Shown: piece by piece, positions 1-64,000 of the stretch
Layout of the letters: every line of letters starts with the position of its first letter
Position numbering within the stretch: position 1 is the first letter of the stretch
Assembly (NCBI GenBank): GCA_964494385.1
Contig: CAZBSE010000003.1
Location: 7,849 to 71,848 of the forward strand
Reading direction: 5' to 3'
Origin: an uncultured Actinomycetota bacterium
GTDB lineage: Bacteria; Actinomycetota; Humimicrobiia; Humimicrobiales; Humimicrobiaceae
Length of the DNA: 64,000 nt
Translations under genes and position numbers: made by a program
Notes under the pieces: model-generated
The model's database searches: none
What the model was told of the DNA's origin: nothing
Seen by the model: only the letters and a program-made list of their open reading frames with translations

Positions 1-263
1 GCCGCCCAGATAATAAAAACAATAATTAAAAGTACGGCTGTTATAAGAGCTGCAAAAGCTCCGGGATTATTTTTTATTTTTTCGGCGGCCAGAGATAACC
101 TTGAATTACTTTTTTTAAAGTAATCCATAAATTTCTCGTCCAGTAATTTTTCATCTGATTTTTTTATATGAGAAATTCTGTCAATTATCTTTTCATCCAT
201 ATTCCCCGAGGGCTTTATTACCGTATTTTTTACAATTTTTAAGTATTTATTTATATTGTTCAT
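1..263 (-). CDS. putative anti-sigma factor, partial (runs off window edge). Its N-terminal cytoplasmic part is about 65 aa and is followed by one TM helix (FAALITAVLLIIVFIIWAA).
   Basis: A minus-strand ORF starts at ATG 263..261, directly downstream of the ECF sigma gene. The layout of a short N-terminal domain plus one TM segment is typical of ECF anti-sigma factors. This ORF is absent from the supplied track because it is truncated at the window edge. Confidence 0.4.
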   Translation of the reverse strand, partial: MNNINKYLKIVKNTVIKPSGNMDEKIIDRISHIKKSDEKLLDEKFMDYFKKSNSRLSLAAEKIKNNPGAFAALITAVLLIIVFIIWA

Positions 264-332
264 AAGGAAAATCCTAAAATGTTCAATATTATAGATTAAA
301 ATTTTTTTCTTTTGTTTCAATTCGTTTTTTCA

Positions 333-962
333 TTACTTTTCAACCCTTATTTTCTCTTTTATCATTTTTCTTGCCCGGTGTATGTTTGTTTTAACCGTGC
401 CTATTGGTTTACCGGTCAGTTCTGCAATTTCTCTATAGCTATAATCCTGCAGATCCCTTAATATTAAGGGTATCCTGTAATTTTCATCAAGGTTTACTAC
501 TATTTTCAGCACTTCCTTTACTGTTTCCTTATTAAAAAAACTCTTTTCAAGATTCTGGCTGAACTTGGTAAAAACAACCTCATAATCTTCAGTCATTTTA
601 TCCAGGCTAACCTTTCTGTCTTTTATTTTTGAACGCAATCTCAGCTTGTCAATGCATGTATTTACGGTAAGTTTTCTTATCCAGGTTTTAAAACTTGAAA
701 GCCCCCTGAAGCCCTTAATAGACAGGTATACCTTTACAAATACCTCCTGGCTTACATCCTCTGCCTCATGCGTGTCTCTTAATATAAAAAATGCAGTGGT
801 ATAGACATATTTTGAGAATCGTCTGACCAGGTCTTCAAAAGCAGCTTTGTCACCCTTTTTTGATCTTGCCACCAGTGTTTTTTCATCTGCTTCCCTGTAT
901 TTGCTTTTACTATTATTTTTATCCAATATTCTCTTTCTCCTGTTTCGCTCCGCTCTTCTCAC
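333..962 (-). CDS. RNA polymerase sigma-70 factor, ECF subfamily
   Basis: The sigma-70 region 2 and region 4 are recognisable (YREIAELTGKPIGTVKTNIHRARK), and the size of 209 aa fits. A putative anti-sigma gene follows it. Confidence 0.85.
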   Translation of the reverse strand: MRRAERNRRKRILDKNNSKSKYREADEKTLVARSKKGDKAAFEDLVRRFSKYVYTTAFFILRDTHEAEDVSQEVFVKVYLSIKGFRGLSSFKTWIRKLTVNTCIDKLRLRSKIKDRKVSLDKMTEDYEVVFTKFSQNLEKSFFNKETVKEVLKIVVNLDENYRIPLILRDLQDYSYREIAELTGKPIGTVKTNIHRARKMIKEKIRVEK

Positions 963-965
963 ATC

Positions 966-2090
966 CTAAACTGCAGGGACTTCGATCAATTTGACCGTAA
1001 CAGCTAAATATCCCCCATTTCTATATACTTTAACCGCTACTTCATCTCCTATATTATGTTTAAGAATCTGAGCAAACAGCTCATATGGATTACTAACCTC
1101 AACACCATCCATTTCGACAATCACATCGCCAGCTTTTATTCCTGCCTTTTCTGCAGGATATCCCTGGGAAACACTATTGATGTATACTCCAATTACATCG
1201 GTAGTGTTTTCAGACATTTCTATACCCATAAATGGAATTCTTGCTCTCCCGAATTCAATAATCTGATTTGCGATATTGACCACCGTATTGCCGGGAATAG
1301 CAAACCCAATACTCGTCCCTGACGCTGCCAGGGTATTAATTCCTATTACCTCTCCATTTGAATTTACCAGTGGGCCGCCACTGTTTCCTGGATTTATGGC
1401 TGCGTCGGTTTGGATTAAATTAACCGGAATCGTAATATCTCTTCCCTTGGCACTTATTACTCCCATGGTAACAGTTTGGTCAAGACCATAAGGGCTGCCT
1501 ACTGCAATAACCATATCTCCCACACTTATATCATCTTCTGAACCGAATTTAGCAGCTAACAAGCCGTCTGCTTTTATCTTTATGACTGCCACATCAGTTT
1601 TTTCATCCGCTCCTTTCAGAGTCGCTGGGTAATTGCTGCCATCATATAGGGTAACCACGAGTTTCTCGGCATCTCCCGCTACATGATTATTGGTTATAAT
1701 ATATCCATCTTTAGTATAAATCACCCCTGAACCTATTCCTTCTTGTTCCTGTGTCTGCCCAAATATATCTGTAGTCTTTATGGTCACTTTTATATTTACT
1801 ACCGAAGGTGTTATTTCTTCAACAACTTTACTTATTGCATCGTTAAATTCACCAAGCAAAAGTCCTCCCACAGCATTTGCTTCTACTTCATTCTTGGTAG
1901 GCTGCTGCTCAGGAGTGGTCCGTTCTTCAATTCCTGCATTTCCCTTAAATAAATCTGCAATGGTAACCTTATTCACCGCAGCCAGAATACCCAGCATGCT
2001 TGTTCCGCCCACAATAAAAAATATTATGGCAATTATTACTATTATGAGACCTCTTATAAAAAAAGATTTAATACCATTTCCCTTGTTCAT
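966..2090 (-). CDS. htrA: HtrA/DegP-family trypsin-like serine protease with PDZ domain, membrane anchored
   Basis: The GNSGGPLVN serine-protease motif is present, with an N-terminal TM segment and a C-terminal PDZ-like region. Its stop codon is 3 nt before the sigma gene start. Confidence 0.85.
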   Translation of the reverse strand: MNKGNGIKSFFIRGLIIVIIAIIFFIVGGTSMLGILAAVNKVTIADLFKGNAGIEERTTPEQQPTKNEVEANAVGGLLLGEFNDAISKVVEEITPSVVNIKVTIKTTDIFGQTQEQEGIGSGVIYTKDGYIITNNHVAGDAEKLVVTLYDGSNYPATLKGADEKTDVAVIKIKADGLLAAKFGSEDDISVGDMVIAVGSPYGLDQTVTMGVISAKGRDITIPVNLIQTDAAINPGNSGGPLVNSNGEVIGINTLAASGTSIGFAIPGNTVVNIANQIIEFGRARIPFMGIEMSENTTDVIGVYINSVSQGYPAEKAGIKAGDVIVEMDGVEVSNPYELFAQILKHNIGDEVAVKVYRNGGYLAVTVKLIEVPAV

Positions 2091-2125
2091 CTCTTAACTC
2101 CTCTGACTTTTTATATATTAATTAT

Positions 2126-3529
2126 TCATTCACCTTCACCGGCTTCGTCTGCCTCGGAGGGGCCGCCCGTTTTTTCTATTAAAATCTCCTCTGATCTTAA
2201 CCTCAAAGCATCTTCCTGAATCTTTAATGCTGCATCCTCCGGCAGGATATCTCCCGATATGACATTTTTAACATTGTCCCTTATAGCATCTCTTATTACC
2301 ATTATAAGTTTTTCGTAAGGTTTACCCCTGCACAGCTCAGCCTGCTGAAAAGCACCATTAACTATATCATCGTTTCTTACGACTGCGCTGCTGGCAAGGC
2401 TCTTTAAAACCGGCAAAGTTTGTGTAGTCGAATTCCAGTCCAATTGTACTTCCTCGGATAACATATACGTTATAAATTCATTTAAAGCTTCTAACTCATT
2501 CCCATAACAATTCACGTTTATCATAAACCCAAGACCCGAAATCAGAGGTGTGGGATATTCATCTCCCTGATAAACCAACGGTATTTTTGATACCCCAACA
2601 TTCAATCCTTCCTCCTGATATTCTTCAATTGAATTAACGTTGTCTATAATCATATGCGCATTTCCGCTCTTGAATAGGTCGCTTATCTCGCCATATTCCA
2701 TACCGGAAGGCAGAATTCTTTCCTCATTATATATATAGTTTAAAAATTCTAGAGCCTTTTCAACAGCTTCTATATCCAGAGCAAGCGAATCAGTGTTATA
2801 ATCAACTATCCAGCCGGAATATCCTCCTATAAACGGGATCACCCAGTCCGGTTCACTGGCATCCATTAAAAATCCATAGGTTTGCCGTGTGAAATCATTT
2901 ACGCTGCTGCAGTATTCAATTACTTCATCAAAACTCCGGGGGGGGTCATTTATCAGATCCCTGTTGTACAAAAACACTAAAAAATCAAGACTCCTGAAGG
3001 GAATTATATACTTCCTGCCACTATACTCAGAAATTTCTACCAGGCCGTTCAGAATTGAAGAATAATCAAATTCGTTTTCTTCGTCGCTTATTTCCTTTAA
3101 TACATTTCCCGGAGCAAGCCTATGAACACCGTCAAAATCTATAAGCAGCAGTTCGGGGCCCGATCCGGCAAGGCTGGCTGCTTCAAACTGGTCCTCCAGT
3201 TCTTCCCGGTTTCTAAAGTGCCTGGTCTCCATATTGATATGCTCGTTTTCTGCCATAAAATTTTCCACGCTATTTATAAGGGTGATCCTCTCTCTTGGCT
3301 CGATATAGTCCCAGAGGGTTATGTGGGTTGTAATCATATTTTTGGACTCCAGGTCCCCTTCCCCGGTCTCTGCTTTTTCCTCTGCAGATAGCTCGCCTTC
3401 TAATCCTGTCTGAAAATCCAGCAGGTCGCAGGATGTAACACTGATTAAAAGAAACAAGGATAGAATGGCAAGCGGTACCATTAATTTTATAATTACCTTT
3501 CTTATAATTCCTATAGCAGTTTCAGCCAT
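2126..3529 (-). CDS. ABC-type extracellular solute-binding lipoprotein (SBP family 1, maltose-binding-like). It is an orphan, with no permease or ATPase gene adjacent.
   Basis: It has a signal peptide with the lipobox SVTSC and a 467-aa architecture typical of SBP_bac_1. An RBS (GAGGTGA) precedes the start. Confidence 0.6.
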   Translation of the reverse strand: MAETAIGIIRKVIIKLMVPLAILSLFLLISVTSCDLLDFQTGLEGELSAEEKAETGEGDLESKNMITTHITLWDYIEPRERITLINSVENFMAENEHINMETRHFRNREELEDQFEAASLAGSGPELLLIDFDGVHRLAPGNVLKEISDEENEFDYSSILNGLVEISEYSGRKYIIPFRSLDFLVFLYNRDLINDPPRSFDEVIEYCSSVNDFTRQTYGFLMDASEPDWVIPFIGGYSGWIVDYNTDSLALDIEAVEKALEFLNYIYNEERILPSGMEYGEISDLFKSGNAHMIIDNVNSIEEYQEEGLNVGVSKIPLVYQGDEYPTPLISGLGFMINVNCYGNELEALNEFITYMLSEEVQLDWNSTTQTLPVLKSLASSAVVRNDDIVNGAFQQAELCRGKPYEKLIMVIRDAIRDNVKNVISGDILPEDAALKIQEDALRLRSEEILIEKTGGPSEADEAGEGE

Positions 3530-3856
3530 CGTTCACCTCGGTCTCTCGATATTAACTACACTTTTGTCAATTATATTATAAATATAACTTTCAATCTATA
3601 TTAAAAACCATAAATAGCAGCCGCCGGATAAACAATTATTTTTTAAAAAAAGATTCCCCCCGAAAACCGCGGCGGTTATCTTGACTATTAATAAAAAATA
3701 TTAAATTTGAGCGTTTTAATATAAAAGTAAATCTTTGACGGCTTGTATCTTTTTATATCTGCTTTAAATTAAATAATATATCAACAAATTTATATTTCTT
3801 TTTTTTATAAAAAATTATAAAATTTTGTAAAGATTCAAATATAGGGGGTGGCTCCG

Positions 3857-4822
3857 ATGAAGGCTCTGGTGTACGATAAGAGTAAAAAAGAATTACTGGA
3901 AAAAATTACTTTTAAGGGTATCCCCCCTTATATAAATAACGCCGAATACCTTATATGGATTGATATCGAAAATCCCAGCAGGGATAACATGCAGTTTTTA
4001 AGGGATCATTTTCATTTCCATCCCCTGGATATAGAAGACTGCCTTAGCGTTATTGAAAGACCAAAATTAGATGAATACGATGACTACTTCTTTTTGGTTC
4101 TGCATATACCTTTTTACATAAAGCAAACCAGAAGGCTTGTACCTTTTAATGTAAATATATTTATCGGAAATAACTTCCTGATAACCATACACCGCGGATT
4201 GTGCAAACCAATACAAAATGCGTTTGACTACCTGACCAAAAATCATCAAATCCTTGAAAAGGGATCCGGTTACCTTTTGCATAAAGTAATAGACTCGCTT
4301 ATTGATCATAATTTTCCTATCTTGAATAAAATTTACAGAAATATACAAAGTGTTGAAGATGCTATCTTTAAAAAAGCAAGCAGCAAGAATGTCAGGGATA
4401 TACTTCTTATCAGAACCAATATATTAGCCTTCAGAAATATAATTTTTCCGCAAAGAAAATTGCTTAAAACTCTGGAGATTAAAGATATGGACTTCCTGAT
4501 AGAAGCCCTGGAGGTTTACTTCAGTGACCTGGTGGACCATATAGAGAAAATCTGGGACACCCTTGAAAATTACAAAGAACTGATAGAGGGAATGCACGAC
4601 GCCCACCAATCACTATTATCCAATAAGATTAATGATATAATGCGAATACTTACCATCTTTTCTGTGATAATTCTTCCCCTTACTCTAATATCCGGAATTT
4701 ATGGAATGAATATTGTTCTTCCCCTGGGCAAAAATGCTTTCGCTTTTATTATAATCGTTGCTGCCATGATTATAATATCCATAGGAATGCTGATATACTT
4801 CAAGCACAAGGACTGGATATAA
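3857..4822 (+). CDS. corA: magnesium/cobalt transporter CorA
   Basis: The YGMN motif is present (YGMNIVLP) ahead of two C-terminal TM helices. An ATG at 3857 with an AGGGGG RBS is preferred over the upstream GTG at 3848 used by the track. Confidence 0.85.
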   Translation: MKALVYDKSKKELLEKITFKGIPPYINNAEYLIWIDIENPSRDNMQFLRDHFHFHPLDIEDCLSVIERPKLDEYDDYFFLVLHIPFYIKQTRRLVPFNVNIFIGNNFLITIHRGLCKPIQNAFDYLTKNHQILEKGSGYLLHKVIDSLIDHNFPILNKIYRNIQSVEDAIFKKASSKNVRDILLIRTNILAFRNIIFPQRKLLKTLEIKDMDFLIEALEVYFSDLVDHIEKIWDTLENYKELIEGMHDAHQSLLSNKINDIMRILTIFSVIILPLTLISGIYGMNIVLPLGKNAFAFIIIVAAMIIISIGMLIYFKHKDWI

Positions 4823-4824
4823 AA

Positions 4825-5634
4825 TTAAACAGGCACTTCTATTTCATCTTCAAAAAATACTTCAAATCTGTAATGGGTAAATTCCGGCAGGTACTCATCA
4901 AGAAGTACCTTTAAAACAAACTCCTGCTCCTGCCCGCGGTTCATTTCTTCTCTGGGCAGGTGACAATTCTTTATAAATACTACCTGGTTTTTATCATTAA
5001 AAAAAGTGCAAAAAAGCTTCAGGTTCCCTATTTTCCTTTCTCCCAAATTAATAACCTTGCCTTCGATGATTAAAAAGTCCCCCTCATAGTGATAGCTTTC
5101 ATTTTCAACAATGGGGTTTCCCTTAAATCTTTCGTAATAATCTTTGTAATCAATACCTATCTTTACCATGGATATATCTATATACTTCTCTCTTTCTGTC
5201 AGGTAATAACAAAAGGGCAGCCTGCTTCCCCCTCTGAGGTAGTTGGCTGCGGCAGGGATGCGCGCCGATGTTATTACATCTCCTGATTTCCCGTAGAAAT
5301 CGAGGGTTATTTCTATATCGGTTTTATTTACCTCTGAAACATTTTCTACTTCTCCAAGTATAATCAGGTCCTGGTAAATATCCAAATACAGATAGCAGTT
5401 TTTGATTGTCACATCAATAGAACTTGTTTTTTCTATTTTTATTTTTTTATAATCAAATAAATAAAGGATTTCTTTCGCATCAGTATTATCGCCTTCCGCG
5501 GCCTGCCCCGTTGAATCACCTTCCGGCCCGCAGGAAGCTAAAAAGGTAAATGACATAAAAAAAATGATTAAAAAAATAGCAAAAATACCGGATGTGGCCC
5601 TTCTCTTTTTAACACTGGTCATCTCTCTCCACAT
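4825..5634 (-). CDS. hypothetical lipoprotein (signal peptide plus lipobox LASC), last gene of the pan operon
   Basis: An N-terminal hydrophobic segment is followed by Cys. There is no recognisable domain. It overlaps the panD 3' end by 26 nt. Confidence 0.4.
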   Translation of the reverse strand: MWREMTSVKKRRATSGIFAIFLIIFFMSFTFLASCGPEGDSTGQAAEGDNTDAKEILYLFDYKKIKIEKTSSIDVTIKNCYLYLDIYQDLIILGEVENVSEVNKTDIEITLDFYGKSGDVITSARIPAAANYLRGGSRLPFCYYLTEREKYIDISMVKIGIDYKDYYERFKGNPIVENESYHYEGDFLIIEGKVINLGERKIGNLKLFCTFFNDKNQVVFIKNCHLPREEMNRGQEQEFVLKVLLDEYLPEFTHYRFEVFFEDEIEVPV

Positions 5635-5992
5635 GATCCTCTTCGTTTGTGATTACATTTTTGCTGTTTACGTAAACTATCTTCGGCCGGTAATCCGCCG
5701 CTTTTTTCTGGTTTATATTTACAAAGGATAAAATTATAACTTTCTCACCCTTCAGTATCCTCCTGGCCGCTGCTCCGTTTAGACAAATCTCGCCGCTGTT
5801 TTTTTCGCCCTCTATTACATAAGTTTCCAGTCTTTCTCCGCTGTCCAGGCTTACAACCAGTACCTTTTCATAAGGAAGCATCATCGCATGTCTCATTAAA
5901 TCGCTGTCTATGGTTATGCTTCCCATATAATCAACCTTTGCGTCGGTTACCGTGGCCCCGTGAATCTTGCTTTTTAAAATACAAATCAGCAT
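5609..5992 (-). CDS. panD: aspartate 1-decarboxylase
   Basis: MLICILKSKIHGATVT...YMGSITID matches the PanD pro-enzyme and its Gly-Ser self-cleavage site. The start was moved to the internal Met that corresponds to the family N-terminus. Confidence 0.9.
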   Translation of the reverse strand: MLICILKSKIHGATVTDAKVDYMGSITIDSDLMRHAMMLPYEKVLVVSLDSGERLETYVIEGEKNSGEICLNGAAARRILKGEKVIILSFVNINQKKAADYRPKIVYVNSKNVITNEEDHVERDDQC

Positions 5993-6045
5993 ATTGCTTC
6001 CCCCTTCATTTATATTAACCATCTGCCCGGGTCTAATAATATATC

Positions 6046-6912
6046 TTACTGCTTCCTGGTTCTTATAATCATATTATCAATAAGCCTGGTCTTTCCTATC
6101 CATATTGCTGCTGCGGCCAGCACGCTTTCCTGTTTTCTGCCGGTCTTTACTATTTTCTTAAGCGTTGCCGGATCTCTAAATTCAAAATAGTCCACACTTT
6201 TTACATACGCGTTCTTTTTTATTCTCTTTAAGGCCTCTCTTCTTATCCCTTCAAGATCTTTCCTGCCGCTTTCAATCATATCCCTTGTTTCGTTCAGGCT
6301 CTCATACAAAATAACGGCATTTTCCCTTTCTTCTCCGGACAGATACTCATTCCTGGAACTTATAGCCAGGCCGTCTTTTTCCCTTATGGTGGGACCGGTT
6401 ATAATTTCTATATCAAGATTCAGATCTTTAACCATCTTCTTTATTATTATAATTTGCTGATAATCCTTTTGCCCAAAATAAGCTTTATGCGCCTTTACAA
6501 TATTAAACAATTTTATAACCACTGTGGTCACGCCTTTAAAATGACCGGGCCTATGCTTTCCACACATAATTTTACCCAGTTCTTTTACCTCCACAAAAGT
6601 TTTATACCCGGGGGCATACATGTCGCTGGCCTCAGGATAAAATATGTAATCCACTCCTTTCCTCTCCGCCAGAACACTGTCTCTCTCTATGTTTCTGGGA
6701 TAATTATTGTAATCTTCGTCCGGACCAAACTGGGTTGGATTTACAAAAACACTCATAAACACTTTATCGCAATCTTTTTTTGCCATTCCGATAAGACTCA
6801 GGTGCCCCTGGTGCAGAGACCCCATGGTGGGAACGAATCCAATCTTATATCCCTTCTTCCTGAGGCAGCTTGCCGTTGACTTGCATTTATCTATTTTTTT
6901 GATTATTTCCAT
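6046..6912 (-). CDS. panC: pantoate--beta-alanine ligase (pantothenate synthetase)
   Basis: The PTMGSLHQGHLSLI HIGH-type motif and the length of 288 aa fit PanC. Confidence 0.9.
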   Translation of the reverse strand: MEIIKKIDKCKSTASCLRKKGYKIGFVPTMGSLHQGHLSLIGMAKKDCDKVFMSVFVNPTQFGPDEDYNNYPRNIERDSVLAERKGVDYIFYPEASDMYAPGYKTFVEVKELGKIMCGKHRPGHFKGVTTVVIKLFNIVKAHKAYFGQKDYQQIIIIKKMVKDLNLDIEIITGPTIREKDGLAISSRNEYLSGEERENAVILYESLNETRDMIESGRKDLEGIRREALKRIKKNAYVKSVDYFEFRDPATLKKIVKTGRKQESVLAAAAIWIGKTRLIDNMIIRTRKQ

Positions 6913-6975
6913 TACCGGGCTTTCGGTTTATATGTAAAAACTTACAGATAAATTAATTATTTGATTCAGTAGGAA

Positions 6976-7779
6976 TCAGTAGGAATGTTCTCTTGCGGGA
7001 AATTCCCCGCTTTTTACCTCTTCAATGTATTTTTTATAACATCTTTTCATCTGTTTGCCTAATTCGCCGTACCTTTTTGAAAATTTTGGTTTGAATTTTT
7101 CAAAAAGCCCCAGCATGTCATGTGTCACAAGTACCTGACCATCACAATCCACCCCGGCGCCTATTCCAATTGTGGGGACGTTTATCTGTTTGGTTATTTT
7201 CCCTGCAAGTTTTGCAGGAATCTTTTCCAGCACTATTGAAAATACCCCTGCTTTCTCGAGGCCCCTGGCATCCTCCAATAATTTTGAAGCCTGTTCGTTG
7301 TCCTGCCCCCTTACTCCATAACCGCCCAGCTTATAAACCGACTGCGGGGTTAATCCCAGATGTCCCATAACAGGGATCCCTGACCCAACAATTAATTCTA
7401 TGGTGCCGTAAATCTCCTTGCCTCCTTCAAGCTTTATGGCTTCAACGCCGGATTCCTTTAAAAACCTTCCCGCATTTCTTACTGCTTCCTCCCCGCTTGC
7501 CTGATAGGACATAAAGGGCATATCGCCTATAACCATGGCCCTTTTAACTCCCCTGGTAACTGCTTTGCAGTGATGGATCATCTCATCCATTGTAACCGGG
7601 ATGGTATTTTTATACCCAAGCAGTACATTACCAACGGAATCCCCTACCAGTATTAAATCTATGCCGCTTTCGTCCAGCTGGGATGCCATAAGACAATCGT
7701 AAGCGGTAAGCATGGTAATCTTTTCGTTTTTTTTCTTCATCTCTATTAGATCGTTAGTCGTAACTTTTTTTACATCCAT
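6976..7779 (-). CDS. panB: 3-methyl-2-oxobutanoate hydroxymethyltransferase
   Basis: ITMLTAYDCLMASQLDESGIDLILVGDSVGNV matches the PanB signature. Confidence 0.9.
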   Translation of the reverse strand: MDVKKVTTNDLIEMKKKNEKITMLTAYDCLMASQLDESGIDLILVGDSVGNVLLGYKNTIPVTMDEMIHHCKAVTRGVKRAMVIGDMPFMSYQASGEEAVRNAGRFLKESGVEAIKLEGGKEIYGTIELIVGSGIPVMGHLGLTPQSVYKLGGYGVRGQDNEQASKLLEDARGLEKAGVFSIVLEKIPAKLAGKITKQINVPTIGIGAGVDCDGQVLVTHDMLGLFEKFKPKFSKRYGELGKQMKRCYKKYIEEVKSGEFPAREHSY

Positions 7780-7790
7780 ACCCTTCCCTT

Positions 7791-8705
7791 CTACTCTTCG
7801 AGTATTTTCTTAAGTTTTTCCATGGTGCTTTTACTTATCCATTTATTCCCATATGCGACCCTGCTGGTCTCTGCGCCCATACTTCTGTATAATTTAACAT
7901 CTTTCTCTGTAAAATATTTATTAAAATTATCCATATGCTCTTTAATTGTGCCTATATCTCCTCTGGCTATGGGGCCGGTCAGGGACTTCTCCGTTCCCAT
8001 CTTCTTTATATTGCCGATTGTCCCCTCGATCAAACCCATTAAACCCTTTAAAGAATCCTCCGGTTTTATCCCAATTTTCCTATGTATAACTACTGCGTAA
8101 TTAATAAGAGAGACAAGATAATTAGAGGCCACACATGCCGCAGCGTGGTAAAGAGGTTTCTTGTCGTCTTCTACTTCTATTGATAAGCCGCCTAATTTCT
8201 CCACTAAAAGCTTTGATGCTTTTTTTGATTTTATACCGGAACAGGTAATACCAAAAACAGTTCCCTTCAGTGTTTTGATGGCTTCCTGGATAGAAGCAAA
8301 AGATTTCAATGGGTGTATTGATGCTGTTTCGGCACCGGCACCGGCCGCTGAATCCAACGCTTTTAGCGATTTGGATCCGCTGAAATGAATAGCATAGTAA
8401 TTTTTATAATCTCTATTACTGTCTCCAAAAATTTCTCCGCACACGCTGCTTATACTATCGTCCGGTGTGCATATTAATATACAATTAGCCATTGCCGCCG
8501 CCCTCAAGTTTTCCCTGGTAAAGTCAATACCTGCAGCCCTGCTGCCCAGGATTTTCTTAGCTCTGTTTAAGGATTCCGAAGACCTTGAGGCTATTGCCTT
8601 TAGCCTGATGCCGGGAACATTTCTTTTTGCAAGAGTATAACTTATTGTTGTTCCCAGTCTTCCCGCTCCAATGATGCATAAGTTTAAATAAATATTTTTA
8701 TTCAT
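7791..8705 (-). CDS. Rossmann-fold NAD(P)-binding protein (DUF2520-like), putative ketopantoate reductase substitute
   Basis: It has an N-terminal GAGRLG dinucleotide-binding motif and is the first gene of the panBCD operon. No canonical PanE is seen. The functional assignment is inferred from context. Confidence 0.5.
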   Translation of the reverse strand: MNKNIYLNLCIIGAGRLGTTISYTLAKRNVPGIRLKAIASRSSESLNRAKKILGSRAAGIDFTRENLRAAAMANCILICTPDDSISSVCGEIFGDSNRDYKNYYAIHFSGSKSLKALDSAAGAGAETASIHPLKSFASIQEAIKTLKGTVFGITCSGIKSKKASKLLVEKLGGLSIEVEDDKKPLYHAAACVASNYLVSLINYAVVIHRKIGIKPEDSLKGLMGLIEGTIGNIKKMGTEKSLTGPIARGDIGTIKEHMDNFNKYFTEKDVKLYRSMGAETSRVAYGNKWISKSTMEKLKKILEE

Positions 8706-8745
8706 AATATTATTACATCTATGTCTCTTCTTCTCTCCCGGGCCG

Positions 8746-9855
8746 CTAGGATACCCTGATTGGCATTAGCAGGTAAACCAAATTTTTATTCTTCTCTGAT
8801 TGCAACAGGATTGGCTTGAGTGGTTCCTCTATTGATAATATTATATTTTTATCTTCAATTATATTTATACCGTCTATCAGAAATTCGGGGTTAAATGCCG
8901 TTTCTATTTCCTCTTCCCCATACGAAACCTCAAATTCTTCGCTGGAACTTCCTACTTCCTTTATATTCATTGAAACCGTTACCCTGCCCTTGTTAAAGTT
9001 TAGCCTGATGGGTATATTGTCCTGAGATATAGATGAAATCCTTTTTACAACCTCCAGAACCCTGCTTCTGTCCAAGATTATATTGTGTTTAAAACTTTTA
9101 GGTATTAGTTGTTTATATTCTGGAAATTTTCCCGAAAGAAGCCTTGAAACTATGGTATTTTTCCTTTTGTTTCCACCTTCCAGGCTAAAGCTTATCTGGT
9201 TCTCCTCCAGATTTATTTCAACAGCTCCTTCCCCGAATTCGCTTTTAAGGATGCTGTCAAGCACTTTGGCCGGAATGACCACCTTTGTCAGCGGTATTCC
9301 CTCTCCCAGTTTTTCCTTTACCAAGGCAAGCCTATAGCTGTCCGTTGCAACCATTCTCAGCACCCCTTCTTCTATTTCTAAGAGCACCCCCGTAAGAACC
9401 GCTCTACTCTCATCCAACGATGCGGCTTTCTGTACCTTTGATACCAGTCCCTTAAACTTATCCAGGTTCATTTTAAAACAATTCTCTTTTTTTATCTCCG
9501 GAAACTCCGGATACTCTTCTACAGACATGGTGTTCAAGGTAAAAAAAGCCTTCTCGCAGCTTATTTTTACCTTGTTGCTGGCCTTATCCAGTTCTAATTC
9601 TATTTTTGACTCTTTGAGACTCTTTAATATATTTATTAAAATTCTGGAGGGCACCACAATTTTCCCTTTTTCAAGTATTTTTACCGATGTGCTGCTTTTA
9701 ATACTTGTTTCCAAATCAGTGCTATACACTGTCAAATTTTCCTGGGCGTCTAGCATTACTCCGCTTAATATAAAAGCTGATGTTTTGGGAGCAATTGCTC
9801 TGCTTGCCATTAGTATGGTGTCAAGAAGTTCTGTTCTTGTAGTTTGAAATTTCAT
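8746..9855 (-). CDS. dnaN: DNA polymerase III beta sliding clamp
   Basis: A 369-aa three-domain clamp lies immediately downstream of dnaA. Confidence 0.9.
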   Translation of the reverse strand: MKFQTTRTELLDTILMASRAIAPKTSAFILSGVMLDAQENLTVYSTDLETSIKSSTSVKILEKGKIVVPSRILINILKSLKESKIELELDKASNKVKISCEKAFFTLNTMSVEEYPEFPEIKKENCFKMNLDKFKGLVSKVQKAASLDESRAVLTGVLLEIEEGVLRMVATDSYRLALVKEKLGEGIPLTKVVIPAKVLDSILKSEFGEGAVEINLEENQISFSLEGGNKRKNTIVSRLLSGKFPEYKQLIPKSFKHNIILDRSRVLEVVKRISSISQDNIPIRLNFNKGRVTVSMNIKEVGSSSEEFEVSYGEEEIETAFNPEFLIDGINIIEDKNIILSIEEPLKPILLQSEKNKNLVYLLMPIRVS

Positions 9856-10058
9856 TTCTACCTCTTTTAAGATAATTGAAATATAAATATATTCTATTAT
9901 ATATAGTATTTAATTAAAATAGCCAGTAGAAGTCATAAGAGCTGTTCGAAATGTTAATAAAAGCAGAAAAGGTTCTGATAGGTGAGGTTTTGGAGAACAG
10001 CAAATGTTAAAAGAAGAGCTCAAGCCTGTTTAAAACTTAAAAAAAACGGGAATAAATA

Positions 10059-10088
10059 AAAAAACCGCCGGTTTTGAACCGTTTTTTT
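10059..10088. terminator. weak bidirectional hairpin (CGGTT-TTG-AACCG) flanked by A6 and T7, in the dnaA-dnaN spacer
   Basis: aaaaaaccgCCGGTTttgAACCGttttttt. It has a short stem and low stability. Confidence 0.3.
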
Positions 10089-10155
10089 GGGAGAGTGTTG
10101 AAAACTGTTGGAAGAAATCAACAAGGTTTAAACAAAAAGGGGCTTATCTATGTTA

Positions 10156-11520
10156 TTAGGAGGACATTTTTATTTTGTTTGTAATTTCCTGGATCTGAGC
10201 GTACACGGTCCTGTCTTTATTAATAAGATCGGCTATTTTAGAAACAGCATAAATAACGGTAGAATGATCTCTGTTGCCGAAAGACTTGCCAATTCTGGGG
10301 AGAGAGCTGCCGGTAAGTTCCCTGGAGAGATACATCGACAGCTGGCGGGCGTGAGATATGAATTTGTTCCGCTTGGGACTCATGATATCGTTAATTGAAA
10401 TTGAAAAATATTTTGACACTTCTTTAATTATTGTTTGTATACTTATCTTATGTTCCTTGTCGTCAGGCAGTATATCTTTAAGAATATTAACAGCCATTTC
10501 CAGATCCGGTTTTGATTTAGTTAGCGATGCAAAGGCGACAACCCTGGTAAGCGCGCCTTCAAGCTCCCTGATGTTTTTAGTTATTTTTTCTGCTATAAGG
10601 TTCAGTACTTCATCGGATACGGTTAAATCTTCTCTTTCGGAATATTTCCTTAATATCGCTATTCTGGTTTCGAGGTTAGGCGGTTTTATATCGATTACCA
10701 GACCCCATTCGAACCGGGACCTTAACCTTTCTTCAAGAGTTGATATATTTTTTGGAAGCCTGTCGCTGGAAAGGACAATCTGCCGGTTGGTATCGTGAAG
10801 AGTGTTAAATGTATGAAAAAATTCTTCCTGGCTGGCCTCTTTATCCTCGAGAAAGTGTATGTCGTCCACCAGCAATACATCATTATTCCTATAGCTCTCC
10901 TTAAAAGCATAAATGTTTTTATACCTTAAAGAATTTATAAAATCGTTTAGAAATTTTTCGGCAGAAACATATTTTACGGTCATATTGGGATGAAGCTGCA
11001 GCGTATATTGCCCGATGGCGTGCAGCAGGTGTGTTTTACCCAGGCCCACTCCACCATAGATAAATAAAGGATTGTAAGCTTTCCCCGGCTTCTCGCTGAC
11101 AGCCATCGAAATAGCACGGGCAAAACGGTTTCCATTACCGACCACGAAGGTATCAAACGTATATTTTTTATTGAACACGGAGTTTGTATTTTTTTTATAG
11201 GCATACAACCCTGCACCTTCAGCGGTTTCGTCAACATAATCACCGTAAGGCTCAGAGGCATCTTCGGTATTATCGGGAGAGGTTATAATTTTTATTTTGT
11301 ATTTGCTGTTGGTAGCCTTTTTTATTGATTCAGATAGTAGTTTTGAGTATCTTGATTCAAGCCATTCTCTGGCAAAGTTACTGCCCACCGAAAGGGTTAA
11401 GCAGTTTTTTTTTAGAGATAAAGGAGTTATGTGTTCAAACCAGGCCTTATAGGTGGGAAGATTAATTTTATCCTTTATGTCATCAAGGGTGATTTTCCAG
11501 ATATTTTCAAGGTCTGCCAT
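10156..11520 (-). CDS. dnaA: chromosomal replication initiator protein DnaA
   Basis: It carries the AAA+ Walker A motif GGVGLGKTHLLHAIG and the domain IV DNA-binding signature at the C-terminus. Confidence 0.95.
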   Translation of the reverse strand: MADLENIWKITLDDIKDKINLPTYKAWFEHITPLSLKKNCLTLSVGSNFAREWLESRYSKLLSESIKKATNSKYKIKIITSPDNTEDASEPYGDYVDETAEGAGLYAYKKNTNSVFNKKYTFDTFVVGNGNRFARAISMAVSEKPGKAYNPLFIYGGVGLGKTHLLHAIGQYTLQLHPNMTVKYVSAEKFLNDFINSLRYKNIYAFKESYRNNDVLLVDDIHFLEDKEASQEEFFHTFNTLHDTNRQIVLSSDRLPKNISTLEERLRSRFEWGLVIDIKPPNLETRIAILRKYSEREDLTVSDEVLNLIAEKITKNIRELEGALTRVVAFASLTKSKPDLEMAVNILKDILPDDKEHKISIQTIIKEVSKYFSISINDIMSPKRNKFISHARQLSMYLSRELTGSSLPRIGKSFGNRDHSTVIYAVSKIADLINKDRTVYAQIQEITNKIKMSS

Positions 11521-11532
11521 AATACTCTAATA

Positions 11533-12378
11533 TTAAATATTATTTGAATAATATTCAAGGTATTTTATGCCTTTTTTGGATAATTTTCTTTTACCATTTT
11601 TACTTGGCGTTAAAAATTTAGTTTTTTCCAGATGTATCAGTTCCCTGTACGAAGTTGAGAGGCTAAAGCCTAATTCCTTGGCTATTGTAGAAGGACCGGC
11701 TTCTTCAAGTTCCAGAATTATAAAAAGAATTTTTTTATGCCTTTCGGAAAGAACTTTATAATCGGGCTTATCGAAGCTTTCTGCCGGTGGTTTTGCATCG
11801 GTATCGGCTGCTATCCCGGCGGTTGTTTCACTGCTCGTGTCCGACAGCTTCTGGCTCCTGAACGCTGATTCTAATTTTAGGGATATTACTGTTCCCTTTT
11901 TTATATTATCACTGACATCTATGGATCCTCCGGAAAAGGTGATTGTTTCTTTCACTATGGGAAAGCCGGAGCCTACCCCCCTTATATATTCTTTCATTTT
12001 TTTAGTAGCAGAAGTATATCCGGGAAGAAAGGCTTTATCCTTATCTTCAATCCCCGGACCCTGATCCGATATTATTATATGATTTCCTTTGTCCAGTAGG
12101 GTAATTACGACTTCTCTGAAATCCGCATGTATTAAGTTTTCTATTATTTCTTTTATTATAGTATAGGGAATCTTTCCGCCGATTTCATGGGATAGGCTGT
12201 AGGTTCTCTGAGACGTTTGGTCGATAAAGTTGTTAATGTCGTTAAAGCTAAGGTTAATAATTCTTGGAATACTCCTCATGTTATCATAGACAGCGATCCT
12301 GACCGGTATGTCTGGTTTATCGCGTTCGGGATTATCTGTGGAAGCGATGTCTTTTAAAATGTTATTTGGCTCGGGCAT
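11533..12378 (-). CDS. GHKL/HATPase_c-type ATP-binding domain protein with C-terminal winged-helix DNA-binding domain
   Basis: N-box and G1/G2-box motifs are present (ENLIHADFREV...DQGPGIEDKDKAF...GVGSGFPIV), with a C-terminal wHTH (KILFIILELEEAGPSTIAKELGFSLSTSYRELIHLEK). It lies 12 bp upstream of dnaA on the same strand. Confidence 0.5.
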   Translation of the reverse strand: MPEPNNILKDIASTDNPERDKPDIPVRIAVYDNMRSIPRIINLSFNDINNFIDQTSQRTYSLSHEIGGKIPYTIIKEIIENLIHADFREVVITLLDKGNHIIISDQGPGIEDKDKAFLPGYTSATKKMKEYIRGVGSGFPIVKETITFSGGSIDVSDNIKKGTVISLKLESAFRSQKLSDTSSETTAGIAADTDAKPPAESFDKPDYKVLSERHKKILFIILELEEAGPSTIAKELGFSLSTSYRELIHLEKTKFLTPSKNGKRKLSKKGIKYLEYYSNNI

Positions 12379-12856
12379 GATAAGTAAAGACTATGTTTCA
12401 ATTGTTTACCGCCGGACATATATGAATCCGGTAAACGCTTTTCATTTTCTTTCCAATGCTTTTAAGTTTTCAACAGACTAATAATAATATCTTAGATGAA
12501 AAAAAGCTACTAAATTATATAGTGGGCTGTATAAGTTATGAACATTTGGCATACAATACAGTGGTATTTTTTAAGTTTTCAACAATTTTTTCAACACATG
12601 TGGAAAAACCACAGAAGGTTATGGAAGCCCTTTAAAAAATCACACCATAAAGAATGAAATATCAATATTTTTTTTCAGAAGATATTTTCACAAGAACACA
12701 TGTTTGAAAGTATTAAAATCTAAGACTTTGATAAGGTGCCTTAAAATTAAACTTAATGGTGCTTAAGTGCAAATGCGGGCAACCTTGATATTAGTAAGAT
12801 TAAAATGTATAATCTACTACTTAATTGAGAACAATAACCTAAAAGATAGGCATAAA
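12379..12856. other. candidate oriC region. It is the divergent intergenic space between the rpmH side and the dnaA side and contains repeated DnaA-box-like 9-mers TTTTCAACA (3 copies), TGTGGAAAA and AT-rich tracts.
   Basis: Gene strands switch here. TTTTCAACA occurs at about 12467, 12573 and 12584 and differs from the R-box TTATCCACA at 2 positions. TGTGGAAAAACCACA forms an inverted half-box pair at about 12598. The reverse-complement TGTTGAAAA also occurs in the dnaA-dnaN spacer at about 10096. Confidence 0.45.
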
Positions 12857-12991
12857 ATGAAGAGGACTTTTCAGCCAAACGTTAGAAAAAGAAAAAAAAA
12901 CCATGGTTTTAGAGAAAGAATGAAAACAAAAGCAGGAAGGGCCATAATTGCAAACAGAAGGAAAAAGCAAAGAAAGAAGCTCACTGCTTAA
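12857..12991 (+). CDS. rpmH: 50S ribosomal protein L34
   Basis: [44 protein letters not shown] has the canonical L34 sequence. The track ORF begins upstream, but the ATG at 12857 is the conserved start. Confidence 0.9.
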
Positions 12992-13006
12992 GAGGCTAAA
13001 GGAAAG

Positions 13007-13348
13007 ATTGAAATCGAATTTGGAACACTAAAAAGAAGAAGCGATTTTAATAGAGTTATAAAAGAAGGAATATATAAAAAAGATAAATATTTAATAATAT
13101 ATGTACTTAAAAAAAAAGAAGGCAGTGCCTCGGTAAGAGTGGGTTTTGGAGTAAGCAAAAAAATAGGGGGAGCCGTTTTAAGAAATAGAGTAAGAAGAGT
13201 TTTAAAAGAAGTTTTAAGAAAAATTTGTATAAAAATTCCCGGGAGTCTGGATATCTTTCTTATTGCGAGAAAGGGAATTACAGAAGCAGGGTTATGGGAA
13301 ATAAAAAATCAGCTAGAAAACAGTTTAAATTCAGTCCTCTCTAATTAG
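13007..13348 (+). CDS. rnpA: ribonuclease P protein component. The start codon is uncertain because there is no in-frame ATG, GTG or TTG upstream of the conserved N-terminal region.
   Basis: The in-frame translation directly after the rpmH stop gives ...LKRRSDFNRVIKEGIYKKDKYLIIYVLKKKEGSASVRVGFGVSKKIGGAVLRNRVRR, which contains the RNR motif. The only canonical start is the GTG at 13139, and starting there would remove the conserved N-terminus. Confidence 0.7.
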   Translation: MEIEFGTLKRRSDFNRVIKEGIYKKDKYLIIYVLKKKEGSASVRVGFGVSKKIGGAVLRNRVRRVLKEVLRKICIKIPGSLDIFLIARKGITEAGLWEIKNQLENSLNSVLSN

Positions 13349-13373
13349 CTAATTAAACAATTATTTTTTTATT

Positions 13374-13583
13374 GTGAGTAAGATATTAATATTTTTGATA
13401 AAAGTTTATAAAAAGTTTATTTCACCTTTACTGCCAAAGAGCTGCAGGTTTTATCCTACATGTTCTGAATATGCAATAGAAGCCATATATAAATATGGCG
13501 TATTAAAAGGTAGTATTAAATCTATATATAGGATATTGAGGTGCAATCCGTTTAATAAAGGCGGCTATGACCCTGTAAATTAA
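13374..13583 (+). CDS. yidD: membrane protein insertion efficiency factor YidD
   Basis: The 69-aa protein carries [20 protein letters not shown], matching the conserved YidD core. Confidence 0.85.
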
Positions 13584-13604
13584 TCGCACAGGAGGTTATA
13601 AATA

Positions 13605-14462
13605 TTGAGTCAAATACTTGCGCTGTTGAGACCCATTCAGAATGTATTGGAATACATAGTAATATTTCTATACAAAAATGTCATTGCAAACTACGCGATA
13701 GTAATAATACTTCTGACAATAATTGTGAGAATAGTATTAGTTCCGCTTACTATAACGCAGACTAAATCCATGGCCAAAATGCAGAAACTGCAGCCGCAGC
13801 TAAAGGAACTGCAAAAAAAACACAAGGACGATAAGCAGAAACTGCAGGAAGAAATGATGAAGTTCTACAAGGAAAACAAGGTCAATCCCCTTGCCGGCTG
13901 TCTGCCGCTGATTTTTCAAATGCCTGTGTTTTTTGCATTGTTTCAGGCACTGAGAAATCCTTCCGAAATTGTAACAAATGTTCTGGGAAGTTTCACAATA
14001 GATGGCGTCGCCAACGGTATAAGAACAGGACTGATGGGATTTTTAACTAAAGGAGATTTTGTCATAAGCGGTGCCGCCAATCCTAATTATAATTTTCTTT
14101 GGTTAAATTTAAACCAAAAGGATCCCTATTATATACTGGTTATAATTATGGTTGCAACAATGTTCTTGTCCATGAAGATGACAACGACTGATCCAAGACA
14201 GTCAAAAATCATGTACGTAATGCCCCTGGTGTTTGGTTTTATATCCTTTCAATTTCCTTCAGGGATCCTGGTGTACTGGGTAACCACGAATGTATGGTCC
14301 ATAGGGCAGCAGTGGATTGTGAATAAAATTGTTAAAAAGGATAAAATAAAGGAAGAACTGGTTCAAAAGGGCAAGACGATTGATGGAGAAATAGAATTAG
14401 ATGAGGAAGAAAAAAGAATAATCAGGAAGAAAATAAAGAAAAAAAGAAAAAAGAAGAGGTAA
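13605..14462 (+). CDS. yidC: membrane protein insertase YidC/Oxa1 (short Gram-positive type), TTG start
   Basis: It has multiple TM helices and a basic C-terminal tail (KKIKKKRKKKR). It occupies the expected position after yidD. The GGAGG RBS lies 9 nt before the TTG. Confidence 0.85.
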   Translation: MSQILALLRPIQNVLEYIVIFLYKNVIANYAIVIILLTIIVRIVLVPLTITQTKSMAKMQKLQPQLKELQKKHKDDKQKLQEEMMKFYKENKVNPLAGCLPLIFQMPVFFALFQALRNPSEIVTNVLGSFTIDGVANGIRTGLMGFLTKGDFVISGAANPNYNFLWLNLNQKDPYYILVIIMVATMFLSMKMTTTDPRQSKIMYVMPLVFGFISFQFPSGILVYWVTTNVWSIGQQWIVNKIVKKDKIKEELVQKGKTIDGEIELDEEEKRIIRKKIKKKRKKKR

Positions 14463-14489
14463 AACTTTCTATTCCTGGAGGTAGCGTCG

Positions 14490-15071
14490 ATGACTGAAGA
14501 TAAAGGCATCAAAGATGCCATAGATTCATATGTTAAATCACTTGAAAAAGAACAAAAGAGTGAAAAGCTGGCGGAAGAGCACGCGGAAGAGAACGAAAGC
14601 ATTAATCTGGAAGCAGGCGGCTTAGAAAAGATAAAAGGGATTTTAAAGAAATCAATAGAGCTTATATGTCTGGGGGAGAAAGTTAAAATCAATACAAACT
14701 CAGAGGAAATGATGTTATCAGTGCAAGGAAGAGATTTAGGAATTGCTATCGGCAGGGAAGGAAGAAATATGCAGGCACTGGAGTATATTATTAATCAGAT
14801 CAGCCGAAGAAGAAGGTGGAGTGAAAAAAAAGTAACAATAGACATAAAGGACTACAGAAAAAAGAGAATTGAAAAGATAAAGAAAATAGCGGCATCTATG
14901 GCAAAAAAAGCGATTAATGAAGGAAGAAAAATAGCATTGAGGCCGATGTGTTCATATGAAAGAAAAATAATACACAATATGCTGGCAAAATTTAATGATG
15001 TAACCACAAGAAGCAGTTACGAAGAACCAAACAGACGGATAATCATCTATCCCGTAAAAGACAGTAAATAA
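14490..15071 (+). CDS. jag: RNA-binding protein Jag/KhpB (KH + R3H domains)
   Basis: It sits in the conserved position between yidC and mnmE. The C-terminal R3H-like region reads ERKIIHNMLAKFNDVTTRSSYEEPNRRIIIY. Confidence 0.8.
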   Translation: MTEDKGIKDAIDSYVKSLEKEQKSEKLAEEHAEENESINLEAGGLEKIKGILKKSIELICLGEKVKINTNSEEMMLSVQGRDLGIAIGREGRNMQALEYIINQISRRRRWSEKKVTIDIKDYRKKRIEKIKKIAASMAKKAINEGRKIALRPMCSYERKIIHNMLAKFNDVTTRSSYEEPNRRIIIYPVKDSK

Positions 15072-15101
15072 TTTAAAATTAAAGAAATAAATAAAAGGGA
15101 A

Positions 15102-15128
15102 AATAGCACAAAGGTGCTATTTTTTTTA
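15102..15128 (+). terminator. rho-independent terminator after jag. The stem AATAGCAC / GTGCTATT closes a 4-nt loop and is followed by a T8 run.
   Basis: aaatagcacaaaggtgctattttttttatc. Confidence 0.6.
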
Positions 15129-15208
15129 TCGAAATTTTGAATAAATACAGAATTAAAATATAATTAAAACAAGAAAAATTTCTAAATCCCCGGAGGAGTC
15201 AATTAAAA

Positions 15209-16597
15209 ATGTCAGAAGAATACGAAGATACCATAACAGCGATTGGGACCAGGGCAGGCGAAGCTGCTATAGGTATAGTCAAATTAAGCGGAGACAGATC
15301 GATCTTTATAGCGGATAAGTTATTCAAATCAAAAAATAAAAAAAGAATTAAGGATATGAATACATACAGCATGCTTTATGGACATGTGACTGACAGTAAA
15401 GGGAATATAATAGACGAAGTGGTGGTTACTCTTATGAGGAAACCAAAATCCTATACCAGGGAGGACGTTGTAGAAATAAATTGCCATGGCGGGATCATTG
15501 CTACAATAAAGGTAATGGAGCTGTGTATTGAAAATGGAGCAAGAATTGCTGAACCGGGAGAATTTACGAAAAAAGCATTTTTAAACGGTAGAATAGACCT
15601 TTCCCAGGCAGAGGCAGTAATTGATATGGTAAAATCAAAAACAGAACAGTATTTAAAAATTGCTGCTAAAAATTTATGCGGGAACATAAAAAAAGAAATA
15701 GAAAAGCTAAGGGGAATGGTGGAAGACGTAATGGTGCAGCTTGAGGCATCAATTGATTTTGTTGAAGAAGATCTGGAAATTACACCTTACAAAAAACTTG
15801 CAGAGAAAGTCAGTAAAATCAGAGCCGAAGTGGAGATATTAATTGAAGATGAAAAGCAGGGGGAAATTATAAAAAACGGTGTAAAGGCGGCAATAGTAGG
15901 GAAACCTAATGTTGGAAAATCAAGCCTGCTTAATTTACTCTCAAAAAAAGAAAAGGCAATAGTAACTTCCATACCGGGAACGACAAGAGATGCAGTAGAA
16001 GAGATCCTGTATATGGAGGGGATACCCCTGGTCCTTGTGGACACTGCAGGGATAAGAAAAGCAAAGAACACAATAGAAAAGCTGGGGGTGGCAAGGAGTT
16101 TGAAACATATAGACGAAGCAGAATTGATAATACTGGTTCTGGATGGAAATAGAAAAATTGATAAAAAAGATCTTGATATAATTAAAAAGATAAAAGGTAA
16201 AAAAACTATCTGCTGCATAAATAAAATATATCTTAAGCAAAAACTGGAGGCGGGGGCGGTCGATAAATATTTTGATAAAAAATTTATTGTAAGGATATCA
16301 GCATTAAAAGGAACCGGTATACGTAAATTAGAAGAAAAAGTGAAGATGTTAATAATGAACAGCAGCGGTATAAACCTGGAAGAAAAAATAATTGTTAACA
16401 GCAGGCATAAGATTATATTAAAAAGAGTGAAGGATGTTTTAAATAGTGCCGAAGAAGCGATGAGAGATGAGATGTCTGAAGAGTTTCCATCTTATGATTT
16501 GAAAACGGCCTATAGTTTAATGGGTGAAATAATAGGAGAGACAACAGGGAGCGATATTTTAGAAAAAATATTCAGCCGGTTCTGTATTGGTAAATAA
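15209..16597 (+). CDS. mnmE: tRNA modification GTPase MnmE
   Basis: The G-domain motif GKPNVGKSSLLN and the C-terminal CIGK motif are present. It is 462 aa long. Confidence 0.9.
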   Translation: MSEEYEDTITAIGTRAGEAAIGIVKLSGDRSIFIADKLFKSKNKKRIKDMNTYSMLYGHVTDSKGNIIDEVVVTLMRKPKSYTREDVVEINCHGGIIATIKVMELCIENGARIAEPGEFTKKAFLNGRIDLSQAEAVIDMVKSKTEQYLKIAAKNLCGNIKKEIEKLRGMVEDVMVQLEASIDFVEEDLEITPYKKLAEKVSKIRAEVEILIEDEKQGEIIKNGVKAAIVGKPNVGKSSLLNLLSKKEKAIVTSIPGTTRDAVEEILYMEGIPLVLVDTAGIRKAKNTIEKLGVARSLKHIDEAELIILVLDGNRKIDKKDLDIIKKIKGKKTICCINKIYLKQKLEAGAVDKYFDKKFIVRISALKGTGIRKLEEKVKMLIMNSSGINLEEKIIVNSRHKIILKRVKDVLNSAEEAMRDEMSEEFPSYDLKTAYSLMGEIIGETTGSDILEKIFSRFCIGK

Positions 16598-16638
16598 TTA
16601 ATGCCAAAAAACAATACCGCGGGAAGATTTGGCGAAAT

Positions 16639-16654
16639 GTTTCACGTGAAACAA
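16639..16654. promoter_or_regulatory. parS: parS centromere-like site (perfect 16-bp palindrome TGTTTCACGTGAAACA), 43 nt upstream of the mnmG paralog start
   Basis: This is an exact match to the Firmicutes-type parS consensus tGTTtCACGTGAAAca. The parA and parB genes lie 4 kb downstream. Confidence 0.8.
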
Positions 16655-16697
16655 AAAATAATTTAATCGGAATTAAAAATAAGGGCATTAAGAGAAA

Positions 16698-17987
16698 ATG
16701 AATTATAAGGTAATAGTTATAGGCGGAGGACATGCCGGGTGTGAGGCGGCACTGGCATCTGCAAGAAATGGAGTAAAAACTTTACTGATATCAATAAATA
16801 TGGACAGCATTGCCCTTATGCCCTTCGGCGGTACGATAGGCGGAACCGGGAAGGATAAAATAATAAGAGAGATAGATGCTCTGGGCGGTGAGATTTCAAA
16901 AAATACTGATAAGAATTATATAAATATAATAAACGTTCCGGGCAAAGGGGGACGCGCTTTAAAAACTATACAGGCAGTGGTGGACAGAAGAAGATATTTT
17001 TTATCGATGAAGAAAGTACTGGAAGATCAGGATAATTTAGATTTAAGGCAGGGTCTTGCAGTTAGGATAGAAAAGAAATTAAAAAAATTTTATCTATATA
17101 CCAGCGATGAAATAATTTATAGCTGCAGGGCTATTGTTCTATGTACCGGTACTTTTTTAAGAGGAAAAATTTTTTGGGGCAGGAGAATAATTGAGGCAGG
17201 AAGGCAGGGAGAAATATGTTCAAGAAGACTCTCAATAAGTATTGTAAAAATGGGAGTCAAATTAGACAGAATTAGAAGTTATGCCGCCCCATCGGTTGAT
17301 AGGAAAACAATTGATATAAATAGACTGTTAAAGCAGCCATCTGAAAGGTGCCCGGAGTTGTTTTCGCATGAAAGAAAGATTAATGGAAGGGAACAGTTAA
17401 ACAGCTATATAACATTTACTGACAGGAAATGCACCAAATATATTTTAAGAAGCATAAATAAAGCAGGAGATAGTAAAAGATATATATACTCAGAAAAAGG
17501 CGGAGATATAAATTCAATTGAGGGAAGAATTTTAGAAAATAAAAAGAATGAAAATTTTAAGGTTTGTATACAACCGCTGGGGCGGGATACAAATGAAATG
17601 TATTTGCAGGGACTCGAGACTGCATTGCCGGAAGAAGTTCAGATCGGTATGGTAAGAAGGATTAACGGCCTGGAAAATACGGAAATAACCAGACCCGGTT
17701 ATGGTGTTGAGTATAACTATTTAAAACCCTTCCAAATAAAAAATAATCTGGAAGGCAAAAACATAGAAGGGATCTTTTTTGCAGGGAACATAAACGGTAC
17801 GGGGAGCTATGAAGAAGCTGCAGCACAGGGAATTATTGCAGGCATAAATGCTGCCAGAAAATCACGGGGTCTTGGCAGCATGGTTATAGAGAAAAAGTAT
17901 GAATATATCGGTATGATAATAGAAGGTCTTGTTGACAGGGAAAATAATGGGTTAAAATCAAAAGACATTGTTTCACGTGAAACATAA
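16698..17987 (+). CDS. truncated MnmG (GidA) paralog. It has the FAD-binding and insertion domains only, lacks the C-terminal MnmE-interaction domain, and has degenerate active-site motifs.
   Basis: It aligns along its whole length with the N-terminal two-thirds of the downstream MnmG ([40 protein letters not shown]). In this copy CNPSIGG becomes FGGTIGG, so the Cys is lost, and GPRHCPSID is diverged. Homology stops about 14 codons before the stop, and the last codons are read from the parS palindrome. Confidence 0.7.
   Translation: MNYKVIVIGGGHAGCEAALASARNGVKTLLISINMDSIALMPFGGTIGGTGKDKIIREIDALGGEISKNTDKNYINIINVPGKGGRALKTIQAVVDRRRYFLSMKKVLEDQDNLDLRQGLAVRIEKKLKKFYLYTSDEIIYSCRAIVLCTGTFLRGKIFWGRRIIEAGRQGEICSRRLSISIVKMGVKLDRIRSYAAPSVDRKTIDINRLLKQPSERCPELFSHERKINGREQLNSYITFTDRKCTKYILRSINKAGDSKRYIYSEKGGDINSIEGRILENKKNENFKVCIQPLGRDTNEMYLQGLETALPEEVQIGMVRRINGLENTEITRPGYGVEYNYLKPFQIKNNLEGKNIEGIFFAGNINGTGSYEEAAAQGIIAGINAARKSRGLGSMVIEKKYEYIGMIIEGLVDRENNGLKSKDIVSRET
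17969..17984. promoter_or_regulatory. parS: parS site (second perfect copy of TGTTTCACGTGAAACA). It overlaps the last codons of the truncated mnmG paralog and lies 38 nt upstream of mnmG.
   Basis: Same 16-mer as at 16639. Confidence 0.8.
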
Positions 17988-18022
17988 AATGGAATATTGA
18001 GTAATTTAAGAAAGCGGAGATC

Positions 18023-19891
18023 ATGGTTTACGATATTATAGTCGCAGGTGCGGGACACGCGGGTTGTGAAGCTGCACTTGCATCTGCGAGATTGGGATTA
18101 AAAACACTGCTGCTAACCATCAATGTGGATAAGATTGCTTTAATGCCCTGTAATCCGTCAATAGGGGGACTGGGAAAGAGTCAGCTTGTAAGAGAAATAG
18201 ATGCACTTGGCGGGCAGATGGCAAAAACTGCTGACAGGACTTTGATACAGATTAAAATTTTGAATAAAAGCAAGGGTCCTGCGGTCCAGGCTCTAAGAGC
18301 ACAGATAGACAAGAAGGAATATGAAATCGAAATGAAGAGGGTCTTAGAGAATACGGAAAATTTGACCTTAAGGCAGGGTACTGTAAAGAAAATATGCGTA
18401 AAGGATAATTCAGTAACCGGAGTAGAAGTAGAAAGCGGTATACGTTTTTCGGGGAAGGCTGTAATCATAGCCACTGGTACTTTTTTAAGGGGAAGAATAA
18501 TCATTGGAAAGAAAGATTATCCTGCGGGCCGCATGGGTGAATATCCTGCCATGAATCTTACGGGGAATTTAATAAACCTTGGGTTTAAAATAAGCAGGTT
18601 CCAAACCGCAACCCCACCCCGAATCGATAAAAGAACCATAAATTTTTCAAAAACTGCTGTACAGTATGGTGAAAGACAATATTTAAGCTTCTCTTTCTGG
18701 GATAAAGAGAAGATTCATGATAGCATCAAGTGCTACCTTACATATACCAATGAGAAGACTCATAAGGTGATTGCTGAAAATATTGAGCAATCTCCTATAA
18801 AATCCGGTATGATCAGCTCACATGGTCCTAGGCACTGTCCCTCCATAGACAGGAAGGTAATTAATTTTCCAGAAAAGAAAAGGCACCCGGTTTTTATTGA
18901 ACCAGAGGGGCTTTTTACAAATGAGATGTATCTGCAGGGATTAACCACGAGTATGCCCATGAAAGTGCAGCAGAAGATAATAAATACAGTGGAGGGATTG
19001 GAAGATGCAAGAATAATAAGACCGGGTTATGCCGTGGAATATGATTACATAATTCCAAATCAATTGAATTTTACTCTGGAATCTAAAATAGTTGAAAACC
19101 TGTATTTTGCAGGGCAGATAAATGGCACTTCGGGGTATGAGGAAGCTGCGGCACAGGGACTGATTGCGGGAATAAATGCAGCATTGAAAGTAATTTCCAG
19201 ACCTTCGTTAATTCTAACAAGAGATAATAGCTATATAGGAGTCTTGATAGACGATCTTTTGACAAAAAAACTTTTGGAGCCTTATAGGATGTACACTTCA
19301 AGGGCAGAATATAGACTGGTATTGCGTTCCGATAATGCCGATATAAGATTAAGCGGATTTGGAAATGATATCGGTCTTATAACTGACAGACAGTACAGCG
19401 GAGTGATTAAGAGAGAGAAAGAAATTAATAAATTGATTAAAAAGCTAAAAGCAAAAGTTTTAAATCCTGGCAAGGCTAACAATTCCGTTCTGCAGAGAAT
19501 GGGCATAAAACCAATTGATGCCCCCCTGAGCATTTACGGGCTTTTAAAGAGGCCCGGAGTAGATATAAAAAATACAGTGTGTTTGCTTAACAGCGGGAGT
19601 GGTGATTTTAGCAGAAATATTTTAAAACAAGCGGAGATCAGAATAAAATATGAGGGCTATATAAACAGACAATTAAGTGAAATTAAAAAATTGGAAAGCC
19701 TGGAGAAATATAATCTTCCGGAAGATTTTGATTATTATAAGATAATGGGGCTGGCTTATGAGGCCCAGGAAAAGCTTGCTAAAATTAAGCCCAATACTCT
19801 GGGGCAGGCTTCAAGAGTCGCAGGGGTATCTCCTGCGGATATTTCGATACTGATGTTAAACTTAAAAGGTAAATTAAAAACGGGTGCTTGA
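18023..19891 (+). CDS. mnmG: tRNA uridine 5-carboxymethylaminomethyl modification enzyme MnmG (GidA), full length
   Basis: The 622-aa protein has [10 protein letters not shown] at the N-terminus, the motifs [11 protein letters not shown] and GPRHCPSID, and the C-terminal helical domain. Confidence 0.9.
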
Positions 19892-20625
19892 ATTTGGAAA
19901 TCGATAATATTTTGAGATTGTCGTTTCAAAAACTTGAAATAAAATTTTCTGCAGATCAACTTGAACAGGTAAAAAAATATTTAAACCTGCTTTATAAATA
20001 TAATAAAATGATAAATCTTGTAGGAACTAAGGATAAGGAAGGCATACTCATAAGGCATTTTCTGGACTGTCTTTCAATATTAAAATATGAAGGATATTTT
20101 TTTTATGGTACTGATTTCGTAGAAAAAATCCTCGATGCAGGAACAGGTTCAGGGCTGCCGGGTATTCTTCTATCTATTTTTTTAGAGGACAAATTATTTT
20201 ACTTGCTGGATAAAACACAAAAGAAGATAGATTTTTTAAAGCTTATGGTAAAAGAGCTGGGACTTAAAAATGTTACAGTAGTCAAAGGGAGAGCAGAGGA
20301 GCTCTCAAAAATAAATTCTTACAGAGAAACTTTTGATATAGTTCTGGCAAGAGCTGTGGCGAAATTTAATATATTAAGCGAATTTGTAATTCCATTTTGC
20401 AGAATAAATGGTAGAATTATATTTTATAAAGGAAGAAATATTTTTAATGAATTGGAAGAGAGCAGAGGAGCCGTATTGAAACTCGGGGGGAAGGTAGATA
20501 GTTTGTTAGAGATAGAAGTTCCATATCTTAATGAGTTTAGAGCTTTTTTAATAATCAAAAAAACAGAGAAGTCTCCCGAGCAGTACCCCCGAAAATTTCA
20601 AATAATTAAGAAGAAGCCATTGTAG
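19888..20625 (+). CDS. rsmG: 16S rRNA (guanine527-N7)-methyltransferase RsmG (GidB)
   Basis: It carries the SAM-binding motif [12 protein letters not shown]. It overlaps the mnmG stop by 4 nt. Confidence 0.85.
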
Positions 20626-20758
20626 AGGGCATTGTATTAATGCATTATAATGTATAATTGTCTAAAAGCATAAATGGGGGGATGTGCTATTATTGATGAG
20701 GTTTATAGATATGGTTATCAAGAATAGAAAAACAAGAGAAACCATAAGGAAAGGATAT

Positions 20759-21520
20759 ATGGGGAGGATAATTGCTATTACAAATCAAAAAGGCGGTGTA
20801 GGGAAAAGTACAACTGCAGTAAATGTAGCTGCTTATATGAGCTCTTACGGCTATAAGACTTTGCTTATAGATCTTGACCCTCAGAGCAATTCAACCAGTG
20901 GATTGGGTGTAAATCCTGCTGATATCAAAGAATCGGTTTATGAAGTTTTAATACATGAAAGGGACCCCAATGAGATAATCTTAAATTCTTCATATAAAAA
21001 TCTTAAAATCCTGCCCTCTTCCATACAGCTTGCCGGTGCGGAAGTAGAACTGGTTGCCAGCTTAAAGAGGGAGTTCAAGTTAAAAGAAGCGGTAGATAAA
21101 ATCAAAAAGGATTATGATTTTATCCTGATTGACTGCCCGCCGGCTCTGGGACTTTTGACCATTAATGCTCTAACTGCAGCAAGAGAGGTCATTATTCCCA
21201 TACAATGTGAATATTATGCCCTGGAGGGTCTGGGCCAGCTTTTAAATACCATAAACCTGGTTAAAAAAAATCTTAATAATAAATTAAAGATAAAGGGAGC
21301 CATAATGACTATGTACGATCCAAGGATAAAACTGGCCGAGCAGGTAATCGAGGAAGTCAAAAATTATTTTTCGGAAAAGGTTTACAGGACAGTCATTCCC
21401 AGAAATGTGAGGCTAAGCGAGGCACCAAGTTATGGCAAACCTATAGTAGAATATGACCCTAATTGCAAGGGCGCAGAGGCCTATAGCAATTTTACGAAGG
21501 AAGTGATAAAAAATGGTTAG
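20759..21520 (+). CDS. parA: chromosome partitioning ATPase ParA/Soj
   Basis: It has the deviant Walker A motif KGGVGKSTTAVN. The track ORF starts at 20684, but the Met at 20759 gives the canonical length of about 253 aa. Confidence 0.85.
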   Translation: MGRIIAITNQKGGVGKSTTAVNVAAYMSSYGYKTLLIDLDPQSNSTSGLGVNPADIKESVYEVLIHERDPNEIILNSSYKNLKILPSSIQLAGAEVELVASLKREFKLKEAVDKIKKDYDFILIDCPPALGLLTINALTAAREVIIPIQCEYYALEGLGQLLNTINLVKKNLNNKLKIKGAIMTMYDPRIKLAEQVIEEVKNYFSEKVYRTVIPRNVRLSEAPSYGKPIVEYDPNCKGAEAYSNFTKEVIKNG

Positions 21521-22370
21521 GAGGGGATTAGGCAGAGGTCTTAATGCATTGATTCCAAGCATAGATAAATCCTCTGAAGGTGAATCAAATACAATAGTTG
21601 AATTATCATTGGATAGAATTGTTCCAAATAAAAACCAGCCCAGGAATATATTCAATGATGATTCATTAAATGAACTGGCTGAATCAATCAAGAAATTCGG
21701 GATCATCCAGCCTATTGTGGTAAGAAGATTGAGCGGGGGAGATAAATATGAAATCATCACCGGAGAGAGAAGATACAGAGCTGTTAAAAAAATCGGTATC
21801 AATACCATTCCCTCAATAATAGCCAGAGATATTGACGATAGAACTTCTCTGGAAATGGCTCTGATAGAAAACTTGCAAAGGGATGACTTAAAACCAATGG
21901 AAAAAGCTTATACATTTAAGCAGCTTATAGATGAATTTAAAATTACTCATGACCAGCTTTCAAAAAGAATTGGTAAGAGCAGGGCAACAATAACTAATTT
22001 CCTGAGGTTGCTTTCTCTTCCTGCAGAAATCCAAAAGTTAATAGATGAAGGAAAATTAAGCGAAGGTCATGCAAGATCATTACTTCCCATAGAAGAAAGC
22101 GAGAGAGTAAAAATTGCTAATCTTATTGTTAAAGAAGGCTTAAGCGTAAGGGATGTGGAGAGAATAGCAAGCAGAAAAAATGAGCGCAGCAGGGAGATAA
22201 AAATTAGAAAAGTGGAGCAGCTGAGCAAGCTCCCGGAAATATCCAGGAGAATGACCGAGTATCTAAATGTTCCTGTAAAAATAACTATGGGGAGAAAAAA
22301 AGGAAAGATAATAATAGAGTTTGGCTCTATAAAGGGCTTAGAAAGAGTCGTGGATAAAATATTTGGTTAG
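21513..22370 (+). CDS. parB: chromosome partitioning protein ParB/Spo0J
   Basis: GERRYRAVKK matches the ParB box, and a HTH follows. It overlaps the parA stop. Confidence 0.9.
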   Translation: MVRRGLGRGLNALIPSIDKSSEGESNTIVELSLDRIVPNKNQPRNIFNDDSLNELAESIKKFGIIQPIVVRRLSGGDKYEIITGERRYRAVKKIGINTIPSIIARDIDDRTSLEMALIENLQRDDLKPMEKAYTFKQLIDEFKITHDQLSKRIGKSRATITNFLRLLSLPAEIQKLIDEGKLSEGHARSLLPIEESERVKIANLIVKEGLSVRDVERIASRKNERSREIKIRKVEQLSKLPEISRRMTEYLNVPVKITMGRKKGKIIIEFGSIKGLERVVDKIFG

Positions 22371-23250
22371 AAAACCTGATTGGCTTAAGAAAAGAATAAA
22401 TCTGAATAATTTAAATATCAGCAGGGTAAGAAACCTCATTTGCAGCCTACAACTTAATACTGTTTGCCAGAGTGCAAAGTGTCCCAATATTTTAGAATGT
22501 TTCAGTAAAAAAACGGCAACTTTTATGCTGATGGGCGATGTCTGTACCAGAAATTGCGGTTTCTGCGGAATAAAAACGGGAGTACCGAAAGCTCCAGACC
22601 AGGAGGAACCTTACAGAGTGGCAAGGGCAGTAAGAGAAGCGGAGTTGAAATATGTGGTTATCACTTCGGTGACCAGAGATGACCTAAGCGACGGCGGTAG
22701 CTCACATTTTGCAAAAACTGTAATTGAGATAAGAAAACTTAATCCCGGTATAAGAATAGAATGTTTGATCCCTGATTTTAAAGGGGATATCAGGAATCTG
22801 GAAGTACTTGTGAAGCAGCATCCTGATGTGTTAAGTCATAATATGGAAACAGTTAAAAGAAATTACGCTAAAGCCAGGAAAGAAGCAGATTATAAGGTAT
22901 CACTTAATATACTGAAATCAGCAAAATCGATAAAAACTTATATTTATACTAAATCCGGATTTATGCTGGGCCTTGGAGAAACCAGAAAGGAAATAATACA
23001 ACTGCTTTCAGATTTAAAAAAGGCGGGCTGTGATATTGTGACTATGGGTCAGTACCTCAAGCCTTCCGGATCAAATCTTTCGGTAGAAAAATATTACAGA
23101 CCGGAAGAATTTGAGGATTTAAAAAAACTGGCGGAAAGTTTTAATTTTAAAGCGGTGATGAGCGGTGTATTTGTGAGGTCTTCTTATGGTGCAGAAGCTA
23201 TAATGAAAAAAATTTTGGAAGAAAAAGAAGTATGCAACCAATTAAAATAA
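22363..23250 (+). CDS. lipA: lipoyl synthase
   Basis: The radical-SAM CTRNCGFCGI motif is present, together with an N-terminal auxiliary-cluster Cys motif. Confidence 0.9.
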   Translation: MVRKPDWLKKRINLNNLNISRVRNLICSLQLNTVCQSAKCPNILECFSKKTATFMLMGDVCTRNCGFCGIKTGVPKAPDQEEPYRVARAVREAELKYVVITSVTRDDLSDGGSSHFAKTVIEIRKLNPGIRIECLIPDFKGDIRNLEVLVKQHPDVLSHNMETVKRNYAKARKEADYKVSLNILKSAKSIKTYIYTKSGFMLGLGETRKEIIQLLSDLKKAGCDIVTMGQYLKPSGSNLSVEKYYRPEEFEDLKKLAESFNFKAVMSGVFVRSSYGAEAIMKKILEEKEVCNQLK

Positions 23251-23296
23251 AGCTAAACCGGATTGTTACATTAATATCCCGGAAGGTAGTGGATAA

Positions 23297-23683
23297 GTGA
23301 AAGGCGTATATTGCCTGCTTATAAACTGCAGGAAGCAACAATCAATAAGAATAGGTAATCTTGGGATTATTAATTTTAGGAAAGGCTTTTACTTATATGT
23401 GGGTTCGGCTCAAAATAGTATAGAAGGAAGGGTATCAAGACATCTGAGAAGTAAAAAAAGGAAATTTTGGCACATAGATTATTTTTTATCGAATAAGTAT
23501 GTAAATATTGACCATGTTTACTGTATTGCAGCCAAAAAAAAGATGGAGTGTAATATTGCAAAAAAAGTGAGAGCTGCAGCGCAGCCCGTAATGAAGTTTG
23601 GATCTTCGGACTGCAGGTGCGGGAGCCATCTCTTTTTTGTTAATAATCAGGAACGGAATTTGACCGATTTTTTATTTGTTTGA
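23297..23683 (+). CDS. DUF123 (GIY-YIG-like) domain protein
   Basis: GVYCLL...IRIGNLG...GFYLYVGSA...RVSRHL...FWHIDYFL follows the DUF123 pattern. Confidence 0.5.
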   Translation: MKGVYCLLINCRKQQSIRIGNLGIINFRKGFYLYVGSAQNSIEGRVSRHLRSKKRKFWHIDYFLSNKYVNIDHVYCIAAKKKMECNIAKKVRAAAQPVMKFGSSDCRCGSHLFFVNNQERNLTDFLFV

Positions 23684-23751
23684 TATATGGTAGTATATTT
23701 TGAAAATTTATCTGGAAAAAAATTATAAATGTTTAATATGGAGGTGGAGGT

Positions 23752-24663
23752 ATGAAAATGAAATTTATCCCCAGGATAATTATAGGAGTGGTCATATTTA
23801 TTGTAGTACTGCTGCTGCTTCTAAACAGTTTTGTTATAGTCCAAGCCGGAAATATAAGGGTGCTTACCCAGTTCGGGAGGACAATGGGAGTTACTTTTGG
23901 TCCCGGAATACATATAAAAATACCGTTCATACAGAATACAGTTAATTATTCAACCAGGCAGGTAACTTATGAGACAAGTGATTTTCCGGAAACCAGCCAG
24001 TCCAGTTTCCCTGACTATGTAGTGGATACGACTTCTTCGGACGGACAGCAGATAACGCTAAAATACACTATAAGGTTTTCCATAGACGGCAAACAGGCTG
24101 AATGGATATTGAATAATATAGGGACCATGGATAACCTGGTGGAAAAAGTGGTTAAAACTGAAGCCAGGTCTCTTTCAAGAAATATTCCTAAAAAATATAC
24201 CGCCGCCCAGCTTTATTCCGAACAGGTATTTGATGTTCAGGAAGAAATAGGAAGTGCTTTAAAACCGATATTTGAGAAAAATGGGATAATACTGGATGAG
24301 TTTTTACTAAGAAAAATAGACTTTACTGAAGAATATTTTAATATACTGGAAGAGAAACAAATTGCAGAGGAAAAGATTGTGGTAGAGCAGAATATCCTTG
24401 AGCAGGAAAAAATTAAGAAGGAACAGGTAATAATACAGGCCGAGGCAGAAGCAAGGCAGATTGAAATTAAGGGCGAAGCTCTTAAGGAATATCCTCAGAT
24501 AATACAGCTTGAGTTTATACAGAAATTGTCACCCAATATCTCCTGGGGAATTTTACCTGAGGAAGGAATTATTCCAATTATCGATTTGAGCAATCTGCAG
24601 GGACAGCTGGAAGATTCTTACCAGTATATACCGCAAGAAGGGACACAGGAGGAGAGCGAATAA
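23752..24663 (+). CDS. SPFH/band-7 (prohibitin/HflC-like) membrane protein
   Basis: It has an N-terminal TM helix, then an SPFH core, then an EQ-rich coiled-coil tail. Confidence 0.65.
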   Translation: MKMKFIPRIIIGVVIFIVVLLLLLNSFVIVQAGNIRVLTQFGRTMGVTFGPGIHIKIPFIQNTVNYSTRQVTYETSDFPETSQSSFPDYVVDTTSSDGQQITLKYTIRFSIDGKQAEWILNNIGTMDNLVEKVVKTEARSLSRNIPKKYTAAQLYSEQVFDVQEEIGSALKPIFEKNGIILDEFLLRKIDFTEEYFNILEEKQIAEEKIVVEQNILEQEKIKKEQVIIQAEAEARQIEIKGEALKEYPQIIQLEFIQKLSPNISWGILPEEGIIPIIDLSNLQGQLEDSYQYIPQEGTQEESE

Positions 24664-24795
24664 TTTTAAATACTTAAAATAAAATTTTAATTCAAGCGAA
24701 TACTATATAATTTATTATAGATAATATAAAATACAGGCTGCTGGAACAAGCAGCCTGTATATTTAATACTATGCCATTTTAGCAAGGAAATATAA

Positions 24796-25584
24796 TTGAT
24801 AAGATTAATTGCCATTGATTTAGACGGGACACTGTTAAACTCAAAATCCAGCATAAGCATCAGGAACAAAGAAGCTATCGAAAAATGTTTAAAAAGAGGA
24901 ATAAAAGTTATCTTATCCACAGGGAAGACTATTTTTTCAGTAGGGAAGCTAATCAGAGAACTTCACCTGACTGATCCGCAAATAGCAGCAGGAGGAGCTG
25001 CTATCATAGACAGGGAATTAAATTTGCTTTTAACGTTAAAAGTTCCCCAGGCATCATATATTGGGGTTGTAAAAATGGCCCGGGTTTGGGGAAGGGGCCA
25101 TGCCGTACAAACCACAGATGGCGTACTTTATTATGATAGGGAACACCCCCTTTTTAAATATTTGACAGCAGCCGATGAACCCTTAAAAAAAGTAAGAGAC
25201 CTGACATCCAGCCATATTGCTGAAAATTCACTTATTCTTACACTGACTATTGATTGTAATGACAGTTTTAATGAATATCTAAAGTCCAATATCGGAAATG
25301 ACATAAAGGTAAGGAGGGGCGGGCCCTATTTTTTAAATGTTTTAAATAAGGAGGCAGGAAAAGTCTTTGGAATTAAAAAAATATTGGAAATAACGGGAAT
25401 AAAGCAAAGCCAGGTCCTGGCAATAGGCGACAGTGAGAATGATCTGGGAGTTATAAAATTTGCCGGTACTGGTGTTGCCATGGAAAATTCTCCGCAGGCA
25501 GTAAAAAGAGCTGCCGATTATGTGGTAAGTAAAAATGATAAAGACGGAGTAGCCGAAGCAATATATAAATATTTAGATCTCTAA
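24796..25584 (+). CDS. Cof-type HAD-IIB family hydrolase/phosphatase
   Basis: The N-terminal IAIDLDGTLL motif and the C-terminal GDSENDL motif are both present. Confidence 0.8.
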   Translation: MIRLIAIDLDGTLLNSKSSISIRNKEAIEKCLKRGIKVILSTGKTIFSVGKLIRELHLTDPQIAAGGAAIIDRELNLLLTLKVPQASYIGVVKMARVWGRGHAVQTTDGVLYYDREHPLFKYLTAADEPLKKVRDLTSSHIAENSLILTLTIDCNDSFNEYLKSNIGNDIKVRRGGPYFLNVLNKEAGKVFGIKKILEITGIKQSQVLAIGDSENDLGVIKFAGTGVAMENSPQAVKRAADYVVSKNDKDGVAEAIYKYLDL

Positions 25585-25952
25585 AAAATAACTTAAAATT
25601 CTCAGGTGAAAATTTAAATGATCGATTATAAAAAATTATAGCCTATAATTTTAAACCTGATGTAATGTTAAAATATTATTAAAATGAGCCATCGTAAGGG
25701 CACTTCAGGAAAATAATGTTGTTGTATGGTATAATTTTTTAAGTATGTAAATAATTGTAATTATTTAATCTACATGGTAGCAGCGATGTTTTTTCCTCAT
25801 AATTAATATAAATTTTGTTACTAATGGATTATGATCAAAATTTTATGATTATTAACGGAAGCTGCCGCCGGAAGTATTAATATCTTTTATTATCGATACA
25901 AAGATTGCAAAAAAGCTTAATATATTTTAAAAGGTAAGAGAAAAATTAAAAA

Positions 25953-26558
25953 ATGAGCGATGTTAGAAAGAAATTTTCAGATTATATTGAAAGAATTAAA
26001 ACATATAATAAAATTGCGGGAATCAATAAGATTGTAAGAAGATATTTTGCCATAAATGGCTTTGATGGGGTGATTACCAGCATAGGTGTTCTTGTAGGGA
26101 ACTATATTATAAGAGCCACGGAATATACAAATGTGATAATAGCCGGAGGCGCCATATGTATTTCTCTTGGTGTTTCCGGAGTCTGGAGTGCTTATAATAG
26201 TGAAACTGCTGAAAGAAAAAAGGAGCTGAAAGATTTGGAAGAATCAACCCTTTATAATCTGGATAAGACAATAATATCAGATGCTCAGAAATTTTCTACA
26301 AAAGTGCTTGCTATGGTAAACGGAGTATCACCGGTGGTAACGGCATTTATTCCTTTGGTACCTTTCATTTTCGGGAAATATATACCCATAAATATCTGCT
26401 ATTACAGTGGTTTTGCTCTGGCATTTTTAATATTATTTGGAATAGGCATGTTTCTGGGGAAAATATCCCGGAGTAATCTTATAATCAGCGGCGCAAAGAT
26501 GCTTATCGCAGGTATTTTCTGTATTATTTTAAGCCTGCTGTTAAAATTAATTGGATAG
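25953..26558 (+). CDS. VIT1/CCC1-like (DUF125) membrane protein, putative metal transporter
   Basis: INGFDGVITSIGVLVG resembles the VIT family GANDGxVS motif. About 5 TM segments are predicted. Confidence 0.4.
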   Translation: MSDVRKKFSDYIERIKTYNKIAGINKIVRRYFAINGFDGVITSIGVLVGNYIIRATEYTNVIIAGGAICISLGVSGVWSAYNSETAERKKELKDLEESTLYNLDKTIISDAQKFSTKVLAMVNGVSPVVTAFIPLVPFIFGKYIPINICYYSGFALAFLILFGIGMFLGKISRSNLIISGAKMLIAGIFCIILSLLLKLIG

Positions 26559-26701
26559 TTTAAGGCAATTTAAGAATAAATCAGAAATGCCGCCACCGTG
26601 CTAAACTCAGCTAAAATTCAGTTAAATTAGAAATAAGACCTTAACTTTAATCAGTCAAGGTCTTATTTTTTATATGTCCGGTTTTATTAAAAATTTAGAT
26701 G

Positions 26702-28039
26702 TTATAGTATTGAAAGATAAGAATCCAGCTCATACTTGGAAACGTGGGTTCTGTACCTGTCCCATTCAATTTTTTTATTTTCTATAAATTTATTGAATAT
26801 ATGATCCCCAAGAGTTTCCCTTACTAACTTACTGCCTTCCATGAACTTTAATGCTTCAAGTAAATTGTCGGGAAGAGTATCTATGCCTGCTTCTTCTCTT
26901 CTCCCGGCATCCATCTCAAAGATGTTTTCTTCTATAGGTTCGGTAAGTTTGTATTTATTTTTTATACCTTCCAGACCGGACGCCAGCATTACGCTAAAGG
27001 CAAGGTAGGGATTGCAGGCAGGGTCAGGACATCTGAATTCTATTCTGGTCGATGTTTCCTTTCCAGGCTTATACATTGGTACCCTTACAAGGGTGGACCT
27101 GTTTCTCCTGGCCCAGGATATATAAACCGGAGCCTCATATCCGGGTACCAGCCTCTTATAAGAGTTAACCCATTGATTGGTTATAGCTACTATTTCTTTG
27201 CAATGCTTGAGTGTTCCGGCAATATAACTCTTACCTATATCAGACAGGTGATATTTATCACTTGCATTATAAAATGCGTTTTTATCTCCTTTGAAAAGAG
27301 ATTGGTGGGTGTGCATGCCGCTTCCGTTCTCCCCGAATAAAGGCTTGGGCATAAAAGTGGCATAAACGCCATTTCTGGTGGCAACTTCTTTTACTATGAT
27401 CCTGTAGGTCATGGCATTATCCGCCATAGTCAGGGCATCGGTATACCTTAAATCTATTTCATGCTGCGAAGGAGCCACCTCATGGTGAGAATATTCCACG
27501 CCGATTCCCATCGACTCTAGGTATAGCACAGTAGTTCTCCTCAGCTCACTGGCTACATCCAGAGTAGTCAGGTCAAAATACCCGCCTTTATCCAGTATTT
27601 CAGGATTGCCCTCATCACTTTTAAAGTAAAAGAACTCCAGCTCCGGCCCAACGTAAAAAGTATATCCCATATCTTTTACTTTTTTTAGCATTCTCTTGAG
27701 CACCCACCGCGGATCACCTTTAAAATTTGAGCCATCCGGTTCAAGTATATCGCAGAACATCCTGGCAACACCGTTTTCCTTATGGCTCCAGGGAAGTATC
27801 TGGAAAGTGCTGGGATCAGGCATAGCGATAACATCGCTTTCTTCTATTCTTGAAAATCCTTCGATAGAAGACCCATCAAACCCCATACCTTCCGATAATG
27901 CACCTTCAAGTTCTTCTACGGTAATGGCAAAACTTTTTAAAAAACCCTGAACATCCGTAAACCAGAATCTTATAAATTTTATGTTATTGTCATGGGCCTT
28001 TTTTAATACATATTCTTTCATTTCATCGTTTTTTCCCAT
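26702..28039 (-). CDS. glnA: glutamine synthetase type I (short GSI-alpha form)
   Basis: It carries the GS catalytic motifs KPLFGENGSGMHTHQS and NPYLAF. It is 445 aa long. Confidence 0.9.
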   Translation of the reverse strand: MGKNDEMKEYVLKKAHDNNIKFIRFWFTDVQGFLKSFAITVEELEGALSEGMGFDGSSIEGFSRIEESDVIAMPDPSTFQILPWSHKENGVARMFCDILEPDGSNFKGDPRWVLKRMLKKVKDMGYTFYVGPELEFFYFKSDEGNPEILDKGGYFDLTTLDVASELRRTTVLYLESMGIGVEYSHHEVAPSQHEIDLRYTDALTMADNAMTYRIIVKEVATRNGVYATFMPKPLFGENGSGMHTHQSLFKGDKNAFYNASDKYHLSDIGKSYIAGTLKHCKEIVAITNQWVNSYKRLVPGYEAPVYISWARRNRSTLVRVPMYKPGKETSTRIEFRCPDPACNPYLAFSVMLASGLEGIKNKYKLTEPIEENIFEMDAGRREEAGIDTLPDNLLEALKFMEGSKLVRETLGDHIFNKFIENKKIEWDRYRTHVSKYELDSYLSIL

Positions 28040-28218
28040 ACCATCACTTCCTTTAATCTTTTATTAAATATTATACTTATGTTCTGTTTCAGGTCTTTTT
28101 TTGGCGTTTAAGCAAATTCATAGATTGGAGAATATTATAACTTAATTTTTAGAAAAATTTATATAAAATATGTTAAATCTATGTTAAATATTTCTCCAAC
28201 CTCCTATTTAAAGCGGGT

Positions 28219-28560
28219 CTAGCCAATAGCTTCCTTTCCCTCTTCCCCGGTTCTGATCCTAATACATTTGGGAAGGTCCAGAACAAATATCTTACCGTCT
28301 CCAATATTACCGCTGTAGGCACCCTTTTTGATTGCCTCAATTGTCGGTTCAACAAAATCCTCGTTTACCGCTATTTCCAGTCTTAATTTTTTAATGAGAT
28401 TGACTTCGTGTATAACCCCCCTGTAAGTTTCAGTATAACCCTTTTGCTGGCCGCAGCCAAGAACGTTGGTTATGGTCATCTTGTATATTTCATTATCAAA
28501 TAATTCCTTTTTTACATCGGGCAGCTTATGCGGCTGAATCATGGCAATAATTAATTTCAT
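28219..28560 (-). CDS. glnK: nitrogen regulatory protein P-II
   Basis: It is 113 aa long with the T-loop [13 protein letters not shown] and the C-terminal GDGKIFV..IRIRTGE. It lies immediately downstream of amt. Confidence 0.9.
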
Positions 28561-28598
28561 TTTTACATCCTCCTTTGCTATGGTGGATTGATAATATT

Positions 28599-29858
28599 TT
28601 AATCGTTTTGAAATATTTGAAACCCGCTGTATGCTTCCATACCATGCTCTTCAATATCAAGCCCCTTTAGCTCTGTTTCCCTGGACACCCTGAGCCCCGT
28701 GGTCTTTTTAATCACAAAGAATAGCAGAAGCATCGTTCCGAAAGTCCAGGCAAATACACTAATTGTTCCTATAAACTGAGTAAGAAGCAGCTTACCCCCA
28801 CCGCCGAAAAACAGTCCATTTACTCCTTCAAATCCTGCAAGACTTGCATATTCCGACTGTGCAAAGAGGCCTACGAATAAAGTTCCGAAAAGGCCGCATA
28901 CACCATGGACGGAGATTGCTCCTACCGGATCGTCCACTTTAAATTTCTTATCAAGAACATCTATTGCTATGCTTACAATTATTCCGCATAGTACCCCTAT
29001 AATCATAGCGCTTATCGGGGATACTACCGCGCACCCTGCTGTAATTCCAACCAGTCCTGCCAGTGCACCGTTTAAGGTCATGGAAGCATCAGGCTTTTTA
29101 TATCTTATCCAGGAAAAGAACATAGCTGCTAATGCTGCCGCTGCAGCAGAAAGGGTAGTAGTCACGGTTATTGTGGATATAGCTGGACTTGTACCCGAAA
29201 GCGTACTGCCTGGATTAAACCCGTACCATCCAAACCATAAAATAAATACACCGAGTGCGGCAAGAGGTATATTATGACCGGTAATGGCATTTGAGGTTCC
29301 ATCCTTATTGTATTTTCCGAGTCTTGGTCCCAATATAATGGTACCGGCAAGACCGGCCCATCCTCCGACTGAATGAACCACGGTGGAGCCGGCAAAATCA
29401 ATCATACCCATATTTGCAAGCCATCCGCCTCCCCATATCCAGTGACCAACCACCGGATATATCAATGCGGTAATGAATACAGAGTAAATAAGATAGTTTT
29501 TGAATTTGATCCTTTCAGAAACAGCTCCCGAAACAATAGTAGCTGCAGTGGCGGCAAATACCGCCTGGAAAATCCAGAAGGCGAAGCTGGAGGTATCTGA
29601 CTGGCCCAGTATTTGAACAATAAAATTATCGGTTCCGATAAATCCGCCTGCATCGCTTCCGAACATCAGTCCATAACCAACCAGAAAAAATACAACGCAG
29701 CCGATACAAACATCCACCAGATTCTTCATAAGTATATTTACTGCATTCTTGGCTCTGGTGAAACCGGTTTCCACCATGGCAAAACCGGGCTGCATGAAAA
29801 ATACCAGAAATGCAGCAATCAGTGTCCATACGGTGTTCAGACTAATTGAAACATCCAT
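28599..29858 (-). CDS. amt: ammonium transporter Amt
   Basis: An 11-TM Amt/MEP family protein of 419 aa. It is paired with glnK. Confidence 0.9.
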
Positions 29859-29993
29859 TTTTTACCTGCCTTTGCTATATTTATAATTGGGTGTATTTTA
29901 CAGCATAAATTTTACTGTCAGGTTACATTTTTGTTAAAAGTATGTTAAATATCTCAGGGAGGGGGAGGGGGTGCATTAAAAGTTAATATCCGG

Positions 29994-30671
29994 CTAAATC
30001 TGGGTGGAAAACATATAGCCGACGTTTCTTACGGTTTTTAACATAAGGTTATAGGGGGGAGGGATTTTGGAACGGAGTCTTCTCATATGCACATCAACTG
30101 TCCTGCTGCCCCCGTAGAAGTCATATTCCCATACGGCGGAAAGCAGTTTATTCCTGCTTAGAACTTTATCCTGGTTTTGAAGAAGAAGTTTAAAAAGTTC
30201 AAATTCTTTAAAGGTCAGCTCTATCGGTTTTTGGTCGACGGACAACTCATACTTGTCCAGGTTCAGTATAAGGTTGTCCATCACAATGCTGTTTTTAGGG
30301 GGAAAAATTTTCCTTTTTAAAATAATCAACTCTGCCCTTGCGGCAAGTTCTCTTTCAAGCTGTGTGCAGAGAATAAAATCATCGAATTTGATTTCGCTTT
30401 CGATAAAAGATTCTATCTGGGAAGGTTCAAGTACGGCAAGCCTGGGGATATTATATTTGTTGGTATCAGTATTTGATTCTCTAAGCTGTGTATAATCCGG
30501 ATTGCTAAAATTGATGATATCTATTATCAAAAGAGCGGCAGTATCCGGCCGGGAAGAAAGGCCCTTTATTGTTTTTTCTATCCGCAGGGTAAATTTTTTC
30601 TTTTCCAGGATGCTATTTATTTTGTCTATATTTTTTTTATTTTTGGAATACAATAATATTACTTTTTTCAT
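29994..30671 (-). CDS. OmpR/PhoB-family winged-helix transcriptional regulator with a degenerate, atypical receiver domain (orphan)
   Basis: The C-terminal trans_reg_C domain reads LTFKEFELFKLLLQN...RTVDVHMRRLRSKI. The N-terminal receiver lacks the acidic DD pair (MKKVILLYSKNKK) and has no adjacent histidine kinase. Confidence 0.65.
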   Translation of the reverse strand: MKKVILLYSKNKKNIDKINSILEKKKFTLRIEKTIKGLSSRPDTAALLIIDIINFSNPDYTQLRESNTDTNKYNIPRLAVLEPSQIESFIESEIKFDDFILCTQLERELAARAELIILKRKIFPPKNSIVMDNLILNLDKYELSVDQKPIELTFKEFELFKLLLQNQDKVLSRNKLLSAVWEYDFYGGSRTVDVHMRRLRSKIPPPYNLMLKTVRNVGYMFSTQI

Positions 30672-30938
30672 ATTTACGCAGTTTCTATTTAAACAATAAA
30701 TTATAAAAGTTTAAATTTCTAATATATTATAAAGTAATTTGTATCATTATAGAAATGTAAATTCTTGCTGCCGGTCTAGAGAATTTAACTGTATTGGCTA
30801 TGAAATACAATTTAATATCTATATCTAAAATAACCGCAGACCTATTTACAGCGAATATAAAACATATGTATTTGCCTAATAGGTATATCGGAGCATGTAT
30901 TTGTTTTTGGTTATGGTTATGATAAAATATATAGTGTG

Positions 30939-30952
30939 TTGCGCAAGCGCTT
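30939..30952. promoter_or_regulatory. candidate LacI-type operator TTGCGCAAGCGCTT, made of overlapping palindromes TTGCGCAA and AAGCGCTT, about 33 bp upstream of the LacI regulator start
   Basis: An identical 14-mer recurs at 34687..34700, just downstream of a consensus promoter. Confidence 0.4.
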
Positions 30953-30984
30953 ACTTAAAATATATAGATTTTTAGGAGCAGGCA

Positions 30985-31995
30985 ATGGTCAATTACAATG
31001 ATATAGCAAAAATAGCAAAAGTGTCTCCCACTACGGTTTCACATGTAATTAATGAAACCAGGTTTGTTATGCCCGAGACAAAAAAAAGGGTTCAGGAAGC
31101 GATGAAGAGATTAAAATACCAGCCCAATCTGCTTGCCAGGAGTCTTGCCACCGGAAAAACGCACACTATCGGATTGGTTATTTCTGATATTAGAAACCCG
31201 TTTTATCCGGAACTTGTTCAGGGAGTGGAGGAACTAGCAGTGAAGAATGACTACAATGTGTTTTTATGCAATACGGATTATGATATTGAAAAAGGCTTGA
31301 AATCTATAGGAGCTTTAATCAAGAGAAAAATAGACGGGATAATAGTAGCTTCCAGTCAGGTGGACAGTACTATAATAAACCAGCTTGTAGGCACAGACGT
31401 AAATTTTGTACTGGTAGATTGGGGTAAAAGAAATGTTGGAGCAGACAGCCTGTATTTTGATTACAGGGTTGGTATGGCAGAAGCTGTTTCATATTTAATT
31501 TCTCTTAACCACAGGACGATTTATTTTATCAGCGGCCCGAAAACGCTAAAAACATCAAAAATAAGAACAAGGAATTTTATTGAAGCGGTAGAAAAACATA
31601 AAAGCATTAATATGGATTATAAAATATTCGAGGGGGACCATAAAATAGAAGGCGGCTGCAGGACTGTTCGAAAAATATTAATAGAAAAAAAGCTCCCCAC
31701 GGCAATTATTTGTTCAAATGACCTTACAGCTATTGGAGCGATGAAAACTTTTGAGGCCAGCGGTATTAAAATTCCTAATGATATGTCTGTTATTGGCCTG
31801 GACAATATATCATTAACTGAAATAGTTTCTCCCTCACTGACGACCATAGAGCTGGAAAGGTACAGAATAGGTAAAACCGCAATGAAACTGCTGCTGAATA
31901 GAATTAAAGATAAAGAGTTGCCCAAACAGACATGTGTTTTTAAGACGAAGCTGGTTATAAGAGAAAGTACTTCTGCAAGAAGGACAGTTAGTTAA
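30985..31995 (+). CDS. LacI-family transcriptional regulator
   Basis: It has an N-terminal HTH (NDIAKIAKVSPTTVSHVINE) and a periplasmic-binding-protein-like effector domain. Confidence 0.85.
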   Translation: MVNYNDIAKIAKVSPTTVSHVINETRFVMPETKKRVQEAMKRLKYQPNLLARSLATGKTHTIGLVISDIRNPFYPELVQGVEELAVKNDYNVFLCNTDYDIEKGLKSIGALIKRKIDGIIVASSQVDSTIINQLVGTDVNFVLVDWGKRNVGADSLYFDYRVGMAEAVSYLISLNHRTIYFISGPKTLKTSKIRTRNFIEAVEKHKSINMDYKIFEGDHKIEGGCRTVRKILIEKKLPTAIICSNDLTAIGAMKTFEASGIKIPNDMSVIGLDNISLTEIVSPSLTTIELERYRIGKTAMKLLLNRIKDKELPKQTCVFKTKLVIRESTSARRTVS

Positions 31996-32212
31996 TAAAG
32001 CAGTGAACCGGCTCATCTTATGTTTACCGCTGTAATTATTTTAAACTTTAAATCAATTAAAATTTAATGGGAAATAAGTCGAGTGGGAGAATCAATGCTT
32101 GATGGATAAAAAACTGAATCTGGGAAAAAGTCCAATAAGGCTTACAAAATCGTTATCTTGTAGTGTTGAAAAATCGGACGGGGATTAATTTTATAAAGAA
32201 TTAAAAAGGGTA

Positions 32213-33367
32213 ATGTTTATGAATAGCAGGGAGCGTATAATTGCCACACTGAATCATAAGGAGCCGGACTGCATCCCCCTTGATCTGGGCGGAACAATTG
32301 TTTCTTCTATTACTAAAAATTCTTACATCAGTTTGAAGAAGTATTTAAATATGAAAGTTGGAGATATAAAGATACTGGACCACTCCCAGCAACTGCCTTA
32401 TCTCGACGAAGAGCTTCTGCAGAAATTGAATGTTGATATACGGATGGTAAAAACAGATTACGATAGTAACGCTGAGCAGAAATATACAGAGAAAGGGGAT
32501 TATTACTATTACTATGATCGGTGGGGAGCAAAACTCCGTATGCCGAAAGAAAACGGCCATTATTTTGATTATATTGGATTTCCGATTAATGACATATGCA
32601 TGGAAGAATTAAAAAATTATAGATGGCCGGAATTGGATGATCAAGAGTTAATTTTTAAACATAAACAGAAGGCAAAATATCTTTACGAAAATACTGGTTA
32701 CGCTTTAGCAGGAACTGCGGTGTTTGGCGGAGGAGTGTTTGAACAGCCGGCAAGGATAATGGGTATGGAGCGTTTTCTTACCAGTATTGCCCTTAATGAA
32801 AAATTTGCAGATACAGCCATGGAGAAAGTAGCTGAACTGTATATTGAAAATTGCAGGTGCTATCTTGACGAAATAGGTAAATATATTCAGGTATTTATTT
32901 ACTGGAATGATATAAGCGGCCAAACGGGGCCATTAATATCACCAAAAGTGTATAGGCGTTTAATAAAGCCTAAAGACAAGAGAATAATAGAGATGGTAAA
33001 ATCTAAAACCGATGCTAAATTCTTTTACCATTGTTGCGGGGCGATAAGAGAATTTATTCCTGATTTTATTGAAATAGGAGTTGATATTTTAAATCCGGTA
33101 CAAGTTTCGGCCGCAGGTATGGGGACAGCAGGTTTAAAGAAAGAATTTGGAAATGACATGAATTTCTGGGGAGGGGGTTGTGATACCCAGCATATTCTTC
33201 CATTTGGTACGCCGGCTGAAGTTAGAGAGGAAGTTAAAAGAAGGATAAACGATCTTGCGGAAGGCGGCGGGTTTGTTTTTAGTGCCGTTCATAATATTCA
33301 GGATGAAGTTCCACCCAAAAATATAATGGCAATGTTAGAAGTCTTAGAGGAATTGAAAAAGTATTAG
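32213..33367 (+). CDS. uroporphyrinogen decarboxylase (URO-D)/MtaA-CmuA family protein, copy 1
   Basis: The URO-D-like fold is recognisable (LNHKEPDCIPLDLGG ... DILNPVQ). An HCCG motif (FYHCCGAIRE) is reminiscent of the Zn-binding His/Cys of methylcobamide methyltransferases. Confidence 0.75.
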   Translation: MFMNSRERIIATLNHKEPDCIPLDLGGTIVSSITKNSYISLKKYLNMKVGDIKILDHSQQLPYLDEELLQKLNVDIRMVKTDYDSNAEQKYTEKGDYYYYYDRWGAKLRMPKENGHYFDYIGFPINDICMEELKNYRWPELDDQELIFKHKQKAKYLYENTGYALAGTAVFGGGVFEQPARIMGMERFLTSIALNEKFADTAMEKVAELYIENCRCYLDEIGKYIQVFIYWNDISGQTGPLISPKVYRRLIKPKDKRIIEMVKSKTDAKFFYHCCGAIREFIPDFIEIGVDILNPVQVSAAGMGTAGLKKEFGNDMNFWGGGCDTQHILPFGTPAEVREEVKRRINDLAEGGGFVFSAVHNIQDEVPPKNIMAMLEVLEELKKY

Positions 33368-33417
33368 TTAAAAAATATTGATGAAATGATATTTAAAGAA
33401 TGTAAAAGGTAGAAGCA

Positions 33418-34512
33418 ATGATAAGCCCAAAAGAAAGAGTGCTGGCAGCTTTAAATCATATAGAGCCTGATAGGGTACCCAGGCTGGCAAGTTTCACTCC
33501 GGAATTTGCTGCTGAACTGCGCAGGCATTTTAAAATAAAGGGTGAATTGTTTAATCCCCATGGCGGTATTAATCATAAACTTGAGATTAAATTAGGAAAC
33601 GATATTCTACTCACTGCTCAGGGGTTTGCTAATTCTTATTACCAGAGACTTGACAGAGATTATACTGATGAGTGGGGAGTCTTGTGGAAAATTATTGAAT
33701 ACGGAACAAAAAATGGTTCGGGGAGATATACTGAAATATCAGGAAATCCCTTAAAAGATGATAAATCTATAGAAAACTACATCCCGCCTGACCCTGCTAT
33801 TGAATCCCGCTATGAACCTTCAAGAAGGCTGATAAAAGAGTTTGGGAAGGAATATCCCGTTATGGGTGTAATTGTTACTACTATATTTGAGGCAGCCTGG
33901 GCTTTAAGGGGACTGGATAAGCTTATGATGGATTTTATTATAAATGAAGACCTTGCAAATAAGATTTTAGATATTCCTTTTAAATACCATCTTTATGCAG
34001 GTAAAAAACTTACCAGCCTGGGAGTAGATATTATATGGACCGGCGATGACGTAGGGGGACAGAGAGGAATGTTGATTTCACCTGAGATGTGGCGGAGGTA
34101 CCTAAAACCCAGAATGGAAAAATTATATTCTGAATTAAAATCTATTAATCCCGGCCTTAAGATTGCTTATCATTCAGATGGCAATATTTATCCCATAATA
34201 GATGAACTGGTGGAAATAGGACTTGATATTTTAAATCCGGTTCAACCAAAGTGTATGGATCCGAACTATTTAAAGAAGCGCTATGGGAAGAATTTAAGCT
34301 TCTGGGGCACCATTGATATTCAAGAAACCCTTCCCTTTGGAACTCCGGAACAAATAGAGCATGAAGTAAAGAACAGAATTAAAAATATGGGACCAGGAGG
34401 CGGATTTATAATCAGTCCGACCCATCACATGCAAATTGATACATCTATAGGTAATTTTTTTACTTTCTGGAATGCTGTAGAAAAGTACGGAAAGTATCCT
34501 ATTGTTATTTAA
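33418..34512 (+). CDS. uroporphyrinogen decarboxylase (URO-D)/MtaA-CmuA family protein, copy 2 (tandem paralog)
   Basis: It is homologous to copy 1 (LNHIEPDRVP ... DILNPVQ), but the HCCG position reads YHSDGN, so no Cys is present there. Confidence 0.75.
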   Translation: MISPKERVLAALNHIEPDRVPRLASFTPEFAAELRRHFKIKGELFNPHGGINHKLEIKLGNDILLTAQGFANSYYQRLDRDYTDEWGVLWKIIEYGTKNGSGRYTEISGNPLKDDKSIENYIPPDPAIESRYEPSRRLIKEFGKEYPVMGVIVTTIFEAAWALRGLDKLMMDFIINEDLANKILDIPFKYHLYAGKKLTSLGVDIIWTGDDVGGQRGMLISPEMWRRYLKPRMEKLYSELKSINPGLKIAYHSDGNIYPIIDELVEIGLDILNPVQPKCMDPNYLKKRYGKNLSFWGTIDIQETLPFGTPEQIEHEVKNRIKNMGPGGGFIISPTHHMQIDTSIGNFFTFWNAVEKYGKYPIVI

Positions 34513-34647
34513 ACAGATTAAATAATTGAAAATGTTTTTAGTTTTTATTCAGAATGTTTATTGCGGTAAGGGTGAGTTGAGTGAGGGGTTCTTAAAAAAT
34601 TGGAGAATATAAGATTTACGGGATTTTGAATAAAACAATTCTAAAAC

Positions 34648-34700
34648 TTGACATGGCTTATTTTTTTTTATATTATAAGTAAGCACTTGCGCAAGCGCTT
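34648..34700 (+). promoter_or_regulatory. near-consensus sigma-70 promoter (TTGACA-17-TATTAT) immediately followed by the operator 14-mer TTGCGCAAGCGCTT. It drives a leader of about 345 nt ahead of the SBP gene.
   Basis: The cttgacatggcttatttttttttatattataagtaagcacttgcgcaagcgcttg stretch places the operator within about 12-25 bp after the -10 element (a classic repressor position). Confidence 0.45.
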
Positions 34701-35045
34701 GTTAGGCCATTAGTTTTATACGGTTAAGATTTTAAATCAATTATAGAGGAGTTCGTAAGTCTAACTTTTAAGAACGGCTAATCCCAAAAAATTTTTTACA
34801 AAATATAAAAATATTAAAGTTACATAAGCAACAAAAAGAAGAAAATACTTTAAAGGGAGGTGACCGGTATTATATAGAAATAGATTTGCAAAGGGAGAAT
34901 AACATAGTCTTGAATTGAAGTCATAACTAAGCAAATCTTAAAAAAATCCATAAGAGATAATGTAGAAATTATTGTATGGAAGGAGGTGACTTATAGAAGT
35001 AAGAATGTTTGTTTTCTATATTTGGTATTTTAACAAAGAGAGGAT

Positions 35046-36104
35046 TTGAAAATGAAAAAATCATTATTATGGATAGTAGTATTGATATTAAGTATATCAA
35101 TGGTTGCGGCTTTTTCATTATATGGCTGTAAAGAAGAAGCCGTAGCTGAAGAGGAAGCAGCAGTAGAGGAAGAAGCCGTAGCTGAAGTAACAGGTGCTGC
35201 AGAAGGAATAGTAATATATGCTCAGATGGGTGGATCAGCCGGTGACCCGAGTACTCTGCCCCGACAGAATGGCGCAGCAGAAGCAGCAGAGCAGTGGGGA
35301 TGTGAAATAATTTATCAATTTTCAGAATGGCAGTCTGATAAAATGGTTTCACAATTTAAAGAAGCTGTTGCAGCTGAGCCCGATGGCATTATTATAATGG
35401 GGCACCCCGGAGTTGAAGCATTTAGAACTTCTGTTGAAGAAGCTGAAGGGAAAGGGATTATAGTAACTGCCAATAATACACCTCTTCCTGAATTTGAAGT
35501 AACATACGGAGGTAACGGATTTGGTTATGCAGGCGCAGACCTTTTCGAAGGTGGATATGTAACAGGCCAGCAAATTATTGCTGCAGGAAATCTTCAGGCA
35601 GGAGATAGGGTTCTTGAATATGGACTGAGGGCACAACCTGAACGTGGTAAGAGTGACGAAGGAGTTTATCAAGCTTTCTTGGATGCCGGCATGGAAGTTG
35701 ATTATATTGAGATTACTCCTGAAGTAGATGCCGATGCTACTCTGTGCATCCCGATCCTAACTGGATACCTGGCTTCTAATCCTGACTGTAAAGCTATAGG
35801 TACACAGCACGGAAATGTAACTTCAACAATGGGCGAAGTTGTAACAGCAGCAGGACTTGGAGCAGATGATATAGTTGTTGGTGGAATTGATCTTTCGCCA
35901 AAAACAGTTGAAGCGCTGCAAGAGGGGTATGTTGATCTGGTATTAGATCAGGTACTGTACCTGCAGGGATATCTTCCGGTTAGTCAGATTTGTTTGTCCA
36001 AATTGTACGGAATACCAGGACTTCATATAAACACTGCCAGTGGAGTTGTAACTTCTGAATCAATTACAGATATACTTTCACTGATTGATGAAGGTATTAG
36101 ATAA
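35046..36104 (+). CDS. ABC transporter substrate-binding lipoprotein, periplasmic-binding-protein type 1 (sugar/RbsB-like fold)
   Basis: A signal peptide and lipobox LYGC are followed by an EA-rich linker and a PBP1-like domain. Confidence 0.7.
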   Translation: MKMKKSLLWIVVLILSISMVAAFSLYGCKEEAVAEEEAAVEEEAVAEVTGAAEGIVIYAQMGGSAGDPSTLPRQNGAAEAAEQWGCEIIYQFSEWQSDKMVSQFKEAVAAEPDGIIIMGHPGVEAFRTSVEEAEGKGIIVTANNTPLPEFEVTYGGNGFGYAGADLFEGGYVTGQQIIAAGNLQAGDRVLEYGLRAQPERGKSDEGVYQAFLDAGMEVDYIEITPEVDADATLCIPILTGYLASNPDCKAIGTQHGNVTSTMGEVVTAAGLGADDIVVGGIDLSPKTVEALQEGYVDLVLDQVLYLQGYLPVSQICLSKLYGIPGLHINTASGVVTSESITDILSLIDEGIR

Positions 36105-36199
36105 GTCTTGGGTTAAGATTGATTTATAGAGACGAAAGGCCTATGTTTGTTTTAAAAAGAGACCTTTAAAGCCAGCATAGGTAAAAAGTATGGTGTTAG

Positions 36200-36260
36200 A
36201 ATTGCCTACCAAGAGAAATAGTATAATATAGGAAAGTAATATAGCTCTTGGTAGGCAATT
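36200..36260. repeat. perfect 16-bp inverted repeat AATTGCCTACCAAGAG / CTCTTGGTAGGCAATT with a 29-nt AT-rich spacer containing TATAAT. It is intercistronic between the SBP and ATPase genes.
   Basis: Both arms were read directly from the sequence and are exact reverse complements. Confidence 0.7.
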
Positions 36261-36323
36261 AAATAAAAGACGGTTGGCAAGTGCTATTAGGGATTAATAA
36301 ATAGAAGAAAGGCTTTAAGGGAC

Positions 36324-37127
36324 ATGATGATGAATAATTCTAAAAATTTGGTGGAAATGAAAAATATCCACAAGTGTTTTGGGAAAGTCATAGCACTTAA
36401 AGATGTAAATTTTCAAGTTGGCAACAATGAAATTGTAGGATTAATAGGTGACAACGGTGCCGGTAAATCAACTCTGATAAAAATACTTTCAGGGGTTTTT
36501 CCTCAAACCAGTGGAGAGATATACATACGAGGGAAGAAAATATCCACAAGGAGATACTCGGTTAGAAAAGCTCATGAGATGGATATCGAAACTGTATATC
36601 AGGAAAAAGCTTTGGGAGAAAAACAATCCTTGTGGAGAAATATTTTTATCGGCAGACAAATTTGTAATTTTTTTGGCTTTATTAATATAAAAAAAGAAAA
36701 AGAAGAAACTGACAAGGTTATGAAAGAGTTAATTGGTTTTAGAGGAGCAGGTGTTTCAGCGGAATCGTGTGTTGGTAGATTATCAGGCGGGGAAAGGCAG
36801 GGCATAGCTATAGGCAGAGCGATGTATTTTAATGCCAACCTGATAATACTGGATGAACCAACTGCAGCATTATCATCAAAGGAAGTAGCAAAGGTCCTGA
36901 ATTTTATACGAAGAATAAAAGAAAGCGGGAGATCCTGTATTTATATAACTCATCACATCTCTGATACATATTCAGTTTCAGACAGGTTTGTTTTCATAGA
37001 CCGTGGAGAAATAATAGGAGAATATAAAAAGAGTGAAATATCATTGGAAGAACTCACTGAAAAATTACTTTTGGTATCAGCCGGGGATTTGGGAAAGGAG
37101 ATGATCAATGAACATCAGAAACAGTAA
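36324..37127 (+). CDS. ABC transporter ATP-binding protein (single nucleotide-binding domain)
   Basis: It has the Walker A motif GDNGAGKST, the signature LSGGERQ and the Walker B motif ILDEPT. It is 267 aa long. Confidence 0.85.
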   Translation: MMMNNSKNLVEMKNIHKCFGKVIALKDVNFQVGNNEIVGLIGDNGAGKSTLIKILSGVFPQTSGEIYIRGKKISTRRYSVRKAHEMDIETVYQEKALGEKQSLWRNIFIGRQICNFFGFINIKKEKEETDKVMKELIGFRGAGVSAESCVGRLSGGERQGIAIGRAMYFNANLIILDEPTAALSSKEVAKVLNFIRRIKESGRSCIYITHHISDTYSVSDRFVFIDRGEIIGEYKKSEISLEELTEKLLLVSAGDLGKEMINEHQKQ

Positions 37128-38085
37128 AATAAGTATTCTTGGCAGCAAAGGTTTTAGAACTTATGCTGTTGTTTTGGTATATATAGTTCTTATGGGAGTA
37201 TTTATGATTACGGCCCCAAGAGCTTTTCTTGACTATAAAATTTATATGGCTTTTCTGTCAACAATTCCATTTTCACTGGTTATGGCTCTGGGTTTAACGT
37301 TTGTTATTATAGCCGGGGAAATTGATCTTTCTTTCACCTCGGTGATGGCTTTTTCAGGATTTATATTTACATACACTTTTATCCATACGGGAAGTACTAT
37401 ATTGGCATTTATAGCCAGTTTAACTTCAGGAGCAATTGCGGGTTTTATAAATGGTATTATAGTTGCCAAAGTAAAGGTACCATCAATTATTGCAACCCTG
37501 GGTACACAATTTTTTTGGGCTGGGCTGGCGGTAGTTCTTTCTTCGGGACGTTCGTTAATTGTTACCGAGATTAGGCCATCTTTTATGTATAAAATTTTTG
37601 TCGGCAGAATAGGAGGTATTGTTCCTGCACAGGCAGCATGGGCATTCGGGCTGGCAATCATTTTAGGCTTTATTCTAAATAAACATAGATTTGGCGAAAG
37701 TGTAATGTTCATTGGAGATAATAGAGATACGGCAAAAATGATGGGTGTAAATGTGGATAGAACTTTAATACAGATATTTATGCTTTCCGGAGTTTTGGCT
37801 GCATTTGCTTCAGTGTTATTAGCATGTGAGATGGTGACATGGTGGGCCACTCAAGGACCGGGATATTTACTAATAACCATAGCGGCAGTTTTTATAGGCG
37901 GTACATCAATATACGGAGGAGAGGGAACAATATTTGGAACTGTGGTAGGAGCTTTTATTGTAGGAAGCATAACTGCAGGAATTACAGCTTCCGGTGTTGG
38001 TGGATTCTGGACACAGCTGGTGGTTGGCCTGGTACTACTTGTGGCAGTTTTTATTAATACGTTTATAAGCAGGCGGAGAACTTAA
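37108..38085 (+). CDS. ABC transporter permease (RbsC/LivH-like BPD_transp_2 family)
   Basis: It has about 9-10 TM helices and overlaps the ATPase gene end by 20 nt. Confidence 0.8.
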   Translation: MNIRNSKISILGSKGFRTYAVVLVYIVLMGVFMITAPRAFLDYKIYMAFLSTIPFSLVMALGLTFVIIAGEIDLSFTSVMAFSGFIFTYTFIHTGSTILAFIASLTSGAIAGFINGIIVAKVKVPSIIATLGTQFFWAGLAVVLSSGRSLIVTEIRPSFMYKIFVGRIGGIVPAQAAWAFGLAIILGFILNKHRFGESVMFIGDNRDTAKMMGVNVDRTLIQIFMLSGVLAAFASVLLACEMVTWWATQGPGYLLITIAAVFIGGTSIYGGEGTIFGTVVGAFIVGSITAGITASGVGGFWTQLVVGLVLLVAVFINTFISRRRT

Positions 38086-38252
38086 TCTGAAAACTTTTAA
38101 AATTTTTACAGGAAATTACTGACAGTACTGTAATTATTTTTAGTTTATTCATTAATTTAGTTTTATTAATTTACAGCCAAGTAAAAGATTATAAAAGTAA
38201 GAGAAATATAAAAATTTAACGTTACGGCGAAGGAGATATAAGAATAAAAAAC

Positions 38253-39482
38253 ATGGGAAAATTAGAGATCTGTAATAATTTTAAAAAATTAAATGATTTA
38301 TTTGTTAAAATGTTTATGGAGGGGGGCCGGAAGAAAGGAGGTTCTTTTAGAAAAGAAGAACTTATAAATATTTTATCTCCCGGAAGGGTAAATATAATTG
38401 GAGAGCATACGGATTATAATTTAGGGCTCTCTATAAATGCTGCCATAAATAAATACATATTTATAGCAGGATTTAAAAATAATTTGGATTATATAGAAGT
38501 TTTTTCAAAATACTTAAATGATTCCAATAAATTCCTGCTGGGTGATATTACTTTTGATAAAAATGTAAGCTGGATAAATTATATAAAAGGAGTTTTAAAA
38601 GAGTATGCTTGGAATGGCCATAGAATAGGTGGATTTAATATGGTTGTTGACAGTGATCTGCCTATAGCTGCCGGTATGAGCTCATCGGCTTCTCTTGAGG
38701 TTGGAGTCGCAAAACTTATTGAACAGCTTTTTGATTTGAAGACTGATAGAAGGAAAGTGGTAAAATATTGTAACAGCGCCGAAAATAATTTTGTGGGAGT
38801 AAACTGTGGATTCATGGATCAATTTGCTGTAACCTATGGGAAGAAAAATAATGTAATCTATTTAAATTTTAAAGACCTTTCTTATGAATATATTCCTTTT
38901 AATCTTGAGGATAATTTAATCTTAGTTATTAATTCTAAAGAAGAAAGAAATCTGGCGAATACTGAATATAATAAAAGAAGAAAAGAATGCAATGATGCAG
39001 TTCAGCTAATAGTCAAAATAACAAAAAATAAAAACATTAAATCCCTATCGGATATCAGTCCGGATATGCTGTCTAAGCTAAAAGATAAAATGCCTGAGAA
39101 ATTGTTTAAAAGAGTTAAGCATGTTGTAACGGAAAATAATAGAGTCTTATTAGCAAAAGAATATCTGCTTAAGGGAGATATTGAAAAATTGGGTAAAGTA
39201 TTATTTGAATCACATGACAGCCTGAGATATGATTATGAAGTATCAACAGAGAAGCTTGATTATCTGGTTGATGAGATGAAAAAAATCAAAGGAGTTTATG
39301 GCGGAAGGTTAATGGGAGCAGGGTTTGGGGGCAGCATTATCAGTATTGTAAAGAGAAGCGAAATTGATATTATTACTGATGTAATAGGCAGTAAGTTTTT
39401 AAAAAAATTCAATATTTCTCCTGATTTTATAGAATGTTTGTTCTCGGACGGAACAAGAAGAGTGAAATTAAAAGATTCATGA
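38253..39482 (+). CDS. galK: galactokinase
   Basis: The galactokinase signature PGRVNIIGEHTDYN is present, with the GHMP motif PIAAGMSSSASLEV. Confidence 0.85.
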   Translation: MGKLEICNNFKKLNDLFVKMFMEGGRKKGGSFRKEELINILSPGRVNIIGEHTDYNLGLSINAAINKYIFIAGFKNNLDYIEVFSKYLNDSNKFLLGDITFDKNVSWINYIKGVLKEYAWNGHRIGGFNMVVDSDLPIAAGMSSSASLEVGVAKLIEQLFDLKTDRRKVVKYCNSAENNFVGVNCGFMDQFAVTYGKKNNVIYLNFKDLSYEYIPFNLEDNLILVINSKEERNLANTEYNKRRKECNDAVQLIVKITKNKNIKSLSDISPDMLSKLKDKMPEKLFKRVKHVVTENNRVLLAKEYLLKGDIEKLGKVLFESHDSLRYDYEVSTEKLDYLVDEMKKIKGVYGGRLMGAGFGGSIISIVKRSEIDIITDVIGSKFLKKFNISPDFIECLFSDGTRRVKLKDS

Positions 39483-39717
39483 AAGAGATTGGGAAAGGAA
39501 AATTTAAGTTAAATAAAAATGTAGGAGCAGGGATTAAAAGCAATGGTAAAAAAGACAGTAGAGATAAACAATCCAGCAGAAATGAATCTTTAAATAGTAA
39601 AGAATGCAAAGAAGGCTTAAACCTGAAAAAGAAAGTGATAATAAAAAATGACGGAAGGTATTTGATATATTACGATTTTCAGGATAATTCCGGATAGAAC
39701 AAGGGAGGCATAAAGTA

Positions 39718-40695
39718 CTGGAACTAAGATATGACCCTATAAAAAATATGCTAGTAGCTGTTGCCACAAAAAGACAGGACAGAACTTTCCACCCGCCCAA
39801 GGATTTTTGTCCACTTTGCCCGACAAAGAACGATAAAATAAAAACAGAAATTCCGGCAAGTAATTATGATATCGTGATTTTTGAAAACAAGTTTCCGACT
39901 TTTAGCGAAAATCCTGACAGTGTAGATAATAAAAAATTAAATATCGGAAGCGATTTTCAATATGAGCTGAAAGAGTCCAGAGGTATCTGTGAAGTAGTCT
40001 GCTACACTCCAAACCATAATATGTACCTGGAAGATTTACCGTTGGAAAAGATAAACAACCTTATAAATGTGTGGAGAGATCGATATTTGGTCCTTGGAGG
40101 GAAGAAATTTATAAAATATATTTTAATTTTTGAAAATAAAGGAAAAGAAATAGGAGTTACTCTTTCGCATCCACATGGTCAGATATATGCATTTTCATAT
40201 ATACCACCGATAATTTTAGAAGAGTTAAGGTCGTCAAAAAATTTTTACCTGAAAAATAAAAAATGCATTCACTGCAGGATAATTGAAAGGGAACTAAGAA
40301 ACAGGATCAGAATTATTACCTCTAATAAAGATTTTATTGCATTTATCCCTTTTTACGCCAGGTGGCCATATGAGGTTCACATTTATCCCTTGAGGCACCT
40401 TGAGAGTCTGTGCCAGTTGAATGATAGAGAAATAAATTCTTTATCTTCAGTGATTAAAGAGCTTATAAGTAAATATAATAAATTGTTTAATTTTAGGATG
40501 CCTTATGTGATGGTTATTCATCAAAAACCAACGGATAATAGAAGTTATGACTATTATCATTTTCATTTCGAATTCTACCCACCATATAGAACCAAAGATA
40601 GACTTAAATACTTGGCAGGATGTGAATTAGGGGCGGGAACATTTTTAAATGATACTCTGCCGGAGGAAAAAGCTGAGGAATTAAGAGATTGTTGA
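39718..40695 (+). CDS. galT: galactose-1-phosphate uridylyltransferase (HIT-like type 1 GalT). A CTG start is proposed and the start codon is uncertain.
   Basis: It has the HPHGQ active-site motif and the CPLCP zinc motif. The conserved N-terminal ELRYDPIKN lies upstream of the first ATG at 39748. A strong SD (AAGGGAGG) ends 9 nt before the CTG at 39718, and there is no in-frame ATG, GTG or TTG upstream. Confidence 0.75.
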   Translation: MELRYDPIKNMLVAVATKRQDRTFHPPKDFCPLCPTKNDKIKTEIPASNYDIVIFENKFPTFSENPDSVDNKKLNIGSDFQYELKESRGICEVVCYTPNHNMYLEDLPLEKINNLINVWRDRYLVLGGKKFIKYILIFENKGKEIGVTLSHPHGQIYAFSYIPPIILEELRSSKNFYLKNKKCIHCRIIERELRNRIRIITSNKDFIAFIPFYARWPYEVHIYPLRHLESLCQLNDREINSLSSVIKELISKYNKLFNFRMPYVMVIHQKPTDNRSYDYYHFHFEFYPPYRTKDRLKYLAGCELGAGTFLNDTLPEEKAEELRDC

Positions 40696-40784
40696 TAAAA
40701 TTTGATTTAAAGGTAAAATTATTATAATAAATCTTTAAATCTAGAAAAGAATTCTTAATAAAAATATCAGGGCAAAGTATTAAA

Positions 40785-42242
40785 ATGGTAAAAAAACAAA
40801 AAAAATCAAAATCTGATACCATCCAATCAGAAATTATGGACACCCTTATGATGGATGCTCTTATGGACTACCTTCCGGATAGTATATACTTTAAGGATCT
40901 TAAAAGCAGGGTTATAAGAGTTAATAAGGCCTGTGCAGATAAAGCTTATGGAATGAGCACGGATGGAGCAGTTGGTAAAACAGATTTTGACTTTTTTTCC
41001 GAAGAACATGCAAAACAGGCTTATAAAGACGAGCAGCTAATAATAAAAACAGGAAAACCTATCGTAGATATGCAAGAAAAAGAAACATGGTCGGGAAAGA
41101 AAAGCAGATGGATATCATCAACGAAAATGCCTTTTTACGATAAAAAAGGTAATATTATAGGTACATTTGGTGTTTCGCGGGATATATCGGACAGAAAAAA
41201 GGCACAAGAAAAAATAAAATACCTCTCCTTCCACGACTCGCTTACAGGACTCTACAACAGAGCATATTTTGATGAAGAACTAAGAAGGCTCGACACCGCA
41301 AGGCAGCTTCCCATAACCATAGTGATGGGCGACGTAAATGGGCTTAAAGTAATAAATGACGCATATGGTCATGAAAAGGGGGATCTGTTTCTAAAAAAGA
41401 TAGCCGATATACTAAGAGATATCTTTAGAAAAGAAGATATTGTCTCAAGATGGGGAGGAGATGAGTTTATATCAATACTTCCCGGTACTTACGAAAAAGA
41501 TACTAAAGCTATAATAAATAGAATAAAGAAGATGTGCATCGAAAGAAGTACAGCTGATATGCCCTTAAGTATTTCATTGGGGGTCTCGTCAAAGAAATCA
41601 CCAGATGAACCTATGGATTCCATACTAAGAGAAGCCGAAGATAGGATGTATAAGTGTAAACTCACCGAGAGCAAATCCACAAATGAAATCATTATATCTT
41701 CACTCAGAGAGAATCTAAAAAGAGGAGAATACCGTTGTGAGAAACATACCGGCAGGATGCAGCAGTATGCTCTTACGATAGGGAAAAAACTCAAGCTTTC
41801 GAGTATAAAACTTGATGAACTAAAACTACTTATGGATCTTCACAATATAGGAAAACTGGCGCTGGCAGATGAAATAATGTCAAAACCGGGAAGACTTTCA
41901 AACGAGGAATGGAAGATAGTACAAAAACTTCCCGAGATCGGATACCGTATAGCAGAATCATCAATGGTACTCAAGCCCATAGCGGAAGCAATACTCTCCC
42001 ACTATGAATGGTATAATGGCGAGGGATATCCAAGAGGAGTAAAGGGTGAAGAGATTCCCATACTTTCAAGAATATCATTTCTGATCAATTCCTATGAAGC
42101 CATGACCACAGACAAGCCATACAGAAAGAAGATGACGGGAAAAGAAGTAGTAAAAGAGATAAAAAGATGCTGCGGGACACAATTCGATCCTAATATAGTA
42201 AGAATATTTCTGGAAATATTGGAAAATAATTCTCAGGAATAA
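40785..42242 (+). CDS. PAS-GGDEF-HD-GYP c-di-GMP signalling protein (HD-GYP motifs partly degenerate)
   Basis: The GGDEF domain is intact (RWGGDEFISIL). The HD-GYP region reads DLHNIGK (HN where HD is expected) and SHYEWYNGEGYP. Confidence 0.8.
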   Translation: MVKKQKKSKSDTIQSEIMDTLMMDALMDYLPDSIYFKDLKSRVIRVNKACADKAYGMSTDGAVGKTDFDFFSEEHAKQAYKDEQLIIKTGKPIVDMQEKETWSGKKSRWISSTKMPFYDKKGNIIGTFGVSRDISDRKKAQEKIKYLSFHDSLTGLYNRAYFDEELRRLDTARQLPITIVMGDVNGLKVINDAYGHEKGDLFLKKIADILRDIFRKEDIVSRWGGDEFISILPGTYEKDTKAIINRIKKMCIERSTADMPLSISLGVSSKKSPDEPMDSILREAEDRMYKCKLTESKSTNEIIISSLRENLKRGEYRCEKHTGRMQQYALTIGKKLKLSSIKLDELKLLMDLHNIGKLALADEIMSKPGRLSNEEWKIVQKLPEIGYRIAESSMVLKPIAEAILSHYEWYNGEGYPRGVKGEEIPILSRISFLINSYEAMTTDKPYRKKMTGKEVVKEIKRCCGTQFDPNIVRIFLEILENNSQE

Positions 42243-42281
42243 CCGACTCGCTAAACTCTTCATAAAAAATAAAAACTCTTA

Positions 42282-44024
42282 TTAATCAGCGGTTTTATAC
42301 AATTTAAAATTATTGGTAATTGGATATCTTCTATCCTTACCGAATGCTCTGGGGGTTATTTTAATGCCCGGAGAACCCTGTCTTCTTTTATATTCATTTG
42401 AATCTACCATACCGATTATTTCTCTTACTATTCTTTGGTTAAACCCTTTCTTTAGAATGGAATAATAATCAGCGTCATTCTCTATATATGCTTTAAGTAT
42501 GGGATCCAGTATTTTATAGGGGGGCAGTTTGTCTTCATCCTTCTGATTAGGTTTAAGTTCCGCAGAAGGTGCTTTGGTAAGAATATTTTTGGGGATCATA
42601 CTGGAATATTTTTGGTTAATAAACTTGCAGACACGGTAAACCATGGTTTTATATATATCTTTAATTGGCGAAAACCCGCCAGCCATATCCCCATAAAGGG
42701 TACAGTACCCGACGCTTATTTCACTTTTATTACCCGTTGACAGTACCAGCCAGTTATTTTCATTGGCAGCGGCCATTATGATGTTTCCCCTTATCCTTGC
42801 CTGGATATTTTCCTTGGTTGTATTAATTTTACGGCTTTTAAATATTGGTTTTAAATTTTTAAGATAACTGCCGTAAATGTCCGAAATAGGAATAATAGTG
42901 TGCCTGATTCCGAGATTATGTGCCAGCTCTACAGCATCTTCTACACTTCCCCTGGATGAGTAGGCAGAAGGCATCAGTATCCCGTTTACATTTTCTCTTC
43001 CCAGGGCAAGGGTAGCGACGGCTGCAGTAAGTGCGGAATCAATTCCTCCGCTAAGGGCTATGACAACTTTAACAAAATTATTTTTACCGGCATAATCTCT
43101 GGTTCCCAGGATTAATGCCTTGAGTATTTCATGCTCCTTGCAAGGGATTTGCTGCTTATATTTTAAAATCTTTTTTCCTTTCAGTTTTACCGGTTGCTTT
43201 TTGAGGTGGTATTTTAAATCGATTAACGGCAGAGCCTTATGATATTTGCTTATTTCAGTCCTCCGATTTTTAAACCTTAAGTTTTTAAGTCTTGCCGCTG
43301 CTGCTCCTCCGGTATCAAGATCATATATTAATGCATCTTCTTCAAATGATGCCGCACGCTTCAGGATATCTCCTTTCTGGTTTATAATCAGGCTGTTTCC
43401 GTCAAATACCAGTTCATCCTGGCCCCCCACCAGATTTACATAAGCAATATTTACGCAGTTATCTTTGGCTGCATTGATTAAGACTTTTTCTCTTTCCATA
43501 ATTTTTTCAGTATGATAAGGAGACGCAGATATATTTATTATAAGTTCCGCTCCACCCAGGATGGACTGAATCTTTATGGGCCCTGAAGGATGAAATATGT
43601 CTTCGCATATATTAATTCCGATAATTTTTTCTGCTATCTTGAAAACATAATTTATATTACCTTTTTTAAAGTACCTTTCCTCATCAAAAACGGAGTAATT
43701 AGGCAGGAACTGTTTATTATATACGGATTTGATCTGTTTTTTATGGATTACCGCAGCCGAATTGTATATACCGTCCTTTCCCCTGTCAACGAATCCGGTA
43801 ACGGCAACAATGTTTGTGGCAATTTTTGTAAGTTTGGCCAGGCAGCTTATATTTTCGTCAATAAAAGAAGTTTTAAGCAGCAGATCTTCGGGGGGATATC
43901 CGGTAATGGAAAGTTCGGGAAATGCCACTATATCCGCATTATTTTTTTTTGCTTCCAGGATGTGGGAAGCAATAATATCATGGTTTCCTTTAATATCACC
44001 GACGGTCGGGTTTATTTGTGCCAA
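42282..44024 (-). CDS. nadE: glutamine-dependent NAD+ synthetase (N-terminal CN-hydrolase domain plus C-terminal NadE domain), TTG start
   Basis: The nitrilase-like N-terminus (ADIVAFPELSITGY) and the PP-loop SGGIDSALTAAVA are present. It is 580 aa long. Confidence 0.9.
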   Translation of the reverse strand: MAQINPTVGDIKGNHDIIASHILEAKKNNADIVAFPELSITGYPPEDLLLKTSFIDENISCLAKLTKIATNIVAVTGFVDRGKDGIYNSAAVIHKKQIKSVYNKQFLPNYSVFDEERYFKKGNINYVFKIAEKIIGINICEDIFHPSGPIKIQSILGGAELIINISASPYHTEKIMEREKVLINAAKDNCVNIAYVNLVGGQDELVFDGNSLIINQKGDILKRAASFEEDALIYDLDTGGAAAARLKNLRFKNRRTEISKYHKALPLIDLKYHLKKQPVKLKGKKILKYKQQIPCKEHEILKALILGTRDYAGKNNFVKVVIALSGGIDSALTAAVATLALGRENVNGILMPSAYSSRGSVEDAVELAHNLGIRHTIIPISDIYGSYLKNLKPIFKSRKINTTKENIQARIRGNIIMAAANENNWLVLSTGNKSEISVGYCTLYGDMAGGFSPIKDIYKTMVYRVCKFINQKYSSMIPKNILTKAPSAELKPNQKDEDKLPPYKILDPILKAYIENDADYYSILKKGFNQRIVREIIGMVDSNEYKRRQGSPGIKITPRAFGKDRRYPITNNFKLYKTAD

Positions 44025-44131
44025 GTATAGCCTTATGGTAGATATTTTTTACTCCTTTTTTCTAATTTACCAGATGGCGACTGCAGATTTTTAATTATAG
44101 TTTAAATTATAACTCTTTTTAAAAATTTAAT

Positions 44132-45325
44132 TCACTTTTTATATAGGGGAGAAATTTTCCTGAGATCGGATATGATTTTAGGAATTATTTCCAAAAAATA
44201 ATCTATATCTTCCCGGGTATTTTCGAACCCAAGAGTAATTCTCAGTGATCCATGGGCATCTTCTCCGGTTATGCCCATTGCAGCCAATACGCGGGAAGGT
44301 TTTAGTGATGAAGAAGAACATGCAGAACCGCTTGATACTGCTATGCCTTCATGATCCAGCTTCAGCACCATCGATTCGCCTTCAATATATTTAAATGAAA
44401 AGTTACAGTTACCGGGCAGCCTGCTGGCGGGGTGTCCATTTAATTTAATTTCTTCGATTTTATTTAAAAGGGTATTTATCAAATAATCTCTCATTTCCGT
44501 AATCTTTAATATTTTATCCGAAAGGTTTTTTTGACCTAATTCCACAGCTTTTGCAAGACCTGCTATTCCCGGTATGTTCTCGGTACCCGATCTTATTCCC
44601 TTTTCATGTCCCCCTCCTAAAATCTGCGGCTTTATCCTGGTGCCCCTTTTTATATAAAGGGCACCGATTCCTTTTGGGCCGTATATCTTATGGCCGGAAA
44701 GTGAAAGCAGGTCGACATTTAAATCATTGACCTCTGTTTTTATATTGCAGAAGGTCTGGACAGCATCGGTATGAAAAACAATACCGCGTTCCATCAGCAT
44801 TTTTCCAATTTCTCTGATGGGCTGAATAGTTCCCACAATGTTATTTGCATGCATAATGGTAACAAGTATGGTTCTTCCGGTTATAGATTTTTTAACATCA
44901 CCGGGGTTAATTATTCCATAGCTATCTACGGGGATATAAGTTATTTCAAAACCAAGCCGGGCCAATTTCTTTAAGGGCATGTAAACAGAAGGGTGTTCAA
45001 TTACGGATGTAATTATATGATTACCCTTTTTTCTGTATGCTTCTGCTGCCCCAAACAGGGCAAGATTATTACTTTCGGTTCCCCCGCTTGTAAATATTAT
45101 TTCTTTTGGTTCGGCCCCTAAAGAATCTGCAATTACTTTTCGGGAACGCTCAAGGATTTCTTTTGCCTTCTGCCCCGGAGAATGAGGCTCCGAAGCGTTT
45201 CCGTAGTAAACGTTAAAGCAGCTGTTAATCTCATTTACTACCGAGGGTAGAACCGGAGCAGTGGCGCCGTGATCAAAGTAAATATATTTTGATTTTCTTT
45301 TCACTGTATCATTATAAATTTTCAA
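44132..45325 (-). CDS. nifS: cysteine desulfurase (NifS/IscS, class V aminotransferase)
   Basis: The PLP-lysine region SGHKIYGPKGIGALYI and the C-terminal SSGSACSS active-site Cys loop are present. Confidence 0.85.
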   Translation of the reverse strand: MKIYNDTVKRKSKYIYFDHGATAPVLPSVVNEINSCFNVYYGNASEPHSPGQKAKEILERSRKVIADSLGAEPKEIIFTSGGTESNNLALFGAAEAYRKKGNHIITSVIEHPSVYMPLKKLARLGFEITYIPVDSYGIINPGDVKKSITGRTILVTIMHANNIVGTIQPIREIGKMLMERGIVFHTDAVQTFCNIKTEVNDLNVDLLSLSGHKIYGPKGIGALYIKRGTRIKPQILGGGHEKGIRSGTENIPGIAGLAKAVELGQKNLSDKILKITEMRDYLINTLLNKIEEIKLNGHPASRLPGNCNFSFKYIEGESMVLKLDHEGIAVSSGSACSSSSLKPSRVLAAMGITGEDAHGSLRITLGFENTREDIDYFLEIIPKIISDLRKISPLYKK

Positions 45326-45557
45326 CAGAGTGGACTAAAAACTACCATTGATTTTATGTACTGTCAATAATTAATTCCCTTATGAAATTGGCATGGGAAC
45401 GGAGCAATAATAAAGCTGTAAAATGTTATAATGAATACTATTAATCAATATAATTTTATTGTATACTACAATGGTTGATTGATTTGTCAAAACAGTTAAA
45501 TTTTATTAAAATTATCGAAATCCATTAATTTTTTTATTAATTTTATAAGGCAATTAA

Positions 45558-46403
45558 ATGTTAGGGAAGTTTTTACCATACATAGAAAAGATACTCCAGC
45601 ATACAAATGAGATCTTTATTATAAAAGATATTGAAAATAATATACTTTTTATAAATGAGAAAATAAGAGATTATGGATATGATCCTGCTAAATTGGTAGG
45701 AGAAAAATATTTGAGCCTTCTTTCCCCTAAACATAAAGGAAAGAGGTTTAAAAAGATTGTTAACAGAAAAAAAGCATTGAACTATGAAGTGGAATTTTTA
45801 AGAAACGATGGGACCATCGTAAATGCTTTAGCCTGTAATGCTCCGGTCTGGGGTGAAGACAGGAAGATTTTATTTGTTGTTTCGACTCTTGTGGATGTTA
45901 CTTCTTATAGAAAGCTGCAAAAAAAACTTATAGAAAATACGTATCTGGATTACCTGACAGGGCTTTATAATATCAGATACCTGTATAAAAGGTTAGGTGA
46001 GGAGATAAAAAGAAGTAAACGTAAGGATGAAAAAATTGCTATTGTAATGTTTGATATAGATAATTTTAAAAAATATAACGACACCTATGGCCACGATAGC
46101 GGAAATAAATTACTTAAGAATCTGGGGAGGATTATCCGCAAGAGCATAAGAAGCGGTGTTGACCTTGGATTTCGATTCGGCGGAGACGAATTTTTAATAA
46201 TAATAAATCAAGATAAAAAGAAAATTGCCTATGAAATTGCAAACAGGATTAGAGAAAATTTTATAAAACTAAATTATAAGACTCTGGATTTAAGCATAGG
46301 GATCGAGCATTACAGAGAGGGCTGCAGTATTAAGAATTTAGTAGTTCAGGCTGATAAGAAAGTTTACACGGCAAAAAAATCCAAAGAAAAAATAATTGAA
46401 TAA
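45558..46403 (+). CDS. PAS-domain diguanylate cyclase (GGDEF)
   Basis: The GGDEF motif is intact (RFGGDEFLIII), with a PAS-like region at the N-terminus. Confidence 0.8.
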   Translation: MLGKFLPYIEKILQHTNEIFIIKDIENNILFINEKIRDYGYDPAKLVGEKYLSLLSPKHKGKRFKKIVNRKKALNYEVEFLRNDGTIVNALACNAPVWGEDRKILFVVSTLVDVTSYRKLQKKLIENTYLDYLTGLYNIRYLYKRLGEEIKRSKRKDEKIAIVMFDIDNFKKYNDTYGHDSGNKLLKNLGRIIRKSIRSGVDLGFRFGGDEFLIIINQDKKKIAYEIANRIRENFIKLNYKTLDLSIGIEHYREGCSIKNLVVQADKKVYTAKKSKEKIIE

Positions 46404-46484
46404 TTTATTAAAATTATTTTAAAAATCAATTCATTTTACTATAATAGACTCCTGATTTGTAAGGAGTTTATTTTTATTTTATTA

Positions 46485-47123
46485 TTGGGCGGGAATCCTT
46501 TATCTTTAAATAATTATAAGGCCGGGAGATTTTTGAATAAAATCGCAAAAATAATATCATATATTTTTGATGGGTCATTCATATCCATTCCAATTTTTTT
46601 AATTATCTGTTTTATGGTGGTAGAGAATAAAGTTGAGGCTATTGGCTGGGCCTTTCTTTGTTTAACTTTTGGAGCCATTGTGCCGTATATTTATATACGG
46701 TTTTTATATAAGAAGAAGAGAATAAACGATATTCACATACCTATAAAGGAAGAAAGAATAAAGCCGCTGCTGGTATCCTGTGTTAGCTATATAATATGTT
46801 TTCTTGTTTTATATATAATGGATGGGCCTTTGTTCCTAAAATCCGTTTTTGCTGTAAGTGTTGTTTCTACAGTTATTTTAACCGTGATAACCTACTTCTG
46901 GAAGATTAGCCTGCATACCAGCTGGGTAACCTTTGTGGTCATTACCTTCAATATTTTATTCGGCAGGTGGATGCTGCTTCTGATTCTGTTAATTCCTGCT
47001 ATCGGCTGGGCAAGAGTCAGGATTAAAAGGCATACCGTAATCCAGGTGATATCAGGGGCCGGAATTTCTATGGTAACCACATTTTTTATTTATTATAATT
47101 ACGGATTCATTAATTTATTTTAA
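46485..47123 (+). CDS. PAP2-superfamily-like integral membrane phosphatase (tentative)
   Basis: It has 6 TM helices and loose matches to the PAP2 motifs (SLHTS ... ARVRIKRHTV). Confidence 0.35.
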   Translation: MGGNPLSLNNYKAGRFLNKIAKIISYIFDGSFISIPIFLIICFMVVENKVEAIGWAFLCLTFGAIVPYIYIRFLYKKKRINDIHIPIKEERIKPLLVSCVSYIICFLVLYIMDGPLFLKSVFAVSVVSTVILTVITYFWKISLHTSWVTFVVITFNILFGRWMLLLILLIPAIGWARVRIKRHTVIQVISGAGISMVTTFFIYYNYGFINLF

Positions 47124-47200
47124 CAGGTACCGCAATTATCTTTAAAAAAGACTCTCCGGAATTTCACCAATGCTGACCAATAAACAAAGGGATATTAAAT

Positions 47201-47869
47201 TCAAATACAGGTGGATAGAATAAGCTTGTGCAGATTGTAGGAGACAAGCAATTCTATAGATAACAGAGCTGCAGCTATTGCAGAAGGTAAAATTAAATAT
47301 TTACTCATCAAGGCGGATGCTTTACGGGAAAAAGGCGGGATCAAAAGTACCATTACCAGATTTACAAAATAAAATGTAAACAGGATTGAAAGTACTGACA
47401 GATAATAGTAAAGGGAACCTAAAAAATCAATTCTGAACAGGGTTAAAGCGATGAATACTGCCAGGATAAGGAGATAGATTATAAATTTTTGGGGCCTTTT
47501 AAAAAGCTTTCCTTTTTTTGACTGCTTATAATATTGAAATACGAAGACGGGGTAAGTTATGACCATAACCGATGAACCGCATAGCAGGCCGGTTATAAAC
47601 CTTATGTTATTATTTGTATTGTAAAGGCCAAAGTTGGAAGCAATGCCGTCAATTATCATGGATAGAAAAAAAATAGAAAATATTATTAAAATATAGGGTG
47701 GAGGAAGATCATTTTCTTTTCCCCTGAACATTATAAATAAAATTATGGCTGTAACAAAAAAGCCCATATAAATACCGCTGCACCTGGAACAGACAGGCAG
47801 CACTGCATTCCCGATAGCAAGGCTCCGGGAAGGCAGTTGATGGCAGACTGAAAAGCCTATTGTTTCCAT
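47201..47869 (-). CDS. DUF2085 family membrane protein (paralog a)
   Basis: CHQLPSRS...LPVCSRCSGIY matches the DUF2085 N-terminal signature, which is followed by multiple TM helices. Confidence 0.55.
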   Translation of the reverse strand: METIGFSVCHQLPSRSLAIGNAVLPVCSRCSGIYMGFFVTAIILFIMFRGKENDLPPPYILIIFSIFFLSMIIDGIASNFGLYNTNNNIRFITGLLCGSSVMVITYPVFVFQYYKQSKKGKLFKRPQKFIIYLLILAVFIALTLFRIDFLGSLYYYLSVLSILFTFYFVNLVMVLLIPPFSRKASALMSKYLILPSAIAAALLSIELLVSYNLHKLILSTCI

Positions 47870-47890
47870 GAAAGAATTAAGTACCTGCAG

Positions 47891-48859
47891 TTATTGTTCC
47901 TTTCGATCTTGATAGTTTTCTATATCCTGTTTAAACTTGCCAAAGCCTTTGTCAATCATCATGAGCAGTATGGAGTGCAGCTCCTGATTGGCCGAAGCGA
48001 TAACTGAAAGCTGATATTTTTTTCCAATACCCATAAGCGGCTGGCTGCATAAATCTTTACCATAAGCATCGGTTACCAGCCCGCCGCTTTCTTTCAATAT
48101 AAGATATCCTGCCGCAATATCGTAAGGATAATTATTAATTATACTGCCCTGGCCGACTTTTATATAATCTTTTTCGAGGGAAGGGTAGTCATTTACGAGT
48201 CTGTGACCGATATCGATATAACAATCGAGCTGGCCTGATGCCACTCTGGTCATTGAAAAAGATGAGCTGCCCAGGAAAAAAAAACTGCCGTTGAAGTTTG
48301 AAGTATCGAGCAACTCTTCTAAAATTTTTACAATGGGGCCGACAGGTTTCCCCCCCAGCCCTATCGACCAAAAAAGAGAATTTATGTCACTATTACGGGA
48401 TAATGAAGGAGAGATGATTTTGCTGCCATTGATAATTTTTGCCCCGGAACCCTTTTTGGCCAGAAATATCCTGCCGCTTTTTATTTCCTGTACACAGCCT
48501 ATTTTTAAGTCCTTTATTTGTGGCTCCTCAGTAAAATCTGATAGAGCAATGGAAATGCAACCCGACTCCAATCCTGAAACGGCTGCCCTGGTGCCATCTA
48601 TGGGGTCAATTATTAAAAGCTTATCCGTTGGCCCTGATTTAATAAGGCCCCTGTCTTCGGAGTAGTAAGCTATGTTCATATTCTGAAGGTAATCTTTCAG
48701 AAAAGTCTCGGATATATCATCAATCAGGAAGGTTGAATCTCCGCCTATGGATTTTCCGGAAATGTATCTTGCATCCTGTTTTCCGAAATATGGCAATATC
48801 GTTTCTCTGATTTTACCGCTCAATTCAAGAACAAATTTTACATTTGCATCATTTAGCAT
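47891..48859 (-). CDS. inositol monophosphatase / fructose-1,6-bisphosphatase family protein (IMPase/FBPase, archaeal-type)
   Basis: The metal-binding motif LIIDPIDGTRAAVSG is characteristic of the family. Confidence 0.8.
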   Translation of the reverse strand: MLNDANVKFVLELSGKIRETILPYFGKQDARYISGKSIGGDSTFLIDDISETFLKDYLQNMNIAYYSEDRGLIKSGPTDKLLIIDPIDGTRAAVSGLESGCISIALSDFTEEPQIKDLKIGCVQEIKSGRIFLAKKGSGAKIINGSKIISPSLSRNSDINSLFWSIGLGGKPVGPIVKILEELLDTSNFNGSFFFLGSSSFSMTRVASGQLDCYIDIGHRLVNDYPSLEKDYIKVGQGSIINNYPYDIAAGYLILKESGGLVTDAYGKDLCSQPLMGIGKKYQLSVIASANQELHSILLMMIDKGFGKFKQDIENYQDRKEQ

Positions 48860-49055
48860 ATTTATAGTATTTTAACTTCTTATTTGATAAATTTCTAATT
48901 AATTATACAAAGTAGACGGGCAGCGAAAAGAGTGAGTGGATAAAATAAGAAATTTATCGTACTTTAAATAAAATTATAGTTTTCTAACTGCAATATTGAT
49001 AGAATTAACCATATTATTTTAACAGTCTGTTTCCGGATCATGAAAGGAATTTCTT

Positions 49056-49715
49056 ATGATATATGATTTTCATACGCATACTTATTTAACCGATGGCAGT
49101 AACAGCCCTATTGAGCTTATAAGAATTGCAATTGTTTCCGGTTATAAATGTATTGCCATAACCGATCATGTCAGTTATTCAAATCTTGATTTTATAATTT
49201 CAAGGGTAGGTAAAGATTGCCAGCTTGCAAAAAAATACTGGGATATAGATGCAATCCTGGGGGTGGAGCTCACCAATGTCCCGGCTAAAAGTATAAATGA
49301 TATGGCCAGAGACGCCAAGGAACTTGGTGCGAAGCTGGTGGTAGTCCATGGTGAAAGTATTGTAGAAGATGTTGAACCGGGGACAAATCTGGAAGCGGTA
49401 AAATCAGAGTATGTTGATATTCTGGCCCACCCTGGAATTTTTACATCAAAAGAAGCAGAATTTGCGGTAAAAAACGGTATTTTTATAGAAATCTCCTACA
49501 GAGTCGGCCATAGCCTGACAAATGGAGTTGTAGCTAATATAGGCAGAGAGGCAGGAGTAAGGTTTTTAATTGATAGTGATGCCCACAGCCATCTGGATTT
49601 ATTCAGACCGGGCATACAGGAGAAAGTAGGACTGGGCTGCGGCTTAAAAAAAGACGAAATAAAAGAGATTTTTGAGAAAAATTATAAGCTCTTTTTTAAG
49701 AGGATTAATTATTAG
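49056..49715 (+). CDS. PHP-domain phosphoesterase (histidinol-phosphatase-like)
   Basis: DFHTHTYLTDGS ... ITDHV are characteristic PHP His motifs. Confidence 0.6.
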   Translation: MIYDFHTHTYLTDGSNSPIELIRIAIVSGYKCIAITDHVSYSNLDFIISRVGKDCQLAKKYWDIDAILGVELTNVPAKSINDMARDAKELGAKLVVVHGESIVEDVEPGTNLEAVKSEYVDILAHPGIFTSKEAEFAVKNGIFIEISYRVGHSLTNGVVANIGREAGVRFLIDSDAHSHLDLFRPGIQEKVGLGCGLKKDEIKEIFEKNYKLFFKRINY

Positions 49716-49808
49716 TTGACAATTGAAATATGATATAATTAAAAAAATTTATTATTTTTGGAAATATAATTTATTTTCGATACAAATTGAAACCAGGAGG
49801 AGGTATAT

Positions 49809-50171
49809 ATGAGCGACAAGAAAAAAACAGAGGAAGTAAAAGCAGAAGTAGTCGGGTCTGAAGAGAAGGCTGGAGTTATGGCTATTATATCATTAATCAC
49901 AGGAATACTTAGTATGCTCTGCCACTGTGTTCCAATCGCAGGTACGTTTATTGGCTTTTTACTCAGTGTAGCTGCAATAGTTCTGGGTGTTCTTGAAGTT
50001 AATAAGATCAAAAAGGGTGAGTCCAGCAAAAAGGGTAAAGGAATGTGTGTAGCTGGTATTATTCTAGGCAGTGTTGGAATTGTTTTTGGAATCATATGGA
50101 TAGTAATTATAAGTTTGGGTACCCTGGGCGGCTTGCTGGGAGGACTTTTTGATTATTATTCCTATTATTAG
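49809..50171 (+). CDS. small integral membrane protein (DUF4190-like, Gly-zipper TM helices)
   Basis: A charged N-terminus is followed by two Gly-rich TM helices. It lies 4 nt upstream of DUF2085 paralog b. Confidence 0.4.
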   Translation: MSDKKKTEEVKAEVVGSEEKAGVMAIISLITGILSMLCHCVPIAGTFIGFLLSVAAIVLGVLEVNKIKKGESSKKGKGMCVAGIILGSVGIVFGIIWIVIISLGTLGGLLGGLFDYYSYY

Positions 50172-50174
50172 AAT

Positions 50175-50849
50175 TTGACAGTTATTTTAAAAATTTTAAA
50201 CTTTTTTGGCGCCGGTCTATGCCATCAGCAAGCTTCAAGATCGTTTGAGTTTGATGGGTTATATATGCCCATGTGTTCCAGATGTACGGGTATATACATA
50301 GGTTTTTTATTTTCCCTGGCAGCAGTTCTTATAATCGAAAGGAGAACAAAGGGAGAATTTCCTTCCGTAAAGACGGCACTGGTCACAATCGGGATCATAC
50401 TGATAATGGGTCTGGACGTAGTAGTTTCGACTTTAAAAATTTATAGTTCCAATAACTATATCAGATGCATCACCGGCTTTTTGGTTGGATGGTTTTTGGC
50501 GCCGGTCATGCTTTCACTGAAAAATATTTTGATGTGGGAAAAATTAATAAAAAAACCTTATCTTAACAGCAAGAAATATTTTTTTATATGGCTGGTTTGC
50601 GGAATTACAGTTATAGTGGCTTTTATGTTCAGCTACGGAAAGATTCTAATCTTCTGGGGGTTTAGTTCGATTCTGGGTACGATAACCATGATTGCATTTG
50701 TGGCATTAATATTATTCTTTGCTGTATGCCGTAAATTGGCCAATAGTATTAATTCATGGAAATATTACTTTTTAAGTCTGGCTGCAGGCGTTGCCGCCGG
50801 TACAGGATTTTTGGGACTTTTCTCTGCAGTAAGAGAATTTTTGATCTGA
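50175..50849 (+). CDS. DUF2085 family membrane protein (paralog b)
   Basis: LCHQQASRSF...MPMCSRCTGIY is the same signature seen in paralog a. Confidence 0.55.
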   Translation: MTVILKILNFFGAGLCHQQASRSFEFDGLYMPMCSRCTGIYIGFLFSLAAVLIIERRTKGEFPSVKTALVTIGIILIMGLDVVVSTLKIYSSNNYIRCITGFLVGWFLAPVMLSLKNILMWEKLIKKPYLNSKKYFFIWLVCGITVIVAFMFSYGKILIFWGFSSILGTITMIAFVALILFFAVCRKLANSINSWKYYFLSLAAGVAAGTGFLGLFSAVREFLI

Positions 50850-51024
50850 CCTGCCTTTTAAATGATTACTTCTCTTCCGATTCCCTGCGATCAACACAGC
50901 GCGGCTTAATTTTTAAAATTTTACGGTACCGGATTTTTTATATAAATTTTTACACAGTTTTTATTCATAAAATTTTTAAAAATTTAAAACGATTTTATGA
51001 TCCGTATAAAACAAAGGGCTGCTT

Positions 51025-51858
51025 TTATTCTTTTGATTCATCCATACTTCCCGGCCTGTAACCTTCAAGATCCAGGGTAATATATAAAAATCCTATTTTT
51101 TTAAATTTTTTTAATATTTTTTCCCTCAAATTACTTTGGGCCAGTTTACGGATTTCATCCTTTTCTATTTCTATTCTGGCCACAGGGTATTGATATCTTA
51201 CCCTTTTCTGTTTAAAACCAAGAGAATGAAGATATTCTTCCGCTTTTTCGATTTTTCTCAATTTTGATACCGAAATCTTTTCTCCGTATGGGAATCTTGT
51301 CAGAAGGCAGGAAAGGGCCGGTTTGTTCCAGGTGGGAAGGTGCAGTATTTTAGAATATTTTTTTATATCTTCCCTGGTCAGGCCGCTTTCGGCAAGAGGG
51401 TTTCTGATGTCAAGTTCATTCAGCGCCTTTCGGCCGGGGCGGAACGTATGAAGATCATCGTAGTTAGTTCCGTCGGCTATGATATTGAAGTTATATCTGT
51501 CCTTTATGGAAATTAATTTTAAAAAAAGCTCTTTTTTACAAATATAGCACCTGTTTATAGGATTTTTCCGTAATGTCTCTAATTCCAGCAGGTTTAAATA
51601 AAAAATTATATGCCTGCATTTTAAGAGCCCGGTAATTTTTTTTGCTTCCAGGAGTTCCTTTTTGGGAAATACCGGAGATTTTGCAGTTACCGCAATTACA
51701 TTTTCACCTAGTACTTCAACGGCAAGCTTTAAAAGAAAGCTGCTGTCAGTACCTCCGGAAAATGCTATAATCACAGATTCATAAGATTTGAGAACTTTTT
51801 TTAATTTATTAATTTTCCTGCTGTTCATAATCATTCCATTATTTTTGCCCGGGAGCAT
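51025..51858 (-). CDS. larE: ATP-dependent sacrificial sulfur transferase LarE-like PP-loop ATP pyrophosphatase
   Basis: It has the PP-loop AFSGGTDSS, the conserved Cys region SCLLTRFPYG and a C-terminus (LHSLGF..VRVRY....ARIE...ITLDLEGYRPGSM) that matches the LarE family. Confidence 0.75.
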   Translation of the reverse strand: MLPGKNNGMIMNSRKINKLKKVLKSYESVIIAFSGGTDSSFLLKLAVEVLGENVIAVTAKSPVFPKKELLEAKKITGLLKCRHIIFYLNLLELETLRKNPINRCYICKKELFLKLISIKDRYNFNIIADGTNYDDLHTFRPGRKALNELDIRNPLAESGLTREDIKKYSKILHLPTWNKPALSCLLTRFPYGEKISVSKLRKIEKAEEYLHSLGFKQKRVRYQYPVARIEIEKDEIRKLAQSNLREKILKKFKKIGFLYITLDLEGYRPGSMDESKE

Positions 51859-51988
51859 AAAATATATAAAAATCTTACTTTTTGCAATAGTAAAGGTAAA
51901 ATGATATTTTAAAAATAAGATCCTGGGAAGCCTGAATTTATTTTGGGTAGATGGAGAATAGTTAAAATTAAAAATCCGGGAGATAAGT

Positions 51989-53164
51989 ATGAAGGATATT
52001 GTATATATTGACTGCTTTTCAGGGATAAGCGGCGATATGATGGTTGGTGCGCTGCTTGATATGGGATTGGATTTTTCATTTCTTAAAAATGAATTGAAAA
52101 AGCTGGATATCAGCGGTTACAGCATTGATTGCAGAGAAGTTAAAAGGGGTTCGATTAAAGCAAAAAAGTTTGATGTAAAAATAGCCGGCCCCCAGCCAGA
52201 CAGAGATTACAGAGACATAAAAAGAATAATTGGAAGCAGCAAACTGGATGCAGAAGTAAAGAAGATTTCTCTGGATATTTTTAAATTGATTGCGGAAGCA
52301 GAGGCGAAGGTTCACGGTCATGATGTGGAAAGGATACATTTCCATGAGATCGGAGCATTGGATTCCATAATTGACATCGTTAGTGCAGCAATAGGTATAA
52401 AAAGTTTAAACACCGGATTATTCTACAGCAGGAGGATACCTCTGGGCTCGGGGTTTGTAAACGGTACGCATGGGAAATTACCTGTTCCCGCACCTGCTAC
52501 AATCGAGATATTAAGAGGGCTTCCGGTTTTTGGGGGTAAGTTCAATTTTGAAGCGACAACTCCTACCGGGGCTGCCATAATAAAATCAATAGCAATCGGA
52601 TACGATGGGGTCCCGCCTTTGATTATTGAAAAAGTTGGTTATGGAGCAGGCAGCAGGGAAGATAAAGGAATCATTAATGTTTTAAGGATCTTAAGCGGGG
52701 CCGCTAAAGACGGACATGGGGCCAGGGCCGAAAACCTGATTATGCTTTCTACAAATATTGATGACAGCAATCCGGAGATTATAAGTTATCTTCAGCAGAG
52801 ACTATTTAAAAATAAAGCACTTGATGTATGGACAGAGCCTATTTACATGAAAAAAAGCAGGCCTGCTTTTAAGTTGTGTGTACTCTGTGATAGGCAATCA
52901 GAGTCTTCGATGGTCGATACCGTGCTGATGGAATCAACAACCCTTGGTATTAGAAGGCAGGAAGTCATAAGATATTCAGCTGGCAGGGAGATTAAAACTG
53001 TCGGCCTGCCATACGGAGAGGTTAGAGTGAAAATAGGCATACATGCTGGCAAAGAGGTAACTGTTTCGCCTGAATTCGAATCCTGCCAAAAACTGGCAGA
53101 AAAAACAGGCATGCCTTTGAAAAAAATATATCAGGATGCCGTTTTGTTTTTTTCCAAAAGATAA
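51989..53164 (+). CDS. larC: nickel-pincer cofactor nickel insertion protein LarC (DUF111)
   Basis: The N-terminus VYIDCFSGISGDMMVGALLDMG is the LarC family hallmark. It is 391 aa long. Confidence 0.8.
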   Translation: MKDIVYIDCFSGISGDMMVGALLDMGLDFSFLKNELKKLDISGYSIDCREVKRGSIKAKKFDVKIAGPQPDRDYRDIKRIIGSSKLDAEVKKISLDIFKLIAEAEAKVHGHDVERIHFHEIGALDSIIDIVSAAIGIKSLNTGLFYSRRIPLGSGFVNGTHGKLPVPAPATIEILRGLPVFGGKFNFEATTPTGAAIIKSIAIGYDGVPPLIIEKVGYGAGSREDKGIINVLRILSGAAKDGHGARAENLIMLSTNIDDSNPEIISYLQQRLFKNKALDVWTEPIYMKKSRPAFKLCVLCDRQSESSMVDTVLMESTTLGIRRQEVIRYSAGREIKTVGLPYGEVRVKIGIHAGKEVTVSPEFESCQKLAEKTGMPLKKIYQDAVLFFSKR

Positions 53165-54234
53165 TATTTTAATATCTCCTGCAGTACAGCCACTGTGGGA
53201 ACCGCAATTAAAAGTCCCCAAATGCCGAATAATGCACCGCCTGCAATAAGGGAAAAAATTATAATGCCGGGATGTACCCCTACTTGATATTTCAATATAT
53301 TCGGAGAGATGAAGTAATTATCTATTTGCTGGATAGCTATAAACAACAGGATAACCAGTAAGGCCTTTAATGGTGAAATGAACAGAGCTGCCAGTGCGGC
53401 AGGTATGGCTCCTATTATGGGACCCAGGAGAGGAATCATATTGGAGAGTCCGGCTATAAAGCCAAGCAGTACCGCAAAATCTACTTTTAAAACCAGCAGC
53501 ACAACTGTACATAGGATACCGATAATGACGGATATTAACAACTGCCCCCTGATATATCTGCCGGCAACTTTATTAATTTTATCCAGAATAATAGCTGCCT
53601 GATTTTTAAATCTTTTTGGTATTATTTTTATAAATATGGTTTTTATTCTGTTTGTATGATTTAGTATATATAATCCAAGGAGCGGTCCCACTATAATATA
53701 AAGAATTATATTAAGTAAGGTCCTGCCGACTGTAGTTGCACTCTGAAATATATTAATTTCTTCCAGGTTGATCCTGCTGATAAAATATTGGGTAATGCTG
53801 CTGGCATCTTTAGGTATTATATCCTTGCCTATTAAGTTTTCAATGCTTTTTATTATGGTGTTTTCCTTTAGAAAATTGTTCGTGATAATGGTAAGGTTTT
53901 CCAGATATAATGGGAACCTTTCTATGAATGTTTCAAACTGATCAATTATTGCGGGGATGATAAAAAAGAATATCACAAAAATAATACCTGTAAAAATAAC
54001 ATATGTTATGGCTACCGCAAAAATCCTGCGCATTTTCTTTTGCAGTAAAGATACTAGAGGAGACAAAAGACAGACTATGGCCACAGCCAGAATCAGCGGT
54101 ATGATAGCTATTTTTATTAAGTATACGATATAAAAGAAAAGCGCCGCTATTAAAAGAAAACCTATTATTGACCATGAAAAAATTCCGATATTCTTTATAT
54201 TCTTTATACCGTTTGAAGGTTTTTTAATTCTCAT
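53131..54234 (-). CDS. AI-2E (PerM/UPF0118) family transporter
   Basis: It has 8 TM helices and the conserved C-terminal stretch GLLIAVPTVAVLQEILKYY. Confidence 0.75.
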   Translation of the reverse strand: MRIKKPSNGIKNIKNIGIFSWSIIGFLLIAALFFYIVYLIKIAIIPLILAVAIVCLLSPLVSLLQKKMRRIFAVAITYVIFTGIIFVIFFFIIPAIIDQFETFIERFPLYLENLTIITNNFLKENTIIKSIENLIGKDIIPKDASSITQYFISRINLEEINIFQSATTVGRTLLNIILYIIVGPLLGLYILNHTNRIKTIFIKIIPKRFKNQAAIILDKINKVAGRYIRGQLLISVIIGILCTVVLLVLKVDFAVLLGFIAGLSNMIPLLGPIIGAIPAALAALFISPLKALLVILLFIAIQQIDNYFISPNILKYQVGVHPGIIIFSLIAGGALFGIWGLLIAVPTVAVLQEILKYYLLEKNKTAS

Positions 54235-54360
54235 AGGACATTATTATATTATATTTTTAAAAAAAATATAAATCCAAGGTTATCAGTGGTTACTGATTGA
54301 AGTAGCATTATAATTGTGATAAAGTTTAAATTCAAAATTAGTGAAAATTAGGAAAGTAGA

Positions 54361-54747
54361 ATGCCGGAAGAATCAGTTGCCGCTTATGTTAACAATATTA
54401 TGACTTTTGCCCTATTTACAGCAGTAATAATATTAGTATTTGTGGCACTTTTTTTATTATCACGTACTTTAATCTATAGGGTCGGGAGCAAACAAAGGAC
54501 AGAACCTGAAAAAGAATTTTCTCTTTACAGGCCTGTAAACTATAGAAGAGATCCAAATCGATTTAAAAATATGTTTATTCTGGGGACTATATTTATTTCT
54601 ATAGTTTTTTTTATATTCCTTATCATTTCTGTACTTAATTATGCCGTAGAGCCCGCAGTAGGTCTGAACCTGTATTTAATCGGGGGCATGATATTTTATT
54701 TTATATTAATAGCGGCGTATATAGTTAAATCCGGAATTATAAGTTAG
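54361..54747 (+). CDS. NuoA (ND3)-like small membrane subunit, tentative. It is the first gene of the complex-I-like operon.
   Basis: It is 128 aa long with 3 TM helices. A loop between TM1 and TM2 (EPEKEFSLYRPV) lies in the position of the NuoA PYECG loop. The NuoB-like gene follows 12 nt downstream. Confidence 0.4.
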   Translation: MPEESVAAYVNNIMTFALFTAVIILVFVALFLLSRTLIYRVGSKQRTEPEKEFSLYRPVNYRRDPNRFKNMFILGTIFISIVFFIFLIISVLNYAVEPAVGLNLYLIGGMIFYFILIAAYIVKSGIIS

Positions 54748-54758
54748 GAGCCAGCAGG

Positions 54759-55154
54759 GTGCCATACATGATCAGAAGTAATCTGAATATACTGGTAGCA
54801 GGATTCGGATGCTGCAAGCAGGAAATATTTGCAACTCAGGGTCCGCTATATGATATTCAAAGATTTGGTGTGAATTTTGTCAATATTGCCGAAGATGCAG
54901 ACATACTGGTTATTCAGGGTTTTTTTAATGAAAAGGGCATACAAAGGATTTTAAGTATTTATAACAGGATGTACTCACCAAAAGGCATAATTGCAGTAGG
55001 GAGCTGTGTTCTGAATGAAAATTTATTTAAATCGGAAAGCAAGCTGCTCAGGCGGTTCAGAAAAAAAATAAAAATAAATATGTATGTTCCAGGCTGCCCT
55101 CCCAGACCGGAGGCCTTCATTCACGCTATTCTGGGAATCCTTAGCAGGAAATAA
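54759..55154 (+). CDS. NuoB/NiFe-hydrogenase-small-subunit-like [4Fe-4S] protein
   Basis: The N2-cluster ligand motifs GCCKQE, GSCV and PGCPP are present. Confidence 0.8.
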   Translation: MPYMIRSNLNILVAGFGCCKQEIFATQGPLYDIQRFGVNFVNIAEDADILVIQGFFNEKGIQRILSIYNRMYSPKGIIAVGSCVLNENLFKSESKLLRRFRKKIKINMYVPGCPPRPEAFIHAILGILSRK

Positions 55155-55189
55155 CTAAAAAAAACAAGTACTTATTTATATTTACACAA

Positions 55190-56677
55190 ATGATTGATGA
55201 TATTTATAATAAAATTTATTCTTCCTCAGAATCCGTAATGATAGGAGAAGCGGGGAAAAATTTAGAATTTATTTTAAAGGATAGGATAAAAACTATTTAT
55301 AAGGCTGGCCAGGATTTGTTGATGGAGGTATCTAAAGAAAACCTCTCTTCCGTGGTGAAGGAACTGAAGGAGAATCCCGAGCTTAAAGTAGGCAGCTTCC
55401 AGAGCGTAGCTGCTTATAGAGAAAAGAGTAAAAAATTTTTAATTATAGGACTTTCATCCTTTACCAATAATTTCTCTGTTCTGATAAAAGTAGAAATATC
55501 CGAAAAAGAAATTACGAGAGTTATGGGCATGATGGGGAAGTTTTATAAGGCATTTAATTTTTATAAGGACAGAAGCGGAATAATTACGGAAAAATCAGAT
55601 ATTGAGATATTTGCTCAGAGACAGGATGGTCTGGATTGTTTTGACTTAACCATCTCAGCGGACGGTGATAGGGCCAAGGAAGCTTTTATCGATACCGGAA
55701 TCAGCAAGATTATGGGCAGCGAATACTATAAGGGTTTGGGAATATATAACCTCATAGCTTATATCGGAAGATTTGACTGGAAGGCAGGTATATTCCCGGA
55801 ACTCTGCCTTTGCGGCGCTTTTGAAGTTCTGCTCCAGCTGAAGGCGCCTGAAAGAGCCAGGTATATCAGGATACTTTTGTGTGAGCTGTATAGAGTATCT
55901 AACCATATATATTTTATATCAAATATATGTAGTGTCCTGGGATGCGATGTTGCTTATAATTTTTCTCTTCTGGAAAGAGAAAGAGTTTTGAGGCTTATAG
56001 AAATTATAACCGGTGCAAGGATTATACCTAATTTCATAAGAATAGGCGGTGTAAAAAAAGATCTAAGTGAGGAGGCATTATCCGCCATCAAAAAAATTTT
56101 ACCGCTCTTATATAGGAATATAAAAAGAATTGAAAAAATAATAAAAGATGACTTTACAGTAATAGAGAGATTAAAGGATATTGGAATTATAGGCAAAGAT
56201 ATCGCCGTAGATTATGGCATATCGGGCCCGAACCTAAGAGCTTCGGGGGTAAGATATGATTTAAGAAAGGATAAGGATTATATATCCTATAAGGATTTTT
56301 TATTTACATCTCCTATAGGAAGAAAAGGGGATTGCATGGACAGGATGCTGGTTAGATTTAATGAAATATACCAATCTTTAAGAATAATAAGCCAGGCCGT
56401 AAATAAATTTCCTTCAGGGGCCTATATAAAGAAGGTAAATTTATCTCATATAGAATTTCAGTTTGGAGCAGTATCATATGGTGTCGAGTGCCCGCACGGT
56501 TTATTCAAAATCTATATAGAGATTGAAAAAAACAATATAAATGCAATGGTGGTAAAAGGCCCTTCTATTAACAGCCTTATTTTAAGCGAGGAGATAATGA
56601 AAGGCAGCAGAGTAGAAGATATCAACTTGATTCTTACCAGTCTTGATATAAGTGCCGGTGAAATAATAAGCGATTAA
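55190..56677 (+). CDS. NuoD (49-kDa)-like subunit with N-terminal NuoC-like extension. It lacks the NiFe-binding C-terminal CxxC.
   Basis: PERARYIRILLCELYRVSNH matches the conserved NuoD / large-subunit helix. The C-terminus (TSLDISAGEIISD) has no Cys where hydrogenases carry DPCxxCxxH. Near the N-terminus only CLC is found where hydrogenases have RxCGxC. Confidence 0.7.
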   Translation: MIDDIYNKIYSSSESVMIGEAGKNLEFILKDRIKTIYKAGQDLLMEVSKENLSSVVKELKENPELKVGSFQSVAAYREKSKKFLIIGLSSFTNNFSVLIKVEISEKEITRVMGMMGKFYKAFNFYKDRSGIITEKSDIEIFAQRQDGLDCFDLTISADGDRAKEAFIDTGISKIMGSEYYKGLGIYNLIAYIGRFDWKAGIFPELCLCGAFEVLLQLKAPERARYIRILLCELYRVSNHIYFISNICSVLGCDVAYNFSLLERERVLRLIEIITGARIIPNFIRIGGVKKDLSEEALSAIKKILPLLYRNIKRIEKIIKDDFTVIERLKDIGIIGKDIAVDYGISGPNLRASGVRYDLRKDKDYISYKDFLFTSPIGRKGDCMDRMLVRFNEIYQSLRIISQAVNKFPSGAYIKKVNLSHIEFQFGAVSYGVECPHGLFKIYIEIEKNNINAMVVKGPSINSLILSEEIMKGSRVEDINLILTSLDISAGEIISD

Positions 56678-56686
56678 AGGATAATA

Positions 56687-57619
56687 ATGCTGGTGGTCAT
56701 AAAAAAGATGTTTTACATTCTCGCGATACTGATAGTGAATTTATATATATGCGAGTATATAGGCAATAAATTCTTAGCCAGGATGGAGCTTAGGAGAGGC
56801 TATAGAATAACCAGACTAAGAGGTGCAGGGTTTCCGCTGGTAAGGCTGTTTAAATATTTATCCAAGGATAATAAGTTAAATATCTGGACTTTTTTTATCT
56901 TTTTACTCTCTTTTCTGATATGGAGCGCAGTTCCAATTACTTCGAATTTAGTTTTGATAGAAATAGATTACAGTCTTTTGGTTGCAATAATTTTTTATAT
57001 AGGGCTCATAGTCATGCTGCTTCTTAATTCAAGCAGAACTTCCTATAGCGCCTTATTTAGCGAGACCAGTAAAAAAATATTTATTTTGCTGTCTTTTTTG
57101 ATTCCGGGTTTATTCAGTATGGCAGGTATTGTTTTTATAAACAGAACATTAAGCTTAAGAGAAATTGTAAATTCCCAGAACCAGTACTGGAACATAATTT
57201 TTCAACCTCTTGGATTTATGACATTTTTTATATCAATACTGCTGCAGTTGAAAATACTGGGTATAGGCAGCGGAAGTTATCTATCCGATGATATAAAGAT
57301 AGGCAGGGAGGGAACGGGTTTGGGAAAAACAGTTGAAAAGATTGCTGTCTATATGATTGTCTTTTTCTTGATTATGATTTTAAACTTATTATATTTGGGG
57401 GGCTGGCAGAATATGCATATCATCAGGGGAGAGATAATGATTGCCGTAAAGTTTTATTTAATGTTCATGATCTTATTGTTACTGGACAAGGCTACTGCCA
57501 GGATAGACAGCTATAAACTTTTGGTCAGGGTTAATTGGAAATTTTTAGTTCCCGTTTCATTGGTTAATTTTATAGTCACGCTTGGATTTTTCATAAGCAG
57601 GAACAATAATTTAATTTGA
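56687..57619 (+). CDS. NuoH (ND1)/HycD-like membrane subunit
   Basis: ARMELRRGYRITRLRGAGFPLVRLFKYLSKD matches the NuoH N-terminal loop consensus (R.Q.R.GPN..G..GLLQP.AD..K...KE), with GPN diverged to GYR. It has 8 TM helices. Confidence 0.7.
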   Translation: MLVVIKKMFYILAILIVNLYICEYIGNKFLARMELRRGYRITRLRGAGFPLVRLFKYLSKDNKLNIWTFFIFLLSFLIWSAVPITSNLVLIEIDYSLLVAIIFYIGLIVMLLLNSSRTSYSALFSETSKKIFILLSFLIPGLFSMAGIVFINRTLSLREIVNSQNQYWNIIFQPLGFMTFFISILLQLKILGIGSGSYLSDDIKIGREGTGLGKTVEKIAVYMIVFFLIMILNLLYLGGWQNMHIIRGEIMIAVKFYLMFMILLLLDKATARIDSYKLLVRVNWKFLVPVSLVNFIVTLGFFISRNNNLI

Positions 57620-57637
57620 TGGGGTGTTTTTACTAAA

Positions 57638-58060
57638 ATGTTAAGGATGATTAAGAATTTTTTTATCAATATATGGAATGTTATAAGGAAACCCAGGACT
57701 GTTGCTTATACGGGGGAAAAGATGATAATTCCCGAAGGCAGCAGGGGTGTTCTCCATTTAAAGCTGGATCTGGATTCCCTGGAGGTCATTTGTAACGGCT
57801 GCGGGGTATGCAGCATGATTTGTCCGCAGGATAGTATAGAAGTAAAGAAGAGAGTTGATGATAATGGGAGAGAAGTTCTGGATGAATTTTATCTGGATTT
57901 GAGAAAATGCATTTTTTGTGGCAATTGTGTCGAATTCTGTGAAAGGAATGCTATTAATTTATCCTACAAATATCAGCTTGCCGAGTTTAGTGAGAAAAAT
58001 TTAAAATTAGAAAAAATCGAATTAATAAAACCATCAAGCAAGATAAGAGATTTCTGGTAA
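57638..58060 (+). CDS. NuoI-like 2x[4Fe-4S] ferredoxin subunit
   Basis: Two CxxCxxCxxxCP/E motifs are present (CNGCGVCSMICP and CIFCGNCVEFCE). Confidence 0.85.
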   Translation: MLRMIKNFFINIWNVIRKPRTVAYTGEKMIIPEGSRGVLHLKLDLDSLEVICNGCGVCSMICPQDSIEVKKRVDDNGREVLDEFYLDLRKCIFCGNCVEFCERNAINLSYKYQLAEFSEKNLKLEKIELIKPSSKIRDFW

Positions 58061-58067
58061 GGATATT

Positions 58068-58613
58068 ATGTCATTTGAAAGTCACCTGATAATTATAATA
58101 ATACACTACATAAGTCTTTCCGGACTGGTGATATCCGGACTTCTGGCATTGTTTCTTGCCGGCGGGAGAAAAAAATTATTTTTTATGTTCCTTTCTTTTT
58201 TATTTGCAGGAATTTTAAACTTTGTCTATTATTCCGGTGTCTTATTTTTTATAGCCGGAATCATTATTATCTTCTTTTTTTTAGCATTATACTTATTTGT
58301 TTCCCAGGTAGAATTGTTTAACACGGGTCAGGAATTAAAAAAAGAGGAAAGGAAATTATCCCGCAGTGCCGCAGGCAGTGTTATGAGCGTTCTTCTGCCG
58401 TTTTTATTGTGCTCCGCTGCTGGTTATTTAGTTTATGATTATACGTCCGATTTTTTAGACAAAGTCTCAGGCATGGAAAATATTTCTATTTTAAGTCTGG
58501 GAGATATTGCTAAGAGACTACTGTCTGATTACAGCTTGGCCGTGATCCTTACAATCTCATTATTGTTCCTATCCTTTTTGTGGTTTTTAATTATGGGACA
58601 GGAGGAGAAATGA
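58068..58613 (+). CDS. NuoJ (ND6)-like membrane subunit
   Basis: It is 181 aa long, and its C-terminal helix LSDYSLAVILTISLLFLSFLWF resembles the NuoJ terminal TM helix. Confidence 0.55.
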   Translation: MSFESHLIIIIIHYISLSGLVISGLLALFLAGGRKKLFFMFLSFLFAGILNFVYYSGVLFFIAGIIIIFFFLALYLFVSQVELFNTGQELKKEERKLSRSAAGSVMSVLLPFLLCSAAGYLVYDYTSDFLDKVSGMENISILSLGDIAKRLLSDYSLAVILTISLLFLSFLWFLIMGQEEK

Positions 58614-58951
58614 GCTTTCAATTTATAATATATTTTAACCTTGCCCTTTTTCTGCTGGGAGTGTTTGGAATCTTATACAGCAAGGATATTGTATCACTGT
58701 TTATTTCCTATCAGTTTATAATTATCTCTGCTGCTGTTAATTTCCTGAGCTTTTCAAAGTTGTTATATAAGTATTCAATGTGGGGTGTAATTTTTATTAT
58801 TTTCGGAGTTGTATCTATTTACTTTTTAATGTTTTGTATTATCTATTACATTTACATGAAGCTGGATCCACTGCAGAAAAGAGTTTTTTACAGGAATTTC
58901 AGATTATTTAAAATAACCAGAAGTGACTGGTGGGGAGAAGATAATTTATAA
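58610..58951 (+). CDS. NuoK (ND4L)-like membrane subunit
   Basis: MSFQFIIYFNLALFLLGVFGIL...AAVNF fits the NuoK pattern. A GGAGGAG RBS precedes the start, and the ATGA overlaps the NuoJ stop. Confidence 0.6.
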   Translation: MSFQFIIYFNLALFLLGVFGILYSKDIVSLFISYQFIIISAAVNFLSFSKLLYKYSMWGVIFIIFGVVSIYFLMFCIIYYIYMKLDPLQKRVFYRNFRLFKITRSDWWGEDNL

Positions 58952-58954
58952 GAT

Positions 58955-60442
58955 ATGAACTTTTTAATTTACATCAGTGAAAAAATAAATCCTCTGCAGA
59001 GTATAATCGTTCTGTCTGCTTCAGTTTTGATTTCTTCTTTTTTCGCGGTCTCCGGGAGAAAAGCCTTTAAGAAATTTATAATTGTAATTACTTTTATATC
59101 CTTGATTTCCGCTTTTTACCTTAATATTTATAGTTTTATATCAGCCGGTAATTTTTCCAGCTCCCTTCTGACCTTCGGGACGCTGCAGGTAATCGAGGTA
59201 AGCATGATTTTATTCAGCACGCTTAACCTGCTTCTCTTTATTGCCATATACGAAATAGACTGTAACCATTTTATTAAAATATTAATGCTGCTTTTATTTT
59301 CAGCCATCTGTGCTATTTTTGTGGTCGTAGCCGGAAACTTTATCTTATTTTTTACCAGCCTGACACTATTCGTTTTGACCATATTCCAGCTTGCAGCCAG
59401 CCTAAACCTGAACATAAGCAAGTCAAGACCTCATATACTCGGATATTTCCTAAGACCGGTCCTGACAGTGATTCTTTTCTTTTTCGGGTTTTCATTATTT
59501 TATGGTGCTGCTGAATTTAAGAGCATGGACCAGATTTTGAATTCGGAAAGTATTTCTAATCCGCTGATAGCGCTGGGCTTGATTATTTTTGGAATTGCGA
59601 TGTATCTCTATTTTTTCTTATTTCCTTTTCAGAATCCCTATCTGGGGATGGTGAAAAGAAGTAGATTTTCTTCAAATGCTGTTATATGGTTTCTTTATTT
59701 TCCGGTAGGATTTTTCATATTTCTAAAATTTGGTGATTTATACAATTATTATATAGGAAAAAGCAGCATTTATATGTCCATAACTTTTATGGTAATTGCC
59801 TTCGTATGTATGCTTGCAGGGAATATTGGAGCAATTACCACAGGCAGCATCAGAAGAATATTATCATTTTTATTCCTATTTTTTACAGGTATTTTCCTGC
59901 TTAATCTTTCCATGTTTTCTGCAGGAATTATAAGCAGTGTCTCAACTAAGTGGATCAATATGGCAAATATCCTCCTTATAATGCTTAGTTTTATACCAAT
60001 AAGCAGTGTTTTTAACGAAGTTGAAAAAAACACAGGAAGTGATTCCATTAATGGCTTAGCAGGATTTGGCAGAAGTAATATTTTTATTGTAATAAATCTT
60101 ATAATATTATTTTTATCATGGCTGATGCCGGCACTTTATATTTTACCGCTTATGAGGAGTAGAATGGTTTCATCAGGCGCAGTAGCCTTGAATATAATAT
60201 TAATGGCTATAATAGCGATTGTAATTATATTCCTGACCGTAAATATTTTTAGGGTAATTATCCAATTTTTTAAAAGATCTCCCGGCGGAACGGTGCAAAA
60301 AATCAGATTTCCCCGATTTTTCTATATTTATATTACTTTTTTTACTTTAATCATACTTGCGGTTTCAGTATTGTGCCTGCTGGAAATATCAGGTATAAGT
60401 ACCGGAACCGGTAGTTTTAAAATAACTGACTTTAATCTTTAA
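58955..60442 (+). CDS. NuoL/M/N-type antiporter-like membrane subunit (single copy)
   Basis: A 495-aa polytopic protein of about 14 TM helices. It is the last gene of the operon. Confidence 0.5.
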   Translation: MNFLIYISEKINPLQSIIVLSASVLISSFFAVSGRKAFKKFIIVITFISLISAFYLNIYSFISAGNFSSSLLTFGTLQVIEVSMILFSTLNLLLFIAIYEIDCNHFIKILMLLLFSAICAIFVVVAGNFILFFTSLTLFVLTIFQLAASLNLNISKSRPHILGYFLRPVLTVILFFFGFSLFYGAAEFKSMDQILNSESISNPLIALGLIIFGIAMYLYFFLFPFQNPYLGMVKRSRFSSNAVIWFLYFPVGFFIFLKFGDLYNYYIGKSSIYMSITFMVIAFVCMLAGNIGAITTGSIRRILSFLFLFFTGIFLLNLSMFSAGIISSVSTKWINMANILLIMLSFIPISSVFNEVEKNTGSDSINGLAGFGRSNIFIVINLIILFLSWLMPALYILPLMRSRMVSSGAVALNIILMAIIAIVIIFLTVNIFRVIIQFFKRSPGGTVQKIRFPRFFYIYITFFTLIILAVSVLCLLEISGISTGTGSFKITDFNL

Positions 60443-60471
60443 GTATAGCATAGATTAACCATTCGACTGTC

Positions 60472-61242
60472 TTGGAAAAGCAAAAAAAAAGATTTAATAT
60501 AAAGCATTTTATGATTATTATCTTGGTGCTGCTTATAGCAATAATAGTAATAATAAGTGTAAATAAATTTTCCTTTAAAAAAGAATATGAGCCGGGCACT
60601 GCACTTGCTTGTGAACTGCCCAGATATAGATTTATAGATATGGACAATATAGGAATCACGGGCGATGCTGATAATGATAAAATAAATGACCAGAAAGATA
60701 TTATGCAGGGTGCAAAAAAGCAGCTCGAAAATCCGGCCAGGAATATTCTTCTGGAAAAGGAAGAACCCAATTATTATCAGGGTGGAAATCCGCCTGAAAA
60801 TCTGGCGATTAGCACAGATATAGTGGCCAGGGCTTTCCTGGAAGCAGGTTTTGATTTAAGGGGACTGGTATACGAAGATATAAGCAGTAATTTTGAAAAG
60901 TATCCCCTAAAAGAGATCTGGAACCAGAAAGTTTGCGATCCCAATATTGATTACCGCAGGATACAGAATCTGGAAATTTTCTTCAAAAGAAATGCAAAAG
61001 ATCTGGATATATTATTTAATGCCCTGGATGAAGAGAAATTGAATTCGTGGCTCCCGGGGGATGTAATTTTTTTTGATATGGATAAAGATGGTTACAGTGA
61101 TACCGCGGGCATCATTTCAGATAGCACCACCAGAGATGGTGTCCCCAAGGTGATTTATAACTACATTGATTTCGAATATACTGTGGAGAAAGATATTTTA
61201 GGTGAAAAGATTATCACCGGTCATTACAGGTTTCCCCGATAA
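60472..61242 (+). CDS. DUF1287 domain protein with N-terminal TM anchor
   Basis: Sequence blocks typical of DUF1287 are present (ISTDIVARAF ... DPNIDYRRIQNL ... GDVIFF ... AGIISD). Confidence 0.5.
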   Translation: MEKQKKRFNIKHFMIIILVLLIAIIVIISVNKFSFKKEYEPGTALACELPRYRFIDMDNIGITGDADNDKINDQKDIMQGAKKQLENPARNILLEKEEPNYYQGGNPPENLAISTDIVARAFLEAGFDLRGLVYEDISSNFEKYPLKEIWNQKVCDPNIDYRRIQNLEIFFKRNAKDLDILFNALDEEKLNSWLPGDVIFFDMDKDGYSDTAGIISDSTTRDGVPKVIYNYIDFEYTVEKDILGEKIITGHYRFPR

Positions 61243-61422
61243 ATCTAAAAAAATCATAAATGGTATTATTTTATACGAAACTCTGGTTTTATCTTATACC
61301 CTGTATAATATTTTAATGATGCTTATGAATATACAAATTAATTGATTCTATAAAAATATATAGAATTATAATAAAATTATTTCTAAGAAGATGGTTAAAT
61401 ATTTTTTAAAAATACTTTATTT

Positions 61423-62466
61423 ATGCGTTTTACAGAGAAAGTTTATGGGGAAAGTATTTTGAGAAAATCAAAGGTACCCGGAGTAAATTTATTTAAAAAA
61501 ACAGCAGTTTCAGCAATTGTTTTTTTGATATCGATTTTAGTTCTGCTTATCTCACCGGGAAAGGCAGAAGCAATCACTTTAAAAGAATTAGGGAATGCGA
61601 TTGCCAGTCTCAGCAGCGATGAAGAGAACCTGCTGGAAGAAATACTGATATCTGAAGCAGAAGTTGAAAATAAGAAAAACGAGATTGAATCCTTGAACAA
61701 AGAGCTTGAGATATGCGAGAATCAGCTGAAGGAGCTGAATAAAGCCAAAAGAGAGTTATTGAAGGGCATCGAGGAGAAAAGGGAGGTCCTGGCTGAGAAA
61801 ATAATCTTCTCTTATAAGTATGAGAGCAATAATGTGGCAAAGATTATAATTGGCGCCAGGGATCTGAATGAGGTTGTAAATAACATTTACCTTTTTAGGA
61901 ATATAATGAGCAGGGAAGCTGAAATCATAGAACAGCTTCGTTTTGAAAAGGAAGAATATGATAGGGTTTCACGTAAATCCGAAGAGAAAAAGAAGGAAAT
62001 TGAGACCGCCAGGGATAGAATTACTGTTGAAAAGGATGAGCTGTCAAGGAGAATGGGGGAGAACAAAATCCTGCTTGAAAAGGTAAAAGGCGAGAAATCG
62101 GAGATCCAGAGCCTCTTGACCGAAATAAAGAAAAGGATAGCACAAATCCAGCCTCCCGGGCTCTCACTGATAGGAGAATGGGATATGATAGCCACGGCCT
62201 ATTATGCTTTTGGAAAGGGAGGCAATGATATAAATGGAAATGGAATAACGGCAATAGGGCTAAGGGCACGGGAAGGGATAGTTGCCGTGGATCCAAGGAT
62301 TATCCCCCTGGGGACAAAACTTTATATACCCGGCTACGGTGAAGCCCTGGCTGCGGATACGGGGGGATGGATAAAGGGCAACAGGATTGATCTGTGTTAT
62401 GAATCTCTGGAAGAATGCTTCAGATACGGCAGGAGAAAGATAAAGATATATCTGGTTGAAGATTAA
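61423..62466 (+). CDS. 3D-domain (MltA/YuiC-like) cell-wall protein with signal peptide and long coiled-coil
   Basis: The C-terminus IAVDPRIIPLGTKLYIPGYGEALAADTGGWIKGNRIDLCY is a 3D domain. The N-terminal half is an EK-rich coiled coil. Confidence 0.7.
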   Translation: MRFTEKVYGESILRKSKVPGVNLFKKTAVSAIVFLISILVLLISPGKAEAITLKELGNAIASLSSDEENLLEEILISEAEVENKKNEIESLNKELEICENQLKELNKAKRELLKGIEEKREVLAEKIIFSYKYESNNVAKIIIGARDLNEVVNNIYLFRNIMSREAEIIEQLRFEKEEYDRVSRKSEEKKKEIETARDRITVEKDELSRRMGENKILLEKVKGEKSEIQSLLTEIKKRIAQIQPPGLSLIGEWDMIATAYYAFGKGGNDINGNGITAIGLRAREGIVAVDPRIIPLGTKLYIPGYGEALAADTGGWIKGNRIDLCYESLEECFRYGRRKIKIYLVED

Positions 62467-62470
62467 GGGA

Positions 62471-63106
62471 TTAGACCATTTTTAAAAATTCGGATAAGGA
62501 TTTAAAATCCCTTATGTACCTTTCTTCAGTCACATTACCATCTATAACTACATCCCGCGGATCAAAAAACGGAACAAGCTTGAATGACGGGTTTTCAAAT
62601 ATTCTCATATGTATTTTTTCCATATTTTGGTATTTTTTCCCAAAGGAAAAGAATTTCTGCAATATGATATTAGATACGTTAAGCCCCAGTGAAACAATTA
62701 TATGGGGTGTAATTATAGAGATTTCCTTGGTAAGGAACCCTGTACAGTTATTTACATGCTTCTTAAGCGGCTGGATGATTTCTGCTGAAGATGTATCTCC
62801 CTTTTTAGAGGCTTTTCTCGGTGTACATTTAACCATATAGGTAATATATAGATCCTCGGTCAGGGAAAGCCCGGTCTGTTTGAATACTTTTCTCATAAAC
62901 TTTCCAAGATCGTTACCGGTAAAGGGAACGCCTTTTTTTTCAGCGCCATCGGCACATGGGTAATCACCTATAACTATTATGTTTGCTTTGGGCGATCCTG
63001 CACCAGGAACGGGTTGTTTTCGGGTTTTTACCAAATCCAAGCACTTTTTACAGCCTGAAACTTCATTACTTAATTTGTTTATACTTTCCCTGGCGCTTAT
63101 TGGCAT
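62471..63106 (-). CDS. uracil-DNA glycosylase, family 4 (Fe-S type)
   Basis: GCKKCLDL...IIVIGDYPCADGAEKKGVPFTGNDLGKFM...YITYMVKCTP matches the family 4 UDG motifs. Confidence 0.8.
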   Translation of the reverse strand: MPISARESINKLSNEVSGCKKCLDLVKTRKQPVPGAGSPKANIIVIGDYPCADGAEKKGVPFTGNDLGKFMRKVFKQTGLSLTEDLYITYMVKCTPRKASKKGDTSSAEIIQPLKKHVNNCTGFLTKEISIITPHIIVSLGLNVSNIILQKFFSFGKKYQNMEKIHMRIFENPSFKLVPFFDPRDVVIDGNVTEERYIRDFKSLSEFLKMV

Positions 63107-63289
63107 TTAGATTAAAAATTGCTCTCTGAAAATCATCTGACGTTATAAATTAATCTTGTTTAAAAGTATACAACATAAAAAAAACCGAGTAAATAAAAAT
63201 TCACTTATTCTTTATTTTTTTATATATTCTGTTATGATATCACGTGCTTAGTAGTCTGAAGCACAGCATGTAATCGGGAAGGAGATACA

Positions 63290-63919
63290 GTGGCAGAATA
63301 TCAGGAACTGGCAGATGCTATTATAAAGGGCGATAATATAGCAAGCAAAGATATTGCGCAGAAACTGGTCGATGAAAATATGTCACCTGTGGAAATTCTA
63401 GATAACGGGCTGGTGCCCGGGATGGATATGGTGGGTAAAAAGTTTAAAAATAATGAGATTTACCTGCCTGAAGTATTAATAGCGGCAAGAGCCATGAAAT
63501 CTGCAATGGAAGTCATAAAACCAATGCTCACAGAATCGGGCATAGAGACCAAAGGAAAGATAATTATAGGCACGGTACAGGGCGATGTCCATGACATCGG
63601 TAAAAATCTGGTGGGCATGATGCTTGAAGGAGGGGGATATACTGTAATTGACCTGGGAGCCGATGTCCCCCATGAAAAATTTTTAGGTGAGATAAAAAAG
63701 AACAGTGTAAAACTGATAGGCCTGTCGGCACTTCTTACCACTACAATGATAGGCATGAAGACGGTAATTGGCATGCTTAAAGAAGATAAGGAGACTTCCG
63801 ATGTAAGAGTTATGGTCGGCGGCGCGCCGCTGACACAGGAATTTGCTGATTCCATAGGCGCTAACGGTTATGCTCCTGATGCAACCGGTGCCGTGGAGCT
63901 TGCCGGCAAGCTGCTTTGA
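63290..63919 (+). CDS. methyltransferase cognate corrinoid (B12-binding) protein, MtaC/MtbC/MttC-like, GTG start
   Basis: An N-terminal B12-binding-2 cap helix domain is followed by a Rossmann B12 domain with the DxHxxG motif (GDVHDIGKN). Confidence 0.8.
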   Translation: MAEYQELADAIIKGDNIASKDIAQKLVDENMSPVEILDNGLVPGMDMVGKKFKNNEIYLPEVLIAARAMKSAMEVIKPMLTESGIETKGKIIIGTVQGDVHDIGKNLVGMMLEGGGYTVIDLGADVPHEKFLGEIKKNSVKLIGLSALLTTTMIGMKTVIGMLKEDKETSDVRVMVGGAPLTQEFADSIGANGYAPDATGAVELAGKLL

Positions 63920-64000
63920 GAAGTTGATGTTCTATACCTTAATCATGGATGATCATCATATTATTTTTATAATATTCCCGGGCCAAAAGTTAAAAACCGG

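Follow-up and report, generated by a model that had tools for sequence, protein, structure and literature searches.

Layout, distribution and neighbours of the operon

The window analysed here is a 64 kb stretch of DNA from an uncultured, anaerobic actinobacterium, which carries eight contiguous and tightly packed plus-strand ORFs between positions 54361 and 60442, separated by intergenic gaps of 3-35 nt. Their coordinates match exactly those of the original prediction, which had described eight contiguous genes resembling those of complex I. Together with the two genes that flank them, they are the following:

53131..54234, - strand: AI-2E family transporter (Pfam AI-2E_transport, E=3e-64)
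54361..54747, + strand: A-position gene, three-helix membrane protein of 128 aa
54759..55154, + strand: NuoB-like protein of 131 aa with a short N-terminus
55190..56677, + strand: fused NuoC-like/NuoD-like protein of 495 aa, without NiFe ligands
56687..57619, + strand: NuoH-like membrane anchor of 310 aa
57638..58060, + strand: NuoI-like 2x[4Fe-4S] ferredoxin subunit of 140 aa
58068..58613, + strand: J-position gene, 5-TM membrane protein of 181 aa
58610..58951, + strand: NuoK-like protein, 113 aa from the ATG at 58610 (the start in the ORF list is the GTG at 58580)
58955..60442, + strand: single antiporter-like subunit, NuoN-derived, 495 aa
60472..61242, + strand: DUF1287 membrane-anchored protein (Pfam DUF1287, E=1.5e-34)

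The stop codon of the J-position gene and the start codon of the NuoK-like gene overlap in an ATGA, preceded by an AGGAGG ribosome-binding site (AGGAGGAG). Profile searches back B, the fused C/D protein, H, I, K and the antiporter-like subunit as Nuo homologues, although every subunit of the operon scores below its NCBIfam Nuo cut-off; the predicted A and J identities were not recovered in this way.

All 28 related loci, some as distant as 37-40% identity, show the same order of the eight genes; for the 25 GTDB species loci with this order, D identity ranges from 56 to 86%. All named sources of the related loci are Humimicrobiia-type Actinomycetota. Pfam scans of 54 ORFs of the window revealed no nuoEFG, no nuoL/M, no second antiporter-like gene and no hydrogenase maturation (hyp) genes, in agreement with the earlier claim of a single antiporter subunit and no NuoE/F/G. 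These genes could still be encoded elsewhere in the genome and complete a canonical complex I, since the search for nuoEFG/L/M covered the 64 kb window only, and one UBA1414 genome (Hakuba) is annotated with NuoABCDGHIKLMN plus E, F and G (PMC7325909). We consider this very improbable: the eight genes form a compact unit at 28 of 28 loci, with N as the last gene and an unrelated gene behind it, no subunit reaches its Nuo cut-off, and the catalytic residues required by the canonical enzyme are missing. Two other UBA1414 genomes have moreover been reported to be without NADH:quinone oxidoreductase by standard annotation (PMC7325909).

Neither the operon nor its neighbours include a gene pointing to the electron donor or acceptor. 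In the window, as well as in relatives at 37-40% identity, the DUF1287 gene lies 2-29 nt 3' of the N-like gene, and a pattern scan found no terminator between the two; it is probably co-transcribed with the operon. Its product is not a complex I component, but belongs to a family of unknown function grouped with NlpC/P60-type amidases (PMC10318531). The divergent AI-2E transporter gene is found immediately upstream of the operon in the window and at loci L028 and L029/L030, and nearby in most other loci.

Iron-sulfur subunits and the fused C/D protein

The NuoB-like protein matches Pfam Oxidored_q6 (E=1.3e-17) and reaches 105 bits with the NCBIfam NuoB model (cut-off 116). In the PDB search its GCC aligns with the ACCAIE of NuoB, and its GCC...C...C pattern provides the four ligands of the N2 [4Fe-4S] cluster, including the tandem Cys-Cys. 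These cysteines are kept across the family, with the exception of one distant member (L029) that has AC for CC. The NuoI-like protein holds Fer4 domains (Pfam) and matches the NCBIfam NuoI model TIGR01971 (E=4.5e-27; 94 bits, cut-off 113). Its two CxxCxxCxxxC motifs retain all eight cysteines throughout the family members examined, even at 37-40% identity, and its dN/dS of 0.05-0.09 is the lowest in the operon. Judged by its ligands, the three-cluster [4Fe-4S] wire (N6a and N6b in I, N2 in B) is fully equipped, with 12 of 12 cysteines, and no other part of the complex is as strongly conserved. The Fe-S ligands of both subunits are, as originally described, intact.

The prediction of a fused C/D subunit holds firmly for its D part, which matches Pfam Complex1_49kDa (E=6e-59) and canonical NuoD by hhalign (E=6.5e-35), and weakly for a C-like domain at about residues 1-130 (E = 0.007-0.07). 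The D part scores best with NuoD/FpoD/NdhH models, although its 246 bits with NCBIfam NuoD (NF004739) remain below the cut-off of 360. At E<=1, none of the Pfam or NCBIfam families for group 4 hydrogenase large subunits matches it; the lone hydrogenase model listed is that of the F420-hydrogenase frhA (E=0.007).

Residues of D were mapped by alignment to Nqo4 of T. thermophilus and in a 34-sequence family alignment; residue mappings throughout the complex come from alignments at 20-30% identity. The C-terminus of D, SLDISAGEIISD, contains none of the NiFe cysteines, either in the sequence itself or in the family alignment, and the comparison with Nqo4 confirms the proposed lack of a NiFe site. 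A CLC near the N-terminus had been taken as the counterpart of the hydrogenase RxCGxC; the latter aligns instead with RFDWKA (residues 194-199), and CLC lies about 10 residues downstream. This misalignment leaves the conclusion on the NiFe site unchanged.

The quinone triad is also replaced: Tyr87 by Trp197, His38 by Leu148, which sits inside a conserved 'DGLDCFD' loop, and Asp139 by Val. New invariant residues have appeared in D, namely Cys208 and 'ECPHG' (433-437). Many distant members still have Tyr at the Tyr87-equivalent position, and one helical turn past the lost Asp139 there is a conserved Asp/Glu, so quinone reduction by a modified site may take place.

The operon had been labelled Ehr-like, that is, a relative of the group 4 [NiFe] hydrogenases minus the NiFe ligands. 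This assignment agrees with the absent NiFe cysteines, with the low number of subunits, only one of them antiporter-like as in Ech-type enzymes, and with near-ties in the PDB searches, where D reaches 163 bits with the best complex I chains and 150 with MbsL, and B reaches 80 with NuoB, 78 with NdhK and 77 with MbhJ. Even so, it is scarcely credible, as no group 4 large-subunit model recognises D at E<=1, and H, K and N match Nuo/Ndh rather than Mbh/Hyc/Mrp proteins. The operon has a NuoK and genes at the A and J positions, and no Mrp-type small subunits. The combination of NuoK with A- and J-position genes is a complex I trait. Similarly, the tandem-Cys N2 motif of B is specific to complex I/NDH (PMC8165549), whereas Ehr complexes are defined as group 4 NiFe hydrogenase relatives with Mrp-type subunits (PMC6349859).

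Membrane subunits

The NuoH-like protein matches Pfam NADHdh (E=1.5e-22), and its profile finds NdhA (6e-17) and E. coli NuoH (8e-14) in the PDB, with MbhM/HycD not among the matches. Compared with canonical NuoH, ERK has become (S/G)NK, GP(N) has become GYR, as correctly noted in the original prediction, QPxAD has become FPxVR, and YE has become FL. The acidic loop 'AETNRAPFDLAEAESEL' corresponds to 'LQLKI--LGIGSGSY-L', and most of the charged residues that are normally conserved in the quinone cavity and the E-channel are missing from the protein. The profile of the NuoK-like protein matches NdhE (1.2e-9) and NuoK (3e-5), and MbhG only at 0.31. Both canonical glutamates are lost: Gln takes the place of the TM2 Glu (in some members it is His), and every member carries a deletion of the TM3 'AAEA' segment.

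The antiporter-like subunit is related to NuoN by its profile (E=1.6e-9), by NCBIfam NuoN (E=8e-8) and by its PDB profile matches, all of which are NuoN chains; it has no match to PF00361 in Pfam. Only 66 matches were found among 1.84 billion protein representatives, and the tail outside the family consists of bona fide NuoN. Its catalytic columns were read from an alignment of 16 family representatives and seven true NuoN. In all 16, these columns read T/S/A/G/V/I, Y/F/A and F/I/M/L; TM5 has lost its Glu, TM7 and TM8 their Lys, and the conserved His is gone as well. None of the predicted TMs holds a conserved acidic residue. The TM12-Lys position is K/R in about 9 of the 16, and the equivalent of K158 is kept as K/R in most distant members. 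As read from these alignments, K, H and N across the whole family lack the Glu/Lys/His chain through which protons pass in all characterised complex I, NDH-1, MBH and MBS enzymes; a central charged axis is common to all superfamily members characterised so far (PMC8165549). Other polar or basic residues that remain include R167, R300/R301, R433, K255 of H, and Gln35/Asn44 of K.

For the A-like protein, searches with Pfam, NCBIfam and PDB profiles and with hhalign gave no Nuo match. Its gene is the first of the operon at 28 of 28 related loci and has a dN/dS of about 0.4, and its AF2 model (pLDDT 66) consists of helices 3-45, 65-96 and 102-123. Position, size and 3-TM topology are what back it as NuoA, and they do not demonstrate it. 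JGI labels a few members of the family 'subunit 3 (A)'. The J-like protein similarly lacks any sequence or profile match to NuoJ. Its gene is located between I and K at all loci, and its low-confidence AF2 model (pLDDT 62) shows three TMs, a loop, a TM, an amphipathic helix and a TM. In a Foldseek comparison with the PDB, whose hits were all non-significant (E>=0.35), E. coli NuoJ occupies ranks 1-7, ahead of NdhG/ND6 chains. Position, size, 5-TM topology and this non-significant ranking suggest, but do not demonstrate, a NuoJ.

Selection, proposed function and known relatives

The loss of so many functionally essential residues, together with scores under the family cut-offs for all subunits, could be expected from a decaying, non-functional remnant of complex I. 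This reading is effectively refuted: the ORFs are intact and of constant length, all 12 Fe-S cysteines persist over the whole range of 37-100% identity, and invariant family-specific motifs have been gained ('DGLDCFD', 'ECPHG', 'YLGGWQ' and 'DWWGED'). The dN/dS of the eight genes is 0.05-0.45, at saturated dS (about 0.17-0.19 for the 495-aa NuoN derivative), and purifying selection acts on all of them.

The reading that we favour, with a probability of roughly 0.55, is that of a lineage-specific, vertically inherited offshoot of the 11-subunit type of complex I, without NuoEFG, re-purposed as a ferredoxin-fed membrane oxidoreductase without canonical proton pumping. What remains would be the Q-module (NuoB, fused NuoC/D and NuoI) and the proximal membrane module, consisting of NuoH, the A- and J-position proteins, NuoK and one NuoN-derived subunit. 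Such a membrane-anchored electron-transfer enzyme would receive electrons at its NuoI end from a soluble low-potential donor. Related UBA1414/Humimicrobiia genomes have been described as those of anaerobes that possess a Wood-Ljungdahl pathway, PFOR, Rnf and a V-type ATPase (PMC7325909), that is, with a ferredoxin-centred metabolism; by analogy with other relatives that lack the N-module, and given this anaerobic setting, ferredoxin is the most likely donor. Electrons would then pass via N2 to an acceptor in a remodelled pocket where B, D and H meet, possibly lined by the family-specific invariant residues Asp196, Trp/Tyr197, Glu204, Cys208, Cys434-Pro-His436 and the 'DGLDCFD' loop. With two pump subunits, the NADH module, the usual quinone residues and nearly all charged pump residues lost, electrons are probably moved without textbook pumping, and the membrane arm may serve mainly as an anchor, as a scaffold for acceptor access or in another non-canonical function.

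Anchoring alone hardly accounts for the strong purifying selection on five membrane subunits, which leaves room for a non-canonical translocation of ions or substrate. The strongest competitor is an energy-conserving pump: a minimal enzyme with a single pumping module, transferring electrons from ferredoxin to menaquinone (or another quinone), that would move H+ or Na+ through a non-canonical Gln/Asn/Tyr/Ser/Arg pathway. The H-A-J-K-N arrangement corresponds to the proximal pump module, polar residues are conserved within the TMs, and basic residues persist at the TM12-Lys and K158 positions; the frequent Tyr at position 87 in distant members, and the alkaline or saline settings of relatives with Na+-coupled Rnf and V-ATPase (PMC7325909), point the same way. 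Yet no member has the TM5 Glu, TM7 Lys or TM8 Lys of N, either of the K glutamates or the acidic TM5-6 loop of H, no characterised relative dispenses with the charged axis, and the quinone-site His38 and Asp139 are gone, so that a pump appears possible but doubtful. The residual polar and basic residues of the membrane subunits could form an alternative pathway.

The operon has its closest counterparts in the 11-subunit relatives (Nuo11, cyanobacterial/chloroplast NDH-1 and archaeal Fpo/Fpo-like), whose usual donor is ferredoxin (PMC8165549; PMC4453560). They share with the operon the lack of an NADH module, the tandem-Cys NuoB, a NiFe-less NuoD-type protein, the 2x[4Fe-4S] NuoI, NuoH/K/N in nuo order and small membrane proteins at the A and J positions, and they provide its best profile and PDB matches. 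Unlike them, the operon lacks NuoL and NuoM, FpoF/FpoO and Ndh-specific subunits, its subunits all fall under the curated cut-offs, Tyr87/His38/Asp139 are substituted, the E-channel and antiporter Glu/Lys are lost, and its A-like and J-like proteins cannot be recognised from sequence. The original description of a reduced, strongly diverged complex-I-like operon is supported, and its Fpo-like alternative is closer than Ehr; because the canonical quinone ligands and the whole membrane charged axis are lost, the operon fits neither class as defined.

Ech-type group 4 [NiFe] hydrogenases, with six subunits, resemble the operon in their single antiporter-like subunit, NuoH-like anchor, B/C/D/I-like peripheral subunits, lack of an NADH module and dependence on ferredoxin, the operon's most likely donor. 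Ech has NiFe cysteines, needs Hyp maturases, uses hydrogenase-type proximal-cluster cysteines, has no NuoA/J/K and keeps its charged membrane residues. None of these hydrogenase features (NiFe cysteines, Hyp maturases, hydrogenase-type proximal cysteines) is present in the operon or the window. Ehr, MBX and MBS are members of the complex I superfamily that, like the operon, have no NiFe site and an uncertain or non-quinone acceptor. They branch with the group 4 hydrogenases, carry Mrp-type modules and keep the charged membrane axis, whereas the membrane subunits of the operon are Nuo-type and the axis is missing. MBS also differs in its vestigial NiFe cysteines and in the 3-Cys set of its proximal cluster, where the operon has the tandem-Cys set of complex I; it illustrates that new chemistry can arise in the pocket beside this cluster (PMC8165549).

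A minimal operon of the complex I type

The operon is predicted to encode a conserved, membrane-bound complex under selection, with a complete three-cluster Fe-S chain of the complex I type and a single NuoN-derived subunit, while its sequence points to a complex without the N-module, with a remodelled acceptor pocket and without the canonical proton-conducting residues. The eight contiguous plus-strand ORFs of the original prediction were borne out and occupy exactly the stretch given there. The gaps between the genes are 3-35 nt, and the eight genes therefore form one operon. The stop codon of the J-like gene and the start of K overlap as ATGA, and AGGAGGAG precedes the K start.

Genes of the operon, named by their Nuo position or homology (window coordinates)
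54361-54747, plus strand, A-like, 128 aa
54759-55154, plus strand, B, 131 aa
55190-56677, plus strand, fused C/D, 495 aa
56687-57619, plus strand, H, 310 aa
57638-58060, plus strand, I, 140 aa
58068-58613, plus strand, J-like, 181 aa
58610-58951 from the true ATG start (listed as an ORF from 58580), plus strand, K, 113 aa
58955-60442, plus strand, antiporter-like (N-like), 495 aa

Pfam and NCBIfam models recognise B, D, H, and I, and more weakly K. The antiporter-like protein has a faint NuoN match in NCBIfam (E=8e-8) and no PF00361 match in Pfam, the NuoC-like N-terminal domain of C/D is matched weakly (E = 0.007-0.07), and the A-like and J-like proteins have no Pfam or NCBIfam match at all. 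For the latter two, a link to NuoA or NuoJ was also sought with family profiles against all PDB sequences, with hhalign against the canonical Desulfobulbaceae nuo locus L026, and in two profile searches of a set of 5.8 billion proteins, none of which returned a significant match. Their gene position, size, and transmembrane (TM) topology are nevertheless those of NuoA and NuoJ. The AF2 models, of low confidence (pLDDT 62 for the J-like and 66 for the A-like protein), show five TMs in the former (three TMs, loop, TM, amphipathic helix, TM) and, in the latter, three helices of which the first loop is long. In a Foldseek search of the PDB, the J-like model placed E. coli NuoJ at ranks 1-7 of 350,542 chains, followed by NdhG/ND6, all at E values of at least 0.35, and the A-like model had no significant match. 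JGI names a few family members subunit A or subunit J. Both proteins are probable descendants of NuoA and NuoJ. An apparent fusion of the J and K genes in two relatives was discarded, as translation revealed an in-frame stop separating the two genes.

The family appears confined to one lineage. Among the matches listed there are about 120 homologues of C/D, of around 500 aa and 37-100% identity, and all their named sources are given as 'Actinomycetota bacterium'. When one genome was scanned for each GTDB species, 26 loci emerged, among them those of Candidatus Hydromicrobium and Candidatus Humimicrobiaceae (both in the class Humimicrobiia, formerly UBA1414), together with one canonical nuo locus, 31% identical, in a Desulfobulbaceae MAG. 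In tblastn comparisons, the eight genes occur in unchanged order in every locus of sufficient length, and the order in distant members (L028 and L029/L030, 37-40% identity) is identical to that of the window. Over the eight genes, pairwise dN/dS values fall in the range 0.05-0.45, with dS at least 0.7 and for the most part saturated; constraint is strongest on I, B, CD, and H and weakest on the A-like gene. The conserved order and low dN/dS therefore indicate that the genes are functional and the unit ancient within its lineage, and decay of the operon is unlikely. In public databases the family proteins are called 'hypothetical' or auto-named NuoD, and metabolic reconstructions either overlook the 'Nuo' genes of Humimicrobiia-type organisms or score them wrongly as an ordinary NADH dehydrogenase.

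Lost modules and descent from the complex I side

The absence of NuoE/F/G and of a second antiporter subunit, claimed in the original prediction, holds among the 54 ORFs scanned in the 64 kb window, where a Pfam search for nuoE/F/G, nuoL/M, and hyp genes found none. The remainder of the scanned window is housekeeping, including the dnaA-dnaN/oriC area, and the larC gene near the operon belongs to nickel-pincer cofactor synthesis, not to hyp. Completion of the complex by distant nuo genes is an unlikely alternative, and in all related loci (28/28) the operon has one antiporter-like gene, of the NuoN type.

The four N2 cysteines of B and the eight cysteines of I are kept in all members examined save L029, where Ala-Cys replaces Cys-Cys in B; the electron wire of three clusters is thus complete, and no other part of the complex is as well conserved. 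In the exceptional relative (40% identity, B-like gene at 9585-9980), the first of the tandem cysteines is Ala ('GAGACRNE') and three cysteines remain. These recall the three-Cys proximal cluster of MBS, a proposed catalytic site, and could hint at cluster-based chemistry.

Several lines of evidence bear on the branch of the superfamily from which the complex derives. The D part aligns over its full length with canonical NuoD (hhalign E=6.5e-35) and matches PF00346 at E=6e-59, with NuoD, FpoD, and NdhH as its best models; no group 4 hydrogenase large-subunit family of Pfam or NCBIfam matches it at E<=1, and the sole hydrogenase model listed is the F420-hydrogenase frhA (E=0.007). In B (motif 'GFGCC...GSC...PGCPP'), consecutive cysteines align to the 'ACCAIE' of NuoB. 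Such Cys-Cys coordination of N2 is unique to complex I and NDH-1, whereas the proximal cluster has hydrogenase-type ligation in MBH and three cysteines in MBS (PMC8165549). Against the PDB, the H family profile finds NdhA (6e-17) and NuoH (8e-14), with MbhM and HycD absent among its matches; the K profile finds NdhE/NuoK at 1e-9 and MbhG at just 0.31; and the N-like profile finds NuoN chains only. An exhaustive phmmer search with the N-like protein, covering 1.84 billion representative proteins, gave 66 matches at E<=1e-3, 24 of them at E<=1e-30, and all nine of the tail matches scanned outside the family are bona fide NuoN (TIGR01770).

PDB bit scores by themselves do not cleanly separate complex I from the hydrogenase side, either for D (NdhH 163, Nqo4 163, MbsL 150, MbhL 113) or for B (NuoB 80, MbhJ 77). 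Every Nuo, Fpo, or Ndh family match of the operon proteins also falls below its curated NCBIfam cut-off (NuoB 105 against 116, NuoD 246 against 360, NuoH 78 against 305, NuoI 94 against 113, NuoK 30 against 128, NuoN 32 against 408, and FpoD 209 against 600). Because the D models, the Cys-Cys of B, and the H, K, and N-like matches are all of Nuo/Ndh type, the complex is best read, on profile scores, diagnostic motifs, and membrane subunits, as a descendant of the complex I/NDH-1/Fpo side.

This placement can be set against the known relatives. Ehr, to which the operon had been likened in the original prediction, is a group-4-hydrogenase relative with Mrp-type subunits (PMC6349859). The missing NiFe ligands of the D-like protein are a trait shared with Ehr, but other Ehr traits are unmatched: the D models are NuoD, FpoD, and NdhH, and the membrane subunits are of the Nuo type rather than Mrp/Mbh. 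Identity with Ehr is accordingly unlikely, and the label does not fit. Ech, Hyc, Coo, and Mbh are characterized by RxCGxC, DPCxxC, and hyp genes; the D part lacks both motifs, and the window has no hyp genes. MBS and MBX have a three-Cys proximal cluster, two vestigial NiFe cysteines, and an Mrp module (PMC8165549), whereas B of the window has four cysteines (three are found only in L029) and the operon has neither cysteines at the NiFe positions nor Mrp-type small subunits. The 11-subunit complex I shares the tandem-Cys NuoB, the NiFe-less NuoD-type subunit, and a NuoI with two 4-Cys motifs; it differs in having three antiporter-like subunits (L, M, and N, with the lateral helix of NuoL), where the operon has one of the NuoN type.

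A remodelled active site and membrane arm

In alignments, the RxCGxC positions of the D part read RFDWKA and the DPCxxC positions DISAGE. There is no cysteine at any of the four NiFe positions, as had been claimed; the CLC that had been equated with RxCGxC is about 10 residues too far downstream to match it. The residue mappings used here come from alignments at 20-30% identity, cross-checked with HMMER, hhalign, and MAFFT, and quinone-site numbering follows T. thermophilus Nqo4. The 'GPQHPxxHG' loop of canonical NuoD is replaced by the family motif 'DGLDCFD' (hhalign), which holds no His, and the equivalent of His38 lies opposite Leu148. Tyr87 lies opposite Trp197, a position with W in the clade of the window and Y, H, or F in distant members, and so not fixed. 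Asp139 lies opposite Val/Ile, with a conserved Asp/Glu four residues later, and Asp86 is retained as the invariant Asp196. Gained invariants at the former active site are Cys208 and, at 433-437, 'ECPHG', the counterpart of canonical 'E(S/A)xRG'.

The membrane arm is altered as well. In K, the TM2 Glu is replaced by Gln (His in a few members) and the 'AAEA' segment with the second Glu is deleted in all members. H carries the substitutions ERK to (S/G)NK, GP(N) to GYR, QPxAD to FPxVR, and YE to FL, and its acidic TM5-6 loop 'AETNRAPFDLAEAESEL' has become 'LQLKI--LGIGSGSY-L'. In the N-like protein, Thr137, Tyr219, and Gly252 lie opposite E133, K217, and K247 of E. coli NuoN. The same picture emerges when seven true NuoN are aligned with 16 representatives of the family that reach down to 30% identity: in 16/16 members T/S/A/G/V/I replace the TM5 Glu, Y/F/A the TM7 Lys, and F/I/M/L the TM8 Lys, and a conserved His is gone in every one. 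The partner of the TM8 Lys shifts by three positions between methods, yet all the residues so paired are uncharged. About half of the representatives have K/R at the position of the TM12 Lys, the K158 equivalent is K/R in most distant members and G/E in the clade of the window, and no predicted TM of the N-like protein contains a conserved acidic residue. The central charged axis is kept in complex I, MBH, and MBS alike (PMC8165549), and the family, judging by these alignments, is without it.

Electrons would enter at the I subunit from a soluble low-potential carrier. Ferredoxin, as in other relatives without the N-module, would be the most likely donor, and it fits the ferredoxin-centred anaerobic metabolism described for UBA1414/Humimicrobiia, with PFOR, Rnf, a V-type ATPase, and the Wood-Ljungdahl pathway (PMC7325909). 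From N2, electrons would pass to a putative acceptor in a pocket at the B/D/H interface, in a reaction that probably drives no proton pumping of the textbook kind. The main rival explanation, doubtful in our view, is a minimal pump that is still coupled through a non-canonical polar pathway, perhaps with a quinone; the strong constraint on the five membrane subunits does argue for some membrane function. The most far-reaching reading, to which a probability of roughly one in four is given, is that a complex I descendant kept the Fe-S wire, dropped the quinone chemistry and the pumping axis, and formed a new, non-quinone catalytic pocket beside N2. Only tentatively can that pocket be pictured as lined by Cys, His, and Asp, with the invariant Cys208, Cys434-Pro-His436, Asp196, and 'DGLDCFD' as candidate residues. 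If true, the complex would add a fourth functional class to the hydrogenases, sulfane reductases, and quinone reductases of the superfamily, and would be a natural 'uncoupled' complex I.

How electron transfer is coupled to proton pumping in complex I is debated, with a focus on the Glu/Lys/His chain linking the quinone site, by way of NuoH, A, J, and K, to the antiporter-like subunits. The operon offers a natural experiment, in which the electron wire and the proximal membrane fold are under selection while the coupling chain has been lost together with the quinone ligands and two of the pump modules. If active, the complex would show what the scaffold is capable of without the canonical coupling machinery, be it new acceptor chemistry, a new ion pathway, or pure anchoring. 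Ehr, MBX, and MBS are well-known relatives of complex I. Partial nuo operons without EFG are likewise well known (PMC4453560). The literature searched, which did not extend to the paper naming the class, contained no complex I relative with N as its sole antiporter-like subunit and no complex I-lineage enzyme without both the charged axis and the quinone triad; the operon is a variant of complex I-lineage enzymes undescribed in that literature. The class Humimicrobiia was reportedly named by Jiao et al. 2021. The finding is also relevant to energy metabolism in Humimicrobiia-type Actinomycetota, anaerobes that occur widely in sediments and groundwater and in soda and serpentinising systems.

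Genetic neighborhood

Genes flanking the operon (window coordinates)
51025-51858, minus strand, larE-like, no Pfam match at 1e-6
51989-53164, larC (Ni_insertion), nickel-pincer cofactor synthesis
53131-54234, minus strand, AI-2E family transporter, divergent from the operon
60472-61242, DUF1287 protein, membrane-anchored (15360-16121 in L028, 15361-16149 in L029)
61423-62466, coiled-coil and 3D-domain cell-wall-type protein, after DUF1287

The divergent AI-2E transporter is kept as a neighbor across the whole family, including L028 and L029/L030. Some AI-2E/UPF0118 proteins are Na+/H+ antiporters, and a regulatory or ion-homeostasis link with the operon is conceivable. The two adjoin in the window and in L001-L009, while many relatives (L010, L012, L014-L017, L020, L022-L025, and L027) carry about 3 kb of extra DNA between the AI-2E gene and the first operon gene, at about 6.4-9.1 kb in locus coordinates. 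The larE-like gene and larC, just upstream, are syntenic in most relatives, and the window showed no LarA-type enzyme that would use the cofactor. Binding of their nickel-pincer cofactor in the D-like pocket was considered from this neighborhood alone and rejected, given the divergent permease between larC and the operon; in many relatives larC lies some 3 kb further away.

On the other side, a DUF1287 gene follows the N-like gene by 2-29 nt in every relative, including those at 37-40% identity (2-4 nt in L028-L030), with no terminator-like site seen between the two genes. DUF1287 is classed in the NlpC/P60-type papain-like amidase group (PMC10318531), and the next gene encodes the cell-wall-type 3D protein, so that DUF1287 is taken as a co-located gene rather than a ninth subunit. 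These two genes may be transcribed together and act on the cell wall, without an evident tie to electron transport.

Further away, two adjacent URO-D family genes of the MtaA/MtbA-like methyltransferase type (32213-34512) and a separate corrinoid protein (B12-binding_2 and B12-binding, 63290-63919) suggest methyl-group metabolism feeding a corrinoid-dependent pathway, which would be consistent with a Wood-Ljungdahl-type anaerobe. The chromosomal replication-origin region lies at 8746-22370, about 43 kb from the operon, with the GC-skew switch at about 10-12 kb between two strand blocks: dnaN and dnaA on the minus strand, and yidC, jag/KhpB, mnmE, a GIDA-like gene, mnmG, rsmG, parA, and parB on the plus strand. 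Two paralogous DUF2085 membrane proteins (47201-47869, minus strand; 50175-50849, plus strand) enclose PHP/RNase P p30-like and DUF4190 genes, and the distant relatives L028-L030 have the same arrangement of DUF2085 and PHP genes upstream of the operon.
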